Below are positions 1 through 64,000 of a DNA stretch of 64,000 nt, piece after piece. Both the position numbers and the translations under genes were made by a program. Under the pieces are notes generated by a model. That model was not told where the DNA came from. It was given only the letters and a program-made list of their open reading frames with translations, and did no database searches. Numbering within the stretch: the stretch's first letter is position 1; every line of letters begins with the position of its first letter. The DNA is from Malacoraja senta (lineage: Eukaryota): NCBI GenBank assembly GCA_038087875.1, contig CM075995.1:9550001-9614000 (forward strand), given 5' to 3'.

Positions 1-1564
1 AGCGTAATAGTTGATTCTGCTAATGTTCAGGTAGTTTATTTTCTTTAAAAGCGTGAGTATATAAATTAAATAAATAAGGAGTTGTTATCTCATGAAATTT
101 TTAATAAAATTCATTACTAAAACCGTCTGGTCCGTCTTACCATTTTTCAACGATTTTATTGTTTCACCTATTTATTCGATTGTAATTTGCGCTCCAAGTT
201 ACTCTTGTTCCAAAAGGTAAAGTTTTGGAAGATTACAATTATCAAAAAATAAAATTATTTTACTATCTTCTATTTTAGTTTTTGATGTATATAAATGTTG
301 ATAAAATTGAGCAAATCTTTTATTAATATCTTTAGGCAGTATTAGTAATTCACCATTCTCTGATTTAATTTTATTTATAGTATTTTCTTTTTCTTGTTTT
401 TTCAGTTGACGAGCTAACAGCTTATGTGGTTTGTCACCAAACTCAAAATGTTCCTGTTTTGTAATTTGGAATAATCTTATTACTTTTGCCGATAGAATTC
501 GATTAAGTTTAAATTTCAGTAATATCTTATTATGTTTATCTATAGTGGGATCTTTAGCATTATCTAACTCTAACTGTCTAATTTCTTGTTCTAGCAACAT
601 TTGTTCTGTCTTATTCTTTTTATTTTGAAAAATTTCGTATGAAATAATAATTCCTCTAATAAATGCCTTAAAACTTTCCCATAATAAAGAAGGCGAGGTA
701 CCTGGCATATCATTTGTATCAAAGAAAAGTTTCATTTGTTGTTTTAAATATTGATAACCTTGTATGTCATTTAAAATATGGATATTAAACCTCCAAAAAA
801 ATTGTTTACCCGGCATTCCCTCGAATTTTACTGAAAATGTCAATGGGGAGTGATCAGAAATACTACTAATGTGGTATGTTGGATTAATTGTATATGGCAT
901 TAATTTCATATCCACTAAAAAATAATCAATTCTTGAATAAGTTTTATGTACCGAAGAGTAAAACGAGTATTCCCTTCCAGCTGGATTAGCAGATCTCCAT
1001 ACATCTACTATATTAGTATTTTTTATAATGTATTTAAAAGTTCACTAGTCTTAGAATTTAAATTGCTCCTCTTTTGTTTTACTGATTTGTCTAGATATGG
1101 ATCTAAAACACAATTGAAGTCCCCTCCTATTATCACATTCTGATAATTAACTCTGATATTATATCTATAATTTTATCAAAATATTTGGGGTTGTCAAAGT
1201 TCAGAGCGTAAATATTTATTATAGTTAGTGGGGTTGCATAAATTTCTCCCGAAACTATAATATACCTTCCCTCTTTATCCGATATAGTATTCTTTAAATT
1301 AAAAGGTATACCTTTTCGGATAAGAATAGCCATACCTCTAGATTTAGAAGTAAATGACAAGTAGTACGTTTGGCCTATCCACTTCGCCTTTAATCTCATT
1401 TGTGTTTGTTGTTTCATGCGAGTTTCCTGTAAAAACATTATGTCGCTGTTCATAGATTTTAGTTGAGCAAAAATGTTACCCCTCTTAATTGGTTCATTGG
1501 CACCCCTTATATTCCAACTACAGAATGTAATTCCTCCATTCTTTATTTGTTTATCGTCTTTCAT
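1..1564 (-). pseudogene. L1 ORF2p N-terminal part (AP endonuclease), disrupted
   Basis: ORFs 1133-1564 and 199-915 are collinear pieces broken by frameshifts and stops. Confidence 0.88.
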
Positions 1565-2618
1565 TATATATCAAACTAATATTCCTGAATCATATGGTGC
1601 AACCAAATACTTCCGAGTTCTGGGCGTTGGGTGGTCATGCCAAATGTTTAGATTTATATAGCATCTCCTTCTTGTGCAGTGCCTTTGAAAAAGAAAAGAA
1701 AGATGTGATATAAAATTGATTACAAAATTATTGTGCGAATAAAATTCTTTATAGTGAAGGAAAAAAAAGTGCTCTTAAGATATCTAAGAAAAGATATCTT
1801 AAAGACGAATGGCCACCTAAGGTGGTGAAAAATTTATAGACTTCCGTTGATGATGTTAAACATTGAGCTCCAACTCCTTAATAGATCCTCATAAAAAAAA
1901 CTACAGATCATTACATATTTTATCTTTGCTTATATAAATTTATCAAACTAGCCCCAATAAAAACCGAAAAAAATTAACAAAAAATCCAAAAAATCAAAGC
2001 GAGATATAAAAAATGAAAAAAATGAAAACACATATAAAACACAACCTAAGTTCAATTTTATAAATATATATGCCCTTCCAATTTATCTAACCTTAATCTA
2101 GTCTAAGCTTTACCATATATATCCACCCAGAATTCTTACACATACAAACAGGTACTAAGGGGTTAAACAAAACCTCACTACAGAATCTCTTCCAGTTATA
2201 TGCTGCAACTGACTCCTACCCACCCAAAAAGAAGAAAAAAAAGTTATGTTAATTGTGTTATAGACGTTTTAGTGACTTAAATCAATTATCTCCTTCCCGT
2301 CTCATGATTTATTCATGATTTATTCATATTTACTACATCCATTCACAAATAATTAGTAGTGTTAAATTTGTTAAAGTTGTTAATTATTTATAATTGGAGT
2401 ATAATAATTAAAAATCTTCTTAAATCAGCAGATTATATATTCCATGTCGTTCCATGTCCATTATACATTCCCTCATTAATTCTGTGTCTTCAACGTATTT
2501 TGGCTTTTCATTCAAGGTGAAATATAGACAGTACTCTCCCAAACACATTCCAGACAGATAAGCTTGCTAACTGTCTGGAAAATTCCGCCATCGTAACCAG
2601 TCCTAAAAGTTAAACCGA

Positions 2619-3779
2619 TCAATCTTCATCCGTGTCGGGAACTTCAGCCGCTTCACCAGAAGTGTTCTTTACGATATCCTCTGCATATTTAAAAGCTTTT
2701 TGGGGGTCTGTGAACGAGCGTACAGTACCATTATGAGTAATCTTCATTTTAGCTGGATAAACAATCCCATATCTCACATCGCGTATCCCTTTCAGAATAT
2801 TTCTTGTCTGTGTAAACAAGTTCCTTCTCTGAACGACCTCTGGGGGGTAATCCCGGAAAAATCGAATATTATCCCCACGATATGTCAGATTCTCCCCATG
2901 AGCAATCCTTTTCAATATAAATTCCACTGAAGAGATATCGAGGAATTTCACAATTATCTGTCTTGGAGGAGCATTTGCCTCTCTTGAAACACATCCAACT
3001 CTGTGAGCGACATCTATTCTTGGTGCTCCCGGCAGTTCAAAAACTTCTTTGAGTAAGTCAGTAACAAAAGTACATGTTTGAGATCTGTGTCCCTCTCGTC
3101 CTTCTCTCACTCCAACAATTCTCAAATCCTGCCTTCTCGATCTTGCTTCCAAATCCAGACATTTGTCTGTCATTTTTACAAGTTTTTCTTCCTCAATTTT
3201 TTGTGATTTTTTTTCAAACTCTTTATTTCAGTGGCCATTACTTTTATTTCATTCTCCATCTCTTCCATTAACTCATCCAGCTTTCCCATATTATCCTTAA
3301 CATCAGTAAATTTCTTATTATAGTCATTTTCGAGTCTAGCACATTCTGACTTTAATTTTTTTATCAGCCTCCTTATGTTGTTTCTTCAGCTCCTTTAACT
3401 CACCATAAGCTGTGTCAATTTTTTGAGAAATTCTCTCCATATTAGTCTCGATACTCTGCTTATTACTCTCCGTATTAGACTCCATACTCTGGATCTTTTC
3501 CAGTGTAGCATTGATTGTTGTAGACATTTCTAAAAGCATTTGCTTTACCTCCTCCTTCTCCTTCTTGTCTCCTTTTGCAGCCATTTCAAGCAGTGATCCT
3601 TGGCTGTCGAATTCTTCTTCTTCTGAGCCTTCTTCTGTCGTTTGCAGAGTATCCAAGACTTTCTCGAGTTGGAGACTTATGGTGTTCTTCTTGGGTGCTC
3701 GTGAGACTTTCTTCTCATTTAAAGTCCTGATTTTTAACGTTAAACTCCCGTTTTTCACGTCGCCTTGTGATGACGTCAC
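2619..3779 (-). pseudogene. L1 ORF1p (coiled coil plus RRM/CTD, Transposase_22-like), frameshifted
   Basis: ORFs 3336-3779 and 2619-3173 carry DLEARSRRQDLRIVGVREG, IDVAHR, PRQIIVKF and YGIVYPAKM. Confidence 0.85.
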
Positions 3780-3832
3780 CCTTACGCGACGCCAAGCAGC
3801 TCCGGTGAGGTTTTTTAAAAAATTTTTTTTAT

Positions 3833-5073
3833 AATCGGTACTGATTTAGAAAACAGCTTTTTAACGGTTTTTAACAGTTTTTGCTGGAGAGGAGCTCAAT
3901 GTGACGCCTTCAGTACTCCATAGCGCCACCGGAAGTCTTTATCTAACAAAGCAAATTTGTATTTCCATATGAAATATGGAAAATTAACGCGGGGCCCAAT
4001 TTGGAAAAATCGGTTTTGGAAAAATTGAAGGACCTGTTTCTGTGTGGTACTGTTCCATGTCTCTATATTCTATCATGCTGACTGGCGGTGTGAACACCAC
4101 CGCAATTCTTCAACTTCATAATTCGTTTTTCCATCAATCTAATGTAGAGATTATTGTCGACACCATATTATAATGTTATAATGATTTTCTTCTTTTTACT
4201 CCGTTTCATCATTGTTTGAGATTCTGTTCAACAACGGTGTAATTTGAAAACTTGTGACTGGGAAACATAGAAACAATGAAACATAGAAAAATAGTTGCAG
4301 GAGTAGGCCTAGCCCTTGGAGCCAGCACCGCCATTCAATATGATCATGGCTGATCATCTAAAATCAGTATCCCGTTCCTGCTTTTCCCCCATATCTCTTG
4401 ATTCCTTTAGCCCAAAGAACTAAATCTAACTCTCTTTTTTTTTTTTTTTTAAATCGGTACTGATTTAGAAAACAGCTTTTTAACGGTTTTTAACAGTTTT
4501 TGCTGGAGAGGAGCTCAATGTGACGCCTTCAGTACTCCATAGCGCCACCGGAAGTCTTTATCTAACAAAGCAAATTTGTATTTCCATATGAAATATGGAA
4601 AATTAACGCAGGGCCCAATTTGGAAAAATCGGTTCAATCGGCCTAGGGTCGGCCCTGGGCTGAAGGACCTGTTTCTGTGTGGTACTGTTCCATGTCTCTA
4701 TATTCTATCATGCTGACTGGCGGTGTGAACACCACCGCAATTCTTCAACTTCATAATTCGTTTTTCCATCAATCTAATGTAGAGATTATTGTCGACACCA
4801 TATTATAATGTTATAATGATTTTCTTCTTTTTACTCCGTTTCATCATTGTTTGAGATTCTGTTCAACAACGGTGTAATTTGAAAACTTGTGACTGGGAAA
4901 CATAGAAACAATGAAACATAGAAAAATAGTTGCAGGAGTAGGCCTAGCCCTTGGAGCCAGCACCACCATTCAATATGATCATGGCTGATCATCTAAAATC
5001 AGTATCCCGTTCCTGCTTTTCCCCCATATCCCTTGATTCCTTTAGCCCAAAGAACTAAATCTAACTCTCTTTT
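3833..5073. repeat. ~620-bp tandem duplication (3833-4440 and 4452-5073)
   Basis: Both units start AATCGGTACTGATTTAGAAAACAGC and end AAATCTAACTCTCTTTT. They are joined through a T-run and are nearly identical except for a ~25-bp local change (about 4015 versus 4635-4660). Confidence 0.95.
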
Positions 5074-5290
5074 AAAAACATCCAGTGAATTGGCCTTCAC
5101 TGCCTTCTGTGGCAGAGATTCCACAGATTCGCAACTCTCAAGGTGCAAACGTTTTTCCTCATTTCAGTCTTAAACTGTAACACTTGGTTCTGGACTTCCC
5201 CAACATCGGGAAAATGTTCCTTCATCTAGTCTGTCCAATCCCATTAGAAGTTTATATGTTTCTATGAGATCTCCTCTCATCCTTCTAAAG
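4897..5290 (-). mobile_element. HER1/CR1-like LINE 3' fragment (3' tip also duplicated at 4262-4440)
   Basis: It has a GAAACATA-type tail and a 3' UTR (GCAGGAGTAGGCC...CCATTCAATATGATCATGGCTGATCATC) shared with other copies in the window. Confidence 0.85.
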
Positions 5291-5296
5291 GTGATC

Positions 5297-8200
5297 ATCC
5301 ATATAAACCATATAACCATATAAAATTACAGCACGGAAACAGGCCATCTCGGCCCTTCTAGTCCGTGCCGAACACTTATTCTCCCATAGTCCCATCTACC
5401 TGCACTCAGACCATAACCATCCATTCCTTTCCCATCCATATGCCTATCCAATTTATTTTTAAAAGATAAAATCGAACCTGCCTCCACCACTTCCGCTGGA
5501 AGTTCATTCCACACAGCTACCGCTCTCTGAGTAAAGAGGTTCCCCCTCATGTTACCCCTAAACTTCTGTCCCATAATTCTCAAATCATGTCCTCTTGTTT
5601 GAATCTTCCCTACTCTCAATGGAAAAAGCTTATCCACGTCAACTCTGTCTATCGCTCATCATTTTAAAGACCTCTATCAAGTCCCCCCTTAAACTTCTGC
5701 GCTCCAAAGAATAAAGACCTAACTTGTTCAACCTTTCTCTGTAACTTAGTTGCTGAAACCCAGGCAACATTCTACTAAATCTCCTCTGTACTCTCACTAT
5801 TTTGTTGACATCTTTCCCATAATTTGGCAACCAAAATTGTACACCATACTCCAGAATTGGCCTCACCAATGCCTTGTACTATTTTAACATTACATCCCAA
5901 CTTCTATACTCAATGCTCTGATTTATAAAAGCCAGCACACCAAAATGCTTTCTTTACCTCCCTATCTACATGAGATTCCACCTTCAGGGAACTATGCACA
6001 GTTATTCCTAGATCCCTCTGTTCAACTGCATTCCTCAATTCGCTACCATTTCCCATGTATGTCCTATTTTGATTTGTCCTGCCAAGATGTAGCACCTCAC
6101 ACTTATCAGCATTAAACACCATCTGCCATCTCTCAGCCCACTCTTCCAAATGGCCTAAATCTCTCTGTAGACTTTGCAAATCTACTTCATTATCCACAAC
6201 ACCACCTATCTTAGTATCATCTGCATTCTTACTAATCCAATTTACCACCCCATCATCCAGATCATTGATGTATATGACAAACAACAGTGGACCCAGCACA
6301 GATCCCTGAGGCACCCCACTAGTCACCGGCCTCCAACCTGACAAACAGCCATCCACCATTACTCTCTGGCATCTCCCATTCAGCCACTGTTGAATCCTCT
6401 TGCTACTCCACCATTAATACCCAACAATTGAACCTTCTTAACCTACCTTCCATGTGGAACCTTGTCAAAGGCCTTACTGAAGTCCATATAGACAACATCC
6501 ACCGCTTTGCCCTCATCAATTTCCCTAGTAACTTCTTCAAAAAATTCTAGAAGATTAGCAAAAACATGACCTTCCAGGCACAAATCCATGTTGACTGTTC
6601 CTAATCAGACCCTGTTTATCCAGATGCTTATATATATTATCTCTAAGTATCCTTTCCATTAATTTGCCCACCACTGACGTCAAACTAACAGGTCTATAAT
6701 TGCTAGGTTTATTCTTAGAACCCTTTTTAAACAATGGCACAACATGCGCAGTATGCCAATCCTCCGGCACCATTCCCGTTTCTAATGACATTTGAAATAT
6801 TTCTGTCTTAGCCCCTGCTATTTCTACACTCTTCCCTCAATGTCCTAGGGAATATCCTGTCAGGACCTGGAGACTTATCCACTTTTATATTTTTCAAAAG
6901 TGTCAGTACTTCCTCTTCTTTGAATCTCATAGTTTCCATAGCTAATCTACTTGTTTCCCTTACCTCACATAATTCAATATCCTTCTCCTTGGTGAATACC
7001 GAAGAAAAGAAATTGTTCAATATCTCCCCCATCTCTTTTGGCTCTGCAGATAGCTGTCCACTCTGACTCTCTAATGGACCAATTTTATCCCTCGTTATCC
7101 TTTTGCTATTAATATAGCTGTAGAAACCCTTTGGATTTACTTTCACCTTACTTGCCAAAGCAACCTCATATCTTCTTTTAGCTTTTCTAATTTCTTTCTG
7201 AATATTGTTTTTACATTCTTTATACTCCTCAAGCACCTCATTTACTCCCTGCTGCCTATAATTAATATAGATCTCTCTCTTTTTCCAAACCAAGTGTCCA
7301 ATTTCCCTTGAAAACCATGGCTCTTTCCAATTATTACTATTTCCTTTCAACCGAACAGGGACATAAAGATCTGTACTCTTAAAATGTCACCATTAAATGT
7401 CCTCCATTTCTCTTCTACATCCTTCCCATAAAACAAAATATCCCAATTCACTCCTTTTAAATCCTTTCACATCTCCTCAAAGTTAGCCTTTCTCCAATCA
7501 AAACTCTCAACCCTTGGTCCAGTTCTGACCTTCTCCATAATTATATTGAAACTAATGGTATTGTGATCACTGGACCCGAAGTGCTCCCCAACACATACCT
7601 CTGCCACCTGACCTGTCTCATTTCCTAACAGGCGGTCCTGCACTGCCCCTTCTCTAGTAGGTATCTATGTATTGCTACAAAAAAACTATCCTGCGCACAT
7701 TTTACAAACTCCACACCATCCAGCTCTTTTACAGAATGTGTTTCCCAGTCTATGTGTGGAAAATTGAAATCTCCCACAATCACTACCTTGTGCTTTCTAC
7801 TAATATCTGCTATCTCCTTACATATTTGCTCTTCCAATTCTCGCTCCCCATTAGGCGGTCTAGAATACACCCCTATAAGTGTTGCTACACCTTTCCCATT
7901 TCTCAGTTCCACCCAAATAGCCTCCCTAGACGAGCCCTCTAATCTATCCTGCCAAAGCACTGCTGTAATATCTTCCCTGACAAGCAATGCAACACCTCCA
8001 CCTCTTGCCCCTCCAATTCTATCACACCTGAAGCAACAAAATCCTGGAATATTTAGTTTCCAATCACAGCAATCCTGCAACCATGTTTCACTAATCGCCA
8101 CAACATCATACTTCCAGGTGTCAATTCAGGCTCTAAGCTCATCCACCTTTCTTACAATGCTCCTAGCATTAAAATATACACATTTAAGAAACCCACCACC

Positions 8201-8505
8201 TCTTATTTTCTATTTATTATCTTTTTCTTCTTTCACCCCTACATGTTGGGTCTGAGTGCTTCCCTTCTCTGCCTCCTGCCTCACACACTGTCTACTAGAT
8301 TTCTCTATTTGAGTCCCTCCCCCCGACTGTTCTAGTTTAAAGTCTCCCCAGTAGCCTTTGCAAATCTCCCTGCCAGGATATTTTTCCCACTCGGGTTCAA
8401 GTGCAACCCGTCCTTTTTGTACAGGTCACACCTTCCCCAAAAGCGGTCCCAATGATGCAGAAACTTGAATCCCTGCCCTCTGCAACAGTCCCTCAGCCAC
8501 ACATC
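5297..8505 (-). mobile_element. CR1-clade LINE: near-complete ORF2 (APE + RT) plus the end of ORF1, decayed
   Basis: (CATATAAC)n tail at 5297-5325. ORF pieces contain ISETW, VGDFNFP, SPGPD, NYRPVSLTS, GVPQGSVLGP, ADDTK and RPILEY. Confidence 0.93.
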
Positions 8506-8509
8506 CCTT

Positions 8510-10078
8510 TCTTGTTCCTCAGCTCCACCCATATAGCCTCACTAGACGAACCGTCTATAATGTCACCTCTGAACACAGTCGTGGCACCCTCTTTAACCAA
8601 CAATGCACCCCCCCCCCAACTCCTCTTTTTCCATCACCAATGCCTTTACCCTGGAACATTGAGCTGTCAGTCCTGCCCCTCCCTTAACTAGGTTTCAGTC
8701 ATGGCTACAACATCCCAGTCGCTCGTACCTATCCACACCCTACTCATCTGCTTTACCCGTCAAGCCCCTTGCATTAAAATACATGCAGTTTAAACCAACC
8801 CTCCTTCTTCACTCTCTGGCTTTTTGCCTAATCTGTCCATTAACCTTTCCTAAACCACCCTCCATACCAACTTCCAGCCTCTCCTGTGCCTCTGTCCTGC
8901 ACAAGATCCCACCCCCCTGCCAATCTAGTTTAAACCCTCCCATGTAGCATTAGCAAACCTTCCCGCTAGGATGTTGGTCCCCCTCTAGTTTTGGTGCAAC
9001 CCGTTCATTTTATACAGGACACCCCTGCCCCGGAAGAGATCCCAATAATCCAGAAATCCGAATCCCTACCCCACGCACCAACTCCTCAGCCATACATTCA
9101 TATCCTCTATCTTCCTATTCTTACCTTCACTAGCACAAGGTACCAGAGGCAATCCTGAAATAAATACCCTGCAGGTCCTGCTTTTCAGTCTTTTGCCCAA
9201 TTCCATAAAATCTTGTTGCAAAACCTCCTTCCTCTTGCGAACTACATCATTCGTGCCAACATGCACAACAACCTCCGGCTGCTCCCCCTCACTCTTGAGG
9301 ATGTCGTGCAGCCACTCCGAGATGTCTTGGACCCTGGCACCAGGGAGGCAACACACCATCCAGGAGCCTCGCCTGCTGCCGCAGAATCTCCTGTCCGCAC
9401 CTCTGATGATGGAGTCTCTCACGACTATGGCTCTGCCTGACATCACTCTTCCCCATTGAGCCTCAGCACCAGGGATATAATCACAGCCCTGGCTACCACT
9501 CATTCTTGTGTCGTCCACTCCCAAGAGGGTGTAGCTGTTTTCAGTAGGTACAGCCACCTGCACTCCACTTTTATTCCTCTTTCTCCCAGTCACTCACCTT
9601 CGCTCTTCCTGTATCTTTAGTGTAACAACCTCACTTTAGGTCCTGTCCAGGAAAGACTCGTGTTCCCGGATGGCCCCGAGGTCATCCAGCTGCTGCTCCA
9701 GCTCCCCAACACGTTCATTCAGGAGCTGCACTTGGACACAATTTCCGCAGGTGTGGTTTCCAGAAGTACCAGCGGTGTCCCTGACTTCCCACATCCTACA
9801 GGAAACGCATTGCATCAATTTCCCTGCCTTTTTTTTTTTTTTCAACAGACAAAAAAAAAAATAACAGCTTTGGAATCGAGTATAGGCTCCTTGTCTCAGT
9901 CACCAAGGCATTTGAGCCAAAGACTCACACTTTACTCACCAAGCACTTCTCCTCAACAAGGCCGCTCTGCTACAGCTGCACTTGTTTTTAATCTCTTACC
10001 TAATTAACTACTTTAGGGCTAATTAGTAAATTACCTGAACCTGGGTCTAGGCGCTCTTTTTAAACTCTCTTTCCCTGT
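8510..10078 (-). mobile_element. 5' half of a second, older CR1 LINE (ORF1 zinc finger + SGNH esterase, start of APE)
   Basis: ORF 9636-9845 has CVSC...CGNC and a leucine-zipper-like stretch. ORF 9066-9593 has DSIIRG, CLPGA and VHVGTND, the CR1 ORF1 esterase motifs. Confidence 0.88.
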
Positions 10079-10223
10079 GACTCGCCTTCTTGGCGATGCA
10101 GACGGCGCTGGAGAAAAACCTGCTCTCTTTGAAATGATATTCACACGAGAACCGTTTTTGCAGATTATAAAAGAGTAGAAATTAATGACCGTACGACCGT
10201 CCGGAGAAAGATTCTAGAGGCCC

Positions 10224-11435
10224 ATGGCTTCAGGGAGTGGTGGTTCTGAGGGTGGTGGGTGGCAGACTGCAGGTAAGGAAAAGGGGGGCTCTAAGAGAGA
10301 GGCATCAAGCGAAAGACCCGAAATGTCAGGAGACGAAGGAAGTAAAGTTAGGAGAACTAAAATTATTGAAGAATTCGTCGTGCTGTTTAAAGTTAAAGGA
10401 ACAAATCAAGGAGATGCAGGATTTAGAGCAGTGAATCCATTAAAAATTACCACCGCTTTGGAGAGCCAGATAGGTAGGGATTTTCAGGCCAAGATTCTGT
10501 ATAATGGAATGTTAAGAGTTTGTTGCAAAGACAGAAAACAGTTTAATGATGCTAGGGGTGTGGGGAAGTTGGTGGTCAAGGTGGAGAGTTTGGTCCCTAG
10601 AGGAAGAGAGCAGGGAATAAAGGGAGTGGTGTATGGGATGTATGATGGCTTGTCTGAGAAGGAGATCTTAGAAAATGTTAAGGGGGCCCAGGTAATTGAT
10701 GTTGTGAGATTTAAGAGTAGGAATGGAGTCAGGGACCCGCCGGTCCTGCTTACGTTCAAAGATGGAGTACTGCCACAGAGAGTGTTTCTTGGGAGTATGG
10801 CGTATCAAGTGAGGGAGTACATTAAACCACCGTTGCGCTGCTATAACTGTCAGAGGTTTGGACATGTTGCTGGGTCTTGTCGGGGTAAAAGAAAGTGCGC
10901 AAAGTGCAGTGGAGATCATGCAATACAAAATTGCAAGGCAGAGGCTCCTAAGTGCCCTAACTGTGATGGGGATCATGCAGCAGGGTTTCATGGTTGTGAG
11001 CGCTTTGTTCAGGCGAAGCGAGTACAGGAAGTGAAGGATCAGAACAATGTGTCATATGCAGAGGCAGCTCAAAGGGTGGCTAGAGAACGCGGAGATGTGA
11101 GCGCTGGGACTAGAGTGGTGCTAGGAAGCCAGATCACTGTGCCAAACTTGCCGTCGGCTTTTCCATCTGACATGTTGATTTTTAATAAGGAGTCATTTCT
11201 GTCTGTTGTTTCTGATGTGCTGGTAGGAGCTAAGAAAGGAGCTAAGAAAGCAGCTAACCGGTCAGATATCATCAGGTTAATGGTGGGGGCAGCTGAAAGA
11301 TTCCTCAGTGTAAAGCAGTTGCCAGAAAAGTTGCATCAATACATGACGGAGAGTCAGTGTATGGAGAGGTCACAGTTGTCGAGAGCTAGCAGTATGGAGT
11401 ATGTCAGTGAGGTGGATGATGGTGATCCTCATTAA
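10224..11435 (+). CDS. Nimb/I-type ORF1 (gag-like nucleic-acid-binding protein), open 403 aa
   Basis: Zinc knuckles CYNCQRFGHVAGSC, CAKCSGDHAIQNC and CPNCDGDHAAGFHGC. Confidence 0.88.
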   Translation: MASGSGGSEGGGWQTAGKEKGGSKREASSERPEMSGDEGSKVRRTKIIEEFVVLFKVKGTNQGDAGFRAVNPLKITTALESQIGRDFQAKILYNGMLRVCCKDRKQFNDARGVGKLVVKVESLVPRGREQGIKGVVYGMYDGLSEKEILENVKGAQVIDVVRFKSRNGVRDPPVLLTFKDGVLPQRVFLGSMAYQVREYIKPPLRCYNCQRFGHVAGSCRGKRKCAKCSGDHAIQNCKAEAPKCPNCDGDHAAGFHGCERFVQAKRVQEVKDQNNVSYAEAAQRVARERGDVSAGTRVVLGSQITVPNLPSAFPSDMLIFNKESFLSVVSDVLVGAKKGAKKAANRSDIIRLMVGAAERFLSVKQLPEKLHQYMTESQCMERSQLSRASSMEYVSEVDDGDPH

Positions 11436-14242
11436 CACCATAATGTTTTATATACTTCAATGGAACGCCCGGAGTCTGATTGGAAATGGTCAAGAGTTAA
11501 AGAGATTTGTTGATGAATTTAAAGAAGCACCAGAATTAATATGTATCCAAGAGACATGGTTAAAGCCCTGTCTAGATTTTGTAATCCCAGGTTATGAATG
11601 TGTGCAATTAGATAGGTCTGATAGATCAGGTGGGGGTTGTGCAACTTTTGTTAAGACTGGGTTGCAGTATAGGAAAGTTGATATTAATTCTAATCTTGAG
11701 GTTTTGGCTGTGGAAGTTTGGAGCAGCCAGAATTCTATCATTGTGATAAATTATTATAACCCCTGTCAACCCTTGATATTGTCAGATTTTGATGAGATAA
11801 TGGAGAAGGTAAGGTGTCCTGTTATATGGATTGGAGATTTTAATGCGCATAATCCTTTATGGGGTAGTGATCACAGGGATAAAAATTGTGTTATTGTTGA
11901 AGAATTTCTAGACAAGTATGAGTTGGTATTGTTAAATGATGGAAGGCCGTCTAGGTATAATATTGTGAGAAACACCTGCAGCCACATAGATTTATCAATT
12001 GCTTCATCAAATTTAGCAAGAATTGTTGAATGGGATGTAATGGATAGATATACACTGGGTAGTGATCATTATCCAATTTTATGTAGGTTTGGTAGGGATT
12101 TGAGGAGAGAAGTGGAAAAGAAAGTCCCTAGATATAACTTTTATCAGGCCAAATGGGATAAATTCCAAGAGAAGGCTCAAAGTTTAGTTGGAGAGGTTAA
12201 TAGTGAGGGTTCTGTAGATAGTTGGAATACTTCCATTAGTCTCATGATTCATGAGGCAGCTTGTTGTACTATTCCTGTGAAGCAGGAACTTAGGTCCCGT
12301 ATGTCTGTTCCTTGGTGGAATAAAGAATGTGATGAAGCTGTAAGGAATAGGAATATGGCCTATCGAAAATTAAGAAAGTATCCAATTTTGGTCAATGCAA
12401 TGGAGTACAAGCGGCTAAGGGCAGTAGCAAGACGAGTTGTAAAGGATGCAAAGAGGAATAGTTGGAGGAAGTTTTGTGGTACGCTAGGCCCGGAAACTCC
12501 AGTAAGGCATTTGTGGTCAGCTGTGCATAGAATGTCAGGAGTATATAAAAGAAGTTTGTTACCAGTGTTGCAGAAGGGTGAGGTGGTAGCAGTCACCAAT
12601 AAGGAAAAAGCAGACATGTGTGTTGACAGTTTTCAAGCAGTGCATAGATCAGAGAGCATGGGAGTGGAGAGGTGTAGAAAGAGAACTGAGATGATGGCAG
12701 TTAATCAGTGGAAGCTGGAGAGGAGTTTAGTAAATGATAATACCTTTAATCTGTTTTTTACCATAAAAGAGTTGAAGGATGCAATTATGTCTGGGGCAAA
12801 TACCACCCCGGGGAGAGATAGGTTGTCGTATGAGTTATTTAAACATCTGGATGATATTGTACTTGATGAAATCTTAGCTTTGTTTAATACTGTGTGGGCA
12901 GAGGGTTATTTACCAAAGGAATGGAAACATGCAGTCGTGGTCCCTATTTTAAAACCGGGCAAAGAGGCATCTGACCCTAGTTCATATCGCCCTATAGCGC
13001 TCACAGCAGTGCTCTGTAAAATTATGGAGAGGATGGTAACCAACAGACTAGTTTATTTTTTAGAAACCAGAGGACTATTTGTTGATGTACAGAATGGCTT
13101 TAGGAATGGAAGGTCTACAATGGAGTCTGTATCAGTTTTGGATCAGGATATTAAAAGGACATTTAGAAGCAAGGAAACAGTAGTGAGTGTATTCCTTGAT
13201 ATTGAGAAGGCATATGATTCTTTGTGGAAGGAGGGATTAATGATTAAAATTTTTGACTTGGGAATCAGGGGACGAATGTTCAACTGGATTAAGGATTTTT
13301 TATTGAATAGAACAATACAAGTAATGGTTGGTAGTGTCAGATCAGAGACTGTAGAAATAGAGAATGGAACCCCGCAGGGAAGTGTTATCAGTCCAGTTTT
13401 ATTTAATATCATGATAAATGACATATTTTGTAAATTAGAGAGAGGATTTGGTCTGTCTTTGTTTGCAGATGACGGGGCCATCTGGAAAAGAGGTTGTAAT
13501 GTAGAGTTTGTTTTAAAACAGATTCAAAGAGTGTTAGTGTCTGTAGAGGAATGGGGGAACACATGGGGCTTTAAAATCTCTGCCTCTAAGACTAAATATA
13601 TGGTATTTGGTTTTAAAAGAAAGTTACCTAAGTTAGGGCTGTATATGTATGGGTCTCTATTGGAGAAGGTAAAGGTTTTTAAGTTTTTGGGTGTTTGGTT
13701 TGAAGAGCGTATGACTTGGGCTGTGCATGTAGGTAAAATTGTGTTGAAGTGTGAAAAAGTTCTGAATGTTATGAGAGGTCTGGTTGGGTGTGAGTGGGGG
13801 GGCCAACAGGGAGACAATGCTGCTAATTTATCAGGCCATGATCAGATCTTCTCTTGACTATGGGTGTTTTGTGTATGGGTCTGCGTCTAAAACTGTTCTG
13901 GCTAGGCTAGATGTGTTGCAGGCAAAGGCTTTGAGGCTTTGCTGTGGAGCCTTCAGGACTTCCCCAGTCCCTGCCCTGATGGTTGAAATGGGAGAAATGC
14001 CCTTATGGTTAAGGCGCATTAAGCTAGGGTTACATTACTGGGCTAAACCTTGTGGGTGTAATGATACCTTCCCAGCAAGGTGTTTGTTGCAAGAGGTTGA
14101 TGATGGTAACAAATATAACACATTTTTTGTCATTATAAATCAGCGGGCTAGGAAGCTGGGTTTGGAACAAGGGGGTATTATAGAGCATACAATAAGGCTA
14201 CCTGTGCCCTATTGGGTTCTTCCTGAACTGTTTATTGAGCTT

Positions 14243-15250
14243 AGATTAGATTAGATAGCCCTTTATTGTCATTCAGACCGAAGTCTGAACGAAATTGCAA
14301 CAGTCATACATAAAACAACAATAAACACACATTAACATCCACCACAGTGAGTCCACCCAACATCTCCTCACTGTGATGGAGGCAAAAGTCTTAGGTCTGC
14401 AGTCTCTTCCCTCCTCTGCACTGAGGCGATACCCTCCGGGCGATGTTTCCCGCGGCCCGGGGTGGTCGAAGCTGCCGCCCACCAGTCCTGCAGACGCAGC
14501 CGCTGGCCCGCGGCCGAACCCCGGACTCAGGCCACCACCGCCAGAACACCGTCCCAGCCACCCTCACGTGAGTACCGTGCCGTCTTCAGCCTCGGCCTGG
14601 GCTGCCCCGACATGGGCGTCGCTTCTCCCCCGGGCCGGGCCGCCCCGACATGGGCGTCGCTTCTCCCTCCGGCCGGGCTGCCCCGACATGGGCGTCGCTT
14701 CTCCCCCGGGCCGGGCCGCCCCGACTTGGGCGTCGCTTCTTCCCCCGGCCGGGCCGCCCTGACATGGGCGTCGCTTCTCCCTCTGGCCGGGCTGCCCCGA
14801 CATGGGCGTCGCTTCTTCCCCGGGCCAGGCCGCCCCGACTTGGGCGTCGCTTCTCCCTCTGGCCGGGCTGCCCCGACTTGGGCGCTGAACCTCCCCCGGG
14901 CCGGGCCGGCCCAACATGGGCGGTCACGGGAGCACTGTTCCAGCCCTGAGCCGGACCACCCTCACGGGAGTGAGCTCAGGGCGAGTCCTGACGGGCTCTG
15001 CCTCCGGAGCCTCGAGGTCATCAGCTCCATTAGGCCTCAGCGCAGACGGAGGCAGAGAAGGGGAATACGACAAAAAGTCGCATTCCCCCGCAGGGAGAGA
15101 CTGCAAACCCCGTTACAACCCCCCCCCCCCCCCCCCCAAAACACAAACTAAAAACCCAAAACTAGACTAACCAAAACGAAATAAACAACACAAAAAACAC
15201 AAACAAACAGGACTGCCGATGAGCCGCTGCAGCCAGTGCCGCGCCGCCAC
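14243..15250 (-). mobile_element. Non-autonomous retroposon (SINE-like) with GC-rich minisatellite core and (TCTAA)n tail
   Basis: TSD GAGCTT at 14237-14242 and 15251-15256; removing the insert restores FIEL-AFLQEK in the host ORF2. On the minus strand the 3' end reads TGACAATAAAGGGCTA(TCTAA)n. Confidence 0.85.
14595..14925. repeat. GC-rich 38-bp minisatellite, about 8-9 units
   Basis: The unit is approximately GGCCGGGCYGCCCCGACWTGGGCGTCGCTTCTCCCYCS, and CCCCGAC recurs at 14605, 14643, 14681 and 14719. Confidence 0.92.
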
Positions 15251-15666
15251 GAGCTTGCTTTTCTTCAGGAAAAAGATAAGCGCGAGGTGACTCCAAGAAT
15301 AGTGGAATATCTTAATTCAATCAGTGAGAGCACTTTGATTGTTTTTACAGATGGATCTAAAGATCCAGTTAGTGGGAGAGCTGGGTTTGGAGTGTATGTG
15401 GAGCAGCTTGGGTTGAAGATTGGCCGGCGCATTTCTGATGGAAGTTCTGTTCTCACGACTGAATTAATGGCAATTCAATGGGCTCTATGGTGGATTGAGG
15501 AAGCCAGTTTTAGGGAAGTCATTATCTGTTCTGATTCTGCAGCTGCTCTTGAAACTTTAAGAGTAGGGAAATCTAAAGCTCGTCCTGACATTCTAAATGA
15601 AATCTTGAGTGTGTTTTCTAGAATTGGGTTTGCGTGTAACATCACTTTTTGCTGGGTTCCCGGGCA

Positions 15667-16152
15667 CCAGACTGATTCCTGGGATGTCAGGACTCTCATA
15701 TGAAGAAAGACTGGATAGACTTGGCTTATACTCGCTAGAATTTAGGAGATTGAGAGGGGATCTTATAGAAACGTACAAGATTCTTATGGGGTTGGACAGG
15801 CTAGATGCAGGAAGATTGTTCCCGATGTTGGGGAAGTCCAGGACAAGGGGTCACAGCTTAAGGATAAGGGGAAAATCCTTTAAGACCGAGATGAGGAAAA
15901 ACTTTTTCACACAGAGAGTGGTGAATCTCTGGAACTCTCTGCCACAGAGGGTAGTTGAGGCCAGTTCATTGGCTATATTTAAGAGGGAATTAGATGTGGC
16001 CCTTGTGGCTAAAGGGATCAGGGGGTATGGAGAGAAGGCAGGTACGGGATACTGAGTTGGATGATCAGCCATGATCGTATTGAATGGCGGTGCAGGCTCG
16101 AAGGGCCGAATGGCCTACTCCTGCACCTAATTTCTATGTATCTATGTATCTA
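15667..16152 (+). mobile_element. 5'-truncated HER1/CR1 LINE inserted into the Nimb RNase H domain
   Basis: It encodes TRLIPGMSGLSYEERL...GEKAGTGY* and ends in a (TCTATGTA)n tail. It splits the host motif WVPGH|VGVRGNE. Confidence 0.92.
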
Positions 16153-16844
16153 TGTTGGGGTGAGGGGGAATGAGCAGGTGGACCTCATAGCAAAGGAGAG
16201 TTTAAGAAGAGAAATAGATATCCATGTATCATTGGGGAGAGTGGAACTGAGAGAAATAATTAAAGAGGGCTTAACAAAAGAATGGCAGAGAGGATGGGAA
16301 ATGGAAGTCAGGGGTAGACACTACTTTTCTATACAATCTGAAGTTAGAAAAATATGTTTCTGTACATCTCTGTCCCGTAGGGACTCAGTTAAACTGTGTA
16401 GATTGAGGTTGGGACACTGTGGGTTAAATTACTATTTGTGCATTGTAGGGAAACATGTTTCTGGCTTGTGTGAATGTGGGAGTAATGAGACAGTTAAGCA
16501 TGTTTTCCTAGAATGTAAAAAGTATAGGGTAGAAAGAAAAGTATTGTTTGTTAGACTGACAGGACTTGGAGTTGAGGCTTTTTCTGTTTTATCTTTGTTT
16601 GGACACAATGAGAAACATCAACTGATATCCAGGGCTGTTCTTCAATTCCTGTAAGTTACAGAACTGTATGTAAGAATTTAGTTCAAACTTTGACCTGTGG
16701 AGGGCAGTAATAAGCTTAGCAGCGTCTACACTGCCGGAATCCTACAAGAAGAAGAAGTAGAAGAAGACTCACCTTCTTTCTCACGGACTTTCAAGTTAAT
16801 AGTCTCTTCTCTCTGCTTCTGTTTGCTGCTTCTCCGAACTCCAG

Positions 16845-18035
16845 GTAAGGACTAGAAAATCTTTTGGGATTGTCCTTAATGCTACCCACTTAATGCTATC
16901 TCCTGGATTCTTTTTGCCCTTCTGATCTTTTTCAGTTTACTCCTTAGTTCCTGAAACCCCTCCAAGGATGCGCTTGATACCAGCTACCTACACCTGTGCC
17001 ATGCATTCTTCTTGTTTTTGACCAATGCCTCCATTTCCCTCGTCAGTCAAGGTAACTTACGTTTGACTGCTTTGCCTTTCACTCTAACGGGGATGAACGT
17101 ATCCTGAGCTTTTGTCAGCACACTTTAAAAAACATCCCATTTGGCTGATATTCCTTCCCCCTCAAATAACCTGCTCCAGTTATCTTGAGCGAGACCTGTT
17201 CTCATACCCTCAAAGTTGGCCTTACCCCAGTTGAGCATTTTAACACGTGAGCCCTCTCTGTCCCTATCCATAACTATCTTAAACCTAATCGAACTGTGGT
17301 CACTAATCCTAAAAGGCTAGTCCACAAACACTTCCTAATTAACTTGCCCTTCCCGAGGTGCCAATATTAGATCATTACTCTCACATGTGCTGCTTGAGAA
17401 AACTCTCCTGAACACTTTTGAGGAATTGCACCCTGTTTAAACCCTTCTCACTGTGATTTTCCCAGTCAATATTGGGAAAGTTAAAATCCCCTACTACAAC
17501 AACATAATTTGATTAGCAGCTGTTGGCAATTTCCTGGCATATTTGTTCTTCTAATTCCAGTTGACTATTTGGGGGTCTGTAGTACACCCCCAACAAAGTA
17601 ATCATCCCTTTCTTGATCCTCAGCTCCACCCATCTAGCCTCACTAGATGAACCCGTCCGTAATATCACGTCTGACCACTGTGGAGACATCCTCCTTAACC
17701 AACAATGCAACTCCCCCCTCTTGTTCCCTCACCCCTGACTCTCCTGAAGCTCCTATATTGAGCTGCCAGTCCTGCCACTCCCATAACCAGGTGTCAGTCA
17801 TGGCGACAATGTCCCAGTCGCTCATACCTACCCATGCACTAATCACATCTGTCAGGCCCCTTGCATTCAAATACATGCAGGTTAAACCATCCAACCTTCC
17901 TTGCTCTCTGCCTTTCACCTGCCTATTTTCTCCACTAACCTTACCCTCACCACTCTCCTTACTAACTTCTAACCTCTCACATGCCTCAGTCCTGTATGAG
18001 ATCCCACCCTCCTGCCAATCTAGTTTAAACCATCC
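16845..18035 (-). mobile_element. Old CR1 fragment (APE region)
   Basis: Pieces reading LNARGL, DIVAMTDTW, GGVALLV and GVYYRPPN. Confidence 0.8.
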
Positions 18036-18235
18036 TGTATTGTATATTGTGGCACTCATGAGACTACACCTGGAATATTGTGTGCATTTCTGGTCACCAT
18101 ACTATCGGAAGGATGTGACTGGTAAAACTAGAGAGGGTGCAGAGAATATTCAGAAGTTGGTTGCAGGATTGGTGGACTTGAATTATCAGAAGAGACTGGA
18201 TAGATGGTTTTCCCTGGGGCGGAGACAAAGCGATC

Positions 18236-18935
18236 AGGTTTAGGTTTATCTTTGTCATTGTCATGTGTACCGAGCTGCAGTGGAAAACGTTGTTTTTTTA
18301 TGTTGTGCAATAATTTCAGATAAATACAATCAAGCTAAACGGAAGTATAAATGGAAGAGCAAAGAGGAAGATACAGAGTGCAGAATATAGTTCTCAGCAT
18401 TGTAGTGCATCAGTTCCATTGACAAAGTCCAATGTATCCAATGGGGATAGGCAAATTAGACAATATCTTAACTTATGGAAGAACCGTTCTGAAGCCTGAT
18501 AACAGAGGGTAAATAACTGTTCCTGTGTCTGGTGCTGCGCTCTCTCAAGCTTCTGCATCTTTTTTCCACAAGAGCAGGGAGACGAAGGAGTGACCGATGT
18601 GCGACGTCATTGATCATGTTGGTACTGTCTAAGGCAGCATGAAATGTACATGGAGGCAATGGTGGGAAGTCTGGTCTATGTGATGGGTTGTGCTACATCT
18701 AAAACACGCTGCAATTTAATGTGGTTTTGGGCAGAGTAGTTCTCTGATCAAGCTTTAATGCATCCTGATGGAATGTTCTCTTTGTCATTCGAGACATGTA
18801 GAATTTCCTCAATCTCCTAAAGAAGCAGTTTGTGCCTTCTTGGCTGTCACATCAATAAGGTTAGTCCAAGATAAATTGTCGGTGACATTAATGTCAGAAT
18901 CGTGAAGCTCGCAATCATTTCCACTTCAGCATCTT
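18236..18935 (-). mobile_element. Rex1/Babar-like LINE 3' fragment
   Basis: C-terminus KRCRSLRERSTRHRNSYLPSVIRLQ and a TGACAATGACAAAGATAAAC-type 3' end. Confidence 0.7.
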
Positions 18936-19013
18936 GATGCTGATTGTGGCGTGTATTCCACAATGCTTTCTTATTTCAGTTGCTGAGGAACATATAGATT
19001 ATCCTATAACATA

Positions 19014-19117
19014 TGGTCTGAAGAAGGGGTTCGGCCCGAAATGTTGCCTATTTCCTTCGCTCCATAGATGCTGCCTGTGCCCGCTGAGTTTCTCCAACAT
19101 TTATGTCTACCTTTGAT
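19014..19117 (+). ncRNA. Penelope-type terminal repeat with a minimal hammerhead-ribozyme-like core; the rest resumes after the DIRS at 25086-25112
   Basis: GGT-CTGAAGA-AGGG gttcgg CCC-GAAA-TGTT-GCC at 19015-19048. It continues TTCCAGCATCTGCAGTTCC after the DIRS. The direct repeat AACATATAGATTATCC flanks it at 18989-19004 and 25113-25128. Confidence 0.65.
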
Positions 19118-20529
19118 TTTACTTCGGAGTCACGTGAGTGACTACGTGAAGAAGCCCGTCCAGCCGCACGTGCGTCATTACGTCAGACGCATTAGTGCAG
19201 GCGGTCGGTTGGAGCAGCAGAGCTCCTCCAGCGGGTAAGTTTAAAATGCCTCTAAGTAAGTGAAAACTTAGTCTTGAGGTCGCTTTCTGAGTCGGTGGTT
19301 GTTTGTGGTCGACTATGCAGAAAGCAAGCAAGGTGAAGGCGAGGCAACCCATGGCGAAAAGTGTAGAGGACCGCGGGAGTGTGGTTACCGAGGGCCCGCC
19401 TAGTTCACTAGCTTTGTCGTAAGCAGAGCTTGCAACTGCAGACTCGTTGCATGGGAGCAGTGTTGCCGTGCTGGTAGGGCGTAAGACCACATTTAAGTCT
19501 GCCAGGCCTATAGACCCAGAGTCGGGCAGGAGGTTTTACCTCCAGAAGAGTCCGTTTCCTCGCGGCTCTCACAATTAGAGCTCCTAATGGAGAGGTGGCT
19601 CGAGAAAGACTCACTCCGGGAGGAGGAGTGAAGTTCTCGCCAGGCTATTGGAGAGCCTGTGCCAGCAGTGCCAGAAATAGGACTGCATAATCGCCCCTTC
19701 ATGGAAGAAGAGGGTGTGCCGGGTCAGAATTATACTGATACTAAGGAAATGGCTGAACATTGCCCAATGGGTGAAGGGCAAAAGGTCTTTGTACTTAATT
19801 TGGCTGCTAAATTTGCAGTCCCCAGAGAAGCAGGCTATGGCAATTAATTATATGCTCTGCCATCAGCTCCAGGAGCTGATTATGGATGATACTGCTAAGA
19901 AATATATGAAACCCCAGTTAACTGTGGGTTTTTGAAAGTGCCGATGGTCAATCAGGTTATATGGGGCCAAATAGTGGTTGCAGTGAGAGCACAAGAATTG
20001 AAGCTCCAGAGGGTGCTCAATTTGTTAGCTACAGGTATCACTGCGTTCGCCAGAACGGTGGAAGAGGGGCAATTGACTGAGGTTCATCAGGACGCTCTGG
20101 GGCTTTTGTGCAGTGCACATTTTGAAATGAACAGCCTTAGAAAGAGTGCCATATGCCCCGCCATTCACCCAAAATTTGCAGAACTCTGCAAACCAAATAA
20201 TGTGCAGTTACCAAATCTATTGTTTGGGGAGGACCTCGCAAAGCGAGTCAAAGAACTGCATGAAGAGGCAAAAACTATGGGCCTCATTAAAGTGCCAACA
20301 ACCAGCAGGATGGGCAAAAGGTTTTTCCCTTATCGACGGGGTGCTGTCACAGGGACTGCCGAAGGGACCAGTCGTTCATTTGCGAACACAAGAATCTGGT
20401 ATCCTGCCACAGGCACAAAGGCTAAGGTGAATTTCCCTACGAGGGGCCGGGGGCAACAAGCTCATTCAGGAAATGTGCAGGTAAGAGACTTTGCTCCTGA
20501 AGGAAATAAATTAAGTGGGAAAGATGTTC

Positions 20530-22430
20530 AAATAGGTGGCAGGTTACACCTGTTTCTTAAAGAATGGCAGGAGATAACATCAGATCCATTTGTTTTGGGC
20601 AGTATAGAGGGGTTTCTAATTGAATTTTACCCTACTGTGTGTCAGCCTACTCAGCATGTCCCACGTCCGAAACTTGTGTTTTCACAAGAAGAGAATATAC
20701 AGATACAGGCAGAGCTTGAGATATTGTGCAAAAAAGGGGTTATTGAGAAGTCGGTTCGTCAATCCCATCAGTTTGTGTCAAGTATTTTTCCTAGGTCTAA
20801 AAAGCATGGGGGTTGTAGAATCATTCTGGACCTGACGAGCCTGAACCCTTTTGTGCAGTATAGACATTTTAAGATGGAAACTTTTTCTACTGCTAAACAA
20901 CTGGTTTCCAAAGGGTGTTTTATGGCAAGCATAGATCTCAAGGATGCTTTTTACTCAGTGTCTGTTCATTGTGATGATAGGTGATATTTGAAATTTTTCT
21001 GGATGAGGCAATTGTGGCAATTCAAAGCACTGACTAATGGGTTAACCTCAGCTCCGAGATTGTTTACCAAATTGTTGAAACCAATTATTGGCTTACTCCG
21101 AACTCAGGGTCATGTGATAATGGCTTATTTGGATGATATTTTTATTGTAGGGAACTCTCGGGAGGGAGCTGAATCATCTGTATCAAGTGTTAAACTCACT
21201 TTTGAGCAGTTGGGGTTCATTATCCATTCAGGTAAATCCAAATTAACACCAGTTAAAGTTATTGATTACTTGGGCTTCACCATTCACTCAGATCACATGT
21301 TAGTGACTTTGCCGATTGATAAGAGGCAGCAGTTAATTGAAGAATATGTTGAAGTTGGCTTGTTGAAGAACAATTACCTTCAATTAGACAGGTGGCAAAG
21401 TTGATTGGCAAGCTGGTGGCTGGTTTTCCAGCAGTGCAGTTTGGGCCTCTGCATTATCAAGAATTACAGCGAGCAAAAGAACAAGCAATGAGAGCACATG
21501 CAGGCCATTTTGACAGGCCTATGAAGTTGCCAACAGAAGCCATTTCTGAGATACAATGGTGGATTATGAATGTTGCAACTAGCTCCAGGAAGATTTTGGT
21601 TGACCCACCTTCTATAGTTTTACAGACTGATGTCAGTGGCCTAGGTTGGGGTGTTACTGATATGGGTTCCAGCTGTGGAGGCAGATGGAATTGTGATGAG
21701 GCATCCATTCTACAATTACAAGGGATCAATTATTTAGAGCTTCTTGGAACATTTTATGGGCTTAAAGCTTATTGTTTTACCAAACGTCAAGTGCATGTGC
21801 AGGTTCAAATTGATAACACTACAGCAGTAGCATATCTGAATCATATGGGTGGAGTCAAGATGAAACCTTGTGATAGGTTGGCTAATCAGATCTGGAGTTG
21901 GTGTATTGACAGAAATATTTGGATTTCAGCAATCCATTTACCTGGTAGATTCAACATAGTCGCAGACACAAGGTCACGACAATATAGAATGGATGTTGAA
22001 TCATGACATATTTGAAAATGTTGCTCGTTTTGGGATACCAGATATCAATTTGTTTGCATCCAGACTTAACCATCAGTTGCCTAAATATGTTTCATGGGAA
22101 CCAGATCCTGGGGCAGCAGCAGTTGATGCGTTCTCGCTGCACTGGGGTGGAATGTTTACATTTTCTGACGAGACAGAATGGAGGAAATATATATATATTT
22201 CCTCCATTCTGTCTCATCAGTCGATGCCTGCAAAAGATCAACAGGACTCCACTTCAGGAATATTGGTGGTACCTGACTGGCCTACTCAGCCAAGGTATGC
22301 TCATGTTTTGGAGATGGCTACTGAGCCTCACATGATTGTTCCCAAAAACAAAAACCTACTGGTGAATCCTGTAACTGGAGATCAGCATCCTTTACATAAT
22401 CGTATTGATCTGTTATTTTTGAAGATTCTA
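20530..22430 (+). pseudogene. DIRS RT / RNase H / methyltransferase-like region
   Basis: RT: GGRLHLF, RIILDL, IDLKDAF, NGLTSAPRLF, YLDD. RNase H: TDVSGLGWG, INYLEL, DNTTAVAY. MT-like: NLFASRLN...VDAF. Confidence 0.9.
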
Positions 22431-23402
22431 AGGAGTCCATACCTGGGGAGAGGACTATCCGAGCGCACCGTGGATGTTATCACTGCGGCCTGGAGGGATA
22501 GTACCCAAAAGCAGTACATCTCTGCGATAAGAAAGTGGGAGGTGTTCTGTTTACAGCAGAATATTTCATATCAAAAATGCATGCATCCCAGATGTGCTAG
22601 AGTTTTTTGTCAACTCTCTATTTCGATCAAAGGTTAAGCTATAGTGCTATCAACACAGCCAGAAGTGCTCTGTCTTCATATTAACCCATGATGTCAGAAT
22701 TACATGCAGTGGGGACACATCCGTTAGTCTCTAGATTCATGAAGGGAGTTTTAATTCCAATCCTCCTAAGCCCAGGTATTCGGTTATCTGGAATGTGAGC
22801 GAAGTTCTAATGCTGCTTCGCCAGTGGGCTCCTGTCACAGTCCTATCTCTAGCCAAACTCACCATGAAGGTGGTCATGCTTATGGCGTTGGTATCAGCCC
22901 AACGTGTGCAGACATTACAGATGCTGTGTCTAGACAGCATGGAGGTATCAAAAGATGCCATCTTTTTTATGTTTATGATCTGCTCAAGCAGAGTAGAATA
23001 GGGGCGACAGGATGTAAAATTATCTTTTCGGCATACCCCAAGGATTCCCGCCTGTGTGTAGTGTCATGTTTGTCCCATTACATTGAGATTACCAGAACTT
23101 TAAGGGGAACAGAGTCAACATTGTTCATTAGTCACAAAAAAACGCACAATAAGGTGTTGGTGCAAACTATCTCAAGGTGGCTAAAGCAGGTTCTGGTAAG
23201 CGCTGGGATTGACACTGATAATTTTAAATCACATTCCACCAGGGCGGCAGCAACTTCAGCGGTCAGGGCGATGGACGTTCCTATAGACCATATCTTTGCG
23301 GCCGCAGGATGGTCCAGTGAACTAATGTTCCAAAGGTTTTATCATAAGCCAATTACAAGGCTGGGGGGTTTTGCTGATTCTGTTTTAAGTTCAGTTATAT
23401 AG
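22420..23402 (+). pseudogene. DIRS tyrosine recombinase, frameshifted
   Basis: Catalytic-motif pattern SAQRV (R), HSTR, AAGW and FQRFY. Confidence 0.9.
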
Positions 23403-23444
23403 TTTCCCCTGGTATGGAGGGGTTACTATTGTTTTGTTTGTAAA

Positions 23445-25010
23445 TTTATTTATTTATTTATTTTTATTTTTATTTTATTAGAAGTAAGTACAATCGTATG
23501 GCACCAAAGTGCCTAATATATATTTACATAATAAATTTTATGTACATCTTCTTATTTTTTAAAATTATAATAAAGAAGAATAAGAAAAAGAAATTGGATA
23601 ATAAAGGATAGAAAAACGTGAGATTATATAGTGTGTGAAAAAGAAAAAAAAAGAATGAAAGAATAAAGTTGAAGAAAAGAAAATAGGAAAAAGAGAGTAA
23701 AAAATAAAAAATAAAAGTAAGGAGATCATTATTTATAAACTTGAACATCCCTCACCCAGTCCCGAGACAGTTAGCTTTTACAATTGTGTTGCACCATATG
23801 ATTCCAAAAAGACGACAAATGGAGACCAACTCGTTAAGAATTGGTCTGATTTATCTATTAGGAGGAATCGCATTTCCTCAAGATGTGCGGTGTCCAACAT
23901 GCTTGATATCCACATTTTAAGCGTTGGTATTGGAGTATTTTTCCAAAATTTAAGTATTAATTTTTTTGCTATTATTAAACCATAATTTAAAAATAAATTT
24001 TGAGATGAGTTCAATTTATTCCCATCTTCCATTACTCCAAATTTAATCATTTCAGTATTAGGTTCCATTCTTATCTTGAATAATTTTGTAAATATTTCAA
24101 AAATATCACTCCAAAATCTATAAAGTTTTATGCAGGAAACAAAAGAGTGTGTTAAAGTTGCGTTTTGGGATAGACATTTATCACAAATGGGGGATATATC
24201 TGGATCGAATTTATTCAATCTTGTTTTTGAATAATATAATCTATGTAAAATTTTAAATTGAATTAGATTATGTCTTGCATTAATCGAACATTTGTGAATA
24301 TATATTAAATACTTTTCCCATGTAACCTTCGTAATTTTTACCATTAATTCCCGTTCCCACTCTTCTCTAAGTACCTCTGTCGATGGTAGGTCTATATTTA
24401 AAATACTATTATATAAATATGATATTAATTTTTGTGAGTCAGCTTTAATATTCATTGCTTCTTCCAGTAAGTCAGAAGTTATTTTTTGATATCCTTGTAT
24501 GTATTTCTCCATGAAATCGCAAATCTGAAGATATTTAAAATATTGGTTATTTTTCTATTTAAATTTTAATTGTAATTGTTGGAATGATAATAGATTTCCC
24601 ATTTCATACATATCCCCGATCCTTTTAATTCCTAAACGTTACCATTGGTTATGTTTTATCAATAAGAGATGGTTTAAATAAAGGATTATTCGCTATTGGC
24701 ATTAACAATGATACATTTCTTAATTTTAAGGATAATTTTATTTGTTTCCAAATTCTTATTGTATCGTGTATAATTGGGTTCTTCTTATAAATTGTGTTCA
24801 ATTTTTTCGGGGAGAAGAGGATCGTTCCTATATTAGAAGGAAAACAATCCTCTTTCTCCATTCTTATCCATTCTGTCTGTTGGGTAGAACGGTCCAACCA
24901 ATAAATTATATTCTTAATATGCACTGCCCAAAAATAATACAAGAAATCCTGGAGTGAAAGTCCCCCGACATCTTTTGGCTTACATAAGTGTTTTTTAAAA
25001 ATCTATAATC
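23445..25010 (-). mobile_element. 5'-truncated L1 (ORF2 C-terminus + 3' UTR) inserted in the DIRS
   Basis: ORF 23778-24512 has QFKILHRLYYS and the zinc knuckle CDKC...HSFVSC. An A-rich tail appears as (TTTA)n at 23445-23479. Confidence 0.92.
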
Positions 25011-25164
25011 CCTCATCGTAACTCGTAACTCCTCATAAAATAAAGATCAAACTTCAAACTGGTAAATTCTCGTTTAATCTTACTATTTTCCAGCATCTGC
25101 AGTTCCTTCTTAAACATATAGATTATCCACTTGGGTTGTTATTAATTTACAAGGGGCATAGACA

Positions 25165-25745
25165 ATAGTCAAGAGTCTTTTATTTGTCATACGTCCCAAA
25201 GAGGAACAATTAACTTCTTACTTGCAGCAGGATGACAGATATGTAAACATAATAATCTATGAAACCTACAATAAACAATTAAAACAAGTTCAGTATATAT
25301 ATGTTACCGAACCAGGCCTCGGTGCCACCATTCAATATGCTCTCTATTGTACACCTGAAAGGTTTAAGAGAGTATTCGTTGAAATACCGGATCTCCTCAA
25401 TCTTCTCAACAAGTAGATGCATTGATGGGCTTACTTTATGATTGCATCAATGTGCTGAGTCCCCGGCAGATCTTCAGAGATGTGCACGCCCAAGGTTTGT
25501 AGCTTTTGAGTCTCTCCTTCACCATCCCGTCGATAAAGACAAGTTTGTGGTTCCCCGTCCTACCTCAGATCCTTAGTCTTCTTGATGTTGAGAGCAAGGT
25601 TATTTTTCTGGCATCATTTAGTCCTTCGATCTCCCTCCGACACTCTGATTCGTCGTCATCTGTATTTTGTCCAACAGTAGTACTGTCGTCGGGAATCTTG
25701 AAGATTGAGTTCTCACTGTGTCTGGCTGCACAGTCGTGAACACCA
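25165..25745 (-). mobile_element. Rex1/Babar-like LINE fragment
   Basis: TGACAAATAAAAGACTCTTGA-type 3' end, with RT C-terminal remnants (DDTTVGQ..DDDES..RRE). Confidence 0.6.
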
Positions 25746-25954
25746 TGGATGAGAGGGAAACATGTAGGCAGACATGACAGGCGGAAGACAGTGGGTGTAT
25801 GGAAAGCGCTGCTAGACGACGTGGTGGAGGTGGGTAAAATGACAACAGGGCAAGAACATTTTGAGAGTTTTATGGATAGGAAAGGTATATGGGGCCCAAT
25901 GCTGGCAAATAAAACCAGCTCAGCAGGACACCTTGTTCGGCATGAGGGAAATAA

Positions 25955-26335
25955 TAGGTGGAAGAATTCAGAAGGTCAGGGAGCATCTGTGGAGGGAATG
26001 GTTAAGTGTAGTTTCGGGTCAGGCCCTTCTTCAGAGTTATGGAGTTGAGGAATGGTGGAAAGGATATGGGGACCTGACAAAGCCTGGTAAGTGATAGGTA
26101 GCTGTGCAGTGTAGGTAGCCAGTGTGAAGAGGTGAGGTGGAGGGAGGTTGTGGGGCAAGAGCTTGCAAGCCATAGTTGGATGCAGGTAAGGAGGGGTTGA
26201 TTGGAGATAGAATCAGGAGGGATGGGAAGAGGAGTCACGCAACGGGCTAATTGACAGGTGGGTGAAGTAAATGACAACGGCTAGAAGTGAAAAATAAACA
26301 AAAGGGTCAAGATGAGGAAAGAAGAGGAGTGAAAT
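25955..26335 (-). mobile_element. Penelope-type repeat fragment with hammerhead-like core
   Basis: The minus strand reads CTGAAGA-AGGG cctga CCC-GAAAC at 26034-26011, followed by a CCACAGATGCT motif similar to the 19014 copy. Confidence 0.6.
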
Positions 26336-26484
26336 GGCATTATGCTTTGTGTCTAAAGTTCTATGGCCCTGTTTAATTATGGTTCTATGAAAATATCTGT
26401 TATTAAATTCATTGTCCATGATACTTTTGTCAGTCTCCTTCGACCAACACAACATGCAGATTAAAGTCTCCCACAGAGTCATAG

Positions 26485-28530
26485 CGTCAGAGAGTGATAC
26501 AGTGTGGAAATAGGCCCTTTGGCCCAATATGCCCACACCAGCCAACAAGTCCCAGCTACATTAGTCCACCTGCCCGTGTTTGGTCCACATCCTTCCAAAC
26601 CTGTCCTATCCATGTACCTGTCTTACTGTTTCTTAAATGTTGGGATAGTCCCTGCCTGAATTACCTCCTCTGGCAGCTTGTTCCATACACCCACTGTGTA
26701 TTAAATCTTTTCCCTTTCACCTTAAATCTATGTTCACTGTTCCTCGATTCACCTACTGGGCAAGAGACTTGGTGCATCTATCCGATCCATTCATCTCGCG
26801 TGTTTATACAGCTCTGTAAGGTTACCTCTCATCCTCCTGCGCTCCAAGGAACAGAGTTGCAGCCTACTCACCCTATATCTCAGGCCCTGTAGTCCTGGCA
26901 ACATCTAAAGAAATCTTCTCTGCACCCATTCCAGCTTGACAAAATCTTCCCTATAGAATGGTGCCCATAACTGAGCACAATACTCCAGAATGTTCTGGAA
27001 TTTTTTGAGGATGTAACTAGGAAAAGGGAGAGCCAGTGGATGTAGTGTACCTGGAATTTCAGAAAGCATTTGATAAGGTCCCACATTGGGGATTAATGGG
27101 CAAAATTACGGCAAATGGTATTAGGGGTAGAGTGCTGACATGGATAGAAAATTGGTTGGCAGACAGGAAACAAAGCGTAGGGATTAACTGGTCCCTTTCG
27201 GAATGGCAGGCAGTGACTAGTAGGGTACCGCAAGGCTTGGTGCAGGGACCGCAGCTATTTACAATATACTGTACATCAATGATTTAGATGTAGGGATTCA
27301 AAGTAACATTAGCAAATTTGCAGATGACACAAAGCTGAGTGGCAATGTAAACTGTGAGGTGGATGCTATGAGAATGCAGGGTGACTTGGATAGGTTGGGT
27401 GTGTGGGCAGATGCAGTTTAATGTGGATAAATGTGAGGTTATCCACTTTGGTAGCAAAAGCAAGAAGGCAGATTACTATCTAAATGGTGTCAAGTTGGGA
27501 AAAGGGGAAGTACAACGGGATCTGGGGGTCCTTGTTCATTAGTTAATGAAAGTAAGCATGCAGGTACAGCAGGCAGTGTAGAAAGCAAATGGCATGTTGG
27601 CCATCATATTAAGAGGAATTGAGTATCGGAGCAAAGAGGTCATTCTGCAGTTGTACAGAGCCCTGGAGTATTGTGTGCAGTTTTGGTCCCCTAATTTGAG
27701 GAAGGACATACTTGCTATTGAGGGAGTGCAGCGAGAGAGGGAGTGCAGCGAGAGCTGGATAAGAGATATGGAGAATGCAGGAAAGTGGTACTGATTGTGG
27801 ATGATCAGCAATGATCACATTGAATGGCGGTGCTGGCTCGAAGGGCAGAATGGCCTACTCCTGCACCTATTGTCTATTGTCTATTATCTGCAAGTTTGCT
27901 AATCTTGTCGTGTATGTTCTCATCCAAATAATTGATGTAGTTGATAAAGAATAATGGGTTCAGCACCGAAGCTTTGAGGAACATCACTAGTCACAGGACT
28001 CCAGTCTGAGATGCAATATTCCACCATCGCCATCTGCTTCCTTCCATGAAGTCATTTTTTTAATCCATTCAGCTATCTTTCCTGGGATCACAAGTGATCT
28101 AACCTTCCAGAGCAGCCTCCCATATGGACCCTTGTTGACAGCTTTGCTGAATTCCATATGTACAACATCTACAGCACTGCCCTCGTCAACCTTTTTGCTC
28201 ACGTCTTCAAAAAACTCAATCAGATTTGTAAGACATGACCCCACGTCCCAAACCATGCTGACCATCCCTGATCAGCCCTTCGTCTGAATGCCTGTATATA
28301 CTATCCCTCAGAATAATCTCTTGTAAATTTTCAATTACACATGTTCAGCTCACTGGCCTATGGTTTCCAACATTTTCCCTGCAGCCTTTCTTGAATAGAG
28401 GCACGACATTTGTCACCCTTCAGTCTTTCGGCACCTCTCCTGTATTTAAAGACGACTGGTAAATCGCAACCAGGGCACCCGCAATTTCCTCTCGGGTTTC
28501 CCGCAATGTCCTCGGATATATCTGATCAGG
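26485..28530. mobile_element. Cluster of CR1/HER1 fragments (minus 26485-26985, plus 26985-27886, minus 27886-28530)
   Basis: Motifs DVVYLEFQKAFDKVPH, CLTNLIEFFE and LEYCVQFWSP, and a (TATTGTC)n tail at 27868-27886. Confidence 0.85.
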
Positions 28531-28760
28531 TCTACCTTCACACATGAAAGTAATGACAATTGCTATTCCTCTGCAACACACCTTCGATACCTTCTGTTTT
28601 GTACTTGGTCTATTACGATGCTGAACCCTATGAGCCTGTAGTCTAATCTCAGCAGTGTGCAGCATCAGCCATTAATTTAATGTTCTCCGAGGGTCGCCTC
28701 CTTATTGTGGTCGAGAGGCGATGTGTGCCCGAGATCCTGTGAGCTGTACTCTCTGGAGTG

Positions 28761-29437
28761 CCGGCGACTGTGAAGTTCGCGGCACTCGCCTGAAAAACTG
28801 GGAACTGGAACAGCGACTGTCAGAGTGCAACACACAGACACAGACAGAGCGGGGGAGCGCTGTGTGAAATTCACACTATGCAAAACCAAGCTGATACAGA
28901 CACACACCGTGATGCACAGGAAGGTTAAGACGGCTAGCACAGTGTACGGTAAGTCCTCGAGAAGGGGGGGGAGAGGAGAAGGGGGGGGGGAGTGACTTTT
29001 AAGAAGCCAGACAACTTTTAATAAGCCAGAGATAATCAGCTGTGATGTTTGATGGGCATTTAACATTATCCTTGGTTATCCTTGGTTCTGGAAACTTCTG
29101 CTTACATTTTTCCCCCCCCCAATGTGCCAATGAAAATGCCCGGTCAGCAAAGGCAATTAACTAAAACTACCTACAATTACCTCGACTACCTACAACTACA
29201 TGGTGACCCCAGTACAACTGCACCTACGATTACATGATTATTGATTTTCTCCATGGCGACCAATTTTCGGTCGCAGAAAATGAGGCCGTGACTAGTTCCC
29301 AGAATGCGGGAACTCCTCGCGACCATGAAGGAGACTCACCAGAGACCACCAGGGAACATGTGGCGACCATGTGGGGATCATGAGGTGAGCGCAGTCTCCT
29401 GCACTCGTCTAAAAAGTCGCCTAAGTGGGACAGGCCC
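28761..29437. mobile_element. One-ended PIF/Harbinger-like non-autonomous DNA element
   Basis: The right terminus GTCGCCTAAGTGGGACAGGCCC matches the TIR of the MITE at 30131-30325. No left TIR is present. Confidence 0.65.
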
Positions 29438-30130
29438 TGTGTGCCCGAGATCCTGCAAGCTGTACTCTCTGGAGTTGTGCTCTGGCAGGATATCCCATAG
29501 TGGAAAGTTAAGTGGGATACGCAGCCCAAGAATAAGACCTCGATGATGGAACATGTGGAGGATGGTGACGGGCGAACGGGTGGAGCTCAACAATGCTGAG
29601 AAGGCTGCAACTAGGAGAGACATCAAGCCATGGTGTAGTCCATGTCCTTACACGCGGGACAGCTTCTTTGAAGGACCGAGTTGTCGCTATCCATGCATAA
29701 GTCTCCCACGTTAAAAGATGACGCACACTGAAGTCTACCTGGATGGACAAAGTCTGTGGATCCATCTTCAGCCATCTGAAGACCCACCGAAAGGAGCCAC
29801 CAGGAGGACAATCATACACGACCAAGTGATCAATAATCATGGCGATTACAGCGCGGAGATACCCAGCAAGCAGCGTGTCGCGAGTGTTCCTGGCAAACGG
29901 GGCCAAGCCCTGCAGCAGGTCGGGCTCGCCCGCAGTGGAAGATTGACCCAGTCGCCCTTCTCGCCCGCCGTGCAGACGGAAACCTGCCCCGGGCCACCGG
30001 CATCGGTGCCCACGGACAACCGCACACAAACTGGGTTCCGTTGGAGAGCGAGGAGGGTCATCAAAATTGAGGTAGGTCGTCAAACGTGAGGAGAGGCACT
30101 GGAGAGCGAGGTGATGTGCCGGACAGTTAT

Positions 30131-30325
30131 GGGCCTGTCCCACTTAGGCGATTTTTTGCGTGACTGCCGCAAAATTTTTAACATGTTGAAAATTTTTCAG
30201 CGACAGTGGCGACAGTTTTTGCTGTAGTAGGTGCTGCCGCAGGTTGTCGCCAGGTGTCGTAGTTGAATTCCATTAAAAATAGTCCCTGTTAGTCGCCTAA
30301 AGAGTCGCCTAAGTGGGACAGGCCC
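30131..30325. mobile_element. MITE with terminal inverted repeats (PIF/Harbinger-like)
   Basis: GGGCCTGTCCCACTTAGGCGA ... TCGCCTAAGTGGGACAGGCCC forms a perfect 21-bp TIR. Confidence 0.85.
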
Positions 30326-30674
30326 ATTCGGAGGGTCGCCTGACAGCAAGATGGGCCGTCGTGAGCGAGGAGGGACTTTGCAGTGTGAGGAGGACCCTAG
30401 GACAGATGTTAGAGGGACGTGTGTGTGTGTGGACTGCTGCCGTGTGCGGTATGTTTGGCATGTTCGGTAAATTTTTGTAACGTTGGCAGCGTAAAAATGT
30501 GGCGACACTGATGTATTGTCCAGGTGAGGTCTGCAACATGACTTTACCGGTTGTATGCAAACCAAATCATTTCACTGTAGTTAAGTACATGTGACAATAA
30601 GGAATCATTGATATTGATTGTTTGTACCCGACCTGAGACCACATCACGATCCGCGACCACATTGATGTTCATTC

Positions 30675-30680
30675 TTTATT
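30675..30680 (-). promoter_or_regulatory. Candidate polyadenylation signal of the lectin gene
   Basis: AATAAA on the minus strand in non-repetitive sequence ~220 bp past the relic exon stop. Confidence 0.55.
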
Positions 30681-30898
30681 TACTACTACACTAATATGAC
30701 ATTTCCGGTTCTCGTTACAACAGAATGATCTCTTTCCACACGGAGACACCACATATTGCGGCTGGCCAGATTTGGAGCTAAACAAATTAAATACTATTGG
30801 AACAACAATTTAAACAGCATCTGTGAAGACAGAGGGACAGGCCACGTTGCAGCTACATTTGGGTCAGTCCCGGGAAAAGCGTAGTGGTGATAGACCGT

Positions 30899-31051
30899 TT
30901 AGTTAACTTGGTTCTCCTGTACGCATACGCTAAAGACATCCACCTCACATCAGGTCAGGATTTTCTGAGATCCGGGGATGATAATGTTCACATACTGGCC
31001 ACCAATTCCATGACAAGCGATGTAGATTGTCTGTTCAATTCCTTCGGCTAT
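30899..31051 (-). pseudogene. Relic second half of a second F-type lectin domain, probably now the terminal exon / 3' UTR
   Basis: After acceptor CTCTTTCAG| it reads IAEGIEQTIYIACHGIGGQYVNIIIPGSQKILT*CEVDVFSVCVQENQVN*. There is an in-frame TGA at 30950-30952, and the N-terminal Cys is missing. Confidence 0.8.
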
Positions 31052-34000
31052 CTGAAAGAGATCAAGTTAACGAGGTCAGAACCAATGTCCGAAATAGGAC
31101 CCGACTGAAAACCTTGCCTGTCCATTTCCTTCACAGATGTTTCCTGACTCCAGTAATTTGTGTTTTGCTCAAGATTCCAGCACCTGCAGTTTCTTGTCCA
31201 TCTGGGATTCTCTTCTCCTTTGACACCTTTTCAGTTGGGGCACTAGTCAGACGGGTGTTCCTGACCTTGCTGTTCAGCACGTGCACCACAAACACAGACA
31301 GAGATTTATCGGTGACACAGGCGGCTGCAGAGGCTGGGATCTTGACCAGAAACAAAGTCCTGGAGTAATTCCTCTTCTGCCCGACAGGCATTCTGTGAGA
31401 GCCTCTCCCACTGCTCCCCCTCTGTGATTCCTGCTTGTCTTCGACCAAAAAGCTTACCTCAGGTTGCATCGCAGCTTGGTATGGAAACAGCCCTGCCCAA
31501 GACCGCAAGACAGACATTGCATAGTTGCAGATGTAGCCCAACCCATCACACAGACCAGATAGCGCACCATCGATTCTGGCTGTCTCGGAAAAGCAGCTGA
31601 CATAATCAAATACTTTTTACACCCTGATCATTCCTTCTTCTCCCTGCTCCTGCAGGAAATACAGACGCTTGAAAGTGTGCACCACCAGATACAGGAACAG
31701 CTTCTTCCCCTCTGTTATCAGGCTTCTGTATGGTCCTTCCATAAGCTAGGGCGCTGTCGATTCACCTCTACTCCATTGAGGGCATTGGACATTTTCTATG
31801 CAACTATTCTGCACTGTACTAGAATTGACGATTGTATTACATATAGTAGATGAGCTGTTTGGATAGCATGCAAAATAAAGCATTTCACTGTACCTAGGTT
31901 TACGATAAAATACGAAAGAACTTTAGTCATCGCTGGAGGGAGATTGGTCTGCCAACAAGGTGCACGAAAACTTGAAATTAACATTAAATTAAAAGTGAAA
32001 AAAATGTAAAAAGAGAAGCGATTGTTGGCGATTGCAACGCCATTTATCCATGTTCTCCAGAGATGCTGTCTGACCTGCTGATTTACACCAGCACTTTGTG
32101 CCATTTTTATGCTTTAATCTGGTTAGCATTCTAGTAAAACTCTTCTACGCCTTTTTCAGAGCCTCCACGCCCTGTCATGTGGCGACCAGTACAACACGCA
32201 TCACTTCAAATGTATTATGTAACACGGCAGACCTAGCCGTCTCCTGTGAATGTACCTCACGGTTCTTCCATGGTTTCCGGTTGGGGAACACTCGGATTGT
32301 CTTTGTCGCCACGCACTCCTCTGCACACATGCTGATGAAGTCAGTAACGGCAATGTCATACTCATTCAGGTTGGCTGCAGAACTGCTGCATATGGACCAG
32401 TCCACTGACTCAAAGCAGTTTCTTGGAATATCATCCGTGTCCACCGACCAGCATTGGAGGTGAGGGTTGAGCAAGAGAGGGGAGAATTTGGAGGTGATGG
32501 AGAGGATGCAGTGAGGGATCACCATAATTCTGCCTGGATTGGAGGGTATTAGCAATAAGGGAAAGATGGACAAAGTTGGATTGTTTTCTCTGTAGCGTGA
32601 GAGGTTGAGGGGAGACCCTCATGAAATTATGAGGCACAGGTTGGGTAAACAGTCAGAACCTTGTTCCCAGTGTGGAAATGTTTAAGGACTAGAGGGCATA
32701 TCTATAAGTTGAGGGGAGAAAGTTGATAGGAAATGTGAGTGGCAAGTTTTTACACAGAGGGTAATGTGTATCTCGAACGTGCTCCAGGGATGGTGGTGGA
32801 AACACAAACGATCATGACATTTAAGAGTATAAAAAATAAAGTGGATGAGCTTGAGGCTCAGTTAGAAATTGGCAAGTATGATGTTGTGGGAATTACAGAG
32901 ATGTGGCTGCAAGAGAGCCAGGGCTGGGAACAGAATATTCAAGGGTATACCTCCTATCGAAAAGACAGACAGGTGGGCAGAGGGGGTGGGATAGCTCGGT
33001 TGGTGCGGAATTAAATTCAGTTTCTTGTAAGGGGTGACATTGAAATAGGAGATGTGGAGTCAGCATTGATAGAACTAAGGAATTGTAAGGGTAAAATGAC
33101 CATATTGGGACTTATCTACAGGCCCCCAAACAGTAGCTTGGATATAGGGTGCAAGTTGAATCGGGAGTTAAAATTGGCATGTAGTAAAGGTAATGCTATG
33201 GATGTTATGGGAGATTTCAACATGCAGGTAGACTGGGAAAATCAGATTGGTACTGGACCCCAAGAAATGGAGTTTGTGGATTGTCTCTGTGATGGATTCT
33301 TAGAGCAGCTTGTATTGGAGCCAACCAGGGAGAAGTCAATTCTGGATATAGTGTTGTGTAATGAACCGGATTTGATAAAGGAACTTGAGGTTAAGGAGCC
33401 AATAGGAGGTAGTGCCCATAATATGGTCAGGTTTAATCCACAATTGGAGAGGGAGAAGGGTAAAACGGAGGTGTCAGTGTTACAGTTGAATGAAGGAGAC
33501 TATGGAGCCATGAGGGAGGAGCTGGGCAAAGTTGACTGGAAAGATACCCTAGCAGGGATGACAGTGGAACAACAATGGCAGAAATTTCTGGGAATAATAC
33601 AGAAAGAGCAAGATCAGTTCTTTCCAAAGAGGAAGAAAGATTCCAAGGGGAGTAAGGGGCGAATGTGACTGACAAGGGACATTATAAAAATAAAAGAGAA
33701 GAAGTACGTAGCAAAGATGAGCGGGAAGCAAGAGGATTGGGTAATGTTTAAAGAGCAACAGAAGATAAAAGGGCAATACGGGGAAAAATTATGAGGTACG
33801 AAGAGGTAAGCTAGCCAAGAATATAAAGGAGGATAGTAAAAGCTTATTTATGTATGTGAAGAGGAAAAAATTACTTCAGACCAAAGTTGGACCCTTGAAG
33901 ACTGAAAAAGGTGAATTTATTATGGGGAACAAGGAAATGGCAGATGAGTTGAACAGGTACTTTGGATCCGTCTTCACTAAGGAGGACACAAACAATCTTC

Positions 34001-37000
34001 CTGATATACTAGTGGCCAGAGGATCTGGGGTGACGGAGGAACTGAAGGAAATTAACATTAGGCAGGAAATGGTGTTGGGTAGACTGATGGGACCGAAGGC
34101 TGATAAGTCCCCAGGGCCTGATGGTCTGCATCCCAGGGTACATAAGGAAGTGGCTCTAGAAATCGTGGATGCATTGGGGTACATTTTCCAATATAGATTC
34201 AGGATCAGTTCCTGTGGTTTGGAGGGTAGCTAAAGTTATCCCACTTTTTAAGAAAGGCGGGAGAGAGAAAACAGGGAATTATAGACCAGTTAGCCTGACA
34301 TCGGTAGTGGGGAAGATGCTGGAGTCAATCATAAAAGATGACATAGTAGCACATTTGAATAGTAGCAACAGGCTTGGTCCGAGTCAGCATGGATTTACGA
34401 AGGGGAAATCATGTTTGACTAATCTTCTGGAATTTTTTGATATAACTAGGAACATAGACAAGGGAGAGCCAGTTGATGCAGTGCACCTGGACTTTCAGAA
34501 AGCATATGATAAGGTCCCACATCGGAGATTAGTGGAAAAAATTATGGCACATGGTATTGGGGGGAGAGTGCTAACATGGATAGAAAATTGGTTGGCAGAC
34601 AGGAAACAAAGAGTAATGATTAACGGGTCCCTTTCAGAATGGCAGTCAGTGACTAGTGGGGTACCACAAGGCTCGGTGCTGGGACAGCAGCTATTTACAA
34701 TATACATCAATGAAGGGATTCAAAGTAACATTAGCAAATTTGCAGATAACACGAAGCTGGGTGGCAGAGTGAACTGTGAGGAGGATGCTATGAAAATGCA
34801 GGGTGGCTTGGACAGGTTGGGTGAGTGGGCAGATGCATGGCAGATGCGGTTTAATGTGGATAAATGTGAGGTTATCCACTTTGGTAGCAAATACAGGAAG
34901 GTAGATTATTATCTGATTGGTGTCAAATTGGGAAAAGGGGAAGTACAACGGGATCTGGGGATCCTTGTTCATTAGTCAATGAAAGTAAGCATGCAGGTGC
35001 AGCAGGCAATGAAGAAAGTGCATGGCATGTTGGCCTTCATTACAATAGGAGCAAATAGGTAATTCTGCAGTTGTACAGAGCCCTAGTGAGACCACACCTG
35101 GAGTATTGTGTTCCCCGCTATTGTGGGTCCCCCAATTTGAGGAAGGACATTCTTGCTATTGAGGGAGTCCAGTGTAGGTTCACAAGGTTAAATCCTCGGA
35201 TGGCGGGATTGTCATATACTGAGAGAATGGAGTGGCTGGGCTTGTATACTCTGGAATTTAGAATGATGAGAGAGGATCTTATTGAAACATATAAGATTAT
35301 TAAGGGTTTGGACACACTAGCGGCAGGAAACATGCTCTCGATGATGGGGGAGTTCAGAACCAGGGGCCACAGTTTAAGAATAAGGGGTAAGGCATTTTGA
35401 ACGGAGATGAGGAAACACTTTTTCACACAGAGAGTTATGAGTTTGTGGTATTCTCTGCCTCAGAGGGCGGGTCTCTGGATACTTACAAGAGAGAGCTATA
35501 TAGGGCTCTTAAAGATAGCGGAGTCAGGGGATATGGGGAGAAGGCAGGAACGGGGTACTGATTGTGGGTGATCTGCCATGATCACATTGAATGGCGGTGC
35601 AGGATCAAAGGGCCAAATGGGCTACTCCTTCACCTCTTGTATATTGTCTATTTAGATAGGTGCGTGGAAATGGAGGGATATGAATAATGTGCAGATGGAG
35701 GAAATTGGTTTAACTTGGTATCGTGTTCTACACAGACATTGTGGACCAAAGGGGTCTGTTCCTGTGCTGTACTGTTCTGTATTCGATGATATTAGCCTTT
35801 CCTGATGACCGGAATAGATGCTGCTTACATTGGATGGGATTTTCCGATTGTTCAGGCCTAGCTTGGACAGGGAATGTATCGGATACTGGAGACACAAGAA
35901 ATGCTGAAATCTGGAGCAGAGAATAAAGTGCTGGATGTTCTCAGCGAGTCATGCAGCTTCTGTGGAGTGACGGATAGGTGACCTTCGGGTCAAGACCTTT
36001 CTTCAGACTGATGGAGTATTGGGACGAAAGCTGGAAAAGAGAGGTGGGACTCAAAAACCTGGCATATTCCTTGGAATGAGTGGGTTAACATACGATGAGC
36101 GTTTGACAGCAATGGGCCTCCACTTACTGGAATTTAGAAGGATGAGGGGGGAACTGATTGAAACTTACACTCTATCGAAGCCTTTCACTATTCGGTATGT
36201 GGAGAGGATGTTTCCACTAGTGGGAGTGTTTAGGACCACAGGTCATAGCCTCAGAATAAAAGGACGTTCCTTTAGGAAGGAGATGAGGAGGAATTTCTTT
36301 GGTTGAAGGATGGCGAAGGGCTGGGGAGGCCGTCACTGGATATTATTGAGGCATTATTATTGATATTATAGGTACATTCTTGATTAGTACGGGTGTCGGG
36401 GGTTATGGGGAGAAGACAAGAGAATGGGGTTGAGAGGGAGAGATAGTCCAGCAATGATTGTATGGCGGTGTAGACTTGATGGGCAGAATGGCCCAAATTC
36501 ACTCCTATCACATGAACATGAAGTGATAGATGGATACAGGTGAGGGTGTTGTGGCTCATTGGCAGATGGCTGGAGTAAGTGACAAAAGGCTCAAGGTGAA
36601 AAGGAGAGAGGGAGATATCAGATACGAAGAGAAGTGTAAGGTAAAACAGAAGGGATATGGGTGGTGAGGGTCGGACGGGGAAGAGGGTGGATGAAGGGAA
36701 ATATGGGACAAGGATGGCAGACGAGTGCATTGGGGAGAGGAAAGGAGCAGGATGACTGGGTAGTGGGAAATGTTGGGGGGATTGGTTCATAATGAGTTGC
36801 GGTGGGGCGGAGAAAAAGAGAGGGGGTTGGCGGTATTACTTGAGATTGAAGAATTTAATAGACTGGGTCTGTCAAACATATCCACCAGAGTAAAGGCGTC
36901 AGAGTGTGTCGAGCGACACAGGGTACTTAGGGTAGCTAATGTTAACCCACTTTTTAAGAAAGGAGGGGAGAGAAAACAGGATTAGTCCGAGTCGGCATGG

Positions 37001-40000
37001 ATTTACGAAGGGGAAATTTTTTCTGGAATTTTTTGAGGATGTAACTAGGAAAATGGACAAGGGAGGAAAATGAAAATTGGACAATGTAGTGTACCTGGAA
37101 TTTCAGAAAGCCTTTGATAAGGTCCCACATAGGAGATTAGTGGGCAAAATAAGAGCACATTGTATTGCTTGGCAGACAGGAAACAAAATGTAGGGATTAA
37201 CGGGTCCCTTTCAGAATGGCAGGCAGTCACTCGTGGGGGCTGCAGCTATTTACAATATACATTCATGATTTAGATGTTACATGTTACATTAAGGGATTAA
37301 AAGTAACATTAGCAAATTTGCAGATGACACAAAGCTGGGTGGCATTGTGAATTGTGAGGAGGATGCTATGAGGATGCAGGGTGACTTGGACAGGTTGGGT
37401 GAGTGAGCAGGTGCATGGCAGATTTAGTTTGTCGTGGATAAATGTGAGGTTATCCACTTTGGTGGCAAGGACAGGAAGGCAGATGCTGAAGCTCTGAATG
37501 GTGTCAAGTTAGGAAAAATCTGGGTGTCCTTGTACACCAGTCACAGAAAGTAAGCATGCAGGTAGAGCAGGCAGTGAAGAAAACTAATGGCATGTTGGCC
37601 TTCCTAACAAGAGGAGTTGAGTAATGGAGCAAAGATGTCCTTCTGCAGTTGTACAGGGCCCTGGTGAGAACACACCTAGAGTATTGTGTGCAGTTTTGGT
37701 TTGCAAATTTGAGGAAGGAAATTCTTGCTATTGAGGGACTGTAGGTTCACAAGGTTAATACCCGGGATGGCGGGACTGTCATATGTTGAAAGAATGGAGC
37801 AACTGGGCTTGTATACTCTGGAATTTAGAAGGATGAGGGGGAATCTTATTGAAACATATGATTATTAAAGGGTTGGTCGCTCTAGAGGCAGGAAACATGT
37901 TCCCGATGTTGGGGAAGTCCAGAACCAGGGGCCACAGATTAAGAATAAGGGGTAAGTCATTTAGAATGTAGATGAGGAAAAGCTTTTTCATGCAGAGAGT
38001 TACGAATCTGTTGTATTCTCTGACTCAGAAGGCTGTGGAGGCCAATTCTCTGGAAGCTTTCAAGAGAGAGTTAGATAGAGCTCTCAAAGATTGCGGAGTC
38101 AAGGGATATGGGAAGAAGGCAGGAACGGGGGTACTGATTGTGGATGATCAGCCATGATCACAGTGAATGGCGGTGCTGGCTCAGAGGGCCGAATGGCCTA
38201 CTCCTGCACCTATTGTCTATTGAGAGTGAGAACGTATTCCACCGTATATACAATAGGCGAATCAAGAATGACTACTTCCCAACAACCTTGAACACAATAC
38301 AATACGAACCTCAACTATGGATATGATCTATGGATTGTTTTATGTTGCTCTGAGAACATGTAATGGGGTTAGTGATTCACTGATTTTTTGTTTTTATTAT
38401 ATATTTTGTCTGTTATATATTATCCGAGTTGTGTTTACAGACCTGTTACGTTGAGTTTAGTTTATTGTCATGTGTACCGAGATACAGTGAAATGCTGCGT
38501 CCCAACCAGTTAGCAGAATTCCAATCGAGTCATCCACAGTGTACAGATACATGTCAAGGGCATCATGTGAATAATAGAAACATAGAAAATAGGTGCAGGA
38601 GGAGGCCATTTGGCCCTTCGAGCCAGCACCGCCATTCATTGTGATCATGGCTAATCGTCCCCAATCAATAACCCGTACCTGCCTTCTCCCCATAACACTT
38701 GATTCCACCAGCCCCTAGAGCTCTATCTAACTCTCTCTTAAATCCATCCAGTGATTTGGCCTCCACTGCCCTCTGTGGCATGGAATTCCACAAATTCACG
38801 ACTCTCTGGGTGAAAACGTTCTTTATGACCTCAGTCTTAAATGGCCTCCCCTTTAATGTAAGACTGTGGCCCCTGGTTCTGGACTCGCCCAACATTGGGA
38901 ACATTTTACCTGCATCTAGCTTGTCCAGTCCTTTTATAATTTTATATGTTTCTATAAGATTTCCCCTCATCCTTCTAAACTCTAGTGAATACAAGCCTAG
39001 TCTCTTCAATCTTTCCTCATATGACAGTCCCGCCATACCAGGGATCAATCTCATATACCTACGCTGCACTGCCTCATTCACAAGGATGTCCTTCCTCAAA
39101 TTAGGAGACCAAAACTGTACACAATACTCCAGATGTCTTACCAGAGCCCTATAGAACTGCAGAAGAACCTCTCTACTCCTATACTGAAATCCTCTTGTTA
39201 TGAAGGCCAACATTCCATTAGCTTTCTTCACTGCCTTCTGTACCTGCACGCCAACTTTCGGTGACCAGTGTATAAGGACACCCAGGTCTCGCTGTAACTC
39301 CCCCATACCTAGCCTAACCCCATTGAGATAATACCTAACCCCATTGCGATAATAATGCAAGAAAGAGCCAGTAAAGTCCGATCAAAGATAGTTTGAGGGA
39401 TATATAGTAGTTCAGGACTGCTATTTAGTTGTGGTTGTATGTTTCAGTTGCCTGATAACAGCGAGGAAGAAACTCTCCCTTAATCTGTAGGTGTGTGTTT
39501 TCACTCTTCTATACCTTTTCCCCCGATGGGACAGGGGTTATATGGCTGTAAATGAGAATTTAATTGTTCTGTTTGTGGTACATATGGCAATGAAACACTC
39601 TGGACACTTACCTGCTGGAGTCAGGGTCCTTCCAAAGACCTGAACCTCACATAAACTCAGGATTTTTCTACTTCCTTTGAGAAAGATGTTCACATATCGA
39701 CCCCTGAATCCATTGCAGAAGATCCGGTTCCATGCCCCAACTGTAATGATGTATCCACATCTGGATGAAACCGAAACATAAAGTTATCATGAAGGATAAC
39801 ATCAACCAAGTTTCAAGCATGGTGTCAGGAATGTGGGCAGTGACAAACTGCCTCTCTCACCACGAACATAAGATGTTTGTCGCCACAAAAGGCTTTTGGC
39901 ACGGTGGCCATCATCAGTCAGGATAATGAGTATGTAAATCGGGATAGATGGCTCGATTGTATCATGTATTGGCTTTCCGCCCACTGGTTAGTGAACCTTT

Positions 40001-43000
40001 CGTTGTACCTCGGTTCACTTTAAATTAAACAACAAAACAGATGTAAAAGATGTGTGTGAGACTGTACCAATAAATATTGGGTTGAGGTTGAGAAAGTAAG
40101 ATGTCAGCGAGAGGCACGGCAGAGCAGAGAGAAAGCTCCCGGCGGCCACCACAAAGGTGCAGAAGGTGAGGGCTGCGGAGCCGAGAGCTGGTTGGACCGA
40201 GGACAGGCCGTGGAGAGGAGTGACAGGTCGGGTAACGGATGGGTTGCGAAGAGGAGAGGTGGACGGGTCGAGGAAGTACTGCGGAGAGAACATAGAGGGA
40301 ACAATGTGACTTGCAGTGAGATAAGCCCTTTACAAAGGTATTCCCAGAATGCAGGAACTCCTCGCGACCATGAAGGAGACTTACCAGAGACCACCAGCGA
40401 ACATGTGGCTATCATGTGGCGATCATATGGCGAGCACAGAGTCTCCTGCACTCGCCTAAAAAGTTGCCTAAGTGGGACAGGCCCTTGAAAAAATGTCGCG
40501 ACACCTGAGGAAACACCACGCATCCATATGTCATCACATCGCGTCACGTCGCGACTGTTTCGGTGACCTGATACATCACAATGTTGCGGGCAGTCGCTGA
40601 GTGGGACAGGTCCTAAACTGAACCGTGCGTGCAATCACCACAAGACCAGTGGGCAAAGATGAAATGAAGAATTGCCGCGCAATACTCACTCACTGTTGGA
40701 GTTCCCGTTATTTCGCTCCACCGAATCCCCAATGTGGACCTCTGCTTTCCGGATCCAAAACCAGAACACTGGCATTCTGTTGTGGATTGTTACATAAGAT
40801 ATGAAATAGGTTTGTCCCAGATCGACCCTCCACCAGGGGTCAGTACTCATACTTGTTCGGGTACAGTAACTCGGGTCCGGGGAGAAATTGCCGTCAATGG
40901 CTTTGCCGGCAATTCCGTTGAATCGGTAATGCAGGCTGGATTGTGTTGCCGTTCCCCGCAAAGCCAAGTTTTCTGTTTAGTGAGAAAGTAATTCAAGTAT
41001 CAACAAAGGTTCAACCTCACGCCACTGCATCTGTCCCTTGCCCTACCATCTTCTTCCACTGGGAGTACAGCAGTGTCATGTGACCCAACTACTCGATACC
41101 CTTCCCAATGGAGCAAGGCCGCCAAACGGCTTCTTCATTACCAAGGCTACATAACTCACCACTTTATGCAACCATGCACCTGTACTCCCAGATCTCTGTT
41201 TTGCACATCTCACCAAGTGCTCTAATATTTAATGTGTAGGCCCTGCCCTCGTTTGACATAGCAAAGTGCAACACCTCACACTTGTCAGTGTAAATTCCAT
41301 TTTCCATTCCTTGATCCACCTTCTCACATGATCTTAATTTTGCTGTTAATGTATAGTCATAATTGAAAGAGGCCCTTCACCCCAACTCGCCCATTCTGAC
41401 AGATGCCCTATCTAAGCTCATCCTATTTGTCCACATTTGGCATATCTCCCTCTAAATCTTGCCTATCCATGCACACTATCCGTCCATTGCTTTTGAATGT
41501 AGTTATTGTACCTTCTTCAACTACCTCCTCTTGCCAGCTTATTTCATATATACATAGCATCCACTCTCTACGTGAAAAGGTTACCACTCAGGTTCTTAAA
41601 TTATGCCCCTTTCACCTGTAAACCCAGTTCCACAGGTTCGATTCCTCTACTCTGTGTAAAAAGCCTGTACATTCACTGTCTATTATACACAGGAGTTTAA
41701 ATACCTCTCTAAGGTGACCCTCTTCATAGACTCCTGCGTTCCAAGCACCAGAATCCTAGCCTGCCCAAACCCTCTCTTGTAGCTCAGGCTCTCATGGCCT
41801 GGCAGCATCCTTGAAAATCTACTCTGCACTCATTTCAGCATAATGACATTCTTACTGTAGAAGGGTGACCAAAACTGAACAAAATACTTCAAAATACAGA
41901 CTCACCAACTTCTTGTATAAGTGGAACAGAATGTCCTAACTTCTATAATCAAATTGCTAACGGATACGATATGATATTATACGTTTGAGCTTTATTGTTC
42001 CCGGGAGGGATATTAGTTTACCAACAATCATAAAACCAAACAAGATATCTGAAACCTAAAATTAAAGTGAGGAATGGAAAGTCCAGGATTGGGGATCTGC
42101 AAAGATTAGGAAAGGAGGGGGGATCAGTCGACCCCATAACAGAAGGGGGAGGAGTTGTACAGATTGATAGCCACAGGGGGAAAAAGCAAGTCCTGTGGCA
42201 TTCTGTGCTGCATCTTTGTGCATTGAGTCTGTTGCTGAAGGTGCTCCTCAGGTTAACCAGTACATTATAGATGGGGTGAGCTGTATTGTCCAAGATGCTC
42301 TGCAATTTCCCCACCAAGATCACCTCCAGTGAATCCAACTCCACCTCCAGGATGGAGCCAGCCTTCCTGATGAGCTTTTTAATTCTGTTGGTGTCTGCAG
42401 ACTTCGCCCTGCTGACCCAGCACACGACAGGGAAGATGGCACTGGCCGCCACCGTTTGATAGAACATCTGCAGCATCTTACTGAAGACGTTGAAAGAGCT
42501 GAGCCGCCTCAGAAAGTACAGATGGCTCTGTCCCTTCTTATACAGCGCCACAGAGCCCCAAGCCCAATGTACCAACAGCCTTCTTTACCACCATATATAC
42601 CTGTACTACCTATATACCTATATACTTGCCCACCATTCTCCTGTATGTGACCTTATCAATGGTTTTCTGAAAGTCCAGACACACTACTTCTATTGGCTCT
42701 CCTTCATCCATTTTATTTGTAACATCCTTAAACTCCAGATTAGTCAACCAGGATTTCCCCTTCATAAATCCATGCTGACTTGGACAGATTCTGTCACTGC
42801 TTTCCAAATGCGCCGTTATTAATTATCTTTAATAAGTGACTCCAGTATCTTCCCCACCACCGATGTCAGGCTAACTGGTCTATAATTCCCCGTTTCTCTC
42901 TAGCTCCTTTCATGAAACACGGGATAACATTAGCTACCCTCCAATCCACAGGAACTGATCCTGAATCTAAAGAACATTGGAAAATGATCACCAATGCATC

Positions 43001-46000
43001 CATGATTTCTAGAGCCACCTCCTTGAGTACACTGGGATGCAGACCATCATGCCCTGGGGATTTATCAGCCTTCAGTCCCATCAGTCTACCCAATACTATT
43101 TCTCACCTAATGCAAATTTCTTTCAGTTCCTGTCTCCCTAAATCCTCTGATATCTAGTACATCTGGGAGATTGTTTGCGTCTTCATGTGAAGACAGAACC
43201 AAAGTGCCTGTTCAACTCTTCTGCCATTTTCTTGTCCCCATAATAATTTTAACCTGTTTCTGCTTTCAAGGGACCCACATTTGTCTTTTTCTAATCTTTT
43301 TCTCAACATACCGAAAGAAGCTTTTACTAACCTTGTTTATATTCTTGGCCGGCTTCCCCTCGTACTTCATATTTTCACCTCGTATTGCCCTTTGTGTTAC
43401 CTTCTGTTTGAAAGTTTCACAATCCTCTGGCTTCCTGCTATTCTTTGCAATGTTATACACCTTTTCTTTTAATTTTATTCCATCCCTAACTTCCTTTGTC
43501 AGCCACGGTTGCCTCTTACTCCCCTTAGAATCTTTCTTACTCTTTGGAATTAAATGATCCTGCATCTTCTGTATTATGCCCAGAAATTCCTGCCATTGCT
43601 GTTCCACCATCATTCCTGCTAGGATCCTTTTCCTATTCACCTTGGCCAGTTCCTCTCTCATGCCTTCATGGTCCCCTTTGTTCAACTGCAACACTGACTT
43701 CTGATTTAACCTTCTCCCTCTCAAATTGCAGATTAAAAGTCATATTATGGTCACTACCTAGCAGTTCCTTTACCTCGAGTTCCCTTATTAAATCTGATTA
43801 ATTAGACAACACTAAATCAAGAATTGCCTTATCTCTGGTAGGCACCAGTACAAACTGCTGTAAGAATCCATCTCGGACACACTCTACAAACTCCAATTCT
43901 TGAGGTCCAGAACCAAACCTGATTTTCCCAGTCTACCTGCAGAGTGAAATCTCCCATAACCACAGTGGCATTACATTTGTTACATGCCAATTTTAATTCC
44001 TGCTGCAACTTGCACCCTATATCCAGGCTACCGTTTGGGGGCCTGTAGATAACTCCCATATAGAGCTTTCTGTCCCGTTAATTCTGGGTTTTTTCTTAAC
44101 TTTTCCTATACTCTCCCTTTAACTCTATCCTTGTATTTCCAATTTGTCTCACCCCCCCCCCACTGCTGACTATATGCGGGCCAATTGCATCACTCCCTAC
44201 AAGGTGATCATTCATTTTTATTTCTCAGCTCCACCCATACAGCTTCACAGAACAGACCATTAGGAATGTCATCTTGGACGATTGGCATGAGGTTCTCCTT
44301 ACCAATAAACCAACTCTCCTTCCTCTTTTTTTCCCTCACCTCTATCCCGACTGCAGCACCTAGGCCCTGGAACATTACCCTGGCATTCTTGTGCTCCTCT
44401 CAGCCGGGTATCCATAATGGCTGTGACGACCTAGTTACACATACTGATCCACACCCCGAGTTCATCCACATTTCCCTAGGCCTCTCAAACTAAAATAGGT
44501 GCAAGTTAGTCCACACTTCTCCCAACCATGCTCATGCCTATCCTGTCTACAGAAGTTTTCATTGATTTCCAGCCTCTCTCTCATCTTACAACTGCATTGC
44601 TTCATCCCTCTGCCAATCTAGTTTAAACCATCCTGAGTAGCACTTGTAAACCTGCCTGCCAGGATATTGTTTCCCCTTCAGTCCAGCTGCCAACATCCCT
44701 CTTGTACAGGACACCTCTGTCCCAGAAGAGATTCCAATGGACCAAATATCCCGGGCCCCGACACCAATTCCTCAGCCAGATAATCACGTCCTGTCTTTCT
44801 GTTCCTAACCTCATTAGCACGTGGCACCTGGAGGAATCATGAGATTACTATCCTCCAGCTCCTGCTTTTTAACTTTTGCCCAACTCACTGTATTCTATCT
44901 GCAGGACTTCACCCCTTTCATTACCAATGTCATTTATGCCAAATTGTGGATAGTGAGGAAGATATCCTTCCAAAGTGACCACTCACTATATATGTGTCAA
45001 CTGCAAATTTATTTACAATATTTACTGGAGAAATTGGCAGATGGAATGGCAGATTAACGGCGGTTTAATCCAAACAAGTGTGAGATGTTGTACCTTGGGA
45101 GGTCGAATGGAAACAAAGTATACAATTAACGGAAAGAACTAGAATAGCATTAATAAATAGAGGGATCTTGGGGTCCATGTCCATAATCGCCTGAAAGAGA
45201 CAACACAAATAGATAGAGTGGTGAAGAAGGTATATGGTATGTTAGGCTTCACTGGATGGGGCACTGTGTATAAAGAGATAGGAATGTTATAATGCAGCTT
45301 TATATGACTTTGTTTGTGCCAAATTGGGTATACTCCATGTATACTGCACTGGGCGGTGCCAGCAATGGCCACCTTGCCAACAGTCTGTCTGTCCCTTCCT
45401 TCTTTTGTTGTTGGTTTGTATCTGTTAAATGTATGTTTTAGTGTTCTAAAGCTTGTTTTATGTGGTGGGTGGGGGTTTGGGGGAATCTTTTTCTAATCTC
45501 TTACCTCATCGGAGATGCAATTTTTTTTCTGTATCGTATCCCAGTCCGCACTACGGCCTAACATCAAGTAGTGGGCGGCCTTTGCTGGAGACCGACTTCG
45601 GGTGCTTCACCACGGGAAGCCTGCAGACTTACCATCGTGGAGCCACGATCCCTTTGCCTGGGATTGACCTCTGAGCTCAACTGCAGGAGTCTGTGGACTT
45701 TAACATCGTGGTGTTCGCGGGCTCTGGTCAGAGACCGACTTCGGGAGCTCCTAGCCGCAGGAGCTTCGATTTCCGGATGCGGGAGTATCGATCGCTCTGA
45801 CGCAGGAGCTTCGATTGCCCCAACGCAGGAGCTTCGATTGCCGGATGCGGGAGCTTCGATCGCCCCGACGGCCGGTGGTTCAACTGCCCCGACCGTGGGA
45901 GAATAAAGAAGAAGCATATATATATACTTTATTGCCTTCCATCACAGTGAAGAATGTGGGGAATCCTCTGCGATGGATGTTTATGTTAACTTTTATGTCA

Positions 46001-49000
46001 TTGTGTATGCACGCAAAGAATCGTACTGTGCCTAGTCACATGTGACAATACAGTATTCCTATTCCTATTCCTAAATTGTTAATATAATTACAAATAACCG
46101 TGGACCCAGCTCCAACCTCTGCGGCACTCCACTGGTCACAGATTTCCAATTAGCAAATCATCCCTCCACCACAACCCTTTGACACCTTCCTCTGAGCCAA
46201 TGTTGAGTATAATTGGTACGCTCACACTGGATTCCAATATGATCTAACCTCCAGACTAGCCTACTGTACGGGAATTTGTCAAAGGCTTTGATAAAGTCAT
46301 GTAGACACTGCCCTGCCCTCATCAGAGGTGACCTTTTCAAAAAACTGTTAGATTCATGAGACAGAATTTCCCACGCACAAAACCACGCTGACTCTCTCTA
46401 ATCTGTTAGTCCCTATCCAAATGCTGCCAGATGCTGTCCCTCAGAGTCCACTCCAATTAACTGTCCCACTATGACACCAGGCTCACGGACGAAAACTAGA
46501 AGGCAGAGGTTTCAGGCAAGAGGGAAAATGTTTAATAGAAACCTGAGGGGATAATTTTTCACACAGAATGGTTAGTATATGGAGCGAGCTGCCAAAGAAA
46601 GTTGTTGCGGCAGGTGAAATAACAATAATAATAAGAGAGTCAGATAAGAGAGTGGAAGTTAGTGGAGTGGTTATTACCAAGGAGAAGGGAAGCTTGGGAA
46701 GCTGAAAGGGATGAAGGTGGATAAGTCAGCTGGAGTGAATGGATTGCACCATAGGGTTATTAAAGAGGGGTCTTTAGAGATTGTGGAGGCATTTACAGTG
46801 ATATTTCAAGAATCATTAGACTCAGGAGTGGCTCCAGATGATTGGGAAATTGCCAATATTATCCCGCTGCACAAGAAGGGAGAAAAGCAGACTCGTGGGA
46901 ACTATAGGCAGGTTAGCCTGACTTTGGTGGTTGATATGATTTTGGAGTCCGTTATAAAAGATGAGGTGATGGAGTACTTTGAAATTCACGAGAAAATAGG
47001 CTTTTGTGACAAATTTCCTGTAATTCTTTGAAGAATTAAACAGCAGGACACACAAAGCAAATCAGTAGATGTTGTTTACCTAGATTTACAGAAAGCCACA
47101 CGTGAGGCTGCTAAGTAAGATGAGAGCCCACGGTATCAAAGGGCAGACACCAGCATGGATATCAGGTTGGCTGGATGGCAAAAGACAAAGTGTAGCAATA
47201 AAGGGGGCTTTTTCTGGTTGGCTGCCATTGACTGGCGGAGTTCCGCAGGGCTGGGGACGCTGTTCTTCATGTTGTATATTAATGATTTGGATGAGGGGAT
47301 TGAAGGCTTTGTGTCCAAGTGTGCGGATGATACGAAAATAGGCGGAGGGGCAGGTAGTGTAGAGAAAGGAGGGACTCTGCAAAAGGTGTTTATTACAATC
47401 GAACCAGGGCCTCTGGTGCTGTACGGCAGCAGTTCTACCAGCCATGCCACTGTATCTTGCAATGTTACAAAATTTTGAGATTTTAAAAATAAAGTCTGCA
47501 ATTTATCCCATCAGATAAAGCATAAAAAGAAGTTTAATTTGACACATAATTCACTTTCATATCTTCAGTATTAAAGAAGTTATGGCCATTTTCATACTCG
47601 GAAATTAGCATCTTGTTCCCTATTGCTTTTCCATTGACTTAACACGAAAGCTGTGATCGAGGACAGTTAAAAGCCCATAACTTTCTTAAAAATTAAGATA
47701 ACTGAAAGAAATTTTCAGTTATTATAGATTGAAGCATTCTGAAACAAATATGAAACAATCTTACTTAGAAGACATGAAAGTAAAGCATATAATTAGTTAG
47801 TTACTTAATTGTAGCTAATTACAAAATTCAATTACTAGATCTAAACATCTATCAATTTCTTAAGAATAGATTAACATTTTTAAATAGCCTAAGTGTCCAA
47901 ATAACATTCACACAATAATTCACAATATAACATAATTTTTAAATCATATTTTCATGAATTTACAGGCCAAATGGAAGGAATTGAATGTTTAATACCTGTA
48001 AATTAATGGGCATTTAAATCATCTTGTGAGTGAGGATTTTCTGGAACGCGATCTTTTGGAACGTTGATTTGCGGTGAATTTAACCCCGTATTGGCATGAA
48101 AAATACTGCCGTTAATTCGGGGAATAAAATCACCGTGTCGCATGAAAAAATGTGAATTAAAGGCTTCTTAAGAAGCACTTTTATACATTTAAAGAAACCA
48201 CTTTCGTTTACCTGTCCGGTGTGTGAAATCCGTCCCCGTTATCGGCATTGACGCTTCAGGAGCTGCTTTTAAAATTACTCCAGCGCTGACATTGACGATT
48301 TAATAAAAATAAAAAATACACAAAATGCCACTAGGAACGATTCTTCAGCCAACGCTTGTACTCCAACAAAATATTAACCAGGACAAGGGAGGAGAAACCC
48401 GCGTTTTAACCCCGCCCCCCCTTAAAGGCGCCAAAATCGCGCACACGGCCAGTGGCAGAATTACAGCGTGACTGAAGGTAAGTTTTGTAACATACCTACT
48501 GTATCTTCAAAAGCATTTCACCGAGTATGAAATGCTACTGGAAGTCCTGTGGCTGTGTGTTTGCACTGCTCTCTCTGACTTGGATTATCAGGCAATGTAG
48601 GTGAGGGTGTCTCCCTGACTGATGGTGTGAATACACACACCAGAACGGGCTGAGTACCAGTGCTACTCACCATAATGAGGATCAGTGAATATTCCAAACA
48701 CGCAGGTCAATGCGAGCAGGCAAAGCAGAGCGATGCTGTGGGGGAAGAATCAACACGATCAAAATGTGGTGCTGCTGGGTCAGCAATACCTGCAGTCACC
48801 TCCAGTTGGAGACGAGATTCACCAGGATGTTAACTGGGCAGTGGGCTTGAGTTCTAGGGAGAGGTTAGAAGGGTCAGGACTTTATTCTTTGGTGTGTAGG
48901 AGACTGAGGGGTGACCTTGTTGAGGTGTACAATATCATAATGGGCATGGATAAAATAAACTCAGTCATTTCCCAGGGTAGAGCATTCTAACACGAGAGAG

Positions 49001-49356
49001 CATAGGTTTAAGATGAGAAAGGAGAGAATTAAGTGGGACCCCAGGGGCAACTTTTACAGGCGATTCATTACTGACTGCTTGTTCCCACCACATATCCAAA
49101 AGACTTCCTGATGATGGGTTTGTTGATCACTCTAAGTTCCCCAGATCAAGGGATGGAAATGGGAATTAGAGGAGTGGGAGAGGTGCTTGTTAATGGGTAC
49201 ACCAGAAACAAGAAAATATGCAGTACGGGGAAAACAGAGAAGGATCGGTTGGATTACCTTGGGAACAGAGCGAGTTGTTGAGACAAATAATCTTGTTCTA
49301 CTTGATGAGGGCAAGAGTGAACTTGAGAAACGAATGAGAACTCACCACCATTTCAT
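31035..49356 (-). CDS. Secreted F-type lectin (fucolectin-like), spliced model of about 174 aa: exons 49346-49356, 48671-48735, 40690-40972, 39612-39760, probable last coding piece 31035-31051
   Basis: All introns are GT-AG with matching phases (2,1,2,1). Product: MKWCIALLCLLALTCVFGIFTDPHY-ENLALRGTATQSS...AIDGN...CTRT...PWWRVDL...AEVHIG...E-CG...CNGFRGRYVNI...LSLCEVQVFG-RTLTPA(DSRRN*). The last exon is inferred. Confidence 0.85.
31400..31900 (+). mobile_element. Rex1/Babar-like LINE 3' fragment
   Basis: Remnants reading CIAAWYGN and KYRRLKVRTTRYRNSFFPSVIRLL. Confidence 0.7.
32815..35651 (+). mobile_element. HER1/CR1 LINE with near-complete decayed ORF2
   Basis: Motifs GITEMW, YRPPN, MGDFN, SPGPDG, NYRPVSLTS, GVPQGS, FADNTK and RPHLEYC, ending in a TATTGTCTATT tail. 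Confidence 0.92.
36925..38221 (+). mobile_element. HER1/CR1 LINE 3' part with internal deletions
   Basis: Collinear with 34200-35650 and has the same 3' UTR and tail. Confidence 0.88.
38573..39355 (-). mobile_element. 5'-truncated HER1/CR1 LINE
   Basis: ORF 38665-39360 is the RT C-terminus ending GEKAGTGY, with a TAGAAACA tail. Confidence 0.9.
39612..39760 (-). CDS. F-type lectin exon 4 (second part of the domain)
   Basis: Acceptor TTTCGGTTTCATCCAG| and donor G|GTAAGT. It encodes CGYIITVGAWNRIFCNGFRGRYVNIFLKGSRKILSLCEVQVFGRTLTPA. Confidence 0.92.
40338..40615. mobile_element. Harbinger-like element remnants (two right-TIR-like ends)
   Basis: 40338-40485 is collinear with 29296-29437. A second end GAGTGGGACAGGTCC lies near 40600-40613. 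Confidence 0.65.
40690..40972 (-). CDS. F-type lectin exon 3 (first part of the F-type lectin domain)
   Basis: Acceptor CTTTCTCACTAAACAG| and donor GA|GTGAGT. Motifs NLALRGTATQSS, AIDGN, PWWRVDL and AEVHIGDS. Confidence 0.93.
41965..42550 (-). mobile_element. Rex1/Babar LINE 3' fragment
   Basis: KKGQSHLYFLRRLSSFNV...MFYQTV...CSTECHRTCFFP. Confidence 0.85.
42605..44060 (-). mobile_element. HER1/CR1 ORF2 fragment (APE to RT)
   Basis: YRPPN, MGDF, KSPGHDG and QHGFMKGKS. Confidence 0.88.
45350..46072 (+). mobile_element. Non-autonomous retroposon related to the 14243-15250 element, with a different internal repeat
   Basis: Same layout: GC-rich start, T-rich and G-run segments, GC-rich repeats (GCAGGAGCTTCGAT-like x3-4), TGCCTTCCATCACAGTGA, then TGACAATA plus an (ATTCCT)n tail. 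Confidence 0.7.
46680..47385 (+). mobile_element. CR1 RT fragment
   Basis: KVDKSAG, NYRQVSLT, GVPQG and CADDTKIGG. Confidence 0.85.
47395..47453 (-). mobile_element. tRNA-derived SINE head remnant
   Basis: The minus strand reads ACAGTGGCATGGCTGGTAGAA (A-box-like) ... CCCTGGTTCGAT (B-box-like). Confidence 0.55.
47458..48498. mobile_element. Non-autonomous hAT-like DNA transposon in lectin intron 2
   Basis: Imperfect TIRs (ATGTTACAAAA / TTTTGTAACAT) and an 8-bp TSD CTGTATCT at 47450-47457 and 48499-48506. Confidence 0.8.
48671..48735 (-). CDS. F-type lectin exon 2 (signal peptide)
   Basis: Acceptor TTCTTCCCCCACAG| and donor G|GTGAGT. It encodes hydrophobic IALLCLLALTCVFG-IFTDPHY, and phase 1 joins to E-NLALRG. 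Confidence 0.85.
49346..49356 (-). CDS. F-type lectin coding exon 1 (ATG AAA TGG TG)
   Basis: ACG-ATG context and donor TG|GTGAGT. Phase 2 matches the next exon and gives MKWC at the start of the signal peptide. Confidence 0.75.
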
Positions 49357-49515
49357 CGTCCTGGGCTTCGGAGTTCAATAGCAGTGGATCGTTTCACGGA
49401 CACATCTACATTTTCAAGGAACAGCACCTCAGCTTAAAAAGGCACCGGATCTGAATTGAGTCCAAATTGCTAATAACGTTTGCTGACGTTAAAGTAGACT
49501 GGGAATGTTGGGACT

Positions 49516-49716
49516 TTGTATGATAATTTGCTGAACACATTCATCACAATGCCCCTTAAAGTCAATAAGGCTGTTACAGGATGTCTCAGAACATGAAATT
49601 ATCCTCACTTGTATGGGGCTTGTATGATAATTTGCTGAACATATTCATCACAATGCCCATTAAAGTCAACAAGGCTGTTACAGGATGTCTCAGAACCTGA
49701 AATTATCGCCACGTAT
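49516..49716. repeat. 104-bp tandem duplication upstream of lectin exon 1
   Basis: TTGTATGATAATTTGCTGAAC...GAAATTATC begins at both 49516 and 49620. Confidence 0.92.
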
Positions 49717-49809
49717 GCTTCACATTATTGAAATTGAAATATAGAGAACGACAGCAGCAAATACATATCTGTTCTCATGATGTGGCTTTCCGTTCCTAGA
49801 CCCATGATC

Positions 49810-50200
49810 ACAATTGTCAATGGACCCATCATCAGCATTTTCGACAGGCCCCGTGTTCCCCATTGTAAACAGACCCGTGTTCACCAATGTCAATGGACCC
49901 GTGTTCACCATTGTCAATGGACCTATGTTCACCATTGTCAATGGACCTATGTTCACCATTGTCAATGGACCTATGTTCACCAATGTCAATGGGCCTATGT
50001 TCACCAATGTCAATGGGCCTATGTTCACCAATGTCAATGGACCTATGTTCACCATTGTCAATGGACCAATGTTCACCATTGTTAATGCACCTATGTTCAC
50101 CATTGTTAATGGACCTATGTTCACCATTGTCAGTGGATCTGTGTTCACCATTGTCAATGGACCCATGTTGACCATCATCAATGGATCCATGTTTGCCATT
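49810..50200. repeat. 24-bp minisatellite, about 16 units
   Basis: Unit CACCATTGTCAATGGACCTATGTT, degenerating at both edges. Confidence 0.95.
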
Positions 50201-50567
50201 AAACATTGAACTATTTCATGATTGTCCATTCCATTGTGGACATCACAGACTCTCACAACTGGAAATTGCCCCACGTTCTCCTCCGCAACCATTAACTTCT
50301 CCCCTTGTTCACTCTGAATGCATTCTGCACTGACGAATCAAACAGTATTGCTGAAGGTAACCAGTCCCATATCTTTGCAGGCATCATAGCCTAAAAGTGG
50401 AATAACATTGCGGACGATGACATAGAATCGCAACCTGTATGGTTGATCCCCTAAGTGGCACTGCAGCTTCCCAATACCGACCGTATTGACCTTATGCGAA
50501 AAGAGTAACACTGGTAGGTTTTAATAGCTCTGCGTTCCTCAGACGATTGAACTGTTCCGAGACAGAA

Positions 50568-51110
50568 CATTGCTGGTGAGACCACATCTGGAGTATAGTG
50601 TACTGTTTTGGTCTCCTAATTTGAGGAAGGACATCCTTGTGATTGAGGCAGTGCAGCATAGGTTCACGAGATTGATCCCTGGGATGGCGGGACTGTCATA
50701 TGAGGAAAAATTGAAAAGACTAGGCTTGTATTCACTGGAGTTTAGAAGGACAAGCAGGATGCAGGAAAATGTTCCCAATGTTGGGCGAGTCCAGAACCAG
50801 GGGCCACAGCCTTATAATAAACGGGAGGTCATTTAAGACTGAGGTGAGAAAAAACGTTTTCACCCAGAGAGTTGTGAATTTATGGAATTCCCTGCCACAG
50901 AGGACAGTGGAGGCCAAGTCACTGGATCGATTTAAGAGAGAGTTAGATAGAGCTCTAGCGGCTAGTGGAGCCAAGGGATGTGGGGAGAAGGCAGGCACGG
51001 GTTATTGATAGGGGACGATCAGCCATGATCACAATGAATGGGGGTGCTGGCTTGAAGGGCCGAATGGCCTCCTTCTGCACCTATTTTCTATGTATTTCTA
51101 TGTTTCTATG
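50568..51110 (+). mobile_element. 5'-truncated HER1/CR1 LINE
   Basis: RPHLEY...GEKAGTGY with a (TTTCTATG)n tail. Confidence 0.9.
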
Positions 51111-51114
51111 ATAA

Positions 51115-52144
51115 CTGCGGACCATGTCCACCTTCGAAAAAAAGGAAGCGCCCTCTAGATGAGCTGAAAAGTCTTGTATATGCGGGACCGGGTAGCGGTC
51201 CGTGGCAGGAGCGGCTGCGCCACGTCCGCGACGATAAAGGTCCATTCGTATGGGTGGGAGTCGAAGGTTAGGGATAGGGTCCGCGTGGCATAGGTGTGGA
51301 TAGCATTATGGTTGACAGCAGTTAGAACAGGGCCTCGTTTATCAGCACGGGTGTCCAGCCCAGTCGGGGGGAGGGTGCTGACGATGGCCCAAGAGTCGAC
51401 CTGGAAACGAAGGGCAGAATGGTGGTCTCGCACGTAGAGGCGGTTATTTTGGCCGGTCAGACCCGACGACCATCAAGCGGATGTCATTGGGCATTTGCTC
51501 GAGAAACGCCTGCTCAAAGAGCAGGCAGGGTCGATGGCCATCCATCAACGCGAGCATTTCGCTCATCAAGGCGGGTGGGCGCGTTGGCCGTCCATGTGGA
51601 GCAGGCGGGCGGCGCGATCTCGGTGGCTGAGCCCGAAGGTATGGAGCAATTGGGCCTTGAGGCCCTCGTACTTGCTTATCGCCAGTGGGTCTTGTAGATA
51701 TGGCAGCAACCGTGTGGCCGTCTCTCAACGACGGAAAAATAGCGGTGTCGTCGACCACGATATCCCGAAGGTGGAACTGGGCCTCTATGTGGGTAAAGCC
51801 ACACCTGAGGCTGTTCGGCCCAGAAAACAGGCAGTTTGAGGCCCACAGCATTTTGCTGGGCGGCAGCTTGCAGGTCGAGAGTCTGAATTCCGATCGGACT
51901 AGCGGGGTCACCAGTTTGGCGAGTCGAGACGGTAGGTTGTACAAATTTCTTTATTTTAAAACGAGAATAAAGTTGTCACCCGATTCGTTAGACAGCCAAA
52001 TATAAACGATGCTTATTCTATTCATGTGGCGCTAGAATGAACGGTTAACAGATAAACCCGTGAAAAAGCTCCCGCGCTCATGTGACTGCGCCAGCCAATC
52101 GCAAGGGTTTGATATTAACAGGGCCACCACTAGGTGCCGCTACA
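51115..52144 (-). mobile_element. Gypsy-type LTR retrotransposon 5' remnant (LTR, PBS, gag, protease)
   Basis: The LTR begins TGTA at 52144 and a PBS-like TGGTGACCCCG begins at 51913. Gag remnants read CKLPP, IEAQFHL and LMSEMLAL; the protease-like remnant reads FQVDSWAIVSTLP. Confidence 0.8.
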
Positions 52145-52155
52145 ACATTGCATTT

Positions 52156-54520
52156 AGATACATAGATACATAGAAAATAGGTGCAGGAGTAGACCATTCG
52201 GCCCTTCGAGCCTGCACCGCCATTCAATATGATCATGGCTGATCATCCAACTCAGTATCCCGTACCTGCCTTCTCTCCATACCCCCTGATCCCTTTAGCT
52301 ACAAGGGCCACATCTAACTCCCTCTTAAATATAGCCAATGAACTGGCCTCCACTACCCTCTGTGGCAGAGAGTTCCAGAGATTCACCACTCTCTGTGTGA
52401 AAAAGTTTTTTCTCATCTTGGTCTTAAAGGATTTCCCCCTTATCCTTAAAGGCCTGTCTCACGAGTCTGCGGTCTATGGCGGCGAAACGGGAAGAATCTG
52501 CCGCCATAGACCGCGCACTCGTGAGAAAGTACAATTCCCGGGCCGTGCGTCGGTGCTAAAATAAATTCGACAATGTCCAAAACTAAATACTCACCGCACA
52601 ACCTCCACCAGTGAAGCACGAGTGCGCACGGCCGCTCGCACGGGCCACCGCCAGTATGGCTCGAGCGCCGTGCGTCAAGCCTCCACTGCCACAGCCTCCG
52701 CCAGTGAGGCACGTGCCGCCGCCAGTGGCGCACGTGTGCTGCACGGCCGCAGGCACAGCCACCGCTGCAGCGCTGCGATCTGGACGGCAGCCGCCACAGC
52801 CGCCGCTGGTGAGTCACGTGCGGCGGGCCGACGTCATCGCAGTCGGCCCGCCCTTTTTTTACTTACCGCAAGCACGTGGGACCCACCGTGTTTGAATTAA
52901 CTCGGCCCCCGCGCACCATCCGTGCGGCGCTCCGGTGGATAAGCTCGACGCTCTCGCCGTTGCCGCGCGGTCCTCGCTACCGGCGACGCCGCGCTTCACC
53001 GCCGATGACCGCAAACAGGTTTCTATAAGATCCCCTCTCAATCTCATAAATTCTAGCGAGTATAAGCCCAGTCTATCCAGTCTTTCTTCATATGAAAGTC
53101 CTGACATCCCAGGAATCAGTCTGGTGAACCTTCTCTGCACTCCCTCTATGGCTATAATGTCCTTCCTCAGATTTGGAGACCAAAACTGTACGCAATACTC
53201 CAGGTGTGGTCTCACCAAGACCCTGTACAACTGCAGTAGAACCTCCCTGCTCCTATACTCAAATCCTTTTGCTATGAAAGCTAACATACCATTCACTTTC
53301 TTCACTGCCTGCTGCACCTGCATGCCTACTTTCAATGACTGGTGTACCATGACACACAGGTCTTGCTGCATCTCCCCTTTTCCTAATCGGCCACCATTTA
53401 GATAATAGTCTGCTTTCCTGTTTTTGCCACCAAAGTGGATAACCTCACATTTATCCACATTATATTGCATCTCCCAAACATTTGCCCACTCACCCAGCCT
53501 ATCCAAGTCACCTTGCAGTCTCCTAGCATCCTCCTCACAGCTAACACTGCCCCCCAGCTTAGTGTCATCCGCAAACTTGGAGATGTTGCCTTCAATTCCC
53601 TCATCCAGTTCATTAATATAAATTGTAAATAGCTGGGGTCCCAGCACTGAGCCTTGCGGTACCCCACTAGTCACTGCCTGCCATTGTGAAAAGGACCCGT
53701 TTACTCCTACTCTTTGCTTCCTGTTTGCCAGTCAGTTCTCTATCCACATCAATACTGAACCCCCAATACCGTGTGCTTTAAGTTTGTATACTAATCTCTT
53801 ATGTGGGACCGTGTCGAAAGCCTTCTGAAAGTCCAGATACAACACATCCACTGGTTCTCCCCTATCCACTCCACTAGTTACATCCTCAAAAAATTCTATA
53901 AGATTCGTCAGACATGATTTACCTTTTGTAAATCCATGCTGACTTTGTCCAATGATGTCACCACTTTCCAAATGTGCTGCTATCCCATCTTTAATAACTG
54001 ACTCTAGCAGTTTCCCCACTACCGATGTTAGACTAACTGGTCTGTAATTCCCCGTTTTCTCTCTCCCTCCCTTCTTAAAATGTGGGGTTACATTAGCTAC
54101 CCTCCAATCGTCAGGAACTACTCCAGAATCTAAAGAGTTTTGAAAAATTATCACTAATGCATCCACTATTTCTGGAGCTACTTCCTTAAGTACTCTGGGA
54201 TGCAACCTATCTGGCCCTGGTGATTTATCAGCCTTTAATCTATTCAATTTACCCAACACCACTTCCCGACTAAACTGGATTTCATTCAGTTCCTCCATCT
54301 CCTTTGACCCGCGGTCCCCTGCTATTTCCGGCAGATTATTTATGTCTTCCTTAGTGAAGACGGAACCAAAGTAGTTATTCAATTGGTCCGCCATATCCTT
54401 GTCCCCCATGATCAATTCACCTGTTTCTGACTGCAAGGGACCTACATTTGTTTTAACTAATCTCTTTCTCTTCACATATCTATAAAAACTTTTGCAGTCA
54501 GTTTTTATGTTCCCTGCAGA
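52156..54520 (-). mobile_element. Young HER1/CR1 LINE (RT region) interrupted at 52449-53017
   Basis: Long ORFs 53732-54640 and 52859-53674 contain FADD and GVPQGS. The 3' UTR is nearly identical to the 15667-16152 copy. Confidence 0.93.
52449..53017. mobile_element. CpG-rich one-ended insertion with a Harbinger-like terminus
   Basis: It begins after TTAA with GGCCTGTCTCAC (compare GGCCTGTCCCAC in the MITE TIR), contains a hairpin at 52457-52526, and has no right TIR. Confidence 0.55.
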
Positions 54521-54960
54521 TTCCCTGCATTGCTGCAGATTCAACTTGTAATTTAGCCTTTGGGAATCCTGCACTAACATTCCCAAGTCACTTTGCACCT
54601 CTGGTTTCTGAATCAGGGAAGACTCTCGACCCAAAGCCACAAGTTGGGCTTTTCCTCAACCCGGCGCTTCGCCTCAACACAGCCACTCCAACCAGACCGT
54701 TCCGCTAGCCCTTGCCTTCTTCTTATTCACTACTCTCCCTCTGGCTGAAGCAATCGGACACCTGCTACGATCAAAGTCCCGTCTCTAAGGGAGACTTCCG
54801 GTGGCGCTATGGCGGCTTAGGGCACGCGCTAATCACCTCCGCACCGTCTAAAGCTAAAAACCTCGAAGATTCAAACCGGACAGATCTAAAAATACTCACC
54901 GGCAGACGTTCAGCAGTCGTGTAAGTGACGTGATCAGAACGCGACCCCGGTACTTTTAAA

Positions 54961-55853
54961 ATGCTGGGTAGATGCTCAGCAAAACAATGGAGGAAACATC
55001 AACTAGAAGATATTGAAGATATTGAAGGCCGCGAAGAAGCCTCGACCTCGTCTATGGAGGACATCCGTTCATTACTGTGTCAGGAACTTTCAACTGTGAA
55101 GGCAGAAATCTGTGACAAGATTGACAAGATTGATGCCCGTATAGAGGAGGTGAATTCCGAACTGAAAGTGGAAATCCACAGGCTTGAAACCGACATCAGC
55201 TGTAAGTTGGAACTTATTCTTGCTACTTCACAAAAACAAAGCGAGGCTATTCGGGAATTGGAAATTGCTGCAGCTCTAAATGCTGAGGCAACACACAGGC
55301 TGACGGTTGAGGTGGAACGTATCTCCGAGTTACTAGCTAAAGTAACAGAAAAATGTCTAGATTTGGAAGGGCGCTCTAAACGTCAAAACCTAAGGATTGT
55401 TGGAGTGAAAGAAGGCAAAGAACATGGTCAAAATTTTCGAGATTTTACAGCTCAACTACTTCAAGATGTACTCGCTTTGGATGAAAAACCTAGACTTGAC
55501 TGGGCTCACAAACTCTGAGAGCACGGTCAGACGGCACCAAGACATCTGATCCTGAGGATGCACCACTGCCATGTTCTAGAGGATATTCTGCAGAAAGTTG
55601 CCAGCAACAGAAACTTAACTTTTCAAGGTGAAAACATATACGAATCTTCAGAGACTTTCCTGCCGAAGTCGTTAAGAAAAGAGCACTCTTCTCCAAGTCA
55701 AGAGCTATCCTGAGGGAGATACCAGATCTCCTATTTGGCCTACTATATCCTGCCAAATTGCAAGTTACTTATAAAGAGGTTGAATCCTTCTTCACTGATC
55801 CTGATAAAGCATTCAAGTTTGCCCAGGACACTGTGGGATCTGTCAAGGGATAA
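54961..55853 (+). pseudogene. L1 ORF1p, disrupted
   Basis: DLEGRSKRQNLRIVGVKEG, RLDWAH, IFRDFP and LLYPAKL. Confidence 0.85.
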
Positions 55854-56466
55854 GTAATACCTTACTGAGTTTATACTGTGTTTATAATCAATAAGTTGTT
55901 ATAAACCTACAGACTTAGAGTCTGTTAATATGTCAAAATAGTATTAATAGAAAGTTAAGTAATAAGTGCCGCATGTTAGTTAAATTTTTTAATATTCAAC
56001 TACTTAGTTAGATCCCACTAAGATATTTAACTTCTGGGGAATGTTGATTCCCTGACGGATTTAAATATTTTTAGTTTGTTCTGTTTAGTTCTTATTAACT
56101 CCTTAAGGTGCGGAGTTATCCAACATTATCTATTTTACGGAAGTTTTCACTAACTTAGGTGGTATTCACTAGCAGCATTCTTATATGCTGTAATTTTTGT
56201 TGTTTTTCTTTTTCACTTTCTAAACTCTTTACTAAATATCTCATCTATCTTTACTAATGCACATTTTTCTTGGAGATACCTCTGGGGGATAGGGGAAATG
56301 GGGAAAGGGCTCACCCACCCAGCATTTAAAGGAAATATTTCAAATAACGTGTTGGACTATTTAATTCAACAGAGACCATGTAATCTTTAAAATTCAAGAC
56401 AATGTAGCTTAAGAAAATTGGGGGGAAAGGAATCACATTTTGTAGTTGGAACGTTAGGGGGTTTAA

Positions 56467-59220
56467 TAGTAAGATTAAACGAGTACTTACCAGTTTGAAG
56501 TTTGATCTTTATTTTATGAGGAGTTACGATGAGCGATTACGTGAAGAAGCCCCGCCAGTCCGCATGCGCGTCAATCTTCAAAGCAGCAGTGTGAAATCAC
56601 AGATAACAGTAGTTGAAGTAACATATTAAGACTTAGAGAAGACTAGAACTACCGAGTAATCTTTATGAGAGAGGGTAGGGAGCGGTGGGCACGTAATCGC
56701 TCATCGTAACTCCTCATAAAATAAAGATCAAACTTCAAACTGGTAAGTTCTCGTTTAATCTTACTATTTTACTTCGGAGTCACGTGAGTGAATCCGTGAA
56801 GATTTCAAAGCTCTGTGATTTCATGCCGTGAGAAACGGGTCTACACAACTATAACTGCTTCATTGACAGATGAGGGAAACATTCATAATGAATAAATAAT
56901 AGTAACTGCTCTCATCCAGGAGTAAACTAACCACTGAACCTAAAATAGAGTTGGCAAATACCCCTGGTCTGGCAATAGGTTATTATGAAATGTTCAGAAA
57001 GTTCGTTCGTTCGATCATCCTGCAGTCGCTAGGATGTAGTCCAGCGGAACGTACATAACCTTTGCTGCTGATGTTGTAGCAGCCCTGGTGGAGTGAGATT
57101 TGAAAACTATCAGTATCTACTCCTGCATGAGCCAAACCTCGTTTTAACCACCTGGAGATGGTCTGAACCAACACCTTTTTATAAAGTTTTTGTAATTAAC
57201 AAACATTGCTAGTTCAGAGCCTCTAAGGCTCTTTGTGAGCTTAACGTATTGTTGTATATGTCTGACCATACATAACCGAAGGTTCATGGGGTATGCCATG
57301 AAACTAGTTTGAGACCTCACGTCTGCTCTGCTTAACTAAACATTAAAATATAATATTATTTGCAGATGTAACCATCCTGTCCAGTCACAATATGTAATGA
57401 CTGAACCCGTTACGCTGAGACCAGCGCCATGAGGATACCTACCTGATGAGAGCCGAGCCAAAGCTCAGGATGTAGCTGGAGCCCCCTGATGAAATAGTGT
57501 TAATACCATGTCAATATCCCATACTGCCCTTTGCTTGTCCTGGGAGAACTTGTGTGAAAGATATCCTTTATAAACTCTGGATCAGAGGGTGAAACCCGAC
57601 AGAGTGAGTCCTGTTTGCTGCAGCAAAGATGATGGGAAGACACGTTGGGCACAGTTAATGGTCCATAACTTAATTTATTGTCAAAGACCCATTTGAAACG
57701 AACTCCAAGACGTCAGTTATCTGTACCGTATTAGATGTAACATTAGCATTCAAACACAACGCTTCCCATCTCCTGAAGAGGAAATGTAATGCTTATCGTT
57801 TTTGGTGCTATCCCTGCACTCTGCAATGAACACAAATATGGATCGGTCTGACAATCCGAGCCGCAAGAGCAGTCTACTCAGAATCTATGTCAATAAATTG
57901 ATTTTATCATGCAGAGGCTGGTTTCCCGAGCCAAAGGCTGAACCAGCAAAATTTTACGTTTAGAATAACCGTAAAAGGTTGTATTATTATTCCCGATAAA
58001 AGCGGGAAGCATAGCTGCATAGACCAGTCAGACAGAACGACAACCTAAAGCGGGATCTTGCTGACTTTATTGCAAGACCCGACTGATGAGGCAAAATGGA
58101 GGGAGACAAAAATAACTTCCTTCTCCTTGAATCGAGAATGTATCTTTCGCCACTGTTATGCTACATATTTTTGCAACCGGTAAATGAGCCTGGAAACAAA
58201 CTTAATGATATTTGGTGTTCCATCGTGCCATAATTTCCTTAAATACTTAATGATCCAATACCCATTTTGTGTTGCCCTTGATTGCACGTGATGATACTCT
58301 AACGCAAAATGATATTAGGTAAATTATTACAGGATATTCTGACTTGATTGCACCCATGTGACTAACATATTACTCCAGCATAGTGTATCAACTCAACGTT
58401 GAGCATGCAGATTATGCATATTCGCTCAATAACCCTTTAACCTATAGAATGCACCGTGTCTATAGGTAGTTGATACCAATAACTGAATAATTGTTAACTC
58501 ATGCAAATCTCCTCTGTCTCCGAACTAGAGATGGCATTCATAATTTTCCACCTTAGAGCCCCATCAGTTTCTAATATAACTGAAATTTTACTGACCAGAC
58601 TACTGGGGCAATGCTGAATACTGTTTGTCCTCCATTATTACCAGCTTCAGCTGGTAATAGCATAATGTCTGTCACAAAGCCCTACATGGCACTTGAGAGA
58701 TTACTACTTTGCACGATGTAAACTCCCCTACTTGCACAGCTGAATCACAGCTACTATATTGACAATTACACTTGATGAATAGAAGGCTGCTTTATCACAA
58801 CAAGATTGTTACAGGCTCCTATTAATTCCAATCTTTTACCCCAGGGCGGAGTCACAGGCTAAATCCCAATGATGAACAAGTCTAGTTGGTATCACCTTAA
58901 TTTTCTTAAACATAGTTTGAGGCTGAAACAGTTGATTTTAGCAACATACAGCGTTAGCATATCCTCCAATCAAGACATAACAAATGTTTTTGAGCTCTGA
59001 GCAGTCCAAGCATCGGTTTTAGTGATCTGGTAAATAGCCTGGGAACTGAAGTTAACCCATTTTGCAATGTTTTTATCATTGCCTTATCCAGATAAATTTC
59101 AAATGTCTCTGGTGATCTCCGTAAATGGGAGCATCCGAAGGAAATCAGATGCAAAGTTTCCTATTCGGAAAAATTTATACTGCACATGCGAGTTAAACGA
59201 CATCCGGCATCTTTCACAAT
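56467..59220 (-). mobile_element. DIRS right arm (right terminus, ICR, heavily decayed YR/MT/RH/RT)
   Basis: 56467-56543 is the reverse complement of the DIRS right end. The ICR/circle-junction copy lies at 56690-56800. Remnants read VQTISRWLK and NGLTSVPRLFT. Confidence 0.88.
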
Positions 59221-59224
59221 GAAC

Positions 59225-60030
59225 AGGCCATGCCGGCCAATTCCGTACCTGCTCTAGCCACAACTCTGGCCCAAATTCCGAGCCTGTCTTGAAAACCAAT
59301 CCTGGCCACGAAACACAATTCTGGCCTCAATTCCATGCTTGGAACCCTAGTATTGTGCAGACAAGGAGTAAAGGCGACCCCTAGGAGGAGCGGAACCAGG
59401 CAGGAGGTCTATGGCGCAGTCATAGGGCCGATGAGGAGGAAGGGAGGTGGCCCTAGACTTGCTAAAAACCTCCCCAAAGTCATGGTACTCGGCTGGGACC
59501 CCCGTCAGATCTGGAGCAGCACTGGAGCAGGTGGCCAGTTGGGGAGCTGAGGCTTGCTTCAGGCACACTTGGTAGCAGGAAGGGCTCCAACCCAAGACGA
59601 CCCCCGTCCTCCAGTCGATGTTGGGGTTGTGTCGCAGAAGCCAGGGGTAACCCAGGATGAGGGGAAGACGGGGAGACTGCAGGATGTGGAACTGGATGGT
59701 CTCATGGTGATTAGCAGACAGGAGCATGCGCACTGGGACCGTCCAGTGAGAAACAGTCCCCAGGCGATGGCCATCGAGGGCGTCGGCGGGAACAGGTTCA
59801 GGCAGGGGAACACAACTGATGCCTAGCTGGTGGGCTAGTTCCTTGTCCATAAGATTAATGTCACAACCAGAGTCTATGAAGGTTGCGAGGGTGTGAGGAC
59901 CATCAGACAACAGCAGACGGGCATGACAAAGAGGGCGTCGGGCAGAGGAATGTTCCCGTTCCTCAGGGGTGAGACTGGTGCGACCCACCTGCATGGGTTC
60001 GGGTTGCCTCGACGGTTGCCCCAACGAGGG
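59225..60030 (-). mobile_element. Gypsy (chromovirus/Sushi-like) protease-to-RT-start fragment
   Basis: FIDSGCDINLMD, ILGYPWL and LPPHRPYDCAIDLLPG...GRLYSLS. Confidence 0.88.
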
Positions 60031-60031
60031 T

Positions 60032-62305
60032 AGTCCAGTCCAGTCTTACAAACTGATGTTAGTGTCTTGGGATGGGGAGCCACTAATACCAATTCTAGCT
60101 GCGGCGGCAGATGGAATGTGCATGAGGCATTAATTCTTCAGGCGCATGGTATTAATTATTTAGAGTTGCTCGGAGCATTCTATGGCTTAAAGGTGTATTG
60201 TTCTACTATGCATGATTTACATGTTCAGCTCCAGATTGATAACACTAGAGCAGTTGCATATGTCAATCACATGGGGGTAATCAAGTCCGTATCATGTGAT
60301 AAGCAGGTTAACATTATTTGGCATTGGTGTATTGCAAGAAACATCTGGATTTCAGCTATCTACTTACCAGGTAGATATAACATGGTGGCGGACACCAGGT
60401 CACGAAAACACAGAGTAGATGTTGAATCCGGAAATATTTAATGATGTTGTCGCCCGGTATGGTTTGCCAGATATCGATTTGTTTGCATCCAGATTAAATC
60501 ACCAGTTACCAAAGTATGTTTCATGGGAGCCAGACCCAGGGGCTGTAGAGGTAGATGCATTCTCGCTACACTGGGGTGGAATGTTCTTTTATGCTTTTCC
60601 CCCATTTTGTCTCATCAGTCGGTGATTGAGATTGAGATTAAGATTGAGCAGGACTCCGCCTCAGGCATTTTGGTAGTTCCCGACTGGCCTACACAACCAT
60701 GGTTCCCACTTGTTCTGAGACTAATCACACAGCCTTTCATGGTTGTCCCCAAATGCAGCAACCTGCTGCTTCACCCTGTGACAGGGGAGAGTCATCCTTT
60801 ACATGATCGTATTAATCTCTTGATTTGCAGATTCTGACAAGACCGTTCCTGGGGCTCGGACTATCAGATTGTACGGTGGATGTAATTACTGCGGCCTGGA
60901 GGGATAGTACTAAGAAACAATACGTCTCTCATATCAAGAAATGGGAGATGTTCTGCTTGCAGTCAAACATATCTTATCACACTGCAAGCATACCTGATGT
61001 GTTGGAGTTCCTTGCCACTTTATATTTTGATGAGCGACTGAGCTATAGTGCCATCAATAGTGCCAGGAGTGCCTTATCGTACTATCTATGGCAGGGTTCG
61101 GGACAACACTCTGTTGGGTCTCATCCACTAGTATCCCGGTTCATGAAGGGTATTTTTAACTGTAATCCTCTTAAGCCTAGGTATACGGAGATCTGGGATG
61201 TGAGTGTAGTTCTCACACTACTTCGTCAATGGGCTCCAAATACATCTCTGTCTTTGCAAAGACTCACTCTTAAAGTAGTCATGCTCATGGCGCTTGTTTC
61301 AGCGCAACGTGTCCATACGTTGCAAAAGCTACGACTGGACAGCAGGGTTTCTTTTGTAAATAACTACATTTTATGTTTATGATTTAATCAAGCAGAGCAG
61401 GCCAGGGACGTCAGGGATTAAACTGAGTTTTATGGCATATCCCATAGACCTACGGCTATGTGTAGTTACGCACCTGCTGCTGTATATCAAGATCACCAAG
61501 AGCCTTAGAGGCTCTGAAATTACGATGTACATCAGTCACAAAAAACCTCATAAGAAGGTGTCGGTACAGATCATTTCTAGGTGGATGAAACAAGTTTTGG
61601 GTTGTGCCGCGGCGGACACTGATGTTTTTAAATCTCACTCCACCAGGACGGCATCAACATCGGCAGCGGGGGCACTGGACGTCCCTTTAGACCAAATCCT
61701 CGGGGCCGCAGGATGGTCCAATGAAGGGACATTTCAATGGTTTTATAATAAACCTGTTCTCACGCCGGGAGTATTTGTCCATTCTATTTTAAGTTCTGTT
61801 TTATAGCTTCCCCCTGAGAGAGAGGGGTCATTATTGTTTCTTTTGTTTATTAAAGCATTAACATGTATAAGTTTGAATTATGTTTGAATGCATTATTTAT
61901 TCATCCTGTGTCAACTGAGGCAGTGTGTCATATGGACTTGTATCCACGGCATGAAATCACAGAGCATTGAAATCTTCACGGAATCACACGTGACTCCGAT
62001 GTAAAATAGTAAGATTAAACGAGAACTTACCAGTTTGAAGTTTGATCTTTATTTTATGAGGAGTTACGATGAGCGATTACGTGCCCACCGCTCCCAACCC
62101 TCACATCACAAAGGTCATCTGGTAGTTATAATCTTTTGAGTCTTACTATGTTACTTCGACTGTCGTTACCTGTGATTTCACACCACTGCTTTGAAGATTG
62201 ACGCGAGTGCAGACTGGCGGGGCTTCTTCACGTAATCGCTCATCGTACCTCCTCATAAAATAAAGATCAAACTTCAAACTGGTAAGTTCTCGTTTAATCT
62301 TACTA
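60032..62305 (+). mobile_element. DIRS right arm (RNase H, MT, YR, ICR, right terminus)
   Basis: TDVSVLGWG, INYLEL, DLFAS...YAFPPF, SAQRV, HSTR and AAGW. 62007-62083 is inverted to 62229-62305 (77 bp). Confidence 0.92.
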
Positions 62306-64000
62306 TTATATCACTCTACGTTTTCTTCCAAAGCAAGAGGAACAGCAAATCTAATTCGTAAAGGTATACCATTCAAACACAAATCCACTATAGCTGATAA
62401 GGAAGGCAGGTACATTATAATATCAGGTGAATTGTATTCAACTCCATTGACCTTGGTGAATATTTATGCTCCTAACTTCGATAATCCCCAATTTTTTAAT
62501 TAAATATTTAATACATTTCCAGACGCTGGTCGGCATAATCTGATAATTCGGGGAGATTTAAATTGTGTATTAGATCAATACTTGGATAAATCTTCACTTC
62601 ATAGGAAAAGTACATCAAAATCGAGTGACCTTTTAAACACCTATATAAACAATACAAACTTAAGAAACGTATGGAGGATTTCCAATCCTTCTGGAAGAGA
62701 ATACTCTTTCTATTCAGGTGTTCATAAAGTTTATACACGAATTGACTATTTCTTGGTTGACGCCAAACTTATCCCTTATACCTACAATCCAAAATATCAC
62801 AACATTATTATTTTGGATCATTGTCCCCTTACTTTTTCTGTAAAATTGGAAGGAATGAATAACAAACAGCCGTTTTGGAGATTTAACCACAAATACTAGC
62901 TGAGGCAAGCTGTTGTGACTATCTGAAGCTACAGATGAAAACATTTTTTGAGACAAACGACACCCCCGATATTTCTCCATCCTTGCTGTGGGAAACGTTT
63001 AAAGCCTATGTTAGAGGCTGTATTATCGCATACCAAGCTTTTCAAAACAAGAAAAATAAGACTGAACAACTGGAATTAGAAAAACAGATAAAACAATTAG
63101 ACCTAGAAAATGCGGCTGATCCATCCACTAACACAATAAGATAGCTGCACTTAAATTCAAATTAAATCAGATTCTCTCAGCAAGAATTATTAGGGTATTT
63201 CAATATACTAAACAAAAAAAATTGAATTTGGTGATAAACCACATAAACTGCTAGCACGCCAACTTTGCAAATTAGTGAATGATCATACTATACACAAAAT
63301 TAGATCAGAAAAAGGAGATGTGCTTACACTGCCTAAAGATATCAATGAAAGGTTCTTACAATTCTACCAAACCTTATATTCATCAAAAACAACAGTCGAT
63401 TCTGCAAAGATGAAAAGCTTTCTTGAGAATTGCAATCTCCCATCTCTTAATGAGGGGGAACGGGATGAATTAGGCGTAGAGATAACAACAAAAGACATTG
63501 TAGAGACTATTAAATCATTGAAAAGTGGAAAAACTCCTGGCCCGGATGGGCTTAATAACAAATTTTATATAAAATTTAATGATTTAATCTCTCCACGCTT
63601 ACAAGCCCTTTACATTCAAGCATTTAAAGAACAGACTTTACCACAAACTCTTGCTGAATCAACTATTACATTAATTCCAAAAAAAGATAAAAAATCTCGA
63701 GGAGCCTGGATCCTAAAGGGCAATAGCCCTTTTAAATACGGATCAGAAATTTGAGACGTTTGTCTAATATAATGTATTCACATAAAACTGAAGAAGAAGA
63801 TTTATCAATTATTTCATTGGACGCAGAAATAGCATTTGATCAAGTAGAATGGCAATATCTGTTTAAAGTATTGCAAAAATGTAATATGTGAGAGAACTTT
63901 ATCACATGGGTAAAATTATTATATGACAAGCCGACTGCTAGAATACTGACCAATAACATGTTATCTTCGAAATTTCAATGAACAAGGGACAATAGACAGG

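Follow-up and report, generated by a model that had tools for sequence, protein, structure and literature searches.

The window, a 64,000-nt stretch of the Malacoraja senta genome (GenBank assembly GCA_038087875.1, contig CM075995.1, positions 9,550,001 to 9,614,000), holds four minus-strand exons that amount to 508 nt, or 169 open codons plus 1 nt, with AG/GT ends throughout, and that are predicted to splice in frame. Further downstream on the same strand lie a decayed lectin exon and a candidate polyadenylation signal. In a scan for further host genes, 76 of the window's 213 open stretches of at least 75 residues yielded mobile-element-type families only. The features, in window coordinates, are as follows.

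49356-49346, minus strand: predicted exon 1, an ATG and 11 nt in all, closing at a phase-2 GTGAGT donor
48735-48671, minus strand: exon 2, 65 nt, putative hydrophobic signal-peptide core and a short spacer
40972-40690, minus strand: exon 3, 283 nt, first half of the F-type domain, with AIDGN, Cys62, the shortened CDR2, R64, R91 and the CDR4 loop
40775-40755, minus strand: aromatic CDR4 loop, codons 92-98, M-P-V-F-W-F-W in place of the usual x-D-C-C-x-x-R
40693-40688, minus strand: GTGAGT donor that competes with the in-frame exon-3 donor from 4 nt upstream and would, if used, shift the frame
39760-39612, minus strand: exon 4, 149 nt, second half of the domain, with Cys121, Cys135, Cys157, GRYVN and LCEV
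31051-30899, minus strand: decayed second-half exon of a second lectin domain (HMM iE 1.4e-11)
30680-30675, minus strand: AATAAA poly(A)-signal candidate, about 220 nt past the decayed exon's stop

Gene structure and the downstream remnant

Exon 1 is the nearest of five ATG-to-phase-2-donor candidates within about 15 kb; its three codons are too few for a protein homology check, and the genomic contigs overlying its region are about 94% alike, one of them at ~4x single-copy depth. Exon 2 encodes a stretch in which the 9-residue hydropathy reaches 3.3, and the signal peptide predicted from this hydropathy is probably cleaved after Gly18 by the -3/-1 rule. For the two donors that compete at the end of exon 3, we infer that the downstream one is the homologous donor, in that skate models P0220 and P0237 end where its read-through would stop. 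Since exon 4 ends at a phase-1 CAG/GTAAGT donor and none of the four exons contains a stop codon, they do not make up a complete gene. The preliminary description of a signal peptide plus one complete F-type lectin domain thus holds for the exons, their in-frame joins and the domain, but not for the gene as a whole; it lacked the open 3′ end, the decayed downstream exon, the competing exon-3 donor and a two-residue deletion in CDR2.

Contigs from two runs of one study (X1 and X2, of which X1 may be the source sample) were compared with the exons; both runs are genomic, because their contigs run through introns. An X1 contig spanning 40464-41079 at a depth of 31.6 is identical to exon 3, which speaks against an assembly error behind the binding-site motif, and for exon 2, too, an X1 contig shows 0 differences. 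At 40460-40956 the X2 contig, with a depth of 3, has one substitution and one gap, the places of which are not listed. A synonymous difference at position 39616 in exon 4, found in both runs, is the sole exonic difference listed.

A profile built from 534 F-type domains detected one first-half and two second-half lectin exons in the window, exon 4 and the decayed exon both matching it. The latter has a frame lesion at its 5′ end (the first Cys is missing), an in-frame TGA at 30952-30950 and its own stop at 30901-30899; read on from exon 4, it adds five residues before a stop at 31037-31035. It is probably the present terminal exon, though other acceptor-like sites exist. Ten AATAAA or ATTAAA hexamers occur between 39612 and 30000, and the single poly(A)-signal candidate is therefore weak taken alone. 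The end of exon 4 resembles the inter-domain linker of Narcine P0008. These features suggest an ancestral tandem lectin that has since been cut to one domain.

An altered binding face on a conserved core

Membership of the F-type family follows from homology to solved F-type lectins: exon 3 scores above the cut-off for PF22633 and PF00754, and matches PDB 3CQO (E=3e-36) as well as eel agglutinin, PDB 1K12 (E=8e-13). The calcium motif h2DGx is present as AIDGN at residues 50-54, with Tyr at the Ser49-equivalent position, a substitution listed in a review of F-type lectins. Cys62, Cys121, Cys135 and Cys157 of the mature part fall in alignment columns that are Cys in 70-83% of 532 homologous domains, so that translation of the exons and the domain alignment bear out the earlier claim that the four structural Cys and AIDGN are intact. 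The predicted fold of exon 3 (93 residues) has a pLDDT of 70 and 1K12 as its top match at E=0.12, with no match at E≤0.001; representing half a domain, it is uninformative on the loop.

Translation also confirmed the X26 spacing and the motif as first reported, with R64 followed by 26 residues and then by R91-M-P-V-F-W-F-W, W98 being the last. The domain departs from the fucose-binding motif His...Arg-x-Asp/Glu-x4-Arg/Lys, and its CDR2, which counts seven residues between Asn54 and Cys62 versus nine in eel agglutinin (AAA) and in 41 of 43 chondrichthyan domains, departs from a methyl pocket of conserved length and hydropathy. Four aromatic residues occupy the CDR4 loop, versus at most two in the 532 homologous domains, and the aromatic fraction of the whole domain is 0.139 versus 0.042-0.110 in the 43 chondrichthyan domains. 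The net charge of +6 lies inside the family range of -9 to +12, a point against the leading interpretation given below.

Relative to chondrichthyan loops, the CDR4 loop differs by about 12 nucleotide changes in 18, and general decay cannot explain it, because 95 other six-codon windows average ~4 changes with a maximum of 9. We considered a compensated frameshift, as the shifted frame reads C-Q-C-S-G and the loop ranks first of 106 windows; this origin was rejected because an equally good fit is reached by 2565 of 7991 random loops with the same degree of divergence and by 28 of 64 synonymous recodings. Copying of loop DNA from elsewhere in the window was unsupported, the best other match having 6 mismatches in 21. 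One local replacement might also have produced the loop, with no new ligand being selected for.

Departure from the canonical site is widespread in this family. Of 532 homologous domains only 285 have the canonical triad, as does only 1 of 25 skate domains; among the latter, most (17/25) carry the His-to-Arg change, and an R-R-W triad occurs in three of them, in Rhinoraja, Amblyraja and Leucoraja models. The CC pair is retained in 23 of the 25, and simultaneous loss of His, the last Arg, CC and Asp is seen in only 13 of the 532 domains. Reviews of F-type lectins already describe non-canonical motifs, loss of the triad or CC, and non-fucose ligands. The replacements that led the site to be called "rewritten" are all present, but their surprise was overstated, given how common His-to-Arg and R-R-W are in skates and that loss of the triad or CC is covered in reviews. 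The window domain carries to an extreme a drift that is common among skate F-type lectins, and the gene by itself is one divergent paralogue of a family known for such divergence. Absence of the fucose triad from most annotated skate F-type domains is a point on which we found no paper in the open-access literature; a ray or skate protein labelled "fucolectin-like" should not be taken to bind fucose on that account.

The domain keeps 28 of 29 near-invariant core residues (homologue median 26); among moderately conserved sites the count is 19 of 32, and among variable sites 15 of 67. Its end branch of 1.74 versus a median of 0.36 is the longest of the 40 rows in the tree; with this long branch it joined no supported clade of the free tree, and a grouping with the Rhinoraja, Amblyraja and Leucoraja R-R-W domains was neither recovered nor rejected (p-AU 0.264). 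As judged from the sequences compared, the four-aromatic loop, the shortened CDR2 and the longest branch are particular to the window gene. Among the protein matches listed (20 of 47; best 150 of 3027; best 120 of 1751), none exceeded about 53% identity over exon 3, and a fourth search gave no candidate. The best-120-of-1751 ranking favours multi-domain proteins and may thus conceal single-domain proteins of sharks or rays; the Atlas search returned family-level matches only. All ten chondrichthyan homologues examined are multi-domain proteins mixing canonical and non-canonical domains, in searches that rank multi-domain proteins first.

Possible fates of the gene and its product

After gene death, the chance of an intact look would be 52%, 28%, 7% and about 0.2% at 0.5%, 1%, 2% and 5% neutral divergence, respectively. 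With 28 of 29 core residues kept despite the longest branch, and the value of about 0.2% at 5% divergence, the view of a domain remodelled under constraint rather than by long decay is upheld. We give about an even chance to a secreted single-domain protein with a kept core and fast-evolving binding-face loops, which binds an anionic or hydrophobic surface and not fucose. Its ancestor would have been a multi-domain member of the tandem F-type lectin family, in which the first-half exon of domain 2 was lost and the second-half exon decayed into a short tail and 3′ UTR. The product would be secreted and single-domain, with about 174 residues and a mature mass of some 17-18 kDa, its β-barrel, two disulfides and calcium site held by purifying selection while the binding-face loops evolve fast. 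Canonical fucose binding would have been lost with His, the last Arg, the CC contact and the CDR2 methyl pocket, all gone from the sequence, and the two arginines and the presumably exposed F-W-F-W loop would most likely bind an anionic, partly hydrophobic surface. Candidate ligands are LPS, lipids of microbial membranes, and glycans that are acidic or sulfated; in mucus, plasma or reproductive fluid the protein may act in soluble form as a recognition factor.

Recent death remains compatible with several of the same observations. The gene would then be a dead or relaxed fast-evolving paralogue that lost domain 2 and is unexpressed or dispensable, its loop having no new ligand and being either a leftover or the outcome of one isolated local replacement. 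The second domain is already broken, exon 3 has a competing donor, the X2 contig has a gap of unlisted place, no close relative stands among the protein matches listed (with the limits given above), and an intact look is still expected in 52% and 28% of cases at 0.5% and 1% neutral divergence. We nevertheless consider this unlikely: both frame or stop lesions are confined to about 120 nt in the decayed exon, and the 508 nt of exons 1-4 have none (p about 0.04 by target size, a hand calculation), the core is kept at 28 of 29 residues, and for the genomic runs a single exonic difference is listed, a synonymous one. The perfect phase-1 donor closing exon 4, together with the multi-domain make-up of all ten homologues under that search ranking, would fit a longer tandem lectin of which these exons are the beginning, comparable to the skate proteins of 3-10 domains; its remaining exons would then lie outside the window or have been dropped from the assembly, and the odd domain would be a non-binding or accessory module alongside others that bind. 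Such a continuation seems quite improbable, as the downstream 39 kb of the window contain no first-half exon, the whole stretch is free of N gaps, and the next lectin exon is broken and of terminal type, with its own stop and AATAAA.

An ordinary sugar-binding lectin of shifted specificity would use R64 and R91 to hold a monosaccharide (fucose, galactose or HexNAc) while the aromatics stack on the ring. R91 is kept, Arg may stand in for His as a hydrogen-bond donor, the fucose-binding C-domain of striped bass FBP32 has Phe where the CC bridge would be, and GlcNAc/GalNAc- or galactose-binding F-type lectins are on record. Lost together, however, are the Asp of the salt bridge, the last Arg, and both the length and the aromatics of the CDR2 methyl pocket, and with joint loss of His, the last Arg, CC and Asp as rare as 13 in 532 domains we rate this, too, as rather improbable. 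More doubtful still is a broader scenario, in which batoid F-type lectins as a group left fucose and this gene is the founder of a young subfamily, multi-copy and single-domain, with lectin exons that diverge faster than the first exons; the gene's basic-aromatic loop would have converged on the membrane-binding mode of coagulation-factor C2 domains, turning it into a lipid or LPS binder. If expressed, the gene offers a natural test of how the F-type fold shifts from fucose to another ligand, a shift that the review literature infers from factor V C2, with no intermediate given in the portions consulted.

Comparison with known F-type lectins and related domains

Eel agglutinin AAA (PDB 1K12) and striped bass FBP32 (PDB 3CQO) share with the window domain the family, the calcium motif, the Cys positions of the two disulfides and the 26-residue spacing. 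The window domain differs from them in the alignment by His52 to Arg, Asp81 to Pro, Cys82-Cys83 to Val-Phe and Arg86 to Trp (residue roles being those given in the literature, where Phe also stands for the CC bridge in the FBP32 C-domain), and its CDR2 is two residues shorter, without Phe45/Tyr46. Uncharacterised skate and ray tandem F-type proteins (Leucoraja P0102, Amblyraja P0200, Rhinoraja P0171, Narcine P0008 and P0040) show the highest domain identity, up to 50%, with R-R-W in three skate domains, H-R-W in one Narcine domain and a similar phase-1 linker end; they differ in keeping CC, a 9-residue CDR2 and a multi-domain architecture, and the window domain has no clear orthologue among them.

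In Drosophila CG9095, oyster bindin isoforms, bryohealin and ranaspumin-4 the fold is likewise kept while triad residues are replaced or another ligand is bound (other sugars for bryohealin and ranaspumin-4, according to a review), in different lineages and by different replacements; a four-aromatic CDR4 loop is not described in the portions consulted of published accounts of non-canonical F-type domains. The C2 domain of coagulation factor Va (discoidin, or F5/8 type C) has the F-type fold, lacks a basic triad, carries a hydrophobic pocket and binds phospholipid, and may serve as a model for the action of the window protein; reviewed as only 2-14% identical to F-type lectins, it stands apart from the window protein, which by sequence is an F-type lectin.

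Gene model and genomic read support

The four-exon, minus-strand F-type lectin gene of the preliminary description was recovered, with the expected AG and GT ends and 169 open codons when the predicted exons were joined and translated from the window:

49356–49346, minus strand: exon 1, GT donor end seen in the sequence
48735–48671, minus strand: exon 2, AG and GT ends seen in the sequence
40972–40690, minus strand: exon 3, AG and GT ends seen in the sequence
39760–39612, minus strand: exon 4, AG and GT ends seen in the sequence
31051 (acceptor) to 30901 (own stop), minus strand: decayed second-half lectin exon, from profile match and sequence

An extra GTGAGT donor lies in exon 3, 4 nt upstream of the in-frame donor. 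By hydropathy, the N-terminus of the predicted protein is hydrophobic, consistent with a putative signal peptide cleaved near Gly18. The predicted mature part retains, as had been claimed, four cysteines, AIDGN (positions 50–54) and the X26 spacing, with 26 residues between R64 and the R91 that opens R-M-P-V-F-W-F-W. An N-F-S glycosylation sequon, with Pro next, includes the Asn of AIDGN (residues ~54–56, exon 3, ~40809–40817, minus strand).

Contigs of two sequencing runs from one study, X1 and X2, span introns, and the runs are therefore genomic; X1 may be the source sample of the assembly. Exon 3 (depth 31.6) and exon 2 were covered by separate X1 contigs with no differences from the window. 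At 39616, a third codon position in exon 4, both runs differed from it synonymously, and each contig across exon 4 and intron 3 showed three differences, two of them listed. Against this agreement, one X2 contig (40460–40956, depth 3) carried a substitution and a gap somewhere within its length. The region of exon 1 and its flanks (49202–49480) had ~94% alike contigs in both runs, one at depth 116.7 versus ~30 for single-copy sequence, unlike exons 2 and 3, where depth was single-copy at 93% likeness. This excess may stem from several paralogues that share a conserved first exon but differ in their lectin exons, or from a low-copy repeat. A 24-bp unit (16.7 copies) and a 104-bp duplication occupy 49799–50200 and 49516–49707, 160–850 nt upstream of the predicted ATG.

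Beyond the lectin exons, a Pfam scan of 76 of the window's 213 open stretches returned mobile-element-type families only. Reverse transcriptase and tyrosine-recombinase matches (PF00078, PF00589) at 19899–23399 (+) and 60816–61379 (+), the latter with a PF13495 match below cut-off, form a domain make-up that we take to be that of DIRS-type retrotransposons. A fairly intact non-LTR element at 10218–15700 (+) comprises an 836-residue endonuclease and reverse transcriptase stretch, an RNase H piece, a 405-residue open stretch without Pfam match, and a GC-rich 38-bp unit (8.6 copies, 14594–14922).

Divergence of the fucose pocket

Judged by its sequence, the predicted protein belongs to the F-type domain family: exon 3 matched PF22633 and PF00754 above cut-off, striped bass FBP32 (E = 3e−36) and eel agglutinin (E = 8e−13). 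R64, R91, P93, V94-F95 and W98 align with eel His52, Arg79, Asp81, Cys82-Cys83 and Arg86, which contact or support fucose according to passages of PMC12221842 and PMC5712786; a passage of the latter prints the spacing as X24, while its residue numbers imply 26. With R64, P93 and W98 at the His, Asp and last Arg places, the domain departs from the fucose motif. Compared with eel agglutinin and 41 of 43 chondrichthyan domains, its binding-face loop CDR2 is short by two residues, and the aromatic pair that forms part of the fucose methyl pocket is missing from it. The structure predicted from exon 3 covers only part of the domain (pLDDT 70; top match eel agglutinin, 1K12, E = 0.12) and is uninformative on the aromatic loop.

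Of 167 listed homologous proteins surveyed, 155 contributed near-complete domains, 532 distinct ones in all. By alignment-based counts, in which some rows may be misaligned, the canonical H-R-R/K triad was kept in 285 domains, His and the last basic residue were both lost in 96, CC was absent in 154, and His, the last Arg, CC and Asp were all missing together in 13. The chondrichthyan set (ten proteins, 55 domain matches) contributed 43 near-complete domains, 12 partial ones being left out. Among its 25 skate domains, which are predicted models, partly tandem repeats and hence non-independent, 17 have Arg at the His place, two have His, one has the canonical triad, three have the R-R-W triad of the window domain and 23 keep CC. 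Non-canonical pockets, as read from these alignments, are common across the family and the norm among the skate domains examined. The commonest skate triad is R-R-Q (eight domains); the annotated skate proteins concerned, whose domains taken together almost all lack the fucose triad, are P0045, P0098, P0102, P0171, P0200, P0220 and P0237, while sawshark P0169 retains it in 10 of 11 repeats. P0098, a Leucoraja model with LINE reverse-transcriptase fragments between lectin halves, is probably a chimeric annotation. Our literature searches, which covered mainly open-access text, showed no report of skate F-type motifs.

The proposed rewriting of the sugar site therefore holds in part: Arg-for-His and R-R-W make two of the four changes common to annotated skate proteins, but the aromatic loop is exceptional. 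Residues 92–98 include four aromatics, versus at most two in any of the 532 domains, and the aromatic fraction is 0.139, versus 0.042–0.110 in chondrichthyan domains; at the sequence level, this loop is what sets the domain apart. Its origin in a compensated frameshift was considered and rejected, having failed its controls.

The 3' end, constraint and rival readings

The claim of a signal peptide plus one lectin domain agrees with the N-terminus and the domain matches, but the exons (508 nt, 169 codons plus one base) contain no stop, and the end of exon 4 is a perfect phase-1 donor, at the linker place of Narcine P0008, a protein of two domains. When the window's six frames were searched with a profile built from 534 homologous domains, it found three lectin pieces, namely exons 3 and 4 and a second second-half exon (~31036–30911, iE 1.4e−11), and no further first-half exon. 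This second second-half exon lacks its first cysteine, has an in-frame TGA at 30952 and meets an immediate stop if entered in normal phase; an AATAAA lies beyond it at 30680. Read on from exon 4, it adds five residues before a stop. On the simplest reading, a tandem lectin would have lost its second domain and now encode a one-domain protein of ~174 residues. Nine acceptor-like sites richer in pyrimidines lie between 39572 and 29500, and read-through of the intron after exon 4 would give a 25-residue tail. That the four exons encode just the opening domain of a longer tandem lectin, as the donor might suggest, we consider improbable, given also the single decayed partner exon.

In a 40-row tree (five bony-fish rows included; 8 of the 11 repeats of Pristiophorus and a chimeric Leucoraja model excluded), the window domain had the longest end branch (1.74 versus a median of 0.36) and fell outside every supported clade, with bootstrap not fully settled. 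Constraining it to the skate R-R-W clade was not rejected (p-AU 0.264), and the shared triad may reflect common descent or convergence. Among the matches listed, none was a close relative, identity over exon 3 reaching ~53% at best. Its nearest homologues, at only ~50% identity, and a likeness of its repeats suggest that the window comes from a batoid. Despite its long branch, the window domain retains 28 of the 29 residues that at least 80% of homologues share (median for homologues 26), the sole loss being the loop Asp, and 48 of 62 batoid-conserved sites. Simulated dead genes, assuming one indel per 12 substitutions, stayed fully intact in 52%, 28%, 7% and 0.2% of cases at 0.5, 1, 2 and 5% divergence. 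Long decay is excluded on this sequence evidence, so the claim of a scaffold kept rather than decayed stands to that extent; a recent pseudogene would fit the two lowest divergences, and we regard it as unlikely, if somewhat less so than the tandem reading.

We give about an even chance to a live gene whose product does not bind fucose. Such a product would be secreted and consist of one F-type domain stabilised by calcium; its binding face would no longer offer the fucose contacts, and would set two arginines beside the F-W-F-W loop. An anionic, partly hydrophobic surface, such as a microbial lipid, LPS or an acidic glycan, would be the favoured ligand because of these residue types and the factor Va C2 precedent. 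An ordinary sugar binder of shifted specificity seems to us as improbable as the tandem protein.

Comparison with known non-canonical systems

The gene originally described is real and was in part mis-described; with its aromatic loop, its rapid divergence around a preserved core and the probable loss of a domain, it is a reasonable candidate for bench work. Published non-canonical F-type domains include Drosophila CG9095, oyster bindin isoforms that lack the triad, and domains of FBP32 and of viruses in which Phe replaces CC; bryohealin and ranaspumin-4 bind other sugars. Skin mucus of a catshark has also yielded a fragment of F-type (PMC10707392). Factor Va C2, described in part of PMC5712786 as an F-type fold that binds phospholipid without the triad, offers by analogy a precedent for the lipid binding proposed here.
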